Shown: positions 1-38,267 of the stretch, in pieces | Position numbering within the stretch: the stretch's first letter is position 1 | Layout: each line of letters starts with the position of its first letter | Source: a virus | Lineage: Duplodnaviria > Caudoviricetes | IMG/VR virus record: IMGVR_UViG_3300020403_000031 | Coordinates: 1-38,267 of that record | Reading direction: 5' to 3' (one strand) | Length of the DNA stretch: 38,267 bases | Program-made: the position numbers and the translations under genes | The notes under the pieces: model-generated | Database searches by the model: none | Seen by the model: the letters and a program-made list of their open reading frames with translations, nothing else | Told to the model about the DNA's origin: nothing

Positions 1-48
1 GATGGTGGCTCTTACGTTGTGCTTGGACAGATGGTGGACTTCACATAA
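1..48 (+). CDS. 3' end of an upstream gene, probably a virion structural protein (partial)
   Basis: Frame 1 reads DGGSYVVLGQMVDFT* and its TAA overlaps the next ATG (TAATG at 46-50). Confidence 0.6.
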   Translation, partial: DGGSYVVLGQMVDFT

Positions 49-905
49 TGCCTTTTATAGCATCAGCCACAGGTAGTTTTTTCTCAGGACGTAGAGCAAG
101 TGCTTTTGGCATTCCTTACAATCCTTCAGTAAACATACCCAATCTCAGTCTTTGGCTTGATCCAAGTGACACTAGCACAACAACTTACAGTGGTACAGAC
201 CTTACATCAATCACAGACAAAACTGGCACAGCAACGATGTCAATAACCAACACTCCAGGTAAAAGCACACATAATTTATTGGAAACAATAACTTTCGATC
301 AATCATTTAATGAATACCTGTCGTCGGACACTACCGCTCAGGCGTCTAATGGCAATCACTGGGCATTGTTTATTGGACAGATAGCCACACCCAACAACAC
401 TAAAGATAGTATATGGAGTTTTGAGACCAATCAATCACCTAAAAGAGATTATGCTGTCAGTTCAAGTAACGCCAGTCAGTTTGATGGAGAGTTGGATTTA
501 GATGGATTAAGTTCAAACAGGATCAGCAGTAACGCAGGAAACTTGATAGAGTTCACTGCCCAGACACCTATTGCCGCATCAACCAATGTTATTGTAGTAA
601 CTTTCTTCAACAAGACAGGCAGTGAGATAGGTGTGAGGGTAAATGGTGTCAACGCATTTACTCCTGAAACAGATTACGACAACGATCTTAAAAACAATCA
701 ACTGTTGCGAATATTCCGTAACAGGGGCAGTCAAACGTTTGGTGGCACACTGTATGAATTTTTAAGCGTAAAAGGATTACCAGGCACAGGCGGAACTGAT
801 ATGACCTACATAGAAGAGGCAGAAGGATATGTAGCACACAAATGGGGTTCAGAGTCGCTTTTACCTGTAAGTCACCCATACAAGAGTTCAGCACCAACAG
901 GATAA
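48..905 (+). CDS. Virion structural protein, putative LamG/concanavalin-like tail-associated protein
   Basis: Ser/Thr/Asn-rich 285 aa with LWLDPSD...ITDKTG near the start and EGYVAHKWG...LPVSHPYK at the end, as in phage lectin-fold tail proteins; lies in the tail gene block. Confidence 0.6.
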   Translation: MPFIASATGSFFSGRRASAFGIPYNPSVNIPNLSLWLDPSDTSTTTYSGTDLTSITDKTGTATMSITNTPGKSTHNLLETITFDQSFNEYLSSDTTAQASNGNHWALFIGQIATPNNTKDSIWSFETNQSPKRDYAVSSSNASQFDGELDLDGLSSNRISSNAGNLIEFTAQTPIAASTNVIVVTFFNKTGSEIGVRVNGVNAFTPETDYDNDLKNNQLLRIFRNRGSQTFGGTLYEFLSVKGLPGTGGTDMTYIEEAEGYVAHKWGSESLLPVSHPYKSSAPTG

Positions 906-908
906 ATA
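902..908 (+). promoter_or_regulatory. T4-type late promoter motif (ATAAATA)
   Basis: ATAAATA overlapping the upstream stop codon, followed by an AAGGA RBS and the ATG at 927. Confidence 0.65.
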
Positions 909-926
909 TAAAAAAGGACATATAGA

Positions 927-2333
927 ATGGCAAATAGATTTCCACTAGTAGTAGATGCAAACGATCAGAATATTAAAGAAATACCTGATGGTGATAGTTT
1001 AGACTTCCAAGGCATTGCTATTGCAAATTTAAATAATCTAACATTAAATGGTAATTTAGCCGCAAACACAGCAACACTTAGTAGCACACTAACAAGTGTA
1101 GGTATACAAACTGCTGGTCCTTTAACAGGCACATCTGCAAACTTTACCTTAAATGTTGATGTTGATGGTACAATTGATGCTGGTAATTTTACTGTTAATG
1201 GAGCAGCATTAAGCACTATTCAAGTGAAATCTGATTGGAATGAAACCGATCCAAACGATCCTTCATTTATTCAGAATAAACCAGTAATTAGCGGTATTGA
1301 TAGGTTAACAGACATTCCTGATGTATTTGCAAATTATCCTTCAGATGGTTCTGTCACAAACAAAATATTAAAATGGGATGGATTTAGTTGGCAAGGTGTT
1401 GACGCATCAACAGGAGGAGGCATAGCACTAACAGATTTGAGTGTAATAATTAACAGTGCTTCTGGAAATGGTACTTTGTCATATAATAGCGGTACTGGTG
1501 AATTTTCATTTACTCCTGCATTGGTACCAACATCAACTAGTCAACTTACAAACGACTCTAACTTTATTACACTCACAGATGTAACTAATTTAAATTATAT
1601 CACCAGGTCAGGTATTAGTGCAGGTGATCCAATTGCTTATGACAGCAACACAGGTGTGATTAGTTTTGACAATACAAATACACAATTTGTAACTCTTGCA
1701 CAAGTATTGTTAAATGTAGGTATAGACGAAGTTTTAACAGCAGGAAATGTAACCACCCAAGCAGTAACATTTGGAACAGTCAATGCAAATGGTGGATCAA
1801 ATAGTACGATAACAAATGCAGAAATTACAAATCTAAATATTGTTACAGGTATAACAAGCACAAATGGATCATTTACAACCACAAATGGTAATCTAGTTGC
1901 AACAAACGGAGATGTAACCGCTGGCGATGTAGTTTCAGGAAATGAAGTAACTGCAACTGTAAGAGTAAACAGTCCAGAAGTTAAAAATAGTGGAAATATT
2001 TCCATCAATGCGGGTGACGGTAACAGGGTAACTGTAGACAATTATTTAAGAGTAGTACCTGATTCTAGTCGTCCTAGCTCTCCGCAAACTGGAGATATGC
2101 ACGTAACAAATGATTATTTGGAAATATATTCTGCAAATGCTGATGGTCAAAGTAATGGAGGCTGGTTACAAATGCCTTGTGCAAACGGAGAAAGAGGTTT
2201 GCAACTTCCTTTCTTTACTACTACAGAAAGGAACTCTATACCCAGTCCACGTGCAGGAGAATTAATTCTTAACACCACAACAAGTATTGTACAAATTTAT
2301 AATGGAACCAGCTGGGTAGACCTTGGATCATAA
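927..2333 (+). CDS. Tail fibre-like structural protein
   Basis: G/N/T-rich beta-repeat sequence with fibre motifs VKSDWNETDPNDPSFIQNKP, VPTSTSQLTNDSNFIT, LKWDGFSW and C-terminal LPFFTTTERN...IYNGTSW. Confidence 0.75.
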   Translation: MANRFPLVVDANDQNIKEIPDGDSLDFQGIAIANLNNLTLNGNLAANTATLSSTLTSVGIQTAGPLTGTSANFTLNVDVDGTIDAGNFTVNGAALSTIQVKSDWNETDPNDPSFIQNKPVISGIDRLTDIPDVFANYPSDGSVTNKILKWDGFSWQGVDASTGGGIALTDLSVIINSASGNGTLSYNSGTGEFSFTPALVPTSTSQLTNDSNFITLTDVTNLNYITRSGISAGDPIAYDSNTGVISFDNTNTQFVTLAQVLLNVGIDEVLTAGNVTTQAVTFGTVNANGGSNSTITNAEITNLNIVTGITSTNGSFTTTNGNLVATNGDVTAGDVVSGNEVTATVRVNSPEVKNSGNISINAGDGNRVTVDNYLRVVPDSSRPSSPQTGDMHVTNDYLEIYSANADGQSNGGWLQMPCANGERGLQLPFFTTTERNSIPSPRAGELILNTTTSIVQIYNGTSWVDLGS

Positions 2334-2350
2334 TATACTTCGTTTGTGTG

Positions 2351-2357
2351 ATAAATA
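2351..2357 (+). promoter_or_regulatory. T4-type late promoter motif (ATAAATA)
   Basis: Intergenic ATAAATA, then GGAG RBS and ATG at 2376. Confidence 0.7.
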
Positions 2358-2375
2358 TAAAAAACGGAGAAAAAT

Positions 2376-3044
2376 ATGGCTATCCAAACTATTAATGTGG
2401 GCTCATTAGCAAATGATGGAACTGGTGACGACCTTCGAGAAGCATTTATAAAAGTAAATCAAAACTTTCAAGAACTTGATCTAAGAGCAGCAGACATAGA
2501 TGCTGAAAATGTTGGTATTGGTGGATTTACAGTTTTTAAAGAAAAAAGTGGTAATACTTTTAGATTTAGAGCACTACAATCTGATCCATTGGCACCAGGT
2601 ACTATTGACTTTAGAGTAAGCGATGATGGAAATACACTATTCTTAAGAAGCACACAGGCCACTTTAGTTTTTACAGATGGCACACAAACATTAACTAGTA
2701 ATGTAAGTGAACCAGTTATTTTCCAAGGTGCACCTGGCACTGGTGCAAGCGTATCAGTAAACAATAGCACTAAAACTGTGCAAGTTAGTAGTTTACTGGT
2801 AAACGAAAATTCACCTTCTGTAAGTGCAACATTGAATATGAGATTGAATAATATTATCAATGTTGGAACTATTAACGGAGTAAACATATCTGATATTGCC
2901 AATGTAGCCTCTTTAGATTTCGGCGGCATCACAAATGTGATAACTAGTATACTGGATTATTTGGTGTTTACCACAGATGTTGATTTTGGAACAATAACTT
3001 CACCAGCCAATGTAGTATTGGACGAAGGTTTAATAGTTAGTTAA
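2376..3044 (+). CDS. Baseplate/tail fibre connector protein with T4 gp9/gp10-like N-terminus
   Basis: N-terminal MAIQTINVGSLANDGTGDDLREAFIKVNQNFQEL matches the gp9/gp10 N-terminal motif. Confidence 0.75.
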   Translation: MAIQTINVGSLANDGTGDDLREAFIKVNQNFQELDLRAADIDAENVGIGGFTVFKEKSGNTFRFRALQSDPLAPGTIDFRVSDDGNTLFLRSTQATLVFTDGTQTLTSNVSEPVIFQGAPGTGASVSVNNSTKTVQVSSLLVNENSPSVSATLNMRLNNIINVGTINGVNISDIANVASLDFGGITNVITSILDYLVFTTDVDFGTITSPANVVLDEGLIVS

Positions 3045-3054
3045 GGATTTTTAA

Positions 3055-6000
3055 ATGTTCAATGTAGTGAATGGCTCTATAATTCTAACAGTTGACAGTG
3101 ATGATCAAAGACCAATAGTTTTGCCATTGCCGATTACTACAGAAAATAGTACAAATAACATTATAGACTTTATCAGTGACAATGTAGGCCCTGATACTAC
3201 AGTTTATGTCGATATGGATAATACTATTGCAGATTTTAATAAGGCACTAGCAGGTTTATTTGCTTATACTAATGCAAGAGATATAGTAGCAACAACAGAA
3301 GAAAAAGTTGCTACAATTTCAGCGGCAATGCCTGGCTTCTTTTTAAATTTAGAAAAATTGCCTCAAGCAGAATATCTTCTATCTAAGCTAGGTAATTATA
3401 AAATTTTAACAACTGATACAGGGTTATTAAACGGTAACGGAGAAAAAGTAGATTGGGTAACTAATAATTTAATTACATATCCTCCAACTGGTGATGTCCT
3501 GTTTGCACTTAACTTTAACAAAGGTTCTTATGCAAATTCTACTAGCGTGTTAATCGATGATAGTCCTACATATGTGAAACAATTCAAAGATGCAGGCGGA
3601 GAAGCATTTAGGTATATATGGTCAGAGATAGTTGCAGGATCATTACCTCCTGGATTTAGCTTAGTTAATAATGAAATTGTAGGAACTCCAATAAGTCAAA
3701 ATACTACAACAACAAGCACATTTACTGTCAGAGTACACGATAATGAAGGTTACTTTGAAAGAGAATTAGCTATAACAGTTAACGCTGATCCTAATTACAA
3801 TGCTTGGCAAGTTCAATCGCCTTATGATCTAGGTAGATTTATTGAACGTACACAAACTAATATACTTTTACCAATTGACCAAACAGATTCGCCAACAGTT
3901 GCAGTGATCGCTGGAGAACTACCTCCGGGTTATAGACTTGAAGGATATAATATAATAGGATCTGCATTTGAAGTTGCAAGATTAAAAACTTTTGATTTCG
4001 TAATACGTGCAACAGTAAACAACACAATAGCAGATAGAAAATTTAGTATTACCATAGAAGGTGAAGATGCTCCTCAATGGGTAACACCTGCAGGTGATTT
4101 AAATATAGGATCTACATTCTCAGAAAGTTTTTGGATTGATGAAGTAAATAGCGAATATGGTATATACTCAACAATTAATTATATCACATATACTGTCACA
4201 GTTGCACCAGGCACAAATAGTTATGGAACAGGAAACAAATATTATATAGATGGTGTTCTCAGTCCAGCATTAACATTAAGAGAAGGAAGCACATATAGGT
4301 TTGATCTTTCAGATGCATCAGTTGAAACACACGGTTTGAGATTTTCTGTAACTCCAAATGGAATATGGGGTGCAGAACAAGTTGGAGAAGAATACACAGA
4401 AGGAGTCAAGGTTGTTGGAACAGCAGGTAACGTAGGCGCATATGTAGAAATATCTGTACCAAGAAATGCACCTAATTTACATTACTATTGTATAAATCAT
4501 AGTGGTATGGGCAATAGTGCAATAACAAGTAAACCAACAAGTTACACAAAACAAAATGTAACTACATCAAACGGAGTGCCTAGTAATAGCACAGGAAACG
4601 ATGGCGATTATATTTTTGATACTATCAATAACATATTTTATGTCAAATACAATGGAATATACAAGTTAGTAAATCAGTCTCAGTTAAGAAGTTTGTATGG
4701 TAACACAACAAGATTAGAAGTTAGCACAACAATACCTAATCCGCTTGAAGTAGATTTTTGGTTCAACATAAATCCAGATAATCAAGGATTAAAGTTTAAG
4801 ATTGCAAACTTTAATAGTAGCAAACTTTTGTGGCAGCCAAATAATTATAAACTATCTAAAACTGCACCTATTGATCCAGAAGATAAAGATTTGTGGATAC
4901 AATACTTTGACAATGACACAAAAATTATTCTTAGATATTATGATAAAGACGAATTGCAATGGATTCCTTTACCTTATACATCAAGCAACGTTCCTCCAGA
5001 ACGTGCATCTAATGCGTTTTTTGTAATAGATAATAGTAAAGTTGAGTTTCAATTAGAGGCCATAGATCCAGATTTAACAGCCGGCGACACTTTAAAATAT
5101 TATATTCAAGACGGCGATGGAGAATTACCGCCAGGATTGACACTTTCATCAAGTGGAAAAATTGCAGGAATAGTGGATCCTATACTTGCTCTTGATTCAG
5201 ATAATTACGATCCATATGGAGATAGTACAAGACAACAACAAGGTGTGACTGATACAGAAGGTTATGATAGTTTTAGTTTTGATACACAATTCTATGGTTT
5301 TGGATTACCAAGCAGGAATCCAAGAAAATTAAATAGAGAATATGAATTTTTTATTACTGTAGCAGATGATGTTAGCGAAAGTAAAAGACGCTTTAGTATA
5401 TATGTTGTAAGTGATGATTTTTTAAGAGCCGATAATACAATTATGAGATCTGCAACTGGATTGTTTACAGCAGATGTTACATACCTAAGAAGGCCTATAT
5501 GGTTGACTCGAGGAGACCTAGGTTCAATTAGGGCCGATAATTACAATACAATTTTTATAGAAGTTTATGATCCTAATTATTTACTAGGAAACATTAATTA
5601 CAATTTATTAAATTATAATGATGATGGTACGCCTAGTGTAGTTCCTGATGGATTAGAATTTGATAGTTCTACAGGTGAATTAGCAGGTATAGTGCCTTAT
5701 CAACCAGCAGTTGAGAAAGAATATAAATTTACAATTGAAGCGACACGTAGTGAAGCGGATCAAGAAATATTTGAAGTAAACACAAATATACTTGAAGATA
5801 CACTTGCAGGAGCTGAAGTATTAAAGGTTAGGAAAATTTCACGTGATATGTCAGACGGTATAGATGATGTAGTCGCGTTAATAGATACAGCAGTTACAAT
5901 AGAAAATAACGATTACTTGATTCTTAATATTAATGAAGATGAAAGCGATGATTATGATGTTTTAGAATTTGCATATCCATTACTTCCAAGTCCAAATTTC

Positions 6001-7992
6001 AAAGCACTTACGTTGTTTAAAGAAATACAAGCAGGTGATTCTTTTGCAATTGCATATAAAAACAATCTTACAGAAACTGATATTGCAAAATGGGTAGGAC
6101 GTAACATAAGATATGCAAGCACAAATAATGTTGTTGATAAAATAGAATTTATTAATAATTATAGGTTTATTGGTGAAAGCAACCAAATGCTTGGAGTTAA
6201 TCATTTGGCTGCAGGAATATCAATCACACCAGGAGAGCCAATACAAACTACAATTAAACGTGCATTATCTCAAGTCACAGGCATTGCACAAGATTTAATA
6301 ATTGTAGACGCTACGGATCTTACAAGTATTGTTGTTAATATACCACAAACAGCATCAAGCAATAATAGAAATTTACTAGAAAGTGTTTTTGATACCGAAG
6401 ATAGTGCACCAGTAGAAAGTGTAGTAGATGATGAAACAATAAAAGTTACATTTACAGGAAACTGGAGTGTTAACGTTCTAAAAGATACACAATTTGCTAT
6501 AGGTGCAGTAAAAGATAAAAATATTAAAAAACGTTTGACTGAATCAAAAACAGAATTTACTTCTACAAGTAAAACATTTACTATAAAAGTTTTAGGAAAT
6601 GTAGAAAGCACTATTCAATGGATAACGCCAGAAGTTTTACCAAACTTAGGTGCTAATAGAATTAGTTATTTAAAAGTTCAAGCACAAACTACACTTGCAG
6701 GTGCAAATTTACGATATGACTTTATATCAGGAAAACTTCCTCAAGGTTTAGAACTTAAACCTAACGGAGAAATTGTAGGAACAACTTCACAATTTGGAAC
6801 AGCATCATCTCCTGGTCTTACTACACTGGATAACAGGGCCACAACATTTGACGGTGCAACAACTACATTTGATAGAGATTTTAAATTTAAAGTTCTTGCA
6901 AGAGATAGATTCGGTTATAGTGCAGTATCAAGAAATTTTACACTTAAAATCGATGATACAGATAACAAATTGTATAGCAACGTGTTTATGCAACCTTTTT
7001 TAATTAATAATCAACGCGAAATTTATGAAAACTTTATAAATGATTATACAATTTTTACTCCTAATTTAATTTATAGACCTTATGATAATAATTTTGGTTT
7101 ACAAAAAAATCTAAGAACTTTAGCATTTGCAGGAATAGAACAAAAAAGTATTGCAGATTTTGCTTCTGCTGTTAGACAAAATCATAAAAAGAAAAAATTT
7201 AAGTTTGGCGAAGTAAAAACAGCAATAGCTAAACAACCTGGTACAAATGATATTGTTTATGAAGTAGTTTACATAGAAATAATAGATCCTGGCAAACCAA
7301 AAAATGGAGATACAGTAAGTAGAGCAAAAATACGCACAGGCACAGAGTTGAAAATAAATCAAGTAAAACTAGAAAGTAAAGATGACGATACGGCAAAATC
7401 ACAAGGTGTTGGATTCTTTAATATTGTTACTAGGTCAGGAACTCCTGTGAAAGTGCAAGAACAAACTACCGGTTTAATTATTCAAACAAGAGCAGGCACA
7501 GATGTGACTATTCCTACAAGTGGAGCTATTACTATTATAACTAGAATTGGGTCATTGACTATACTTACAACAAGTTTAACAACTGATTCATCTGGCGATC
7601 CATTTAGATTTAGGCCAAAAGGTGATGTAATCACAGTAGACCAAACAGCAGTTTTTGCAAGTCAAGGTCTTGATCAATATAGATACATTAGCAATATAGG
7701 AACAATGCGTAAACGTATAAAAGCAATTGGTGCAAACGAAAGAGAATTTTTACCATTATGGATGCGTACTGCACAAGAAGGAAGTTTAGCAGAAATAGAT
7801 TACGTTACAGCATTACCGTTGTGTTATACAACACCTGGAGGATCGCAAATAATCAAAGAAAACATTACAAATGCAAATTTTGATTTTAAACAAATCAACT
7901 ATGAAATTGATAGATATATAGTTGATAAAACATCAGATAGTGATCAAGAAACTTTTATTTTGTTTCCAAATCACACATACAATGAAACATAA
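3055..7992 (+). CDS. Large baseplate-wedge-like virion protein with putative Ig repeats and inserted HAD and cupredoxin-like domains
   Basis: Repeated G(S/E/K)LP(P/Q)G...G.I.G putative Ig motifs; HAD motifs VDMD, ILTT, K, LIDD near the N-terminus; H...YYCINHSGM module; C-terminal LPLWMRTAQ and FDFKQINYEIDRYIVD. Confidence 0.75.
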   Translation: MFNVVNGSIILTVDSDDQRPIVLPLPITTENSTNNIIDFISDNVGPDTTVYVDMDNTIADFNKALAGLFAYTNARDIVATTEEKVATISAAMPGFFLNLEKLPQAEYLLSKLGNYKILTTDTGLLNGNGEKVDWVTNNLITYPPTGDVLFALNFNKGSYANSTSVLIDDSPTYVKQFKDAGGEAFRYIWSEIVAGSLPPGFSLVNNEIVGTPISQNTTTTSTFTVRVHDNEGYFERELAITVNADPNYNAWQVQSPYDLGRFIERTQTNILLPIDQTDSPTVAVIAGELPPGYRLEGYNIIGSAFEVARLKTFDFVIRATVNNTIADRKFSITIEGEDAPQWVTPAGDLNIGSTFSESFWIDEVNSEYGIYSTINYITYTVTVAPGTNSYGTGNKYYIDGVLSPALTLREGSTYRFDLSDASVETHGLRFSVTPNGIWGAEQVGEEYTEGVKVVGTAGNVGAYVEISVPRNAPNLHYYCINHSGMGNSAITSKPTSYTKQNVTTSNGVPSNSTGNDGDYIFDTINNIFYVKYNGIYKLVNQSQLRSLYGNTTRLEVSTTIPNPLEVDFWFNINPDNQGLKFKIANFNSSKLLWQPNNYKLSKTAPIDPEDKDLWIQYFDNDTKIILRYYDKDELQWIPLPYTSSNVPPERASNAFFVIDNSKVEFQLEAIDPDLTAGDTLKYYIQDGDGELPPGLTLSSSGKIAGIVDPILALDSDNYDPYGDSTRQQQGVTDTEGYDSFSFDTQFYGFGLPSRNPRKLNREYEFFITVADDVSESKRRFSIYVVSDDFLRADNTIMRSATGLFTADVTYLRRPIWLTRGDLGSIRADNYNTIFIEVYDPNYLLGNINYNLLNYNDDGTPSVVPDGLEFDSSTGELAGIVPYQPAVEKEYKFTIEATRSEADQEIFEVNTNILEDTLAGAEVLKVRKISRDMSDGIDDVVALIDTAVTIENNDYLILNINEDESDDYDVLEFAYPLLPSPNFKALTLFKEIQAGDSFAIAYKNNLTETDIAKWVGRNIRYASTNNVVDKIEFINNYRFIGESNQMLGVNHLAAGISITPGEPIQTTIKRALSQVTGIAQDLIIVDATDLTSIVVNIPQTASSNNRNLLESVFDTEDSAPVESVVDDETIKVTFTGNWSVNVLKDTQFAIGAVKDKNIKKRLTESKTEFTSTSKTFTIKVLGNVESTIQWITPEVLPNLGANRISYLKVQAQTTLAGANLRYDFISGKLPQGLELKPNGEIVGTTSQFGTASSPGLTTLDNRATTFDGATTTFDRDFKFKVLARDRFGYSAVSRNFTLKIDDTDNKLYSNVFMQPFLINNQREIYENFINDYTIFTPNLIYRPYDNNFGLQKNLRTLAFAGIEQKSIADFASAVRQNHKKKKFKFGEVKTAIAKQPGTNDIVYEVVYIEIIDPGKPKNGDTVSRAKIRTGTELKINQVKLESKDDDTAKSQGVGFFNIVTRSGTPVKVQEQTTGLIIQTRAGTDVTIPTSGAITIITRIGSLTILTTSLTTDSSGDPFRFRPKGDVITVDQTAVFASQGLDQYRYISNIGTMRKRIKAIGANEREFLPLWMRTAQEGSLAEIDYVTALPLCYTTPGGSQIIKENITNANFDFKQINYEIDRYIVDKTSDSDQETFILFPNHTYNET

Positions 7993-7995
7993 ATC

Positions 7996-8002
7996 ATAAA
8001 TA
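7996..8002 (+). promoter_or_regulatory. T4-type late promoter motif (ATAAATA)
   Basis: Intergenic ATAAATA, then GAGG RBS and ATG at 8024. Confidence 0.65.
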
Positions 8003-8023
8003 TATACGTAGAGGAAAAAGTTT

Positions 8024-8611
8024 ATGGCAAGCAATATTATTTCAGATACAATTGATGAAACATATCCAGTTGCAGGTATTGACAATGATACCCAAGGATT
8101 TCGTGACAACTTTAACATAATTAAGACAGGGTTGACCACAGCAAAGTCGGAGATTACCGATTTGCAAGCAAACACACCAAAAACAAATGCAACTTCAAGT
8201 TTTAATAATAACACAATATCAAATGTAAACTTTTTATCATCAACTAAAGCCACTACAGTAACAAATGTTGTAGGCGACACTAGCGTTACATTAAGTTTTA
8301 ACACTTCACATTATTTTAGATTAGAAAACATAAACCAGCCAATGACTGTTACTTTGGATGATTGGCCAGAAACACAGCAAGTGGCGGAAATTATTATTCA
8401 TTTTAATGGTAATGGTAGCGGAACACAAGCAGTGACTTTTGCTAGTGATGGTGCCGCAAATATCTATACAGATGGAAATGCAGTTTGGACAAATAGAGCT
8501 ATTAATGTTCCTGCTTCAGCTGATCAAAGTATAGTAGTTAAAGCGTGGACACTTGATGATGGTGCAACAGTATTTTTACAATACTTAGGAACATATGTGT
8601 TAACAGTATAA
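8024..8611 (+). CDS. Virion structural protein (baseplate/tail associated)
   Basis: N-terminal YPVAGIDNDTQGFRDNFNIIK resembles the gp9/gp10-type N-terminal helix; beta-rich C-terminus; late promoter upstream. Confidence 0.6.
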   Translation: MASNIISDTIDETYPVAGIDNDTQGFRDNFNIIKTGLTTAKSEITDLQANTPKTNATSSFNNNTISNVNFLSSTKATTVTNVVGDTSVTLSFNTSHYFRLENINQPMTVTLDDWPETQQVAEIIIHFNGNGSGTQAVTFASDGAANIYTDGNAVWTNRAINVPASADQSIVVKAWTLDDGATVFLQYLGTYVLTV

Positions 8612-8832
8612 TGCACCCTCTAATCGACGATTTAAGTACATTTACAGATAGAGAATTACAAGAAAAAGTTGTAGAATTACAAAAAAAATATTTTTCTACA
8701 TATAACGCAGGTGTTCAATCACAAATCGCTCTTGTTATCGATACATTTAATCTAGAATTAGAAAAAAGATACAAGAACAAAAAAACAGAAAAAAAGAATA
8801 ACGATCTTGACAATTTAATTAATGTGTCGTAA
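8611..8832 (+). CDS. Hypothetical protein (helical)
   Basis: 73-aa ORF coupled to the previous gene by TAATG. Confidence 0.7.
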   Translation: MHPLIDDLSTFTDRELQEKVVELQKKYFSTYNAGVQSQIALVIDTFNLELEKRYKNKKTEKKNNDLDNLINVS

Positions 8833-8835
8833 TAT
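8807..8835 (+). promoter_or_regulatory. Sigma70-type early promoter
   Basis: TTGACA (8807-8812), 17-bp spacer, TAATAT (8830-8835), just before the ATG at 8842. Confidence 0.6.
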
Positions 8836-8841
8836 TAATTT

Positions 8842-9393
8842 ATGCTAATGAAAACAGATGACTTAGGTATCCCTCGATTTAGTAATCGCAATTTAATCGA
8901 TATGATTTACAGTGGTAATATCGATAAATGCCACGTGGTATTATGTGATGAAAATGACGATGTAGATAAATTTAATTCTGCAATGGAAAATCAAGGACTT
9001 CCTAAACTACAAAAATATATACCATTAGATGTAGATCAAAAGACTTTTGACGGTGTATGTCAAAGCGAATGGTTTATGCCTAATGAATATAAAGAACTAG
9101 ATGTTGTTGCACATCTATATAATTTATGTCCAGCCCTTGGAGATGATTTCAATATTACAGGCGACGAACGTTTCAATAGAGTGAATGAAGAACTAGCTGA
9201 GTTTGAGCGTAGAGAAATGTTTGATTTGTTACGTTATATGATTTATCTTGTAGATTTTATGCGTGAAAACAATATTATATGGGGCGTAGGACGTGGATCA
9301 AGTGTTGCAAGTTATGTGTTATACTTGATTGGGGTACATAAAATCGATAGCATAAAATACAATTTAGACTGGCGTGAATTTTTAAGAGACTAA
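8842..9393 (+). CDS. DNA polymerase III alpha (DnaE)-like fragment
   Basis: RVNEEL...YLVDFMRENNIIWGVGRGSSVASYVLYLIGVHKIDSIKYNLDWREFL matches the DnaE GRGS region; only 183 aa. Confidence 0.8.
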   Translation: MLMKTDDLGIPRFSNRNLIDMIYSGNIDKCHVVLCDENDDVDKFNSAMENQGLPKLQKYIPLDVDQKTFDGVCQSEWFMPNEYKELDVVAHLYNLCPALGDDFNITGDERFNRVNEELAEFERREMFDLLRYMIYLVDFMRENNIIWGVGRGSSVASYVLYLIGVHKIDSIKYNLDWREFLRD

Positions 9394-9396
9394 ATA
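9390..9396 (+). promoter_or_regulatory. Late promoter variant (CTAAATA)
   Basis: TAAATA overlapping the stop codon, AGGAG RBS, ATG at 9417. Confidence 0.55.
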
Positions 9397-9416
9397 TTCC
9401 AGTATAGGAGAAGCCG

Positions 9417-9842
9417 ATGGGTATGAAACCAAAACAAAAAAAAGTTTATAGAACAATGCAAGGTAAAATTGTAGATTTAGATAAACTAATCAAAAGAAAT
9501 GAATTAACTCCTGCTGTAGGTAATGCAAAAGTTAATGCTCGCGGCGATGAATTAGGAGCTGGTGGAAAAATTATAAGACGCAGAGAAGAAGTTGTAAGAG
9601 ATTATTACGATGGTAATACACCTGTCGCAGATGAAATTCCAACAAAATCTGTTGATGGTCTTTCTGCAAATGAACAAAAAACAATGGAAGAATTTGATGA
9701 TATTCCTGTTCCTCCAAAGCCTCAAGCACAAACAACGCCAAAACCAAAAATTACAACAACACAAAAACCTAAGCCTCAACCAGAGAAAGAACCAGAATGG
9801 ATTGAGGATGAAGATGGAAACTTTATTAGAAAAGGTGAATAA
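9417..9842 (+). CDS. Hypothetical phage protein with Pro/Lys-rich linker
   Basis: AGGAG RBS; N-terminal YRTMQGK...AVGNAKVNARGDELG, low-complexity middle, C-terminal WIEDEDGNF. Confidence 0.8.
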   Translation: MGMKPKQKKVYRTMQGKIVDLDKLIKRNELTPAVGNAKVNARGDELGAGGKIIRRREEVVRDYYDGNTPVADEIPTKSVDGLSANEQKTMEEFDDIPVPPKPQAQTTPKPKITTTQKPKPQPEKEPEWIEDEDGNFIRKGE

Positions 9843-10222
9843 TGAGTAACGAAGGAATGGGTGGTGGATTCAAAATCACACCAAAAATACAGGGTAAACT
9901 CAGCCCTATCAAAAATAGAGTAATTGTAAAAAATATGCACTTTGGTGAACAAATTACCAAAGGAGGCATAATTTTAACAGACGATAACGGAACCAACAGA
10001 GGTATATATCCTCGTTGGGCACAAGTACACGCAAAAGGTCCAGAAAACAATGATGATTACAATATCGGAGATTGGATTTTAGTAGAACACGGACGTTGGA
10101 CACGTGGTGTAGATGTTGACGAAGGCAAAGGCGAAGCAACACTACGTATGGTTGAAGCAGAAAGCATTATGGGTTGGAGTAAAGAACAGCCAGAAGATGT
10201 AACCATAGGTCAAGAGGTATAA
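9842..10222 (+). CDS. groES: GroES-like co-chaperonin
   Basis: LSPIKNRVIV...TKGGIIL...AQVHAKGP...IGDWILV fits the Cpn10 fold. Confidence 0.8.
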   Translation: MSNEGMGGGFKITPKIQGKLSPIKNRVIVKNMHFGEQITKGGIILTDDNGTNRGIYPRWAQVHAKGPENNDDYNIGDWILVEHGRWTRGVDVDEGKGEATLRMVEAESIMGWSKEQPEDVTIGQEV

Positions 10223-10378
10223 ATGCAAATAATCAAAGATGTTATTAAAATCATTATTGGTATTGAAGTAATAGCTTTACTTGGAATGCTTGGTATTCAC
10301 TTGCTTATGGATTTAGAATTAAAAGATATGGAAATTAAATCCTGGGTTGCTATAGAGAGTTATGAATTAGATGACTAA
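10223..10378 (+). CDS. Small single-TM membrane protein, 51 aa (not in ORF track)
   Basis: GAGG RBS; MQIIKDVIKIIIGIEVIALLGMLGIHLLMDLELK...; fills the gap between groES and the next gene. Confidence 0.6.
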   Translation: MQIIKDVIKIIIGIEVIALLGMLGIHLLMDLELKDMEIKSWVAIESYELDD

Positions 10379-10730
10379 TCCATTTGCAGATATTGAACGC
10401 TTTGGCTCAGCGTGTGATCAAGAGCCTAATGATTCTAACTATAAAATGTATCTTACACTTATAGACGAAGAAGTTAGTGAGCTAGAAGAAGCAGTAGCAA
10501 CAAATGATCGTGTAGAACAACTTGATGCACTAATTGATATTCTTGTTGTTACTATGGGTGCTATACGTGCTGGAGGATTTGACGGCGAAGGTGCGTGGAA
10601 AGAAGTTATGGCTACAAACTTTGCTAAGATCGATAATGACACTGGTAAAGTTCGTAAGCGTGAAGATGGCAAGGTACTGAAGCCAGAAGGTTGGAAGGCT
10701 CCAGAACTTGAACAATTTTTAGGAGAATAA
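10371..10730 (+). CDS. MazG-like all-alpha NTP pyrophosphohydrolase (PRA-PH/dUTPase-like)
   Basis: LIDEEVSEL...QLDALID acidic motifs; C-terminal KREDGKVLKPEGWKAP. Confidence 0.8.
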   Translation: MTNPFADIERFGSACDQEPNDSNYKMYLTLIDEEVSELEEAVATNDRVEQLDALIDILVVTMGAIRAGGFDGEGAWKEVMATNFAKIDNDTGKVRKREDGKVLKPEGWKAPELEQFLGE

Positions 10731-10731
10731 T

Positions 10732-11418
10732 ATGATAGCAAGAAATGCAACAATCGCAAGTAAAATGTACGATGAAGGCTTGCGTAAATTTATGATTAAT
10801 ATGTATAACCACACTGCGCTAGGATTAGCAGTAAGTGGTTTTATTGCCTACCTTGTGTTTACAACAGGTATGGTATATAGTATGGGTGCCCTAATGTGGG
10901 TGTTTATGTTTGCTCCTCTAGGTATGATTTTATATTATGGCTTTGCGGGACAAAATTGGAGCCTACAGGGTATTACACGCTTTTACTACCTATTCACGGC
11001 AGTTATGGGTGTAAGTATGAGTACTATCTTTGTAGTGTACACGATGATGAGTATAGCTCAAGTGTTTTTTATCACTAGTGCAACATTCGCGGCCGCCAGT
11101 CTCTACGGATACACTACGAAACGTGATCTTACCACTATGGGTAGTTTTCTCATTGTAGGCTTGATTGGCATTATTATTGCTAGTATTGTAAATATTTTCT
11201 TGGCAAGCTCAGCATTTGCATTTGCAATTAGTATTTTAGGAGTGCTTATCTTTGTAGGTATGACTGCGTGGGATACACAAACAGCAAAAAATTTATATAT
11301 ATCTGCACCTAATATGGATGTAGCAGAAAAATATGGTGTTCAAATGGCTTTGAGTCTCTATTTAGATTTTGTGAATTTATTCCAATTTTTATTAGCACTA
11401 TTAGGTAATAGAGAATGA
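10732..11418 (+). CDS. Bax inhibitor-1/YccA family membrane protein
   Basis: About 7 hydrophobic segments; YGYTTKRDL, AWDTQ and ALSLYLDFVNLF motifs. Confidence 0.9.
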   Translation: MIARNATIASKMYDEGLRKFMINMYNHTALGLAVSGFIAYLVFTTGMVYSMGALMWVFMFAPLGMILYYGFAGQNWSLQGITRFYYLFTAVMGVSMSTIFVVYTMMSIAQVFFITSATFAAASLYGYTTKRDLTTMGSFLIVGLIGIIIASIVNIFLASSAFAFAISILGVLIFVGMTAWDTQTAKNLYISAPNMDVAEKYGVQMALSLYLDFVNLFQFLLALLGNRE

Positions 11419-11419
11419 C

Positions 11420-12580
11420 GTGATTAGATGCAAGTTTGCCGAGTCACACGTTGCAATTACAAATGAAAAAGATCCTGTAGCAAGACCTTGCTGTCAATAC
11501 AGTTATGGTGACGAAACTTTGCCGTATGCTTTAGAAGCAAACACCATTCAAGATATTCTTAACGGTGAGCACAGGCAAAAACTTCTAAATAGTTTTAACA
11601 AAAATATTAGAGTAGATAGTTGCAGAAATTGCTGGAATATGGAAGACTCTAATACTGTTTCTAAAAGAACATCTATTGCAAATAATTTAGATTTAAATAA
11701 AGTAGGTAAGTTTCAACACACAGAACTTGGCTTAGATTTTACTTGCAATATGACTTGTAGAATGTGTAATTCTGCTACAAGTAGTAGTATCAACAAACTT
11801 ACAAGTATGAATGAAAAACTTTATAAATTATTTCCTGATAATAGTTCCTATGCACCGTATCAAAGACAAAATAATACAAAAAATATTTTAGAATTATTTG
11901 ATAACAGTGATCTTTCTCATTTGATTTGGGTAAAGCTAACTGGCGGCGAACCGTTTTATAGTAAAAGCATATATAGATTTATTGAATTACTTGTGCAAAA
12001 AGCACCATATGATAATCTTGATTTAGAAATAATTACAAACTGTAGCATATTCCCATCTACTAAACTTTTATCAATGTTACATAAATTTAAAAGTGTAAAA
12101 ATTTTATTAAGTATAGATGCTATTGGAGAATTAGCAGAAGTTTGTAGACCTCCTACAAAATGGAGTACTATTAGGGATAATTTTAAAAAATACAAAGAAT
12201 CAGGTTTAGATATTAATTGCACCAGTACTTTGACTATTTTGAATATTAATAGAATGAATGAATTAGTAGATTGGTGGCGGAGCAGAAACGAACCTAAATG
12301 TCACCATAAATTATGGCTTAGTCCTTGTAGACAACCTAATTGGTTAAATCCTTATAATTTTTCAAAAGAAGAACGCAAAACGTGGTTTACAAATGATATA
12401 AGTATAAACTCACATATTCATTCAGATGAAACTGTTAATAACCCTACAAGCTGGCAAAATATTTTAAAAGCTATTGATATTACCGATAATCAATTTAAAT
12501 TAAAGTTAAGAAACGTAAACAAAGAAATTTATAGGATAATAAAAGAAAAAGCAAAAAAAGAGGTTGACAATAACAAATAA
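11420..12580 (+). CDS. Radical SAM protein with N-terminal Cys cluster (twitch/SPASM-like)
   Basis: CNMTCRMC (CxxxCxxC), TGGEPF, SIDA; N-terminal C...PCC...CRNC; GTG start. Confidence 0.85.
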   Translation: MIRCKFAESHVAITNEKDPVARPCCQYSYGDETLPYALEANTIQDILNGEHRQKLLNSFNKNIRVDSCRNCWNMEDSNTVSKRTSIANNLDLNKVGKFQHTELGLDFTCNMTCRMCNSATSSSINKLTSMNEKLYKLFPDNSSYAPYQRQNNTKNILELFDNSDLSHLIWVKLTGGEPFYSKSIYRFIELLVQKAPYDNLDLEIITNCSIFPSTKLLSMLHKFKSVKILLSIDAIGELAEVCRPPTKWSTIRDNFKKYKESGLDINCTSTLTILNINRMNELVDWWRSRNEPKCHHKLWLSPCRQPNWLNPYNFSKEERKTWFTNDISINSHIHSDETVNNPTSWQNILKAIDITDNQFKLKLRNVNKEIYRIIKEKAKKEVDNNK

Positions 12581-12592
12581 TAATGCTATAAA
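12564..12592 (+). promoter_or_regulatory. Sigma70-type early promoter with extended -10
   Basis: TTGACA (12564-12569), 17 bp, TATAAA (12587-12592) preceded by TGn; A-rich upstream. Confidence 0.7.
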
Positions 12593-12624
12593 TGTTATAT
12601 AAACTAACAGACAAAGAGGGTAAT

Positions 12625-12972
12625 ATGTCACAAGTTATTGAATGGGGTCAAACCGCAACTACTAAACCAATCGTTGAAAAATTAGACGAGCTTATACCTT
12701 TAGAAGGTATGGTTACAAATCCAGTAAAAAACAAACATCTTGAGAAATTTCGTAAAGCACAAAACGTTGTTTACGATATTTTCAATAATGGTTTGATGAA
12801 TAAAGGTAAATCTCTTAAAGTTTTAGGTCTTATGAGATATGATCTTGCACTAGAAGAATATAGAGGTGGTGAAATAATTATGCGAGCCAATTGGGATAGA
12901 GTTAACGAAGTTGTTGAAGAAGCTTTTACACCAATTGTAATGGCGGCGGCAAAAGAACAGGGGGTAATATGA
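12625..12972 (+). CDS. Hypothetical early protein
   Basis: ATG at 12625 has a GAGG RBS; the track start at 12592 overlaps the -10 box. Confidence 0.75.
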   Translation: MSQVIEWGQTATTKPIVEKLDELIPLEGMVTNPVKNKHLEKFRKAQNVVYDIFNNGLMNKGKSLKVLGLMRYDLALEEYRGGEIIMRANWDRVNEVVEEAFTPIVMAAAKEQGVI

Positions 12973-13166
12973 GTCACTCTGTAAATGATCAAATAATTGA
13001 AAACATCTATGAAGATGTTATGACTAAGATAGAAGCACTTGACGAAGATATGCATCAGCGTATTAGCGAAGTTGCATTTCATACAGGGCTTCATCCTGAT
13101 GATGACTTTGAGGCTATTGTAGACATTATAGTAGACGAAGAGTGGGAAAATTATCCAGATGGCTAA
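12969..13166 (+). CDS. Small acidic hypothetical protein
   Basis: ATGA overlap with the previous gene; GGGG RBS-like run. Confidence 0.7.
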   Translation: MSHSVNDQIIENIYEDVMTKIEALDEDMHQRISEVAFHTGLHPDDDFEAIVDIIVDEEWENYPDG

Positions 13167-13353
13167 GTACGGTCCAAGAGTTTATCCTAGCGATACTATT
13201 AATACAAAAAATCATTGGGCAGTTGGTATGATTTGGCTTGCAAAAGGCAGTCAAGGAGTGTATAATATAGAAATGCAAGATAAAGGATTCAGTTGTGATT
13301 GTCCTGCGTTTAAAAAATGTAAACATATAAAAGCAGTTGAGGAAAAGTTTTAA
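13159..13353 (+). CDS. SWIM-type zinc finger protein
   Basis: FSCDCPAFKKCKHI (CxC-xn-CxH). Confidence 0.7.
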   Translation: MAKYGPRVYPSDTINTKNHWAVGMIWLAKGSQGVYNIEMQDKGFSCDCPAFKKCKHIKAVEEKF

Positions 13354-13880
13354 TGCCAACACACGCAATGATTGATTTAGAAACACTTGATGTAACGCCT
13401 AATGCTACTGTTCTAACAGTTGGCGGTGTAAAATTTGACCCTACAACATACGTAGAGCCTTATTCCGAATTTTATTTTAAGTTAGACATTGATGCACAGA
13501 GTAGTCGAAAAGTAAATGATAGCACTGTTGCTTGGTGGAGTACTCAAGACAAAAAAGTGCAAGAAGAAGCATTTAGTGAGCACGACCGAACACACCCAAA
13601 ACAATTTTTAGATCATTTGCCTAAATGGATGGTAGGTGTTGATGTGCTTTGGGGACACGGATACGGATTTGATATCACAATAATTGAAGATATGTTGCGA
13701 TATTATGCAAAACCTATTCCTTGGCAGTTTTGGCAAGTACGTGACAGCAGAACATTATTTTCTTTAGCTAAAAATGATCCACGTAAATCTATGCAAAGCG
13801 ATTTGCACAATGCACTAGCAGATGCATATTTTCAAGCAAAAGGTGTACAAATGGTTTATAAGGAGTTGAATATTGTCTAG
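13353..13880 (+). CDS. DEDDh 3'-5' exonuclease (DexA/Rv2179c-like)
   Basis: MIDLETL, FD, RDSRT and HNALADA motifs. Confidence 0.85.
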   Translation: MPTHAMIDLETLDVTPNATVLTVGGVKFDPTTYVEPYSEFYFKLDIDAQSSRKVNDSTVAWWSTQDKKVQEEAFSEHDRTHPKQFLDHLPKWMVGVDVLWGHGYGFDITIIEDMLRYYAKPIPWQFWQVRDSRTLFSLAKNDPRKSMQSDLHNALADAYFQAKGVQMVYKELNIV

Positions 13881-14115
13881 GTTAAGTATAAACGGACTAA
13901 CTGAAGAACAATGCAAAATGCTAGATATTATGTGGGAAAAAGAAAATTCTGAAGACTTGTTTGAATGGTTCAAATCTTTATCCGAAAGAGAATTTAATAT
14001 GGCTATGACACTTTATCAAATGCTGTCACAAGAAGTAACTGAAGAATATGTTGAAAATGACACAAATTTAGCAAAAGAAATGCTAGAAGAAATAGGAGTG
14101 AATGTTGCAAAATAG
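13873..14115 (+). CDS. Hypothetical protein
   Basis: TTG start with AGGAG RBS; overlaps both neighbours. Confidence 0.7.
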   Translation: MSRLSINGLTEEQCKMLDIMWEKENSEDLFEWFKSLSEREFNMAMTLYQMLSQEVTEEYVENDTNLAKEMLEEIGVNVAK

Positions 14116-14389
14116 TCCTATAAACACACTACAACAATTAATGACAATCTCAATGGAAGAGTGCGGTGAACTAACACAACGTTGTAGTAAAATAATGCGT
14201 AAGTATGAAACTTTAGACTTGATTGAAGATGACCAACGTACAAAACTTTTAGAAGAAGCAGGTGATGTTTTTTGTATGCTTGAACTTATGAGTGAACACG
14301 GAATATTTGACTGGCGTGAAATTATGGATCGTGCTGATTACAAAAGAGAAAAATTAAAAGTTTGGAGCCAACTAATAGTTGATCGATGA
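14102..14389 (+). CDS. MazG-like nucleotide pyrophosphohydrolase
   Basis: MEECGEL and LLEEAGDV motifs; AGGAG RBS. Confidence 0.75.
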   Translation: MLQNSPINTLQQLMTISMEECGELTQRCSKIMRKYETLDLIEDDQRTKLLEEAGDVFCMLELMSEHGIFDWREIMDRADYKREKLKVWSQLIVDR

Positions 14390-15494
14390 TATATACAAAT
14401 TTTGGAACATTTCTCAACCAGTAGATGATGTGTTTACAGGGTATGAAGATCTGTATGACATTTTTGATAACTTTACCAAAGAATCTTACTACTCTGATCC
14501 GGTTAAAACTATTGACCAAGTTTTTGAGCTTTACAGAGATAGAGGAATAGTTCCTATTGTTTACTATACTGAAAAGGGCTTACTAAAAGAAATACAATCA
14601 TTAAAATTTTCCAATTACAACCAAGTTAACAATAATATGATCGGATTAGGAAATAATCAAGGACAAACAATAAATAGATTTCTTTTTCCTAATATGATGA
14701 CAGCTGAGCCTAAAGGCAGAGGTTCGAATAGTTTGCGTGATAGATTTAACGATGATGCAAAACTAAGGCGAGCAATAAGAATATGTTTTGAGTTTCGTGA
14801 TGGAGATCGCCTTGTTTACCCGACTGCAATGCGTAGAGCTTTAGAACTTGTTACAGGTGAAAATATACAAAATTTTAAAGCACAAAATGCAAGAGCTATT
14901 GTAGAACATTTATGTCCAACAATGTGGGGAAATGTGTATGATTACAGTGCAGGGTATGGAGGAAGAGTATTAGGTATTACTGGTAGCAATATGCGTTATA
15001 ATTACATAGGTATCGATCCCAATACAGAAACCATAAAATATTTGAAGTACCTTCAACAACTAATTAAAGAAGCAATTGGGATTGATAGTAAAATTGTTCA
15101 AACAGTAAGCGAAGAATACAAACCAGAAGATATAGATTTAGCATTTAGTAGTCCACCTTATTTTAACTTGGAGAAATATTCAGATGAAGAAACGCAATGT
15201 ATGGTTAGGTATAGTACACTTGATGAATGGTTTGAAGGCTATGTTGCACCGACTATGGCAAATATTAAACGGGGGCTTAACAGCGACGGAATCTTTGCCA
15301 CAAATATATCAGATTATAAAACAGCAAAAGAAGAATTCAAAGTAGTTGACAGGTGGATAAAAACTGCTGAAAGTTTAGGTTTCAAATATCAAGGTATGAT
15401 TAAAATGATGTTGAATACTAGACCTGGAGTAGGAAATGATAAACTTGAAGGCAGAGAAAAATATGAAGGTGTATATGTATTTTCAAAGGAGTAG
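14379..15494 (+). CDS. DNA amino-methyltransferase (N4-C or N6-A)
   Basis: SAM-binding DYSAGYGGR followed by GIDP, and catalytic FSSPPYF. Confidence 0.8.
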   Translation: MIDDIYKFWNISQPVDDVFTGYEDLYDIFDNFTKESYYSDPVKTIDQVFELYRDRGIVPIVYYTEKGLLKEIQSLKFSNYNQVNNNMIGLGNNQGQTINRFLFPNMMTAEPKGRGSNSLRDRFNDDAKLRRAIRICFEFRDGDRLVYPTAMRRALELVTGENIQNFKAQNARAIVEHLCPTMWGNVYDYSAGYGGRVLGITGSNMRYNYIGIDPNTETIKYLKYLQQLIKEAIGIDSKIVQTVSEEYKPEDIDLAFSSPPYFNLEKYSDEETQCMVRYSTLDEWFEGYVAPTMANIKRGLNSDGIFATNISDYKTAKEEFKVVDRWIKTAESLGFKYQGMIKMMLNTRPGVGNDKLEGREKYEGVYVFSKE

Positions 15495-15499
15495 TACAA

Positions 15500-15733
15500 A
15501 TGATTAAGAATTGGGATGTGCAAAATATAAAACGTGATATTGATAGGATCTATCTAGCAGAATCAGATCCTAATATGGATGGTTTTATAACTTTCGGTTG
15601 CAAAAAAGACTTATATCATATAAAATGGTATGTAGACGAAGCCCTTGCAAAGTGTAGCACATACGAAGGTGAAGACGATTTTGTAAGAAAATATGAAAGG
15701 ATACAAATGTTAAAGGCATTGAGTGAAAGATGA
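15500..15733 (+). CDS. Hypothetical protein
   Basis: AAGGAG RBS; 77 aa. Confidence 0.75.
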   Translation: MIKNWDVQNIKRDIDRIYLAESDPNMDGFITFGCKKDLYHIKWYVDEALAKCSTYEGEDDFVRKYERIQMLKALSER

Positions 15734-15942
15734 ACGAATCAGTTAAAAAGGAAGCACAAGAACAAGCTGAACAGGCTTTTGGATTATTTTTAAGATTTAT
15801 AAAACTGTTTTCATATATCTGTATAGTTGGGTTATTAGTAGTTGCAGGATGCAATTTTGGAGTAGATGGTACAGGCGGAAAGTCTAATCCAGATCCTGAA
15901 TTGTTTGAAGAGTACAAGAGTAATATGGGAATAAAAGAATGA
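15730..15942 (+). CDS. Small membrane protein, possible lipoprotein
   Basis: One hydrophobic segment ending in VVAGC; ATGA overlaps on both sides. Confidence 0.65.
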   Translation: MNESVKKEAQEQAEQAFGLFLRFIKLFSYICIVGLLVVAGCNFGVDGTGGKSNPDPELFEEYKSNMGIKE

Positions 15943-16853
15943 AAGAACTATGGGTAGAAAAGTATCGTCCAAATAAAGTGGATGGTTATGTATTTAGAGA
16001 TGATGCACAACGCAAGCAAGTAAATACTTGGATTAAAGATAATACTATTCCACATTTGTTGTTTAGTGGAAATGCAGGTATTGGAAAAACAACACTTGCA
16101 AAATTGTTGTTTAATGAACTTGATGTAAATCCATTAGACATACTAGAGATAAACGCAAGCCGCACAAACTCAGTTGATGATGTGCGAGATAAAATTGTTG
16201 CGTTTGTGCAAATGATTCCATTTGGCGACTTTAAGGTTGTGTTGCTAGATGAGGCAGATTATCTATCTCCAAACGCACAAGCGGCATTGCGTGGTGTAAT
16301 GGAAGAATATCATACAACAGCAAGATTTATACTAACTTGTAACTATCCAAATAGAATTATTCCAGCAATACACAGTAGATGTCAAGGCTTCCACATTGCT
16401 AAGATTGATCAAACAGAGTTTACAGCAAGAGTTGCAGAAATTTTGATTACAGAAGGTGTAAGTCCAGACTTAGATGTACTAGACACATACGTAAAAGCTA
16501 CATATCCAGACTTGCGCAAATGTATCAATATGGTGCAAATGAATTCAGTTGAAGGCAAACTTGTAAGTCCACAAGAAGGCGATAGTGGCGAAGCAGACTG
16601 GAAGCTAGATATGGTAGAACTGTTCAAAGCAGGCAAGATCCACGATGCACGTAAGTTGTTGTGTGGCACTGTGCGAGCAGAAGAAATGGAAGAAATTTAT
16701 CGTTGGTTGTATGACAACATTGAACTGTTCGGAACAGACGAACAGCAAGACCAAGCAGTGCTAATTATAAAGCAAGGTTTAGTAGATCATACATTAGTTG
16801 TTGATCCAGAAATTAATTTGGCAGCAACGCTAATTAGACTAGGAGCATTATGA
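15939..16853 (+). CDS. Sliding-clamp loader ATPase (T4 gp44/RFC small subunit-like)
   Basis: LWVEKYRP, Walker [18 protein letters not shown] and SRC motifs. Confidence 0.92.
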
Positions 16854-17191
16854 CATACATAGTAAATGATAGTTGTATTAGATGTAAACATATGGATTGC
16901 GTTGAAGTTTGTCCCGTAGATTGTTTTTACGAAGGCGAAAATATGCTGGTTATCAATCCAATTGAATGTATTGACTGCGGTGTTTGCGAACCTGAGTGTC
17001 CAGCAGATGCAATTCTTGCAGATACTGCACCAGGTGCTAAAGAATGGGTAGAGTTCAATCAAAAGTGGAGTGATATTTGGCCTAATATCACAGAAATGCG
17101 TCCTGAAGATGTACCAGAAGATGCTGAAAAATGGCAAGGTGTTGAAGGCAAAATGCAATACTTTAGCGAAGAACCAGGAAGGGGAGATTAA
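16850..17191 (+). CDS. fdxA: 7Fe ferredoxin (FdxA type)
   Basis: [43 protein letters not shown]; AGGAG RBS. Confidence 0.92.
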
Positions 17192-17391
17192 TGTTAAGTA
17201 AAAAATGTAAATTACATTTAGACGAAGTAGGAGAAACTGGTTTACAACATATGGGCAAAGCATTGTTAGTTGCTTTAAAATTACAACTTCTTGTACCGGC
17301 TGTAATTATTCATAGTGTTGCTCCAAGATATTTTACTAAAACAGCAACAAATGTTATGCGGAGTATATTAGATGACAGAAACAAAAAATAA
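17191..17391 (+). CDS. DUF6356-like small protein
   Basis: H...VGETxxQH...IIHSVAPRYFTKTAT pattern recalled from DUF6356; not verified by search. Confidence 0.55.
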   Translation: MLSKKCKLHLDEVGETGLQHMGKALLVALKLQLLVPAVIIHSVAPRYFTKTATNVMRSILDDRNKK

Positions 17392-17566
17392 AAATAAAAG
17401 TTTAATAAATGATCTTGTTAGAATAAGTGTTCTTGAAGAAGAAATTGAATATTACAGAACATTGTTACAACCGCACGACACAGGGCATATTCATACCGCA
17501 ATAAGTTTTCTTAGTCAAAGACTTTCTAATTTAAAAGGAGAATTAAAGCAATGGCCGTTCGCCTAG
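17372..17566 (+). CDS. Hypothetical protein
   Basis: GGAG RBS; helical, with PHDTGHIHTAI motif. Confidence 0.7.
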   Translation: MTETKNKNKSLINDLVRISVLEEEIEYYRTLLQPHDTGHIHTAISFLSQRLSNLKGELKQWPFA

Positions 17567-18252
17567 TCAGTTACACAACACCTACAGAAGAGTTTGTTGA
17601 AGAAGGTATTAAGGATAAGGATTTACTAGATCTTGTTGCTTTTTGTGCAAGAGTCAGTAATCCAGCAAATCAAATCAATTCTGAAACAAGTGAAAAATTA
17701 GTCAAATATTTAATTAAACACGCACACTGGTCACCATTAGAGATGGTCAACGTTTGTATGGAAATTAATACAACAAGAGATATAGCTCACCAGATTGTTA
17801 GACATAGAAGTTTTGCATTCCAGGAATTTAGTCAACGTTATGCTGAACCTGGACAAATGGGAGATGAAGTGTTTGTTACAAGTGAAGCTAGATTACAGGA
17901 CACAAAGAATAGACAAAACTCAATTGAAATTGATTTAGGACAAGAAGGAATGAGTGAGCTTGTACTTAAATGGGAAGAAATGCAACAAGATGTTATTTTT
18001 TCTGCAGGTAGAGCATATGATTGGGCAATTTCAAAAGGTATTGCAAAAGAAGTTGCACGTAAAGTATTACCAGAAGGACTGACAAAAACTAGGTTATATA
18101 TGAATGGATCATTACGTAGTTGGATACATTATATTGAGTTGAGAAGTGCAAATGGCACACAAAAAGAACATATGGAAATTGCTATTGAATGTGCAAAAGC
18201 TATTGCATCAATTTTTCCACTAGCTAATGATTTAAATGCCTCAAGCATATGA
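17551..18252 (+). CDS. thyX: FAD-dependent thymidylate synthase
   Basis: HWSPLE, RHRSFAFQEFSQRY signature, EVARKVLP, NGSLRSWIHY. Confidence 0.95.
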   Translation: MAVRLVSYTTPTEEFVEEGIKDKDLLDLVAFCARVSNPANQINSETSEKLVKYLIKHAHWSPLEMVNVCMEINTTRDIAHQIVRHRSFAFQEFSQRYAEPGQMGDEVFVTSEARLQDTKNRQNSIEIDLGQEGMSELVLKWEEMQQDVIFSAGRAYDWAISKGIAKEVARKVLPEGLTKTRLYMNGSLRSWIHYIELRSANGTQKEHMEIAIECAKAIASIFPLANDLNASSI

Positions 18253-18514
18253 AGTTGATATCCATTGGACAGAAAAATTTGCTTGGTGGCCTGTGCATAG
18301 TACTTGGAGTAAAAAACGTATCTGGTTAAAAAAATACCATATTGGTGAAATTTTTTATGATGCTATGGGCAGACCTCCAATTAATCACCAAAGCTGGAAG
18401 TTAATTTATACACAAAATGAATATTTGTTATATTTGTTACGCGGTGATAAACCAGATGTGCAAGGTGCTCATACACCAAAATACCCAAAAACAAGAATGA
18501 TGATGATGGAATGA
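18236..18514 (+). CDS. Hypothetical aromatic-rich protein
   Basis: EKFAWWPV...KKRIWLKKY motif. Confidence 0.7.
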   Translation: MPQAYEVDIHWTEKFAWWPVHSTWSKKRIWLKKYHIGEIFYDAMGRPPINHQSWKLIYTQNEYLLYLLRGDKPDVQGAHTPKYPKTRMMMME

Positions 18515-18708
18515 CATACAAAAGTGAATATCTAGAAAAATTTGCTTATTTTCCTATGTTGACTGCGTCTAAAAAATTAATATGGTTACAAAAATATTTC
18601 GAGTATGTGACATATTATGACTGGCCGCCTTATGTGGTCGCAACCAAGTCACGATATACTTATAATGAAGGTTTAGTTGCTATGCTCCAAAAGCAAAGCA
18701 ATTTTTAA
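18511..18708 (+). CDS. Hypothetical protein, paralog of the preceding gene
   Basis: EKFAYFPM...KKLIWLQKY motif; ATGA overlap. Confidence 0.65.
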   Translation: MTYKSEYLEKFAYFPMLTASKKLIWLQKYFEYVTYYDWPPYVVATKSRYTYNEGLVAMLQKQSNF

Positions 18709-19431
18709 TTATGCTATATCTCCATATATTTCTAATACTTCCTTGACAGCTTCGTGACGTTCAATATCACTCTGCTTAAAATTACAGACATCAATATAGT
18801 TTGTATCTTTTTGTTTTAGTTGTGTTATAAAATCTATAAGACCGTTGTCTTTTACCCTATCTGCTTGCGCTAGATCGCCTGTAACAACCATTTTACTATC
18901 AGATCCAATACGTGTTAATAACATTTTCATTTGATTTGGAGTTGCATTTTGCATTTCATCAGCAATAATAAAAGCACTTTTAAAAGTACGTCCTCGCATA
19001 TATGCTAAAGGTGATATTTCTATCACTCCTTCACGGATCATACTTTCTATTTCGTTTGCATAGAAATACTCCCTCAGAACATCAAATATTGGTCTAGTCC
19101 ACGGTGCCATTTTTTCTTCTAGTGTACCAGGTAAAAATCCTAGATCTTCGTCAGCACTTACTGCTGGCCTGGTAACAATAATTTTATCAACTTCTTTTTC
19201 AAGAAAACTTTTTACCGCTGATTGGCACGCCAATAATGTCTTACCGGTTCCTGCTGGACCTATACCAAATACAATGCTTTTTGTTGGATTTAGTAGTGAT
19301 AATACATAATTTTCTTGGTTACGATTTCTTGGGACGATGTCAATATTTTTATTTTTTTGTAGATGAAAGTTTTTGTTAAATTTTACAACATTGTTGCTTG
19401 CTTGCCTTTTGGCTTTAGCTTTTGCACCCAT
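18709..19431 (-). CDS. phoH: PhoH family ATPase
   Basis: GPAGTGKT, RPAV, LGFLPG, YMRGRTF, DEMQN, TGDLAQ; AAGGAG RBS on the minus strand. Confidence 0.95.
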   Translation of the reverse strand: MGAKAKAKRQASNNVVKFNKNFHLQKNKNIDIVPRNRNQENYVLSLLNPTKSIVFGIGPAGTGKTLLACQSAVKSFLEKEVDKIIVTRPAVSADEDLGFLPGTLEEKMAPWTRPIFDVLREYFYANEIESMIREGVIEISPLAYMRGRTFKSAFIIADEMQNATPNQMKMLLTRIGSDSKMVVTGDLAQADRVKDNGLIDFITQLKQKDTNYIDVCNFKQSDIERHEAVKEVLEIYGDIA

Positions 19432-19516
19432 ATAATGTCTCCTTATTATGGAATTAGTGAGGGTAACCTTTGCAGGTGACCCTGCAACTAAATGTATTTA
19501 ACTAATTCTCTAAATA

Positions 19517-19545
19517 ATTATATACACACTGAATTAATTTGTCAA
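19517..19545 (-). promoter_or_regulatory. Consensus sigma70 promoter for phoH
   Basis: Minus strand TTGACA (19545-19540), 17 bp, TATAAT (19522-19517). Confidence 0.8.
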
Positions 19546-19559
19546 GACAGACTTATATG

Positions 19560-19566
19560 ATAAATA
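19560..19566 (+). promoter_or_regulatory. T4-type late promoter motif (ATAAATA)
   Basis: Intergenic, followed by GGAG RBS and ATG at 19586. Confidence 0.7.
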
Positions 19567-19585
19567 GTATAAAGCGGAGATCACT

Positions 19586-20107
19586 ATGCCAATTTTAGAT
19601 ACTTTAGATGTAATTCGAAATTTACAAACTATTCACGAGAATGATAAAGCATTTCAAGTTCTTAAGGATTTTGAAAGAGTAATAGATAACCTTGGATTAT
19701 ACGTATTTAAGAATTGGGATGAAGGCGAATTAGTTCAAGGTCCAGATATTGCAAGACATTGGGTCAAATGTTGTTTTATGTGGCCTCGCAATGATATGCC
19801 AGATCCAATGGGTGCAAAAATTCTTACAGATTACGGTTGCAAAGTACAATATGAAAAAAGTCATATTATGAAAGCTAGGAAAATTGTCAAACCTGACGAT
19901 ATTAGACCTGGTACAAAAAAAGGTAAGCTAGACAAAATACCAGTTTGGTGTGTACATATTAATATGCCTAAATCATTAATATTAGATGTTTACAGTGGAG
20001 ATAAAAATCTTTATGGCGATGATGAAGCAATAAAAGATAATGAAACAATTGCGGCACAACCGGCTCCCGAACCAGTACAACCTGATCCAACAGCAGGAGC
20101 GATATAA
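19586..20107 (+). CDS. Hypothetical phage protein
   Basis: 173-aa ORF with RBS and late promoter; no function recognised. Confidence 0.8.
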   Translation: MPILDTLDVIRNLQTIHENDKAFQVLKDFERVIDNLGLYVFKNWDEGELVQGPDIARHWVKCCFMWPRNDMPDPMGAKILTDYGCKVQYEKSHIMKARKIVKPDDIRPGTKKGKLDKIPVWCVHINMPKSLILDVYSGDKNLYGDDEAIKDNETIAAQPAPEPVQPDPTAGAI

Positions 20108-20808
20108 TGGGGTTAAGAGCAGGCGATTTAAAAAACTTACTTGATAATGTTTTTGAAGTAGATAATTATAAAAGCAAAATGGGAGACGATGAAGATATCG
20201 TTGTTGTAAGTTTTAGTGTACAAGAACAAAATGCTGCTAAAGATCTTGTAGAATTTATAGAAAAGTCATATGATTTTGTACTTGATGCTGATTCAACAGT
20301 TAGTGAGGTTGACGAAGGTAGATACAAAGTTTTTGTTGAATTAGAACGCGACAGATCAGTACAAGAACATATTATGGAAATGTTATACGGTATAACACAG
20401 TTATCAGAAGTTGAAGGATTTAAATTTAGATATCATAAAAATTTTAAAAGTCACGATGCAAATATAGATAAACTACACGAAATTGTTCCAATAGATGCAA
20501 CAACTTATACACTTGCTGTTACAGAAAATGCAGATACATTTTTTGGTAAAACACCTGCAAAAATAGAATTTTTTGGCGAAAATTTTATTATAAAGAAAGA
20601 GTATGCAGATCCAATTGGTTTTAAAATCAAAGATTTTGGAAAAACAAACTACATTAATGAAAATATTAAAGAAAAAATCAATGTAAATGATTATGCTGAA
20701 TTGTTATTTTATACAAAATACTTAGGTGATTACAACATAACTAAGTTTGGAAATAATACTTTAACATTCGAAAATAAAGGATATACTTTAGTAGTCGAAA
20801 GGATGTAA
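20107..20808 (+). CDS. Hypothetical phage protein
   Basis: 233-aa ORF, TAATG-coupled; no function recognised. Confidence 0.8.
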   Translation: MGLRAGDLKNLLDNVFEVDNYKSKMGDDEDIVVVSFSVQEQNAAKDLVEFIEKSYDFVLDADSTVSEVDEGRYKVFVELERDRSVQEHIMEMLYGITQLSEVEGFKFRYHKNFKSHDANIDKLHEIVPIDATTYTLAVTENADTFFGKTPAKIEFFGENFIIKKEYADPIGFKIKDFGKTNYINENIKEKINVNDYAELLFYTKYLGDYNITKFGNNTLTFENKGYTLVVERM

Positions 20809-20969
20809 TGCAAACACATTGCGAAAACTGTGGTCGGACTAGCCATTGCGGTACTGCATTTTACGAAGAACACAAAAACTACAACGAGCCGCCAATAATA
20901 ATAAAAATTTGTCACCATTGCAGATGCGGCGACTGCAACCCTAACATAAAGGAAAATACAAATGGGTAA
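20808..20969 (+). CDS. Small Cys/His-rich putative zinc-binding protein, 53 aa (not in ORF track)
   Basis: MQTHCENCGRTSHCG...ICHHCRCGDC; AAGGA RBS and TAATG coupling. Confidence 0.7.
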   Translation: MQTHCENCGRTSHCGTAFYEEHKNYNEPPIIIKICHHCRCGDCNPNIKENTNG

Positions 20970-21819
20970 ACAACACTTTAAATTTGACTTTGAACCTTGG
21001 ATGGCAGAAGAATTAATTCATAGATCAGACTGGGAAGATTGGTATGAAGCAATGCTTGAAATACTTCCACTATGGGAAGTAGACACAGCAGAACGTGTTG
21101 CTATGTTTATAGCACAATGTGGACACGAATCAGGAGGCTTTAGAGTATTAAGTGAAAACTTGAACTATAGCGCCAAAGCATTGAACACAATATTTCCAAA
21201 ATATTTTAAACGTGCAGGAAGAGACGCAAATGAATATCACAGGCAACCAGAAAAGATTGCTAATGTCATTTATGCGAACAGGATGGATAATGGTGATAGT
21301 GCCTCTGGTGATGGTTGGCGTTTTAGGGGTGGAGGAATACTTCAACTCACAGGGCGATACAACTACACAGAATTTGGAGAAGCTGTCGAAATGTCCCCAG
21401 AAGAAGCAGTAGACTATGTCCGTACTAAAAAAGGTGCATTAGATAGTGCTTGTTGGTTTTGGGACACTAACAGATTAAACAAATATTGTGACGATATGGA
21501 TATTGTAGGTGCTACAAAACGTATTAATGGCGGAACAATTGGACTTGATGATAGGAAAAAACATTATCTTCACGCAATGGATGTATTAGGCGGTGATTAT
21601 GAAGCACCCGAAGAAAAAGAATTGAACACAAATCAAACAATACGCAAAGGATCAAAAGGACCATTAGTTGCCGAAGTGCAAGAAAAGTTGGGCATAGCAC
21701 CAGCAGATGGTATTTTTGGACCAGGAACAGAACGTCACGTCAAAAACTGGCAAACAAAAAATGGTTTGACAGCTGATGGTATCGTAGGTCCTAAAACACT
21801 GGGAAAGTTATTGGGATAG
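20962..21819 (+). CDS. Endolysin: glycoside hydrolase family 19 with C-terminal peptidoglycan-binding domain
   Basis: AQCGHESGGF, ENLNYS, FRGGGILQLTGRYNY, TKRINGG; C-terminal DGIFGPGT...ADGIVGPKT. Confidence 0.92.
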   Translation: MGKQHFKFDFEPWMAEELIHRSDWEDWYEAMLEILPLWEVDTAERVAMFIAQCGHESGGFRVLSENLNYSAKALNTIFPKYFKRAGRDANEYHRQPEKIANVIYANRMDNGDSASGDGWRFRGGGILQLTGRYNYTEFGEAVEMSPEEAVDYVRTKKGALDSACWFWDTNRLNKYCDDMDIVGATKRINGGTIGLDDRKKHYLHAMDVLGGDYEAPEEKELNTNQTIRKGSKGPLVAEVQEKLGIAPADGIFGPGTERHVKNWQTKNGLTADGIVGPKTLGKLLG

Positions 21820-21821
21820 GT

Positions 21822-22310
21822 ATGGGTGCCAAGTTAGCTATTGTAATGTTCTTGTTGCTTTTAGGAGCAGGCGGTATTGGTTATTGGTATTATAACGATA
21901 CACAAGCACGTATGGCTATCCTACAAGAAAACAATGCTAAATTAAACACCGCAGTAGAACTAAATGAACAAACTATAAGTTCGCTAGAAAAAGACTACGA
22001 AAAAGCGTCTAGCGAACTTGCTACACTAAATGAACAATATACTGCTATACGCAGACAAAATCAAAGACTTGCAGATAAGCTACAAGAAATAGATTTGACT
22101 GCGGCAGCTATTGCAAATGCAAAAAGTATTGAACGTGCTGTGAATAGGGGTACAGTAAATGCAGGTAGATGTTTTGAACTTCTATCGGGGGCAGAACTTA
22201 ATGACAAAGAAAGGAACGCTGAAAATGGCATCGCTTTTAACAAAGAGTGTCCTTGGCTTTACGATACTTATAAGTCTCGCGGCCTGCTCAACCAAACCAC
22301 AGCAGATTGA
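21822..22310 (+). CDS. Inner-membrane spanin (Rz-like)
   Basis: N-terminal TM, long coiled coil, two C-terminal Cys; follows the endolysin and overlaps a lipoprotein gene. Confidence 0.7.
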   Translation: MGAKLAIVMFLLLLGAGGIGYWYYNDTQARMAILQENNAKLNTAVELNEQTISSLEKDYEKASSELATLNEQYTAIRRQNQRLADKLQEIDLTAAAIANAKSIERAVNRGTVNAGRCFELLSGAELNDKERNAENGIAFNKECPWLYDTYKSRGLLNQTTAD

Positions 22311-22617
22311 TATATCTACTAGTCCAGTAGAAAAACCTACATTAGAGTTACCTCCTGTAGATGAACTCAATATGCGTAATGTTGAATGGATAGTACTTAA
22401 TGAAGCAAATGTAGATGAAGTCATAAAAAAACTTAATAGTGAAGGTAAAGCGTTTGCTCTTTACGCACTTACAGGTGAAGGTTATGGTAACCTTGGACTA
22501 AACTTTAGCGACATAAGAGCACTTGTTCAACAACAACAAGCAATTATAGCAGCCTATGAAGGATATTACAAAGAGGCAGAACAAGCACTTGATAAAGCAG
22601 TTGTTGTGGATAACTAG
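22225..22617 (+). CDS. Outer-membrane spanin lipoprotein (Rz1-like)
   Basis: Signal peptide with lipobox LAAC, Pro-rich linker; overlaps the i-spanin 3' end; AAGGA before the ATG at 22225. Confidence 0.7.
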   Translation: MASLLTKSVLGFTILISLAACSTKPQQIDISTSPVEKPTLELPPVDELNMRNVEWIVLNEANVDEVIKKLNSEGKAFALYALTGEGYGNLGLNFSDIRALVQQQQAIIAAYEGYYKEAEQALDKAVVVDN

Positions 22618-23116
22618 TTTACTAATCACGTTAGTAGGCTGTAATCCGATTCCAGATCCAGTAAGCACAGCTCATAATTATGTTGGGTTGCAAGAGCGTC
22701 AAGATAGAAAATTAATTAAAGAATTTGTTGGAGTTGATCCGGTGCGTACAGAATGGTGTGCGGCTTTTGTTAATGCTATTTTAGAATTAGAAGGCTTATC
22801 AGGATCTGAGTCAGTTAGTAAAGCGCCATTATTGGCAAGAAGTTTTTTAAATTGGGGTGATAAAGTACAACCAAAAGATATACAACGCGGAGATATTGTG
22901 ATATTTCCTAGAGGTGATGAAGGTTGGAAAGGACACGTTGGATTTTTTATTGAGGAAAAAAATGGTCATTGGGTAATACTTGGTGGTAACCAAGGTAATG
23001 AAGTAGGTTATGATTATTATAAACCTAGTGAAGCTTTAGGCATACGTAGAGCTAAATACACACATATAATTGAGGGCAATATAGATGTGGGAAATGATAG
23101 AAAGAATGGCCAGTGA
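22556..23116 (+). CDS. TIGR02594-like CHAP/NlpC-P60 peptidoglycan hydrolase, putative lipoprotein
   Basis: WCAAFVN, GHVGFF, LGGNQ; lipobox LVGC; start codon uncertain. Confidence 0.8.
   Translation: MKDITKRQNKHLIKQLLWITSLLITLVGCNPIPDPVSTAHNYVGLQERQDRKLIKEFVGVDPVRTEWCAAFVNAILELEGLSGSESVSKAPLLARSFLNWGDKVQPKDIQRGDIVIFPRGDEGWKGHVGFFIEEKNGHWVILGGNQGNEVGYDYYKPSEALGIRRAKYTHIIEGNIDVGNDRKNGQ
23052..23058 (+). promoter_or_regulatory. Late promoter variant (CTAAATA)
   Basis: Upstream of a GAGG RBS and the ATG at 23085. Confidence 0.45.
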
Positions 23117-23381
23117 CAGGCTATGGATTTATACAGCATTAGCAGGGTCAGTATTTGGTGCTATATTTGTCGCATACATAAGCACTACAAGAATAGGTCT
23201 ATGGGGCTATGCCCAAGTAGACAGAGCTATAGATTATCTTGTTAATAGATGGGGATTAACTTGGCTTGAGCAACCAGAAGATGCTTGGCGTAAAAAATAT
23301 CCTAAAATAACATCAAAGATAGATTCAATTGAGGCAAGACTAAACAAATTGGAGGGTAAGAATGCCAAGAAAAAAACTTGA
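23085..23381 (+). CDS. Single-TM membrane protein (possible lysis accessory)
   Basis: Hydrophobic LWIYTALAGSVFGAIFVAYI and a C-terminal coiled coil. Confidence 0.7.
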   Translation: MWEMIERMASDRLWIYTALAGSVFGAIFVAYISTTRIGLWGYAQVDRAIDYLVNRWGLTWLEQPEDAWRKKYPKITSKIDSIEARLNKLEGKNAKKKT

Positions 23382-23733
23382 AGACTTAGACGCAACCCCA
23401 GCAGAAGAGCCAAAGGCAGATGCTGAAGTTGTTGTTCCAGCAAGTAGCAGTGGTGCTACAAAAAAAGTAAAACTAGACTTAGAAGTAGATACAAGTGTAA
23501 AAGACTTAGGACCTAATCCTTATGCTAAAGTTATACACCTAGCAAAGGCTGTGGATGCTTGGAGAATCTTTCCTCGTATTTTTATTTCAACATACATTTA
23601 CTTGTTATACAGATGTGTAATTTGGTATATGGAATTGCCAGATCCAACGCTAGAACAATCAGGGCTTATCAGTGTGGTAGTAGGTGCTGGAGCAGCCTGG
23701 TTTGGACTATACGCCGGAACTAGCAAAAAATAA
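23362..23733 (+). CDS. Holin-like two-TM membrane protein
   Basis: DAWRIFPRIF...two hydrophobic segments, basic C-terminus; last gene of the lysis cluster; GGAGG RBS. Confidence 0.6.
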   Translation: MPRKKLEDLDATPAEEPKADAEVVVPASSSGATKKVKLDLEVDTSVKDLGPNPYAKVIHLAKAVDAWRIFPRIFISTYIYLLYRCVIWYMELPDPTLEQSGLISVVVGAGAAWFGLYAGTSKK

Positions 23734-23744
23734 ACCACTAATCA

Positions 23745-23751
23745 ATAAGTA
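23745..23751 (+). promoter_or_regulatory. Late promoter variant (ATAAGTA), possibly giving a leaderless mRNA
   Basis: 5 nt upstream of the dnaJ ATG with no RBS between. Confidence 0.5.
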
Positions 23752-23756
23752 GTAGT

Positions 23757-24575
23757 ATGGACTATTACAATCGATTAGGTGTCAAAAAAGACGCATCTCC
23801 AGATGAACTAAAAAGAGCTTATAAAAAACTTGCAATGAAACATCACCCAGACCGCGGTGGTGATCAAAAAACATTTCAAGAAATAAATGAAGCTTATGAT
23901 ACATTAAAAGATCCTAATAAAAAAGCCGCATATGATAACCCACAAACTCAATTTAACACAAGTGCTTTTAATCAAAACTATGGGAATTTTAATGATATAT
24001 TTTCGCAGATGTTTAGCGGAAGAGGCTTTGCCCAACAAAGAAAAAATCCTGACATACAACTTAATTTAACTGTAGAGCTTGCTGATATTGTAAATGGCAA
24101 AAATATGGTTGGCAGATATAGGTTAAGCAACGGAGAAGAAGTAGTTGCAAATATAAATGTTCCACCTGGTATAGAAAATGGCCAACTTATGAAAGTAAAT
24201 GGTATGGGGGATAACGTTAATCCTAATTTACCACGTGGTGATCTATATGCAAAAATAATTATAAAAAAGCACCCTTTATTTGAAAGAGATAGGTTGCATT
24301 TGAGAACAAGTTGTAGTATAAATGTAATAACACTTATTTTAGGCACAGAAATTGAACTAAAAACAATAGATAATAAGGCACTAAAACTTAAAATCCCTAA
24401 AGGCACAAACCCAGGAACTATTCTAAGTATACCTGGATACGGAATCACAGACTACAAAACACAACGATGCGGCAACCTTTATGTTGAAGTTAAAGGTGTG
24501 ACTCCTAAATTAGATAAATGGGAAGATATTGATAAGGTAAAAAAATTAAATGATGAACTTAATCTTGGCTCCTAA
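23757..24575 (+). CDS. dnaJ: DnaJ-class chaperone, type II (no zinc finger, CbpA-like)
   Basis: J-domain with HPD, G/F-rich region, C-terminal domain (GDLY, IPKGT, GNLYV); no CxxCxGxG repeats. Confidence 0.9.
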   Translation: MDYYNRLGVKKDASPDELKRAYKKLAMKHHPDRGGDQKTFQEINEAYDTLKDPNKKAAYDNPQTQFNTSAFNQNYGNFNDIFSQMFSGRGFAQQRKNPDIQLNLTVELADIVNGKNMVGRYRLSNGEEVVANINVPPGIENGQLMKVNGMGDNVNPNLPRGDLYAKIIIKKHPLFERDRLHLRTSCSINVITLILGTEIELKTIDNKALKLKIPKGTNPGTILSIPGYGITDYKTQRCGNLYVEVKGVTPKLDKWEDIDKVKKLNDELNLGS

Positions 24576-25086
24576 TATATTATTAGAAACTCCGGTAGAA
24601 AGATTCCAACTTGAATCTGTACATCCGGCGCCAATCGCACTTGATATGATAGATTTAATGCGTGAAAAAAGCGGCTTAGGTTTGAGTGCAAATCAAGTTG
24701 GGTTTAATGGGCAGATATTTGTGATGAAAGCATTGTTAAATAAACAATACGGCGATACAGTTGTTGTTATCAATCCTGTCATCAAAGGTTTAGCAAAGAA
24801 TATTGAAGAAGGAATAGAAGGTTGTCTTAGCCATCCAGATTTGTTCCTTAAAGTTAGGCGACCAATGAGTTGTATGGTAGAATTTGATACATTAACTGAT
24901 GATATGAAATCTGTTATCCACGTAGAAACAAAATTTGACGATATAGATGCTAGAATTTTTTTACACGAATACGATCATCTACACGGCATACAATTTATCA
25001 ATAGGGTAAGCAAACTAAAATTAGACTTTGCTGAAAAGAAAAGAAGAAAAAAAATAAAAAGGAAAGTAAATGGTAGAACCATCTAA
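24550..25086 (+). CDS. def: Peptide deformylase
   Basis: All three motifs present: GLGLSANQVG, EGCLS, HEYDHLHG. Confidence 0.93.
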   Translation: MMNLILAPNILLETPVERFQLESVHPAPIALDMIDLMREKSGLGLSANQVGFNGQIFVMKALLNKQYGDTVVVINPVIKGLAKNIEEGIEGCLSHPDLFLKVRRPMSCMVEFDTLTDDMKSVIHVETKFDDIDARIFLHEYDHLHGIQFINRVSKLKLDFAEKKRRKKIKRKVNGRTI

Positions 25087-27316
25087 AGAGTTACAATTAG
25101 TTTTTGAAAAAGTTGTAAAAGATGCACAAAAGTTGAGACACGAATATGTTACTTTAGAACATCTTTTGTACGCAATGCTTTGCGAAAATAATTTTATCGA
25201 AATAATTACAGGTTTTGGTACAGATATTGAATATATGAAAAAGAATTTAGAGCAATATCTAAAGACTAAACTTGATAACATTAAAGTTGACCATAAAGAT
25301 GATTATAAACCTACCAAAACGCAAACTGTTGAAAGAGTTTTAAATAGATCATTTACACAAGTACTTTTTAGTATGCGTAATGTAATAGAGCTTTCCGATG
25401 TTTTCTTAAGCATTTTAAGTGAAAAGAAAAGTTATGCATATTTTATTACGCAACAAGCAGGAGTGGAAAAACAATCTTTCCAAGATTACATAAGCACTGA
25501 GTTTGATAGACATATTGACGATGAACCAAAAGAAAATATTGGTATTGCTAACAGAGCACTTAGAGAATTTACTACAGACTTAAATGCTGAAGTAAAAGCA
25601 AATAAAATTGATCCAATTATTGGTAGAAATGAAGAATTAGAACAAGTTGCATTAGCATTAGGAAGAAGAAGCAAAAGCAATGTGCTTATGGTTGGCGAAC
25701 CAGGTGTTGGTAAAACTGCCATTGCTGAAGGTTTGGCTTGGAAAATAGTAAACGGAGATATTCCTGACTTTTTAAAAGATTTTAATGTATACACATTAGA
25801 TATTGGATCTTTGCTTGCTGGCTCAAAGTATAGAGGAGATTTTGAAGAACGTTTTAGATTGGTTTTACAAGCTCTGCATAAAAAAGGCAACACTATTATG
25901 TTTATTGACGAAGCACATATGATGAGCGGAGCAGGTGCAAGTGGACAAAATAGTCCAAACGATCTAGCTAATATGTTAAAACCGGCTTTAGCAAAAGGTA
26001 ATTTACGAGTAGTAGCATCAACAACCTGGGAAGAATATAGAAAATATTTTGAAAAAGACAGAGCATTAATGCGAAGATTTCAACGTGTAAGCATTGATGA
26101 GCCTAGTGAAGAAAACACAATTAAAATTCTGCAAGGCATTAAAGGATACTACGAAACATATCACGACACAACAATTACACAAGAAGCAATAGAAGCAAGT
26201 GTAAAATTAAGTGTAAAATATCAAACAGATAAAAAATTACCTGATAAAGCAATTGATTTAATTGACGTTGCTTGTAGCAGATTTAAAGTAAACAATCAAA
26301 TTGAAAATAAAATTGTTACAGAAGAAAGTATACAGTTTGAGCTTGCTAAAATGATAAATCTACCAGAAGAACAAGTTAAAGAACGTGAAAGTGATAATCT
26401 TGCACACTTAGATGAAAATTTAAAAGCAGTGGTATATGGACAAGACCACGCAATTGAAGATATTGTAGATAAAATACTTGTTGCACAAGCAGGACTTAAA
26501 AGCGAAAACAAACCAATAGGTAGTTTTGTGTTTATGGGTCCAACAGGTGTTGGTAAAACTGAATTATCAAAACAACTTGCTGAACAACTTGGTGTAAAAC
26601 TTGTAAGATTTGATATGAGTGAATATCAAGAAAAACACAGTGTAAGTAAACTTATTGGATCTCCTCCTGGCTATGTAGGATTTGAAGAGGATGCAGGACA
26701 ATTAATTACAAAATTGCAAGAACATCCAAACTGTGTATTACTATTAGACGAAATAGAAAAAGCACATCCTGATGTAAGCACTATTTTATTGCAAATAATG
26801 GATAATGGTAAGGTTACTGGTAGCAACGGCAAAGAAGCAGATGCACGTAATGCCACATTAATACTTACAACCAACTTAGGTGCGCAAGAAGCAGAAAAGA
26901 ATGCAATAGGATTTGGTGAGGAATTAGATAAAGACTACGAAGATACTGATTTTAAGAAGTATTTTCCGCCAGAGTTTAGAAACAGACTAGACGGTATAAT
27001 TACATTTGGTAAGTTAGACAAAAATACAATGATGAAAATTGTTGGTAAATTTTTGTTAGAACTTAAAATGCAAGTCAAACAAAAAGATATTGCAATTGAT
27101 ATTACAGATGAAGCATTAGATTACTTAGTTGATAAAGGATTTAATCCTAAAATGGGTGCAAGACCTTTACAACGTGTTATTGATACAGATATTAAACGTC
27201 CATTGTCAAAGCTAATGTTGTTTGGTGAATTGAAAAATGGTGGAAGTGTAACTATAGATTACAGAAAAAAAGAAATACAATTGGATTGTTTAGTTGAACA
27301 GAATGAAGTTGCTTGA
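25070..27316 (+). CDS. clpA: ATP-dependent Clp protease ATPase subunit, ClpA type
   Basis: N-domain (HEYVTLEHLL), two AAA+ modules (GEPGVGKT, GPTGVGKT), IGF ClpP-docking loop, no ClpB middle domain. Confidence 0.92.
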   Translation: MVEPSKELQLVFEKVVKDAQKLRHEYVTLEHLLYAMLCENNFIEIITGFGTDIEYMKKNLEQYLKTKLDNIKVDHKDDYKPTKTQTVERVLNRSFTQVLFSMRNVIELSDVFLSILSEKKSYAYFITQQAGVEKQSFQDYISTEFDRHIDDEPKENIGIANRALREFTTDLNAEVKANKIDPIIGRNEELEQVALALGRRSKSNVLMVGEPGVGKTAIAEGLAWKIVNGDIPDFLKDFNVYTLDIGSLLAGSKYRGDFEERFRLVLQALHKKGNTIMFIDEAHMMSGAGASGQNSPNDLANMLKPALAKGNLRVVASTTWEEYRKYFEKDRALMRRFQRVSIDEPSEENTIKILQGIKGYYETYHDTTITQEAIEASVKLSVKYQTDKKLPDKAIDLIDVACSRFKVNNQIENKIVTEESIQFELAKMINLPEEQVKERESDNLAHLDENLKAVVYGQDHAIEDIVDKILVAQAGLKSENKPIGSFVFMGPTGVGKTELSKQLAEQLGVKLVRFDMSEYQEKHSVSKLIGSPPGYVGFEEDAGQLITKLQEHPNCVLLLDEIEKAHPDVSTILLQIMDNGKVTGSNGKEADARNATLILTTNLGAQEAEKNAIGFGEELDKDYEDTDFKKYFPPEFRNRLDGIITFGKLDKNTMMKIVGKFLLELKMQVKQKDIAIDITDEALDYLVDKGFNPKMGARPLQRVIDTDIKRPLSKLMLFGELKNGGSVTIDYRKKEIQLDCLVEQNEVA

Positions 27317-27989
27317 AACAAAAAAGTTACACTACAACAAATATCTGTATAAAATTGCAATACGTAATCAATGTGCAAGTTTCTTCCGTACAGAATTTCA
27401 AAAAGGTGTTCAGCTTAGTTACGCAAAGAAACGTATAGATGAATGTCATCAATGGTATGATGTAAAGCATCCGTCAATAGATATTCCTTGGGGTAATAAA
27501 TATGTAAATCGTATACCAAGAGAACATTATTGGGACGCAATTTCTATTTACAGACATCTTAAAAACCAAGAAGGTTATATTGTAAGATGTGAATTAAATT
27601 GTTTGAATATATACAGTAATGATCGTAATTTTCTAATAAAACTTAATAATAAACTAAAAAACAGTTACATAGAATTTTATGAACCTGATCCAGAAAAGGT
27701 TGATTTGTTACTAAATGATAAAAATGTAATTTTAGTAAACAAATTACCAAAATATGAATATAAAATTACGCTAGGTAGAAAAAAAGGTTCTGCATCTCTT
27801 GCAGAATGGATAGATACCAATCCTCATTTAGCAAAAATGGGAGATACAGCAAAACAAGAATGTTACAATCAAGGTTACGTAAAAGGTTACTACTTTTTTG
27901 TGAGTAATAAAAAAAGTTTATTAATTGCACAAATGATGGTAGGCGAAAACATACAAAGGATAGACCATTTAGTGTATACTGATAAATAG
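27303..27989 (+). CDS. Hypothetical protein
   Basis: Long open frame; ATG at 27303 preferred over the TTG at 27294. Confidence 0.75.
   Translation: MKLLETKKLHYNKYLYKIAIRNQCASFFRTEFQKGVQLSYAKKRIDECHQWYDVKHPSIDIPWGNKYVNRIPREHYWDAISIYRHLKNQEGYIVRCELNCLNIYSNDRNFLIKLNNKLKNSYIEFYEPDPEKVDLLLNDKNVILVNKLPKYEYKITLGRKKGSASLAEWIDTNPHLAKMGDTAKQECYNQGYVKGYYFFVSNKKSLLIAQMMVGENIQRIDHLVYTDK
27982..27988 (+). promoter_or_regulatory. T4-type late promoter motif (ATAAATA), possibly giving a leaderless mRNA
   Basis: 5 nt upstream of the ATG at 27994 with no RBS between. Confidence 0.6.
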
Positions 27990-27993
27990 TATT

Positions 27994-28566
27994 ATGCACT
28001 ATATAAGTATAAACTTTGCAAACTTTGATCATTTGGCTGTAGCTGAAACTGTTTCCTCTATAGGTACTAGTCTTTTTGAAAATGTAGACGAGTACCAATT
28101 AATAGAAAACAACAATATGTTTACTGTAACATTAGATACTCCGTTTGCATTGACAGAAAATGAAATACAAGGAGTAGCAATGAAATTATTTGAATTAGGT
28201 TTGAATGACTTTGAAATAAATGCGTCGGAAGATTATGACAATATTTCAGAAGTTACACTAGATGATAATCAAGACTTCCACGAATATTTTGGTTATCCTG
28301 GATACGTTGACGAAGACGGAGTTTGGGAAGCAGAATATCAAGGAAGAAAAGTGAAACTTGGCAAACCAATGGCAGGTGATGTAAAGAAGTTCAAAGTTTA
28401 TGTAAAAAATCCAAAGGGTAATGTTGTAAAAGTTAACTTTGGTCAAAAAGGTATGAAAATTAAAAAGAATAATGCCGCTAGACGCAGAAGTTTCCGTGCA
28501 AGACATAACTGCGATAATCCAGGACCGCGTCATAAGGCACGTTACTGGAGTTGCAGAAAATGGTAG
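27994..28566 (+). CDS. Putative head-associated protein: acidic N-region plus basic C-terminal module
   Basis: Sharp switch after WE to the basic AEYQGRKVKLGKP...VKVNFG...SFRARHNC...ARYWSCRKW module. Confidence 0.7.
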   Translation: MHYISINFANFDHLAVAETVSSIGTSLFENVDEYQLIENNNMFTVTLDTPFALTENEIQGVAMKLFELGLNDFEINASEDYDNISEVTLDDNQDFHEYFGYPGYVDEDGVWEAEYQGRKVKLGKPMAGDVKKFKVYVKNPKGNVVKVNFGQKGMKIKKNNAARRRSFRARHNCDNPGPRHKARYWSCRKW

Positions 28567-28709
28567 TTCAAAATCCAAATATTGATCCATATGGATATAC
28601 AGAATATGGATATAGAGGGCTAGAAGAATTAAAAAAAGCAAATGAAAAAATAGAAGAATTAAAAAAAGAGATAGAAGAACTTAAAAAAAGGTTAGAAGAA
28701 AATGGTTAA
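28560..28709 (+). CDS. Small coiled-coil protein, 49 aa (not in ORF track)
   Basis: GGAG RBS; MVVQIQNIDPYGYTEYGYRGLEELKKANEKIEELKKEIEELKKRLEENG. Confidence 0.65.
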   Translation: MVVQNPNIDPYGYTEYGYRGLEELKKANEKIEELKKEIEELKKRLEENG

Positions 28710-29226
28710 AATAAATGAATTTCACGATATGGATATACCAAAAGAAATTTATCCAAAACCTGATTACGATGTAAAAGAAGATTTAAAAATTTATATGCGT
28801 AATGATCCAATGTTTTATCGTAAAGCATTTTTTCCTGCATTTGACCAATATAGAAAAGATAAAAATACAAAAACTTTAGAAAAAATGGTAAACAATGGTC
28901 TTGCAAATTATTGCAAAAAATTTGAATTACCTTTTGCTCCTAAAGAACTACTAACTAGAGAAGATATAGTAACTGTTGTTAATGAACTTATCAATGATGA
29001 ATTTGAAGAAATGAACGAAGGCGTTATGGATTTAGTTAAAGGTTTTGGTAATAGAATTATGCACGGCAAAAAAGATCCTTTTAAAGATTATATAAGATAT
29101 GCACAAAAACGCCTAAATTACAAAACAGACAAACAGTTGCTTTCTGATATGAGAAGAGAATTTCCAAAAGCGGCACCAGCAGATTTAGCGAGGGCGATTG
29201 TACAAGCAAGAAAAGCGTCTGCCTAA
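28702..29226 (+). CDS. Putative internal head protein
   Basis: MVKINEF leader; internal MNE/G boundary before a basic module. Confidence 0.65.
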   Translation: MVKINEFHDMDIPKEIYPKPDYDVKEDLKIYMRNDPMFYRKAFFPAFDQYRKDKNTKTLEKMVNNGLANYCKKFELPFAPKELLTREDIVTVVNELINDEFEEMNEGVMDLVKGFGNRIMHGKKDPFKDYIRYAQKRLNYKTDKQLLSDMRREFPKAAPADLARAIVQARKASA

Positions 29227-29435
29227 TGGATATTGCGGAGTTACAACACTTAGCAGGTATACGCAACAAGTTCACAGGGTGGACACCTTACACTGCTGAA
29301 AATATCAGTATAACTGGAACAGAAAAAGCTCGTATACAACGTAAGAAAAAAATACAACCAGGCACTGAAGAATGGTTTAAACTATGGTTTTCACAGCCTA
29401 AGTTGACTGGAGAAAAGCCCTATGAAGATAAGTGA
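29226..29435 (+). CDS. Putative internal head protein
   Basis: MDIAELQHLAGI start; IQPGTEEWFKLWFS motif; TAATG-coupled. Confidence 0.65.
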   Translation: MDIAELQHLAGIRNKFTGWTPYTAENISITGTEKARIQRKKKIQPGTEEWFKLWFSQPKLTGEKPYEDK

Positions 29436-30447
29436 TCTATCAGAAGGTGCCGGACGTATAGTTAAAGGTGTCAATACTACTGTAGATGTTGGCGTTAACG
29501 AAATACCACGTCAAGCTAAAAAATTTGGTAATACAGTTGATAAAGACGGACGTCCTCCTACATTAAGTAAAAAAGTCAAAGGTAAAAGTACAAATGTTTT
29601 ATTTAATTTAGGAATGGTTAAAGAAAACAAACAAACATATACAGCACAAGAATTGGCAATAATGGAAGGTGGTCATACACTAGATGAAAAGCCATTGACA
29701 AATAAACCAATAGGCAGTATAATGCAAGAAATGATGACAGTTGAATTCAAAGAAGCTATAGGCGAATTGTCACCAAGTACAGACATTTATGTCGATATGG
29801 ATGGTGTACTAGCAGATTTTTTTGGAGAATGGGCAAAAATAATGCAAGTAAACCATTTTTCTCAAATTAATAAAAAACACGATATAGATGATGCATTACA
29901 AAAAATTAGAGATACTGATGAATTTTGGCTAAACCTTCCATTGTTACCGCAGGCAACAACACTTTTATATTTGATAAAGAAAGTAAAAGGAAGTTACAAC
30001 ATTTGTAGTAGTCCTTTAGCAGACGACCCAAGATCAGAACCTCATAAACGTGAATGGATAAAAAGAAACTTAGATTTCTTCCCTCCAAAAAATGTGTACA
30101 TAACACATAACAAACAAAATTATGCAAAAAATTTAGATGGAACTCCAAACATTTTAATAGACGATTATGGTGTAAATATCAATGCTTGGGAGGAAGCAGG
30201 CGGTATTGGATTTAAATATAAGGATCATAAATTCGAAAGAACTGCAAAAGCTATAAAAAATGCTATGCAAGAAAACTTTGCTGATGGCAAAGTAAAAGGC
30301 AAAAGCAGACCAGGGCGTGTAAAACGTTCAGGTGCTAGTTGTAATGGATCAGTAACTGATTTACGTAAAAGAGCTAAAAATAGTAGTGGTGAAAAGGCTA
30401 AAATGTACCACTGGTGCGCTAATATGAAAAGCGGTCGTAAAAAGTGA
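29422..30447 (+). CDS. Modular protein with HAD 5'(3')-nucleotidase domain and basic flanking modules
   Basis: MKISDLSE leader; YVDMDGVLADF, CSSP, KREW, LIDD HAD motifs; basic NFADGK...HWCANMKSGRKK tail. Confidence 0.8.
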   Translation: MKISDLSEGAGRIVKGVNTTVDVGVNEIPRQAKKFGNTVDKDGRPPTLSKKVKGKSTNVLFNLGMVKENKQTYTAQELAIMEGGHTLDEKPLTNKPIGSIMQEMMTVEFKEAIGELSPSTDIYVDMDGVLADFFGEWAKIMQVNHFSQINKKHDIDDALQKIRDTDEFWLNLPLLPQATTLLYLIKKVKGSYNICSSPLADDPRSEPHKREWIKRNLDFFPPKNVYITHNKQNYAKNLDGTPNILIDDYGVNINAWEEAGGIGFKYKDHKFERTAKAIKNAMQENFADGKVKGKSRPGRVKRSGASCNGSVTDLRKRAKNSSGEKAKMYHWCANMKSGRKK

Positions 30448-30656
30448 CAAAGCAAAAAGGAATTGATTGGGCTGAAGAATATCCAGATGGGTATAGCAAA
30501 AAATGGAGAGAATACGAAGTTAAGGAATGGAAAAAATTAGATCCAGATGGATATGCACATTATATAGATAAATACAAAGAACACGAAGCTAATAAAACAA
30601 GTACAGATGATAGAAACAAGTATTGGCAAGAATGGGCAAAAAGGAATAAAATATGA
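30444..30656 (+). CDS. Small Trp/Tyr/Lys-rich hypothetical protein
   Basis: GTG start overlapping the upstream TGA; PDGY occurs twice. Confidence 0.55.
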   Translation: MTKQKGIDWAEEYPDGYSKKWREYEVKEWKKLDPDGYAHYIDKYKEHEANKTSTDDRNKYWQEWAKRNKI

Positions 30657-31228
30657 AACTAAATGAATTTTTAAATGAAGCAGATTATGAACTATCTCCA
30701 CAACAGCGTATGCTCGCTAATATAGGTCGTGTACTTGGAGTACAGGCAGAGCAAGTTAAAGATGATGCACTTGCAAACACAATGGCTAAGATTGGAAATG
30801 AACTTACTAATGTTGGAAGATCTTTTGCTCCAACAAGTTTAAAAGATGTAGCAGACAGAACAGACTTACCAGTTGATGTTGTTAAAAAAATAGTTATGTA
30901 TGGTAAAAAAGTTGCCGATGCTACAGCTCAAATTAAGAAAGACCACAAAGACGGCGGACTTAATGATCACATAGAAGAAAAGTCTAAGGGTCTATATTAC
31001 TATGTAAACAAAAACAAAAAATCCGGCAAAAAGCCTCGTAAGAAAGGGGCAAAAGGAGCACCAACTGATCAAGATTGGAAAGATGCTGCAAAGACTGCAA
31101 AAGAAAATGTAGAAGAAACAACTAGTGCCGGTGGTGTAGCCGCAGTAGCTATGCCCTTAGGTGATATGCAAAGTCGCACAGGTCCTAAGAGAAATAAGAA
31201 GCCAACCAAACGCTCTAAAGATAAATAG
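30653..31228 (+). CDS. Putative internal head polyprotein
   Basis: MKLNEFLNE leader; modules beginning after IEE and VEE; AAGGA RBS. Confidence 0.7.
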   Translation: MKLNEFLNEADYELSPQQRMLANIGRVLGVQAEQVKDDALANTMAKIGNELTNVGRSFAPTSLKDVADRTDLPVDVVKKIVMYGKKVADATAQIKKDHKDGGLNDHIEEKSKGLYYYVNKNKKSGKKPRKKGAKGAPTDQDWKDAAKTAKENVEETTSAGGVAAVAMPLGDMQSRTGPKRNKKPTKRSKDK

Positions 31229-31243
31229 TATAGTATACTATTT
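31221..31243 (+). promoter_or_regulatory. Late promoter (ATAAATA) overlapped by a 10-bp perfect inverted repeat
   Basis: ATAAATA at 31221-31227; AAATAGTATA-G-TATACTATTT at 31223-31243; GGAG follows. Confidence 0.6.
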
Positions 31244-31254
31244 GGAGCATTATA

Positions 31255-31887
31255 ATGGGAAAATATTGGAAAAAAGATGGCGTAGAAATGTGCCCTAAAG
31301 AGTGCTGTGGTTCTCCAATCACCGAATGTACCTGTGATACAAGTTGCAAAGAATGTAACTGTTATGAACGCAAAGAATCAATCAATGAAGGTTTAGCAGA
31401 CTTGGCTGATATGGCGGAGCGTGATCACGAAGTACAAATGGCACGTAGTGATTTGTATAAAATAGCAAAATATGCAATCAAACTTCACGAAATGATGAAA
31501 AATGTAAGCGAAGCTGATGGTATCGAAGGATGGCAACAAGCAAAAATTACCAAAGCTGCTGATTATATGAGTAGTGTATTTCATAGTTTAGACTATGAAA
31601 TGAATATGGAGACTGCTCCTAAATTACCTGAATCAGTAAAACCAAAAAAACACTTGCGTATGTTAAGTGATAGCGAATTAAATTCATATAAAGGAACATT
31701 GGCTATGAAAATGAAGGAAATTACAGAATCAATTGGTTTATGTCCAGACTGTGGTAACCCAAGTTACAAAACATTACCTGAAGAAAAGCAAAAAGGCGTT
31801 GACGGCAAAGTATGCTGGAAAGGTTACAAGCGTATGGGCACTAAGAAAAAAGACGGCAAGACTGTAGATAACTGTGTAAAGATGTAA
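31255..31887 (+). CDS. Putative internal head polyprotein with Cys-rich N-terminus
   Basis: CPKECCGSPITECTCDTSCKECNC; helical DHEVQMARSDL module; CPDCG; C-terminal CWKGYKRMGTKKKDGKTVDNCVKM. Confidence 0.7.
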   Translation: MGKYWKKDGVEMCPKECCGSPITECTCDTSCKECNCYERKESINEGLADLADMAERDHEVQMARSDLYKIAKYAIKLHEMMKNVSEADGIEGWQQAKITKAADYMSSVFHSLDYEMNMETAPKLPESVKPKKHLRMLSDSELNSYKGTLAMKMKEITESIGLCPDCGNPSYKTLPEEKQKGVDGKVCWKGYKRMGTKKKDGKTVDNCVKM

Positions 31888-32012
31888 TGAAAATAAAAGA
31901 AGTCATATTGGAAAAATGGAGCGCAAAATACAAGAAAAGTATTAACTGCTCTAATCCAAAAGGCTTCTCACAAAAGGCACATTGCGCTGGCAAAAAGAAA
32001 AGGAAAAAGTAA
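31887..32012 (+). CDS. Small basic protein with capsid-targeting-like leader, 41 aa (not in ORF track)
   Basis: MKIKEVILE/KWSAKYKKSINCSNPKGFSQKAHCAGKKKRKK; TAATG coupling at both ends. Confidence 0.75.
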   Translation: MKIKEVILEKWSAKYKKSINCSNPKGFSQKAHCAGKKKRKK

Positions 32013-32629
32013 TGGACTACAATGCACTACAACACAAACTGTTTGCAATGGATCCTACCGATCCAAAAGAAGATTTAGCAAAATTAAGATCACAAATAGG
32101 TGGAGATGCTCCAGTATCCGCTCCGGCTATTGATTATATTGCTGAAAGTGCAGTTGTACCAGAAGGTTCTTTACAAATGGATCAGAATCTAAGTGTAAAT
32201 GATTTTGCTACTCTTGCAGGTGTTGTTACTGAAAAGCATAAAACAGGTTCAGCAGGACAGGCAAAAGGCCGAGATCCTATGCCTAGCACAAGCAAACCTA
32301 GTAAAACAGGTGAACAACCTCATCCATTAAAAGGCAAACTTGTTGGCGAAGGCGAGGAAGATCGTATTTCAGCACTAGAACGCAGAATTGAAGCATTAGA
32401 AGCAATGTTAAGCGAACGTGAACTTACTAAACCAGAAGAGAAAGAAAAAGAACGTTTAGTAAAAGGTATGAAGAAAAACACAAGTGATTTTAAAAAGCGT
32501 TATGGAAAAGACGCAAAGGCAGTAATGTATGCAACTGCAACAAAAAATGCAAAGGCAAATGCAAGTATTGATACTAGTGATATAAAAAGTAAATTATATG
32601 ATGCATTAAGTAGAAAGTTAGGTGTATAA
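32012..32629 (+). CDS. Putative internal head polyprotein
   Basis: ATG at 32012 (TAATG, AAGGA RBS) rather than the TTG at 31982; modules after IAE, VTE, VGE, LSE. Confidence 0.7.
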   Translation: MDYNALQHKLFAMDPTDPKEDLAKLRSQIGGDAPVSAPAIDYIAESAVVPEGSLQMDQNLSVNDFATLAGVVTEKHKTGSAGQAKGRDPMPSTSKPSKTGEQPHPLKGKLVGEGEEDRISALERRIEALEAMLSERELTKPEEKEKERLVKGMKKNTSDFKKRYGKDAKAVMYATATKNAKANASIDTSDIKSKLYDALSRKLGV

Positions 32630-33525
32630 TGAAGTTTCAAGAAATAGATATAAATGAAGACGAAACAATTGCAAGAACTCTAAAAAGAGGAATGAAGGGC
32701 GCAGATGTTAGACGTATTCAAAGAGAACTTGGAATGCCAAAACGTGAACAAGATGGGATTTTTGGTAAAAAAACAGAAAAAGCAGTAAGAACTTTTCAAA
32801 AAAATATGGGTATACAAGTTGATGGAATGGTTGGACAACAAACTCAAAGTGCAATTCTAAAAACTAGAATGCCCGGTACAAAAATAAATGTACTCAAGCC
32901 AGGTCCTGCTTATATTGACGCACCATATCCAGATACTCCAAAAAGCTCACCCAAGAAAGATATTAAGCCAAAAATCAGTGACCTTAGACGTAGACAAATG
33001 GACAAACAAAAAAATGCTGGTCCTAAAGACAGTCCAAAAGGATCAGATAGTCCAAGATTTTATAAACCAGTAGATCCTAAAGACAGCACAAAAGGATCAG
33101 ATAGTCCAAGATATTATGCACCACCAAAATCAGGTTATATGGATGCTCCAAAAGGAAAAAGTGTGCCTAAAAAAGGCCCGGGCGATACACCAGAACCAAA
33201 AGGCGATCCACTAAAAGGAAAAGATTTACCTAGTGGACCAGGAGGAGATCAAGCTCTACCACAATATAGACCAAAAGGTGATGCATTAGGAATGAAAAAA
33301 GATCCGCAGAATATGGTACGTCCTTCAGTGGTAGCACCATTAAGCAAAAGATCATACAAGATTGTTACTGGATCAGGACAAGGTAAAAGATATAAATTAT
33401 ACGATAAGAACGGAAATTTAATTAAAAGTGGAAGAGGAGCAGGACCTAGAAATGTTCCTCAGAAAAAACTAGTCAGTGTTAAAGACTCGTTGTATAATTC
33501 TATAACTAAAGAACTAGGTGTCTAA
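32629..33525 (+). CDS. Peptidoglycan-binding domain protein with Pro/Lys/Gly-rich tail and capsid-targeting-like leader
   Basis: MKFQEIDINE; LKRGMKGADVRRIQ...DGIFGKKTEKAVRTFQ...VDGMVGQQT. Confidence 0.8.
   Translation: MKFQEIDINEDETIARTLKRGMKGADVRRIQRELGMPKREQDGIFGKKTEKAVRTFQKNMGIQVDGMVGQQTQSAILKTRMPGTKINVLKPGPAYIDAPYPDTPKSSPKKDIKPKISDLRRRQMDKQKNAGPKDSPKGSDSPRFYKPVDPKDSTKGSDSPRYYAPPKSGYMDAPKGKSVPKKGPGDTPEPKGDPLKGKDLPSGPGGDQALPQYRPKGDALGMKKDPQNMVRPSVVAPLSKRSYKIVTGSGQGKRYKLYDKNGNLIKSGRGAGPRNVPQKKLVSVKDSLYNSITKELGV
33022..33117 (+). repeat. Two near-identical 42-bp direct repeats, period 54 bp, in frame
   Basis: CCTAAAGACAGTCCAAAAGGATCAGATAGTCCAAGATTTTAT at 33022 and CCTAAAGACAGCACAAAAGGATCAGATAGTCCAAGATATTAT at 33076. 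Confidence 0.85.
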
Positions 33526-36236
33526 TGAAATTACTAGATGTCCTCAAGGAAAATGCCTTGCAGGCATTCGCTACTAACAAAAATATAAATGTTTTTGTTG
33601 GCCCTGATACAAATGACACAGACTTAGTAAAAGCAATCCAAAAAGAACTATCTAAGCATAGTATTGCCAAAGGAGAAAGACCTGAAGGACAATGGTGGCC
33701 TAACGATACAAAAGGTTGGACAGGGCCTATTAACGGTGTTTGGGATAATAGAATGACTCAAGCAGTTGTTGAATGGGAACGTAGTATCAATATACAACTT
33801 GCAGATATGAAAGGCTCCCAACGTCCGTTAAATGCAAACGGTATGATAAGTCAACAAGATGCAAAATATTTATTAGCACCTGTGAATAACTTAGGATGGT
33901 TAAAAAATAGAGAACTTGAAAGTGCTATTTCAAAATTAAAAAATATTATTAAAAAATTTCCTCCTAGAAACGGTCAACAAATTGCTAATTTTGATATCTA
34001 TAAAATTAACACATTTTCAGATATGATTAAAAGCATAGGCTATGACGGATGGATGGCTATATTAGTACCAATTGCTAGAGTTAGATTTGGTGATGGTCAA
34101 ATACCTCGAGATACACTAGTAAACTGGGCAAATGATAGTGTAGCAAAAATATTAAACAATTCAAGAAACAACGACTTATTAAATGATAATTGGAGAGCTA
34201 TTATGCTTCCATCAAATAATGGAAGAATAAAAGCAGGTAATCTTTTTGGTGGTGAAACATTCATAATACCAGATTTTGAAAGACTAAGAAAAATTAAAGA
34301 AACATATCTTGGGCCAGGATTAGAAAAAACAGAATTATTTGATAGGCCAAAACTGCTTTTTTTACATTATGCAAGTATTGCACAGTTTTACATAGAGTCA
34401 AACAAAGTTGCACTAAACAAACAAGCAAAAGAAACAGAAGAAGAGAATGCAAAGTCTAAGCAAAATGATGTTGCAAATATAGACCAGCTTACTGCTAGAC
34501 AATTAGCAGAACAAATCAATAATGCAATGGAAAACAATTACTGGGCAATATTTACTTCTAAACGTGTAGAGAGTGACGAAATGTCCATTGAAGAGGCTAT
34601 GACCGAACTACACAATGCAAAAGATTATGATGCTGTTGCAGTTGAATTCAAGGATCTTACAGGCGAAGATTTATCTATCAAAATGCGAGCAGAACTAGAT
34701 GATGATTTATACAAAAGTATATTTGTTGGGCATTTAGTACGTATTAGGCGAATAAATCCACGTTTGTATCACAACGCTATACAATTTGGCGGTGCAGATA
34801 GCGTTACAGTAAATTATGCAGATCAAGAATTCAAAATTTTGGCGGCATTTAATGATAACAATGGAAGACCAAATATAGAACCAGAAGTCAAAGATGTGAT
34901 TTTAGAAGATGCTTTGCTTAAAGAAGCAATCAACAACACAGGCGGCCAACTTCCTGATCTTTATAGACAACCATCTGCAGCAGAAACTACACAAGCTGTA
35001 GATACATTCATCAATGTTATGAATGAAACATATCCAGAAATGACTGCATTTTATGCACATCTTCCTCCATTCACAGACTATCCTCCTTTTGGTAAGTTAC
35101 GTTTAAAAGGCATTATAGAAGAAGTAACAGTGTATACTGCCGCTGGTTCTGATCCTACGCAGTTTATTATTAATTCTATAGAAAAAGATAGAATTTGGTT
35201 AGTTGGTGATGGCAGTGATAATGACGGTGACGGAGAGCCAGATCCTGGTAATGCAAACATTTATTTTGATTCTAAATATGCAAGTGAAGGATTAAATGGA
35301 AGAGATTTTGAAATTGGTGAAGAAGAAGAAAAAATTGACTTAACTGACCAGGAATTAGATATTATTAGAGACCTTGCTAGTGGTAAAGAAGATATTGTTC
35401 TTGGTGCGATAGATCGTTTATTTGCATTGAATAATCCTGCAAAACAATATATAGATAGAATATATCCAGGATACAAACAAGAGACTGGACAGTTTATTGA
35501 ATTTGACCTAGGCGGTAGAGGTGACGATGCTTGGACACACAAATTTTTCTCAAAAGAGGAAACAAGTTCAAACAAGTATATGGAAAAACTTCTAACAGAA
35601 ATGGCAAATTCCAAAAACACTGCACCACTACAAGTTATTGCATTTATTGCACCTAAAGGTGTAGCAGATGAATTTAAACTTGCATTGAATAGACCAAGAT
35701 TCGGTGGAATATTTAATGATGTTGACGAGGAGCATTTGAAGCGCCTTGTAAAAGCAGTAATGAATCGAGAAGATTTTAATTTAGTAGACAAATATTATGA
35801 TGGTGATTTACAGCAAGAAATAGAAGACAAAGATTGGTGGGGAGAAAATCCAGAAACTACAGAATTACTTAACAAAATTGGTATAAATCCAAAAGAATTA
35901 AAAGCAGAGGAAAACTTTACATTACTTAAATCTGAAACTGAAGAAGTTATAGGACAACTCAATGCACTTCCAACTAAAGCAGAGGATAGGACGCAAGCAC
36001 TTGAAGAAATAGATTTTCTATCTGTGATTGAAAGAATAGAAAAATACGTTGATGAAATACAAGATAATTCAAGTAAAGACGGATATGGTGAACAGGATAT
36101 GCTTAAGGATTTACTAGACGAAATTGCCCCTTATTTTGTTCAGAGCAATTTTAGTATGAAATACCGAGATATACCTAATTGGCAAGAAGCATCAGAAAGA
36201 TTGAAAAAAATATATGAAAGATTAGGTGGCGATTAA
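33525..36236 (+). CDS. Large putative internal virion protein with PG-binding-like N-domain and annexin-like repeats
   Basis: MKLLDVLKE leader; VKAIQKEL...GPINGVWD...AVVEWE...LNANGMI; two annexin-like helical repeats; DNDGDG motif. Confidence 0.65.
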   Translation: MKLLDVLKENALQAFATNKNINVFVGPDTNDTDLVKAIQKELSKHSIAKGERPEGQWWPNDTKGWTGPINGVWDNRMTQAVVEWERSINIQLADMKGSQRPLNANGMISQQDAKYLLAPVNNLGWLKNRELESAISKLKNIIKKFPPRNGQQIANFDIYKINTFSDMIKSIGYDGWMAILVPIARVRFGDGQIPRDTLVNWANDSVAKILNNSRNNDLLNDNWRAIMLPSNNGRIKAGNLFGGETFIIPDFERLRKIKETYLGPGLEKTELFDRPKLLFLHYASIAQFYIESNKVALNKQAKETEEENAKSKQNDVANIDQLTARQLAEQINNAMENNYWAIFTSKRVESDEMSIEEAMTELHNAKDYDAVAVEFKDLTGEDLSIKMRAELDDDLYKSIFVGHLVRIRRINPRLYHNAIQFGGADSVTVNYADQEFKILAAFNDNNGRPNIEPEVKDVILEDALLKEAINNTGGQLPDLYRQPSAAETTQAVDTFINVMNETYPEMTAFYAHLPPFTDYPPFGKLRLKGIIEEVTVYTAAGSDPTQFIINSIEKDRIWLVGDGSDNDGDGEPDPGNANIYFDSKYASEGLNGRDFEIGEEEEKIDLTDQELDIIRDLASGKEDIVLGAIDRLFALNNPAKQYIDRIYPGYKQETGQFIEFDLGGRGDDAWTHKFFSKEETSSNKYMEKLLTEMANSKNTAPLQVIAFIAPKGVADEFKLALNRPRFGGIFNDVDEEHLKRLVKAVMNREDFNLVDKYYDGDLQQEIEDKDWWGENPETTELLNKIGINPKELKAEENFTLLKSETEEVIGQLNALPTKAEDRTQALEEIDFLSVIERIEKYVDEIQDNSSKDGYGEQDMLKDLLDEIAPYFVQSNFSMKYRDIPNWQEASERLKKIYERLGGD

Positions 36237-36254
36237 TGCTTCGCCATAAAGTCC

Positions 36255-36283
36255 TTGACTTTTTATTAAAACTAATATATAAT
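36255..36283 (+). promoter_or_regulatory. Sigma70-type early promoter
   Basis: TTGACT (36255-36260), 17 bp, TATAAT (36278-36283); AAGGAG RBS downstream. Confidence 0.8.
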
Positions 36284-36308
36284 CTAAAGAACAATCAAGG
36301 AGTGATGT

Positions 36309-36575
36309 ATGAGCGATCGTGTCTATGGTGCTGAAGAAAAAGCAAAATTAGAACGCCTGGTAAAAGAAGGCGTAACTGTATTACAAGAAATTGAAGATTT
36401 GCAAGGTGGATTAAAAGAAACAATTAAAGCTGTTGCAGAAGAATTAAGTGTAAAACCAAGTCTTATTAATAAAGCAATTAAAGTTGCACAGAAACGTGAC
36501 TGGAGTCGTGTTGCAGACGAGTTTGAAGATTTAGAAACACTTGTTGCTACCACAGGATATGACAAGGACGCTTAA
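36309..36575 (+). CDS. T4 DsbA-like double-stranded DNA-binding protein
   Basis: 88-aa helical protein, KLERLVKEG...EIEDLQGGLKETIKAVAEEL.VKPSLINKAIKVA. Confidence 0.6.
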   Translation: MSDRVYGAEEKAKLERLVKEGVTVLQEIEDLQGGLKETIKAVAEELSVKPSLINKAIKVAQKRDWSRVADEFEDLETLVATTGYDKDA

Positions 36576-38267
36576 TGCCATACGTTGATGCATTTTTTGA
36601 CAGAGATGCTGATATTATCCGTGCTGTAGAACGCCGCGATGGTAAAAGGCACTTTACTGAATATCAAGCAAAATATACATTTTACTATGAAGACCAACGT
36701 GGCAAGTACAAAAGTATATATGGCGATCCGTTAACACGAGTTGTATGCAAAAACACAAAAGACTTTCGCAAAGAACTTGCTATAAACAAAGGCAAGAAAA
36801 TGTTTGAAAGCGATGTAAATCCAATATTTCAATGCTTGAGTGAACATTATCTAAATCAAGATGCTCCAAAACTAAATGTTGCATTTTTTGACATCGAGAC
36901 AGACTTTGATCCAGAGCGTGGCTTTGCTGATCCTAGTGATCCTTTTATGCCTATTACTGCTATCACTGTGCATTTACAATGGTTAGATGCACTAATAACA
37001 TTTGCTATACCACCAAAGACATTGACATTTGAAGAAGCACAAGCAGAAGTTGCAGAATTTGACAATACATATTTGTACAAAGACGAAGGAGATATGCTAC
37101 AAGCATTTCTTGATGTAATTGAGGATGCTGACATTTTATCAGGTTGGAATAGTGAAGGTTATGATATTCCATACACTGTAAATCGTGTTTCACGTGTTTT
37201 AAGCAAAGATGACACAAGACGCTTTTGTTTGTGGAAGCAACTTCCAAAAAGGCGTGAGTTTGAGAAGTTTGGTAAAACTGCCGAAACATTTGACACTATT
37301 GGTAGAGTTCATATGGATTATCTTGAACTGTATCGTAAGTATACATATGAAGAACGTCATACATATAGGCTAGATGCTATTGGTGAAATGGAAGTTGGTG
37401 AAAATAAGACCGTATATGAAGGTACATTGGATCAACTTTACAACAATGACTTCCGCAAGTTTATTGAATACAACAGACAAGACGTTGCATTGCTTGACAA
37501 ACTAGACAAGAAATTACGTTTTATTGATCTTGCAAATGAGATTGCACACGACAATACTGTGTTGCTACAAACTACAATGGGTGCGGTTGCTGTGACTGAA
37601 CAAGCAATTATTAACGAATCTCACAGGCGTGGTATGCAAGCACCAAACAGAAAAGAACACGAAGGTCAAACAGCCGCGGCAGGTGCTTATGTTGCATATC
37701 CAAAAAAAGGTGTCCACAAATGGATTGGTTCAATGGACTTAAACAGTCTGTATCCAAGTGTTATTAGAGCTATGAATATGGCGCCAGAGACAATCGTTGG
37801 TCAACTACGTCCTGATATGACAGAGGAAATGTTGCACAATGCTACAACATTAGAAAAGAAGTCATTTGCGGCCGCTTGGGAAGGTAAGTTTGGTAGTTTA
37901 GAATATGAAGCAGTAATGGAGCAACGTAAAGATGTTAGTTTAACATTAGATTTAGAAGATGGTACTAGCCACGTACTTAGTGGTGCAGAAATATACAAAC
38001 TAATATTTGATAGTAATCAACCGTGGATGTTAAGTGCAAACGGAACTGTTTTTACTTGGGAAGTAGAAGGTGTCGTTCCTGGTTTATTAAAACGTTGGTA
38101 TGCTGAACGTAAAGAACTACAAGCAAAAATGCGTAAAGCAATTGACGCAGGCAATGAAACAGAAATAGCGTTTTGGGATAAACGTCAACTTGTTAAAAAG
38201 ATTAACTTGAACAGTTTGTATGGTGCTATTCTAAATCCAGGTTGTAGATTTTTTGATAAACGTATTG
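36575..38267 (+). CDS. Family B DNA polymerase (T4 gp43-like), partial, runs off the window (not in ORF track)
   Basis: ExoI FDIET, ExoII GWNSEGYD, ExoIII YNRQD, motif A DLNSLYPS, motif B KINLNSLYG; TAATG-coupled start. Confidence 0.95.
   Translation, partial: MPYVDAFFDRDADIIRAVERRDGKRHFTEYQAKYTFYYEDQRGKYKSIYGDPLTRVVCKNTKDFRKELAINKGKKMFESDVNPIFQCLSEHYLNQDAPKLNVAFFDIETDFDPERGFADPSDPFMPITAITVHLQWLDALITFAIPPKTLTFEEAQAEVAEFDNTYLYKDEGDMLQAFLDVIEDADILSGWNSEGYDIPYTVNRVSRVLSKDDTRRFCLWKQLPKRREFEKFGKTAETFDTIGRVHMDYLELYRKYTYEERHTYRLDAIGEMEVGENKTVYEGTLDQLYNNDFRKFIEYNRQDVALLDKLDKKLRFIDLANEIAHDNTVLLQTTMGAVAVTEQAIINESHRRGMQAPNRKEHEGQTAAAGAYVAYPKKGVHKWIGSMDLNSLYPSVIRAMNMAPETIVGQLRPDMTEEMLHNATTLEKKSFAAAWEGKFGSLEYEAVMEQRKDVSLTLDLEDGTSHVLSGAEIYKLIFDSNQPWMLSANGTVFTWEVEGVVPGLLKRWYAERKELQAKMRKAIDAGNETEIAFWDKRQLVKKINLNSLYGAILNPGCRFFDKRI

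What the first reader, a model, noticed from the sequence alone, without database searches (positions are those of the whole stretch)
3196..3615. HAD nucleotidase domain with intact motifs inserted inside an Ig-like repeat of a baseplate-type protein
Seen: roughly residues 48-187 of the 1645-aa structural protein carry all four HAD motifs (VYVDMDNTIAD, ILTT, GEKVDW, LIDD). They sit between the two halves of a putative Ig repeat (IVLPLPI ... IVAGSLPPG), whereas the next repeat is uninterrupted (ILLPID...VIAGELPPG). Known: this motif pattern is that of 5'(3')-deoxyribonucleotidases (NT5C-like). Inference: the virion tail may display a phosphatase acting on extracellular or periplasmic nucleotides or on phosphorylated surface receptors. 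I do not know of a described case.
Basis: partly seen in the sequence, partly recalled or inferred. Interest (0 to 1): 0.78.

Follow-up and report, generated by a model that had tools for sequence, protein, structure and literature searches.

The report
Phosphatase grafted onto marine phage particles
A predicted phosphate-removing enzyme domain with intact catalytic residues is spliced into structural proteins of three unrelated groups of marine phages and was not seen as a free gene in our searches, so these phages likely carry it on the outside of the particle, where it would most likely trim phosphate groups from the host's surface coat.

Summary
Confirmed, and wider than reported. Residues ~28-188 of the 1645-aa Ig-repeat protein are predicted to fold as an NT5C-like HAD domain inside the first Ig repeat (AlphaFold pLDDT 92; nearest solved folds are 5'(3')-deoxyribonucleotidases). 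It is no chimera: seven other clusters (60-75% identical) have it, and an independent contig spans both junctions. The split-Ig+HAD cassette was gained once and lost once in this phage lineage. The same HAD clade (bootstrap 100) also sits on the gp25 baseplate protein of pelagimyophage-like T4-type phages. In HTVC023P-type pelagiphage relatives it is inserted into an endosialidase-like beta-barrel of a protein encoded next to the tail adaptor. The catalytic Asp, Asp, Thr/Ser, Lys, Lys, Asp-Asp are unsubstituted in 133 distinct domains. No stand-alone member was found, and amino-acid make-up has shifted to that of tail proteins. Cap residues differ between carriers, so 'nucleotidase' is not supported. 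Best reading: a mobile, virion-displayed phosphomonoesterase acting on host-surface phosphate groups (0.45). Activity, substrate and position on the virion are untested. Six literature searches found no description.

The parts
3055..7992 (+). Carrier: 1645-aa He_PIG (putative Ig) repeat protein in the tail/baseplate gene cluster of a marine jumbo phage
   Evidence: Pfam He_PIG E 9.7e-12; distant homolog Atu_ph07 gp329 (26% over 260 aa, E 9e-13) is in that phage's virion proteome, 3 unique peptides, 2.08% coverage (PMC6102473 supplement)
3055..3135 (+). N-terminal half of Ig repeat 1 (aa 1-27)
   Evidence: Model strands 8-14 and 21-24; repeat-profile positions 2-28 matched in relatives
3136..3618 (+). 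Inserted NT5C-like HAD domain with leading helix (aa ~28-188); catalytic D53 (3211), D55 (3217), T119 (3409), K131 (3445), K156 (3520), D168-D169 (3556-3561)
   Evidence: phrog_2643; fold matches 3bwv Z 13.1 rmsd 2.8 over 133 aa and 6g2n Z 11.8 rmsd 3.2 over 137 aa; no substitution at these positions in 133 distinct domains
3619..3789 (+). C-terminal half of Ig repeat 1 (aa 189-245)
   Evidence: Aligns to repeat 2, 0 of 2000 shuffles as high; repeat profile E 8.9e-15
3802..4080 (+). Ig repeat 2, uninterrupted; HAD-less orthologues begin here
   Evidence: L015, L016, P0012, P0013 and L320 start at the equivalent position, and in L015, L016 and L320 the gp9/gp10-like gene lies directly upstream; fold matches to SraP and MfFcnA4 Ig domains, Z 10.0
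4186..4533 (+). Second optional module (about aa 378-493) shared with marine phage tail-fibre and structural proteins
   Evidence: Absent from P0002 and P0004; phrog_30742 tail fibre E 1.6e-17; 44 phage records match here
2376..3044 (+). Upstream gp9/gp10-like gene (context)
   Evidence: phrog_677 E 5.8e-09; T4_gp9_10_N E 6.6e-05
29785..30222 (+). A second NT5C-like HAD in ORF 29422-30447, of a different clade; not the donor of the insert
   Evidence: AU test rejects joining it with the wedge domains, p 6e-08

Best explanation
The insert is a predicted magnesium-dependent phosphomonoesterase that is likely displayed on the outside of the phage particle, where it would bind and remove phosphate monoesters from the host's surface coat (LPS, capsule or other glycans). 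Shown: the domain is a real, conserved insertion; its clade occurs only inside structural proteins of three phage groups in all sets examined; catalytic residues are unsubstituted; the module is optional. Predicted: HAD fold; insertion in a loop between the second and third strands of the Ig repeat; in the pelagiphage-type protein, insertion in the last hairpin of a beta-barrel like that of endosialidase. Inferred: exterior location; catalysis through a phospho-aspartate (D53, with D55 as acid/base and Mg held by D53, D55 and D168); a surface-glycan substrate; a role in capture-and-release during adsorption, or in freeing particles from debris and non-hosts.
For: Catalysis: over 133 distinct domains D53 129 (4 gaps), D55 132 (1 gap), T/S119 133, K131 133, K156 133, D168 133, D169 133, although identity between carriers is only 29-52%. 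Display: all 10 representatives with E <= 1.4e-23 among 1.84 billion belong to the three carriers, five as fragments. 79 of 79 metagenome loci are wedge (9) or HTVC023P-type (70). 53 of 61 relatives of P0050 share the Ig-HAD(-gp25) form; in L003 it lies between a PAAR-like gene and gp6. Make-up: charged residues 13-18% in the three carriers (41 domains) against 26-28% in 124 other NT5C-like domains; the window's tail genes have 13-16% and five cytoplasmic enzymes 24-30%. Host domains are adhesion-type: Ig repeats, and a barrel matching phi92 endosialidase 255-340 (Z 10.2, rmsd 2.2, 85 aligned, model range 69-345); the endosialidase barrel is a polysialic-acid binding site (PMC12632334, passages). 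The N-terminus of the carrier family holds a subtilase in Atu_ph07 gp329, a virion protein. Cap positions 73-75 are fixed or nearly fixed within a carrier but differ between carriers (N-A-R; N-L/F-L; D-W-Y), as expected if the ligands differ.
Against: No activity, substrate, proteomics or structure exists for any HAD-bearing phage; no cultured phage carries the fusion. Hosts are inferred and their surface phosphomonoesters are unknown. gp25 sits at the sheath side of the baseplate (recalled from T4), away from the membrane-contact face, so only long surface polymers would be in reach. The nearest solved folds are nucleotidases. Low-charge composition shows kinship with structural proteins, not where catalysis happens.
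Confidence: 0.45

Rival explanations
1. Virion-borne ecto-nucleotidase: it hydrolyses dissolved or leaked nucleotides near the host, to feed it phosphate or nucleosides or to erase an extracellular signal.
For: Closest folds and profiles are 5'(3')-deoxyribonucleotidases; the aromatic at position 61 is kept; the periplasmic HAD AphA ranks third in the fold search (Z 11.5); the HTVC023P-type cap keeps W-Y at 74-75.
Against: The wedge cap has Ala at 74, where head-polyprotein and most stand-alone NT5C-like domains have an aromatic. A rough estimate with assumed values (6 copies, kcat/Km 1e5-1e6 per M per s, 1-10 nM substrate) gives 2-200 phosphates per hour, against about 7e5 in one ~350-kb genome (size from 11% completeness), so feeding is negligible; a signalling role is not excluded.
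Confidence: 0.2
2. Sensor: the domain binds or slowly turns over phosphate or a phospho-metabolite, and its cap movement gates fibre release or tail triggering according to host or water chemistry.
For: It is placed inside structural domains at the baseplate and beside the tail adaptor rather than at fibre tips; it is optional.
Against: Three unrelated insertion sites are unlikely to share an allosteric path; the acid/base Asp is unsubstituted, which binding alone would not need.
Confidence: 0.12
3. Intracellular late function: the domain works in the infected cytoplasm (nucleotide pools, RNA-end healing, counter-defence), and fusion to a structural protein only provides late expression.
For: The next-ranked relatives occur in multidomain proteins with tRNA nucleotidyltransferase (Pfam PolyA_pol), HD_4, Zeta_toxin/AAA_33 kinase, Sod_Cu and SLT domains; jumbo phages use HAD phosphatases in RNA repair (PMC7824862, passages); a sister relation to that group is not rejected (p 0.50).
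Against: No stand-alone member was found; composition departs from all intracellular relatives; low-copy structural proteins are poor expression vehicles; this phage has a separate HAD of that group.
Confidence: 0.13
4. Inert decoration or passenger.
For: Lost in P0012/P0013; present in only 7 of the 80 best-ranked HTVC023P-type carriers.
Against: No catalytic substitution in 133 domains; pN 0.20-0.23 against pS 0.58-0.68 in five wedge orthologues, as constrained as the Ig parts.
Confidence: 0.05

Closest known systems
5'(3')-deoxyribonucleotidases (NT5C: cdN, mdN; S. epidermidis 3bwv; phrog_2643)
   Same: Predicted HAD core with helical cap; DxD, Thr/Ser, Lys, DD motifs.
   Different: Soluble intracellular enzymes; here the domain is inserted in virion proteins, has a shorter and variable cap, an extra N-terminal helix, and no proline after motif II.
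Baseplate glycerophosphodiesterase of Lactobacillus phage Ld17
   Same: A phosphate-ester hydrolase carried in a baseplate that acts on surface carbohydrate polymers (PMC7476776, one passage; the original paper was seen only as a reference).
   Different: Unrelated family, a diesterase, Gram-positive host; not a mobile insert shared by three phage groups.
Atu_ph07 gp329 (subtilase + He_PIG)
   Same: Homologous carrier with an enzyme at the N-terminus, found in virions.
   Different: Protease fused at the end; no HAD; soil Agrobacterium phage.
NT5C-like domains in multidomain, probably head-packaged phage proteins (such as window 29422-30447); compare polyvalent proteins (PMC5512222, passages)
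   Same: Nearest relatives by score; probably also virion-associated (inferred).
   Different: Separate clade, charged composition, likely injected and active inside the cell.
Periplasmic or surface HAD acid phosphatases (AphA class B; class C)
   Same: HAD phosphatases working outside the cytoplasm (recalled); fold Z 11.5 and 9.1.
   Different: Bacterial exported proteins, 12-13% identity; not the source.

Membership tests
HAD superfamily phosphatase | Rossmann-like HAD core | tested here: met
   AF2 pLDDT 92; top fold matches are HADs, Z 13.1 rmsd 2.8 over 133 aa
HAD superfamily phosphatase | Motif I DxDx[T/V], motif II hydrophobic x3 + S/T, Lys and Asp-Asp (definitions from PMC3946280) | tested here: met
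   DMDNT 53-57, KILT/T119, K131 and K156, D168-D169; unsubstituted in 133 domains
HAD superfamily phosphatase | Mg-dependent phosphatase activity | not testable with these tools
   Needs an assay
NT5C 5'(3')-deoxyribonucleotidase | Profile match over the curated cut-off | tested here: inconclusive
   Pfam NT5C 21.1-23.4 bits against cut-off 24.8; phrog_2643 E 1.4e-13
NT5C 5'(3')-deoxyribonucleotidase | Cap substrate-specificity motif S with base-stacking aromatics | tested here: inconclusive
   Aromatic kept at 61, but Ala at 74 in wedge forms, Leu/Phe in gp25 forms and Trp in podovirus forms. Equivalence to cdN residues is by sequence alignment and recall, not by superposition.
NT5C 5'(3')-deoxyribonucleotidase | Soluble stand-alone enzyme | tested here: not met
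   All clade members seen are inserts in structural proteins
NT5C 5'(3')-deoxyribonucleotidase | Activity on (deoxy)nucleoside monophosphates | not testable with these tools
   Needs an assay
He_PIG Ig-like repeat (split) | Both halves match the repeat | tested here: met
   C half E 8.9e-15; N half significant in 4 of 5 relatives though not in this protein; strand pattern in the model
T4-type baseplate wedge protein | Family or structure match to gp6, gp7, gp8 or gp10 | tested here: inconclusive
   No such match for the carrier; neighbour is gp9/gp10-like
Virion-displayed enzyme | Present and exposed on the particle | not testable with these tools
   Indirect only: homolog in the Atu_ph07 virion, gp25 fusion, composition

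The most novel reading that the evidence does not exclude
A previously undescribed class of virion-surface enzyme: a dedicated clade of HAD phosphomonoesterases that moves between jumbo, T4-like and HTVC023P-type marine phages by loop insertion into adhesion domains, and that edits or reads phosphate groups on the coat of SAR11-like oligotrophs. Surface phosphorylation would then be a host-range or host-state determinant in some of the ocean's most abundant phage-host systems.
Probability: 0.4. Interest if true: 0.85.

Novelty: new variant of a known kind. Interest (0 to 1): 0.72.

Why it matters
Known tail enzymes mostly cut glycans, peptidoglycan, esters or phosphodiesters; a phosphomonoesterase on the particle was not found in the literature searched. 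Its recruitment into three unrelated virion proteins with no catalytic loss points to real selection. The domain is about 160 residues and single-chain, so a substrate screen is easy. It could reveal surface chemistry of SAR11 and related hosts, whose phage receptors are poorly known (recalled). It also warns that phage 'nucleotidase' annotations counted as auxiliary metabolic genes can be structural modules.

Tried and rejected
Chimera: rejected. Seven other clusters align end to end; L001, L158 and L159 carry aa 1-342 with 2-5 substitutions; contig 4 of run X18 spans 2900-3796. Of 8 runs laid, 4 gave no laid contig (the filter can drop contigs), X4 and X12 bridged only the 5' junction, and the one RNA run covered only 3862-4063, which shows nothing about expression. 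Donor in the same genome: rejected (p 6e-08; wedge plus all head-type domains p 0.022). My first AU test (p 0.418) left the stand-alone rows free and only shows that the branching order of the three carriers is unresolved. The mixture-model careful tree did not finish (one search is the quick tree, 83 of 165 rows); one search used LG+G4 on 45 rows. Shared composition could inflate support for the clade, though Y173, Q176 and A151 are also shared. Host: the alignment found nothing in genome contigs; the ferredoxin's best matches, from 2 of 64 parts scanned, are mostly Alphaproteobacteria at 62-73%, a weak hint; no tRNAs. Carrier identity: no solved relative; Atlas returned only He_PIG or unnamed clusters. 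Cultured phages: none of 50,697 records has the fusion. Literature: searches found no description (listings seen); PMC9599517 main text has 0 occurrences of 'phosphatase', 'nucleotidase' or 'haloacid' (supplements not searched and may list the gene). Earlier findings of this scan: four look-ups, nothing. No complex prediction was run.

Full report
Setting. The window is a virus record estimated 11% complete, so about 350 kb. It encodes a stand-alone DNA polymerase III alpha fragment, a clamp loader, DnaJ, ClpA, PhoH and tail genes. The split polymerase III module marks the group 2.2 jumbo phages of Iyer et al. (PMC7824862, passages). Runs that hold the stretch are labelled marine, seawater, wetland or mixed culture.

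Observation. All motifs are where stated. Residues 48-185 match phrog_2643 at E 1.4e-13. The AF2 model of aa 1-342 from 28 sequences has pLDDT 92.1. Its best solved matches are 3bwv (Z 13.1, rmsd 2.8, 133 aligned), human cdN 6g2n (Z 11.8) and AphA (Z 11.5), and repeat 2 matches Ig domains at Z 10.0. The strands on either side of the HAD reproduce the strand series of repeat 2, so the insert (about aa 28-188) lies between the second and third strands. By sequence the C half is clear (E 8.9e-15); the N half is not significant in this protein but is in 4 of 5 relatives.

Not an artefact. Of 46 proteins found with aa 40-340, 8 including the query cover the region fully at 60-100% identity, and D53, D55, T119, K131, K156, D168 and D169 are invariant in them. 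One contig of an independent run spans both junctions. pN is about a third of pS in the HAD and similar to the Ig parts (five orthologues, uncorrected).

The mobile unit. L015 and L016 keep the same gene order and are 78% identical over the rest, but start at residue ~249, directly after the upstream gene. On a tree of the C-terminal part (18 rows) the HAD-less L320 is sister to a clade of 10 (100/99), and the HAD-less P0012 and P0013 are nested among HAD-bearing forms (100/99). The simplest reading is one gain of the whole split-Ig+HAD cassette and one loss, so it is dispensable for building a particle.

Two more carriers. (a) L003 and L004 carry the same cassette (48-52% identical) fused to gp25, upstream of gp6 in a T4-like baseplate operon. 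Their gp6 is closest to pelagiphage Mosig, Methylophilales phage Melnitz and HTVC008M (51-55%). 53 of 61 relatives of P0050 have this form: 47 passed a strict motif pattern, 4 differ only by Phe before the DxD, and 2 are cut at the N-terminus. (b) 55 of the 70 loci, and 70 of 79 metagenome loci, encode a 331-362-aa protein just after the tail adaptor of HTVC023P-type phages. Most relatives of this protein lack the HAD, many being 163-169 aa long, and the HAD replaces a short loop near the C-terminus; 7 of the 80 best-ranked carriers have it, out of about 8,800 stretches estimated, and the ranking favours HAD-bearing forms. Its model (pLDDT 78.7) shows a barrel that closes around the insert and matches phi92 endosialidase 255-340 (Z 10.2, rmsd 2.2). 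This is a second, independent intradomain insertion.

One clade, never alone in these sets. A profile search of 1.84 billion representatives gave 10 hits at E <= 1.4e-23, all from the three carriers (five as fragments), before a tier of multidomain and stand-alone NT5C-like proteins. The three groups form one branch (SH-aLRT 99; 100/99); their internal order is unresolved. The window's second HAD is not the donor. Over 133 distinct domains no catalytic position is substituted. Charged residues fall to 13-18% against 26-28% in 124 other domains, matching the tail genes of the window. The cap is poorly conserved across the clade but has carrier-specific fixed residues; in nucleotidases the cap sets specificity (PMC3946280, passages).

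Mechanism. Chemistry follows from HAD knowledge: attack by D53, a phospho-aspartate, hydrolysis aided by D55, with Mg, which seawater supplies. Location follows from the carriers: gp25 is a baseplate part, and the jumbo carrier's homolog Atu_ph07 gp329, with an N-terminal subtilase, is in the virion proteome (PMC6102473, section 29 and supplement). The substrate is the weakest step. I favour phosphate monoesters on surface polymers (0.45) because both host domains are adhesion-type, the cap varies by phage group, feeding the host is quantitatively negligible, and a baseplate phosphodiesterase acting on surface carbohydrate is known from Ld17 (PMC7476776, one passage). A HAD that removes phosphate from polysaccharide-bound ribose is also known (7shg, Z 8.8; its function is recalled). 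Rivals: ecto-nucleotidase 0.20, intracellular role 0.13, sensor 0.12, passenger 0.05; the remainder is unforeseen.

Comparison and verdict. It works like a HAD phosphatase and descends from NT5C-like phage enzymes, but it should not be filed as a 5'(3')-deoxyribonucleotidase: it is not a soluble stand-alone enzyme and its specificity motif is doubtful. Searches found no description; the library lacks most subscription papers. PMC5259590 (passages) mentions only a stand-alone deoxyribonucleotidase, and PMC9599517 (main-text term search) does not mention one. Verdict: real, recurrent and apparently undescribed; a new variant of virion-displayed enzyme, with function untested. Interest 0.72.

Noticed in passing
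window 4186-4533: Optional module with H...C-x2-H-x2-M, which from recall resembles a cupredoxin copper site; shared with S-TIM5, pelagiphage and cyanophage tail proteins and with several HAD-bearing HTVC023P-type loci. Possible metal-binding domain on marine virions.
   Followed up: partly
window 27994-33525, notably 29422-30447: Cluster of lysine-rich proteins resembling head-packaged cargo; relatives of the 29422 HAD are fused to tRNA nucleotidyltransferase, HD, kinase, Cu/Zn SOD, SLT or LysM domains.
   Followed up: partly
P0032; L317 9241-12996; P0037, P0041, P0044: The same Ig-repeat carrier family bears a subtilase (P0032, Atu_ph07 gp329; a Sinorhizobium phage Phosso match annotated S8 peptidase) or CBM5/12 modules: a modular display platform.
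   Followed up: partly
L237-L316: The HTVC023P-type post-adaptor protein takes other inserts in or near the same barrel (forms of about 190-290 aa).
   Followed up: no
window 10732-11418 and 16850-17191: Bax inhibitor-1 family membrane protein and an FdxA-type ferredoxin with mostly alphaproteobacterial best matches.
   Followed up: partly
window 33525-36236: 903-aa protein without Pfam or PHROG match.
   Followed up: no

Follow-up and report, generated by a model that had tools for sequence, protein, structure and literature searches.

The window, the whole 38,267-nt stretch of DNA analysed here, comes from an uncultured giant phage. Its ORF listing contains 12 consecutive plus-strand ORFs spanning 27994-36236 (genes are called here by their first position). 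Neighbouring genes overlap by 1-14 nt at 10 of the 11 junctions, the sole gap being the 26 nt before 31255. The original prediction of 11 coupled genes was right about the coupling; the real total is 12, the extra one being a 49-codon ORF at 28560-28709. The features are as follows.

27981..27988 (+): late-promoter-like motif GATAAATA, heading the array, 13 nt before 27994
27994..28566 (+): 190-aa gene; 10 [ILVMF]xE sites in its acidic N-terminal part, basic module B at the C-terminus
28330..28563 (+): module B (AEYQG...RKW); 78 aa, net +21, 2 Cys; PHROG 7595
28560..28709 (+): 49-codon coiled-coil-like ORF, coupled at both ends; rare in relatives
28702..29226 (+): 174-aa gene; leader MVKINE, conserved middle domain, optional C-terminal basic module GVMD (68 aa, net +9)
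29226..29435 (+): 69-aa gene without an MKIxE-type leader; scaffold-tail motif copy at its start (29238-29261), after which many relatives have [IV]-x-E
29422..30447 (+): 341-aa predicted polyprotein; leader MKISDLSE, GxGRIV module, NT5C-type HAD nucleotidase, C-terminal module H
29767-30273 (+): NT5C-type HAD module in gene 29422, a putative nucleotidase; DxDG motif (DMDG at residue 125), PF06941 at 30.8 bits against a cut-off of 24.8
30274..30444 (+): module H (NFADGK...GRKK); 57 aa, net +14, 2 Cys
30444..30656 (+): 70-aa leaderless ORF, holding a GATAAATA motif
30567-30574 (+): that GATAAATA motif, 86 nt before 30653
30653..31228 (+): 191-aa predicted polyprotein; leader MKLNEFLNE, neutral domain J, basic module K (KSKGLYY, +8), module L
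31118..31225 (+): module L (TTSAGG...); 36 aa, +7; shortened copy of the major capsid protein N-arm
31220..31227 (+): GATAAATA motif, 35 nt before gene 31255
31255..31887 (+): 210-aa predicted polyprotein; optional 8-Cys N-terminal module, acidic helical GLAD module, CPDC module, module P
31783-31884 (+): CWKGY module P, +7, C-terminal in gene 31255
31887..32012 (+): 41-aa gene; leader MKIKEVILE, then module Q (KWSAK, 32 aa, +12, 2 Cys)
32012..32629 (+): 205-aa predicted polyprotein without an N-terminal leader; internal scaffold-tail motif, modules S (+5) and U
32201-32224 (+): scaffold-tail motif in gene 32012, directly upstream of VTE
32417-32626 (+): module U (RELTK), +9, in gene 32012
32629..33525 (+): 298-aa protein; leader MKFQEIDINE, peptidoglycan-binding domain PF01471, Pro/Lys-rich tail; internal site absent
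33525..36236 (+): 903-aa acidic protein (net -48); leader MKLLDVLKE; matches no known family

The late promoter of T4 is TATAAATA. In the window alone GATAAATA occurs 6 times against 4.1 +/- 2.1 expected, a count reached in 21 of 100 shuffles and hence not above chance. In relatives ATAAATA lies upstream of 14 of 29 orthologues of 27994 and 27 of 37 orthologues of 31255, and precedes 61 of 472 array ORFs versus 4 of 542 flanking ORFs.

Leaders and x-x-E sites

The six leaders quoted in the original prediction are all present, in 28702, 29422, 30653, 31887, 32629 and 33525. They are 6-10 residues long and of the type of the T4 capsid targeting sequence (CTS), ending in hydrophobic-x-E. An [ILVMF]xE site falls within the first 12 residues in 7 of the 12 array genes versus 4 of 36 other window genes, a set that leaves out one minus-strand gene. 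At related loci, whose members are not independent of one another, the same holds for 261 of 478 distinct array ORFs versus 49 of 523 flanking ORFs, and a strict leader pattern is found in 106 of 478 versus 6 of 523, a 24-fold enrichment in odds. All 11 homologues of the 903-aa protein, of which one is identical to it, retain the leader site, while the 19 internal sites are each kept in 1-8 of the 11.

All ten hydrophobic-x-E junctions that had been proposed exist in the array proteins, and [ILVMF]xE sites are commoner there than chance would give. The 11 shorter array genes hold 53 [ILVMF]xE sites versus 28.3 in shuffles, a total that 0 of 1000 shuffles get to, and inclusion of the 903-aa gene gives 73 versus 49.7; the comparison genes ClpA (25 vs 21) and PolB (14 vs 13) are near the shuffle level. 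The segments that follow the ten junctions carry a higher net charge than those before them (Wilcoxon p 0.006), and they also exceed in net charge the segments behind 41 other sites (p 2e-4), both values applying to sites that the prediction had picked for that property. The x-x-E sites crowd the acidic spacers and avoid the basic modules. Some of the predicted properties held in part: many modules are Lys/Arg-rich, but GLAD (net -6), ADYEL (-2) and NT5C (-2) are not; the products of 32629 and 33525 resemble single proteins whose leader can be removed, not polyproteins; and the residue at -3 is mostly one of ILVMF, with Thr also common (6 of 68 NFADGK and 6 of 22 GLAD contexts).

Module shuffling in relatives

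The modules recur in unrelated contexts after x-x-E, as had been predicted. Junction contexts were searched with query sequences that excluded the x-x-E motif itself, and the background rate for [ILVMF] at -3 was 0.24-0.25. Module H (NFADGK) follows 39 unrelated upstream families, with Glu at -1 in all 39 and [ILVMF] at -3 in 32, and module U (RELTK) has Glu at -1 in 46 and a hydrophobic residue at -3 in 40 of 48 contexts. The junction motif is kept in 21/21 AEYQG, 8/9 KWSAK and 4/4 TTSAG contexts, and in 13/22 GLAD contexts (Glu in 19/22); weaker junctions, counted over independent internal contexts, are LNE/ADYEL (1/3) and GxGRIV (3/8). A phiKZ-type S/A/G-X-E motif was ruled out, the -3 residue of NFADGK being V, L, I or M in 54 of 68 contexts and Ala in 3.

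Upstream of NFADGK and RELTK, positions -4 to -12 are at background level, while -3 and -1 are kept. In each of three modules the -3 residue is specified by 14-18 different codons and switches among Val, Leu, Ile and Met, which calls for ongoing selection. The Glu codon preceding module H is GAA in 56 of 56 cases, so that this Glu may travel with the cassette, a point counted against the head-cargo interpretation given below. Module H is more than 90% identical across unrelated fusions and C-terminal in 118 of 119; cluster counts were 6254 longer relatives for H, 7650 relatives for B and 1702 for a third module. The basic modules are much better conserved than the spacers, and NFADGK and RELTK are also found at residues 9-10, right behind a leader, in separate genes. 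A crude blind breakpoint test was near null (motif 0.23 vs 0.19, 257 families), and a trimmed one gave a moderate signal (0.35 vs 0.15, 47 families; majority motif in 17 of 47).

Module B is a free gene in three small phages, Kolga, CRP-902 and CRP-3, two of which begin it exactly at the predicted cut. In a contrast drawn from few lineages, every one of 118 matched proteins with a fused B carries Glu at -1, and of 120 free-form relatives 103 begin Met-Ala right at the module, a further 9 having Met or Val immediately before it. PF03420, the gp21-type protease family, has no member in Kolga, CRP-902 or CRP-3; C48C1 and HTVC008M, both of which have x-x-E fusions, do encode it.

Protease, capsid and scaffold

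The gp21-like protease sought elsewhere in the genome was found in related contigs and not in this fragment: the 38-kb record lacks both a gp21-type protease gene and a capsid gene, 2 of 5 related contigs (17-51% completeness) carry PF03420 with a gp23-family capsid protein, and 80 capsid loci of the clade hold 79 proteases. At all 76 matched loci the major capsid protein has L-x-E ahead of its N-arm, at a place close to where mature T4 gp23 begins. Module L copies the N-arm stretch downstream of that site, and such capsid-arm copies have Glu directly upstream in 31 of 31. The copies best match their own phage's capsid arm in the window's clade, S-CREM2 (18/24 identical, E 2e-8) and Syn9; the same test was not significant in HTVC008M (22/200 shuffles) or C48C1 (28/200).

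The scaffold C-terminal tail motif is found in 45 of 45 scaffolds. As a pattern composed after viewing the sequences, it has 80 matches in 1854 locus ORFs versus 0-2 in shuffles, mostly in the families of 29226 and 32012. Structure prediction of a complex between 29226 and the capsid protein of a relative gave 0.41 versus 0.00 for the best control, which lends weak support: the mark was reached by 116/157 solved and 2/215 mismatched pairs, and at 0.60 or below by just 18/157 solved pairs and both mismatches. The runs agree in at least 76% of contacts, and the partner pLDDT is at least 53.

Virion proteomics of relatives

Published proteomes of cyanophage relatives agree in two cases with the predicted presence of such proteins in virions and in a third do not. 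T4-GC119, which in S-SM1 contains modules U and P, was found in S-SM1 virions with 13 peptides (PMC3037559, Table S8), and gp160 of S-CREM2, containing module P and a capsid-arm copy, with 7 peptides (PMC10665884, Table 3). Syn9 gp114, of the family of S-SM1 GC119, went undetected in virions, and the authors of PMC10665884 caution that co-purification may bring such proteins in as contaminants. In PA5oct, virion proteins are encoded between clpA and polB, yet the phage has no array module, which speaks against the cargo reading.

Discussion

The array encodes shuffled modules joined at [ILVMFT]-x-E; we think it probable that its products are head cargo cut at these joints by a gp21-type prohead protease, and that the basic modules stay with the DNA. 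Cleavage after Glu by such a protease is likely, judging from comparison among relatives, and the best reading of the array is an expanded T4 internal-protein system. Transcription would be late, from the observed GATAAATA motifs. Loading into the prohead would then depend on one of three tags recognised by their likeness in sequence: six genes have an N-terminal MKIxE..xE leader resembling the CTS of T4, 29226 and 32012 repeat the C-terminal tail of the scaffold, and 30653 repeats the N-arm of the capsid protein. Cleavage would reduce the site-rich acidic spacers to pieces of 3-20 residues that exit the head, and leave the products that have almost no internal sites, namely basic peptides (32-78 aa), the NT5C nucleotidase, the peptidoglycan-binding protein and the 903-aa acidic protein. 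The basic peptides would most likely neutralise and organise the packaged DNA and enter the cell with it, and the enzymes would most likely act early in infection. Because any exposed motif would be cut, modules could be fused in any order, which would explain the shuffling. The core of the original prediction (CTS-type leaders, shuffled modules, protease-type joints and head cargo) came through every comparative check that was run: modules recur after x-x-E, related contigs encode a gp21-type protease, and module-sharing proteins are in cyanophage virion proteomes. It is supported only in part, the 38-kb fragment having no protease gene, 32629 and 33525 resembling single proteins, and several modules not being basic.

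The closest known system is that of T4, for which a review describes the CTS leader, the L/I-X-E cleavage motif and gp21 processing (PMC9026906). Like IPI, IPII, IPIII and Alt as described there, the array proteins carry divergent cargo behind a common short leader ending in hydrophobic-x-Glu, and relatives encode a gp21-family protease (PF03420) and gp23-family capsid. Unlike those single-domain internal proteins, which lose a terminal propeptide, array genes have up to 4-5 modules that meet at internal sites and are shuffled over thousands of proteins; the array also takes Val, Met, Phe and Thr at -3 and adds scaffold-tail and capsid-arm copies as tags. No match to IPI-III was found in Pfam or PHROGs for 12 genes and 16 modules. 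In phiKZ and SPN3US, too, many head and inner-body proteins are cut after Glu, with redundant propeptide sites, but the accounts (PMC9026906, PMC10052503, PMC13282480) concern another phage group, an S/A/G-X-E motif, and large ejection proteins trimmed at their ends instead of strings of small basic peptides. Polyvalent proteins, found in phages and conjugative elements (Iyer et al. 2017, PMC5512222), likewise fuse unrelated domains, GNAT among them, in virion-delivered proteins, and are likened to polyproteins by those authors; cutting is there ascribed to an embedded zincin-like MPTase, with MuF often as the anchor, whereas the array's joints match the prohead protease. MPTase and MuF Pfam domains were absent from the 12 window proteins and 61 related proteins, although Pfam may miss divergent MPTases. 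Cyanophage T4-GC119 and the cytidylyltransferase T4-GC190 share modules U and P, MKKFSAFLxE-type leaders and x-x-E joints with the array; the available portion of PMC3037559 describes them as structural or hypothetical only, with no modular or processing reading. A literature search found no published account of such a system.

It is unlikely that these proteins are head cargo losing only a leader, with internal x-x-E sites as scars of fusions that function uncut. Since most modules also stand as separate genes right after a leader (NFADGK, RELTK), fusion would bring the motif along; the invariant Glu codon before H fits, as does the apparent leader-only processing of 32629 and 33525. Scars, however, would not readily account for -3 and -1 being kept beside a background-level stretch, for the many codons and four residues found at -3, or for sites concentrated in acidic spacers and avoided in basic modules. 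In T4, core proteins are cut into many fragments, most of which exit the head (PMC9026906, section 2.5), so retention of the basic peptides is not a given. The array products might accordingly be transient, scaffold-like components of the prohead core, every piece of which is expelled before DNA packaging, and both the assembly suggested by the scaffold-tail and capsid-arm copies and the failure to detect Syn9 gp114 in virions would suit such a role. We regard it as quite unlikely, given homologous proteins in mature virions of two cyanophages, basic modules far better conserved than spacers, and modules that include enzymes and occur as free-standing genes in gp21-less phages.

Highly improbable, in our view, is that these are cytoplasmic late proteins binding nucleic acid or ribosomes, never in the head, with the Glu motif a domain cap or chance. 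That free-standing B lacks the Glu and has the same start point, that unrelated modules share one motif, that cargo bears copies of its own phage's capsid arm, and that leaders are so enriched in the array all argue otherwise, even though x-x-E is short and common, virion mass spectrometry may pick up contaminants, the crude blind test was near null and module B occurs in phages without gp21.

The DNA of tailed phages is usually thought to be neutralised by cations and polyamines, with few internal proteins carried. In adenovirus (pVII, pX/mu) and African swine fever virus (pp220/pp62), precursors are cut by a virion maturation protease, and some core products are small, basic and remain with the genome; the likeness is an analogy only, to eukaryotic viruses with an unrelated protease. 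Tentatively, and with more doubt than confidence, we suggest that marine T4-superfamily phages have an unrecognised core-protein system, in which a common pool of small, highly conserved basic peptides, serving to condense or organise the genome in the head, would be made as polyproteins, loaded by three interchangeable tags and released by the prohead protease, with free genes in small phages; it would be for bacterial viruses what protease-matured core proteins are for large eukaryotic viruses, and any enzyme at an x-x-E joint would be virion cargo. Enzymes fused to such joints in related proteins include a nucleotidase, an NMNAT-like transferase, a Cu/Zn superoxide dismutase and a GNAT acetyltransferase, which would then be read as delivered by the virion, not produced after entry. 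The reading supplies exact peptides to seek in existing cyanophage proteomics, and the array is a natural set of loading tags and cut sites for comparison with the T4 capsid targeting sequence. If it is true, some of the commonest hypothetical proteins of marine viromes would fall into a single legible system whose mature termini can be predicted, and an explanation would be at hand for thousands of phage proteins that now lack one.

The array and its genomic setting

The original prediction described 11 coupled genes with leaders and junctions. The six leaders, the quoted junctions (10/10) and the coupling were all found, but the array has 12 ORFs. The T4 leader is an MKTYQEFIAE-like sequence. 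The features discussed here are as follows, with genes named by their start positions.

27994-36236, + strand, array of 12 coupled ORFs
28330-28563, + strand, module B (AEYQG)
30274-30444, + strand, module H (NFADGK)
31118-31225, + strand, module L (TTSAGG)
31783-31884, + strand, module P (CWKGY)
32417-32626, + strand, module U (RELTK)

The array is bounded by a ClpA-adjacent gene (end 27989) and the gene before polB (start 36309), and has the same position in relatives. The 38-kb fragment also carries tail and baseplate genes, GroES-, DnaJ- and ClpA-like genes, a family B polymerase and a minimal portion of DNA polymerase III alpha (Pfam PF07733). Given that PA5oct, Atu_ph07 and RaK2 are among the best phage matches of the ClpA (39-44%), and that related contigs of 170-182 kb are estimated to be about half complete, the phage fits, by our own assignment, with the T4-superfamily group 2.2 jumbo phages as presented in the accessible part of PMC7824862. 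Exact-match contigs from marine RNA libraries (two studies) covered parts of most array genes, with DNA carry-over possible and depth unable to rank the genes.

Several other window genes deserve mention. In the 1645-aa baseplate/tail-like product of 3055-7992, residues 48-185, close to the N-terminus, form an NT5C-type nucleotidase domain (PHROG 2643); this is the enzyme of gene 29422 again, here lacking a leader. Segment 20962-23733 is a lysis-like cluster encoding a GH19 glycoside hydrolase with a peptidoglycan-binding domain, an Rz-like spanin and a CHAP/NlpC-like protein. By eye, from their translations, the gene at 10732-11418 was named as a Bax inhibitor-1/YccA-like multi-pass membrane protein and that at 16850-17191 as a 2[4Fe-4S] ferredoxin-like one.

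In 80 loci, which are related and not independent, leaders began 261/478 array ORFs vs 49/523 flanking ORFs; with a strict leader pattern the numbers were 106 and 6. [ILVMF]xE was enriched in the array, at about twice the shuffle density (53 vs 28.3; 0/1000 shuffles), and ClpA and PolB were not enriched. The claim of late promoters fared less well in the window alone, where the GATAAATA count was not above chance; among relatives, however, ATAAATA, a motif type we take to be the T4-type late promoter, lay upstream of 61/472 array ORFs vs 4/542 flanking ORFs. The array of G005, a related contig with head genes, is cut by the contig end, making a genome-wide leader survey of G005 uninformative. 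Leader-like starts are also seen in two genes upstream of its head module (L087:2358-5173), which places cargo genes outside the clpA-polB island as well.

Module shuffling

The modules recur in shuffled contexts, as the original prediction expected: in syntenic relatives these modules are arranged in 46 different architectures, and window modules are already present in other orders within PHROG models. Module H (57 residues) has 6254 longer relatives, of which the best 120 are 88-100% identical across H yet have different fusion partners: NT5C, GNAT, NMNAT-like, sigma70 region 4, pterin dehydratase and Cu/Zn SOD domains. For module U there were 1702 clusters at 50% identity, and for module B 7650 proteins of 42-137 aa. 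Modules B, K (KSKGLYY), P or U occur in other contexts in the T4-like phages C48C1, HTVC008M, S-SM1, Syn9, S-E7 and S-CREM2; no match to H was found among isolated phages.

Modules B, H, O, P and Q have exactly two Cys each, which suggests a disulfide or a shared metal site. The head of gene 31255 (31255-31389) is an optional 8-Cys metallothionein-like module, across which ~7/80 loci align, and which occurs after x-x-E in other proteins of relatives. A match to module P, preceded by L-D-E, lies near the N-terminus of Halovirus HRTV-4 gp37 (527 aa; L185:1336-2919). Neither DUF5754 (16% of members) nor OAR (16-25%) reached the Pfam cut-offs, and both were rejected. Identity of T4-GC15 with DUF6267 was ruled out, and a peptidoglycan-binding domain suspected by eye where the 903-aa protein (gene 33525) begins found no support on checking. 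An ESM Atlas search returned unnamed viral clusters only, and AlphaFold models (mean pLDDT 51 for module B and 37.6 for the 903-aa protein) were not good enough to base a fold search on.

The joint motif at module boundaries

Because our queries started after the Glu, the residues upstream of each module were not selected by the query. The 124 internal copies of module H represent 39 unrelated upstream families, and Glu is at -1 in all 39 and [ILVMF] at -3 in 32 (background 0.25). For module U, 111 copies represent 48 upstream families, with Glu at -1 in 46 and [ILVMF] at -3 in 40. The modules thus do recur after xxE, as had been proposed; in both contexts position -2 is free and positions -4 to -12 are near background. 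Across 160 loci, the motif was present in 21/21 contexts of B, 27/33 of H, 8/9 of Q (KWSAK), 4/4 of L, 3/4 of K, 3/4 of S (the module after VTE in gene 32012), 13/22 of GLAD and 8/13 of U, where Glu itself was found in 13/13. Weak joints were GxGRIV (3/8 contexts) and ADYEL (1/3). The motif was absent at domains C, E, R, I, N2, F2 and V, for which we had placed the starts irrespective of it; N-terminal or arbitrary starts would be expected to lack it.

A blind breakpoint test with untrimmed BLAST ends was near null (257 families; 0.23 vs 0.19), spoiled by over-extension of the ends, and was repeated with trimming. The trimmed test (47 families) gave 0.35 vs 0.15 (3/5000 permutations), with Glu at the first matched position in 28%. 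In both tests homology defined the breakpoints, and the queries had enriched both data sets for B, H and U. We read the signal as real but moderate, with many breakpoints having no motif. We rejected the idea that the junction Glu derives from a Shine-Dalgarno sequence: H, B and Q show no enrichment of GAG at -1, although this codon accounts for 9/29 in U.

Free and fused module B

In Pelagibacter phage Kolga and Roseobacter phage CRP-902, module B is a free gene whose residue 2 is the Ala that follows Glu in the window; CRP-3 has a free but more diverged copy. Among 120 relatives of the CRP-902 form, 103 have Met-Ala at the module start, 9 have Met or Val just before the module, and 8 fall outside the pattern, 7 of them visibly Met-Ala; the motif was seen in none of the 120. 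Of 120 window-form relatives, 118 were matched, and Glu was at -1 in 118/118. PF03420, the gp21 prohead protease, is missing from Kolga, CRP-902 and CRP-3, and was found in both T4-like phages tested (C48C1 and HTVC008M). This contrast, drawn from few lineages, argues that the Glu does not belong to the domain and that the predicted cut product equals a natural gene product. Kolga additionally encodes module P (32 aa) as a free gene adjoining its head genes. In Kolga-like small phages (L182:1498-1840, L266-L271, L287), the stretch separating ribonucleotide reductase from the head genes contains free B and P along with further tiny basic ORFs.

Links to the head

The gp21-like protease sought on the original prediction adjoins gp23, the major capsid protein gene, in 2/5 related contigs; in G005 the protease gene spans 108,582-109,208. 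The capsid N-arm was found by pattern in 76/80 capsid loci and was preceded by L-x-E in 76/76, a site that lies ~10 residues from where mature T4 gp23 begins. Module L copies this arm; relatives carry E-TATAGATSAGNIA, and arm copies follow Glu in 31/31. The G005 arm scored best on the window and G005 islands (3/200 and 4/200 shuffles), the S-CREM2 arm on gp160 (95 vs 67) and the Syn9 arm on gp190 (98 vs 66). The arm copy thus tracks the phage's own capsid in window/G005, S-CREM2 and Syn9, and the comparison was not significant in HTVC008M and C48C1; tblastn with the S-CREM2 arm copy as query found nothing. Syn9 gp190 (L344:16430-16954; RefSeq "major head protein") is a 174-aa protein whose N-terminus copies the N-arm of the Syn9 capsid protein.

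A tail of the form D/E-I/L-K/R-R-L-A-G-L/I ends 45/45 recovered scaffolds. This pattern, drawn up after the sequences were inspected, gave 80 matches in 1854 locus ORFs vs 0-2 across 20 shuffles, mainly in the families of 29226 and 32012, the two window genes that have the motif and that both lack the usual leader. Complex prediction for 29226 with the G005 capsid protein lends weak support to the idea that 29226 may bind this capsid protein. It scored 0.41 vs 0.00 for the best control and gave no interface; contacts agreed to at least 76%, and the partner pLDDT was no lower than 53. The mark was reached by 116/157 solved and 2/215 mismatched pairs, and at <=0.60 by 18/157 and both mismatches.

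Probable processing and fate of the modules

If the array proteins were cut at every motif, the acidic stretches would fall into pieces mostly <25 residues, and what would remain is a set of 32-78-aa basic pieces (net +5 to +21) together with the nucleotidase core and the other 288 aa of 32629. Module H is C-terminal in 118/119 proteins and U is near the C-terminus in 68/159 copies, so that a single cut would often free them. Predicted cuts fall after Glu284 in the 29422 product, Glu109 and Glu155 in that of 30653, and Glu74 and Glu135 in that of 32012. In the accessible part of PMC9026906, T4 loads cargo by a 10-residue leader and cuts after L/I-X-E, with most fragments expelled. In phiKZ, propeptides have redundant cut sites. 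Together these points lead us to think it probable that the proteins are loaded and cut, and that the basic modules are retained with the DNA. Expulsion of the pieces from the core, the fate of most T4 fragments, seems unlikely here; much the same can be said of uncut fusions, in which the internal motifs would be left intact. That the array proteins are not in the virion at all we consider improbable. Genes 32629 and 33525 fit leader removal only.

In Table S8 of PMC3037559, whose column heads are lost in the available text and whose columns we read as S-SM1, S-PM2 and Syn9 from the main text and the absence pattern, T4-GC119 has 13 peptides in the first proteome, is not present in the second and was not detected in the third; S-SM1 gp115, the GC119 member, contains modules U and P. 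For the cytidylyltransferase GC190, which frequently carries an MKKFSAFLxE-type leader, the same source gives 25 peptides. S-CREM2 gp154, gp155, gp156 and gp160 are listed in Table 3 of PMC10665884, whose authors allow for contamination. In PA5oct, 10/12 genes between clpA and polB carry an ESI-MS/MS mark, but because no PA5oct protein matched a window module, this synteny was not counted as support.

We found no description of shuffled, gp21-jointed basic-peptide polyproteins in the literature, where most matches were judged from brief listings and subscription journals were thinly covered. Polyvalent proteins, in the accessible part of PMC5512222, are also virion polyproteins but have another cutter. 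Under loading, cutting and retention, the basic peptides may neutralise DNA, a role favored by their charge and conservation; this is the weakest step, and no fold could be predicted. The principle of leader-tagged, protease-cut cargo is already known from T4, and PMC9026906, in the part available, puts forward that T4-like phages may be able to take in varied proteins by means of the leader.
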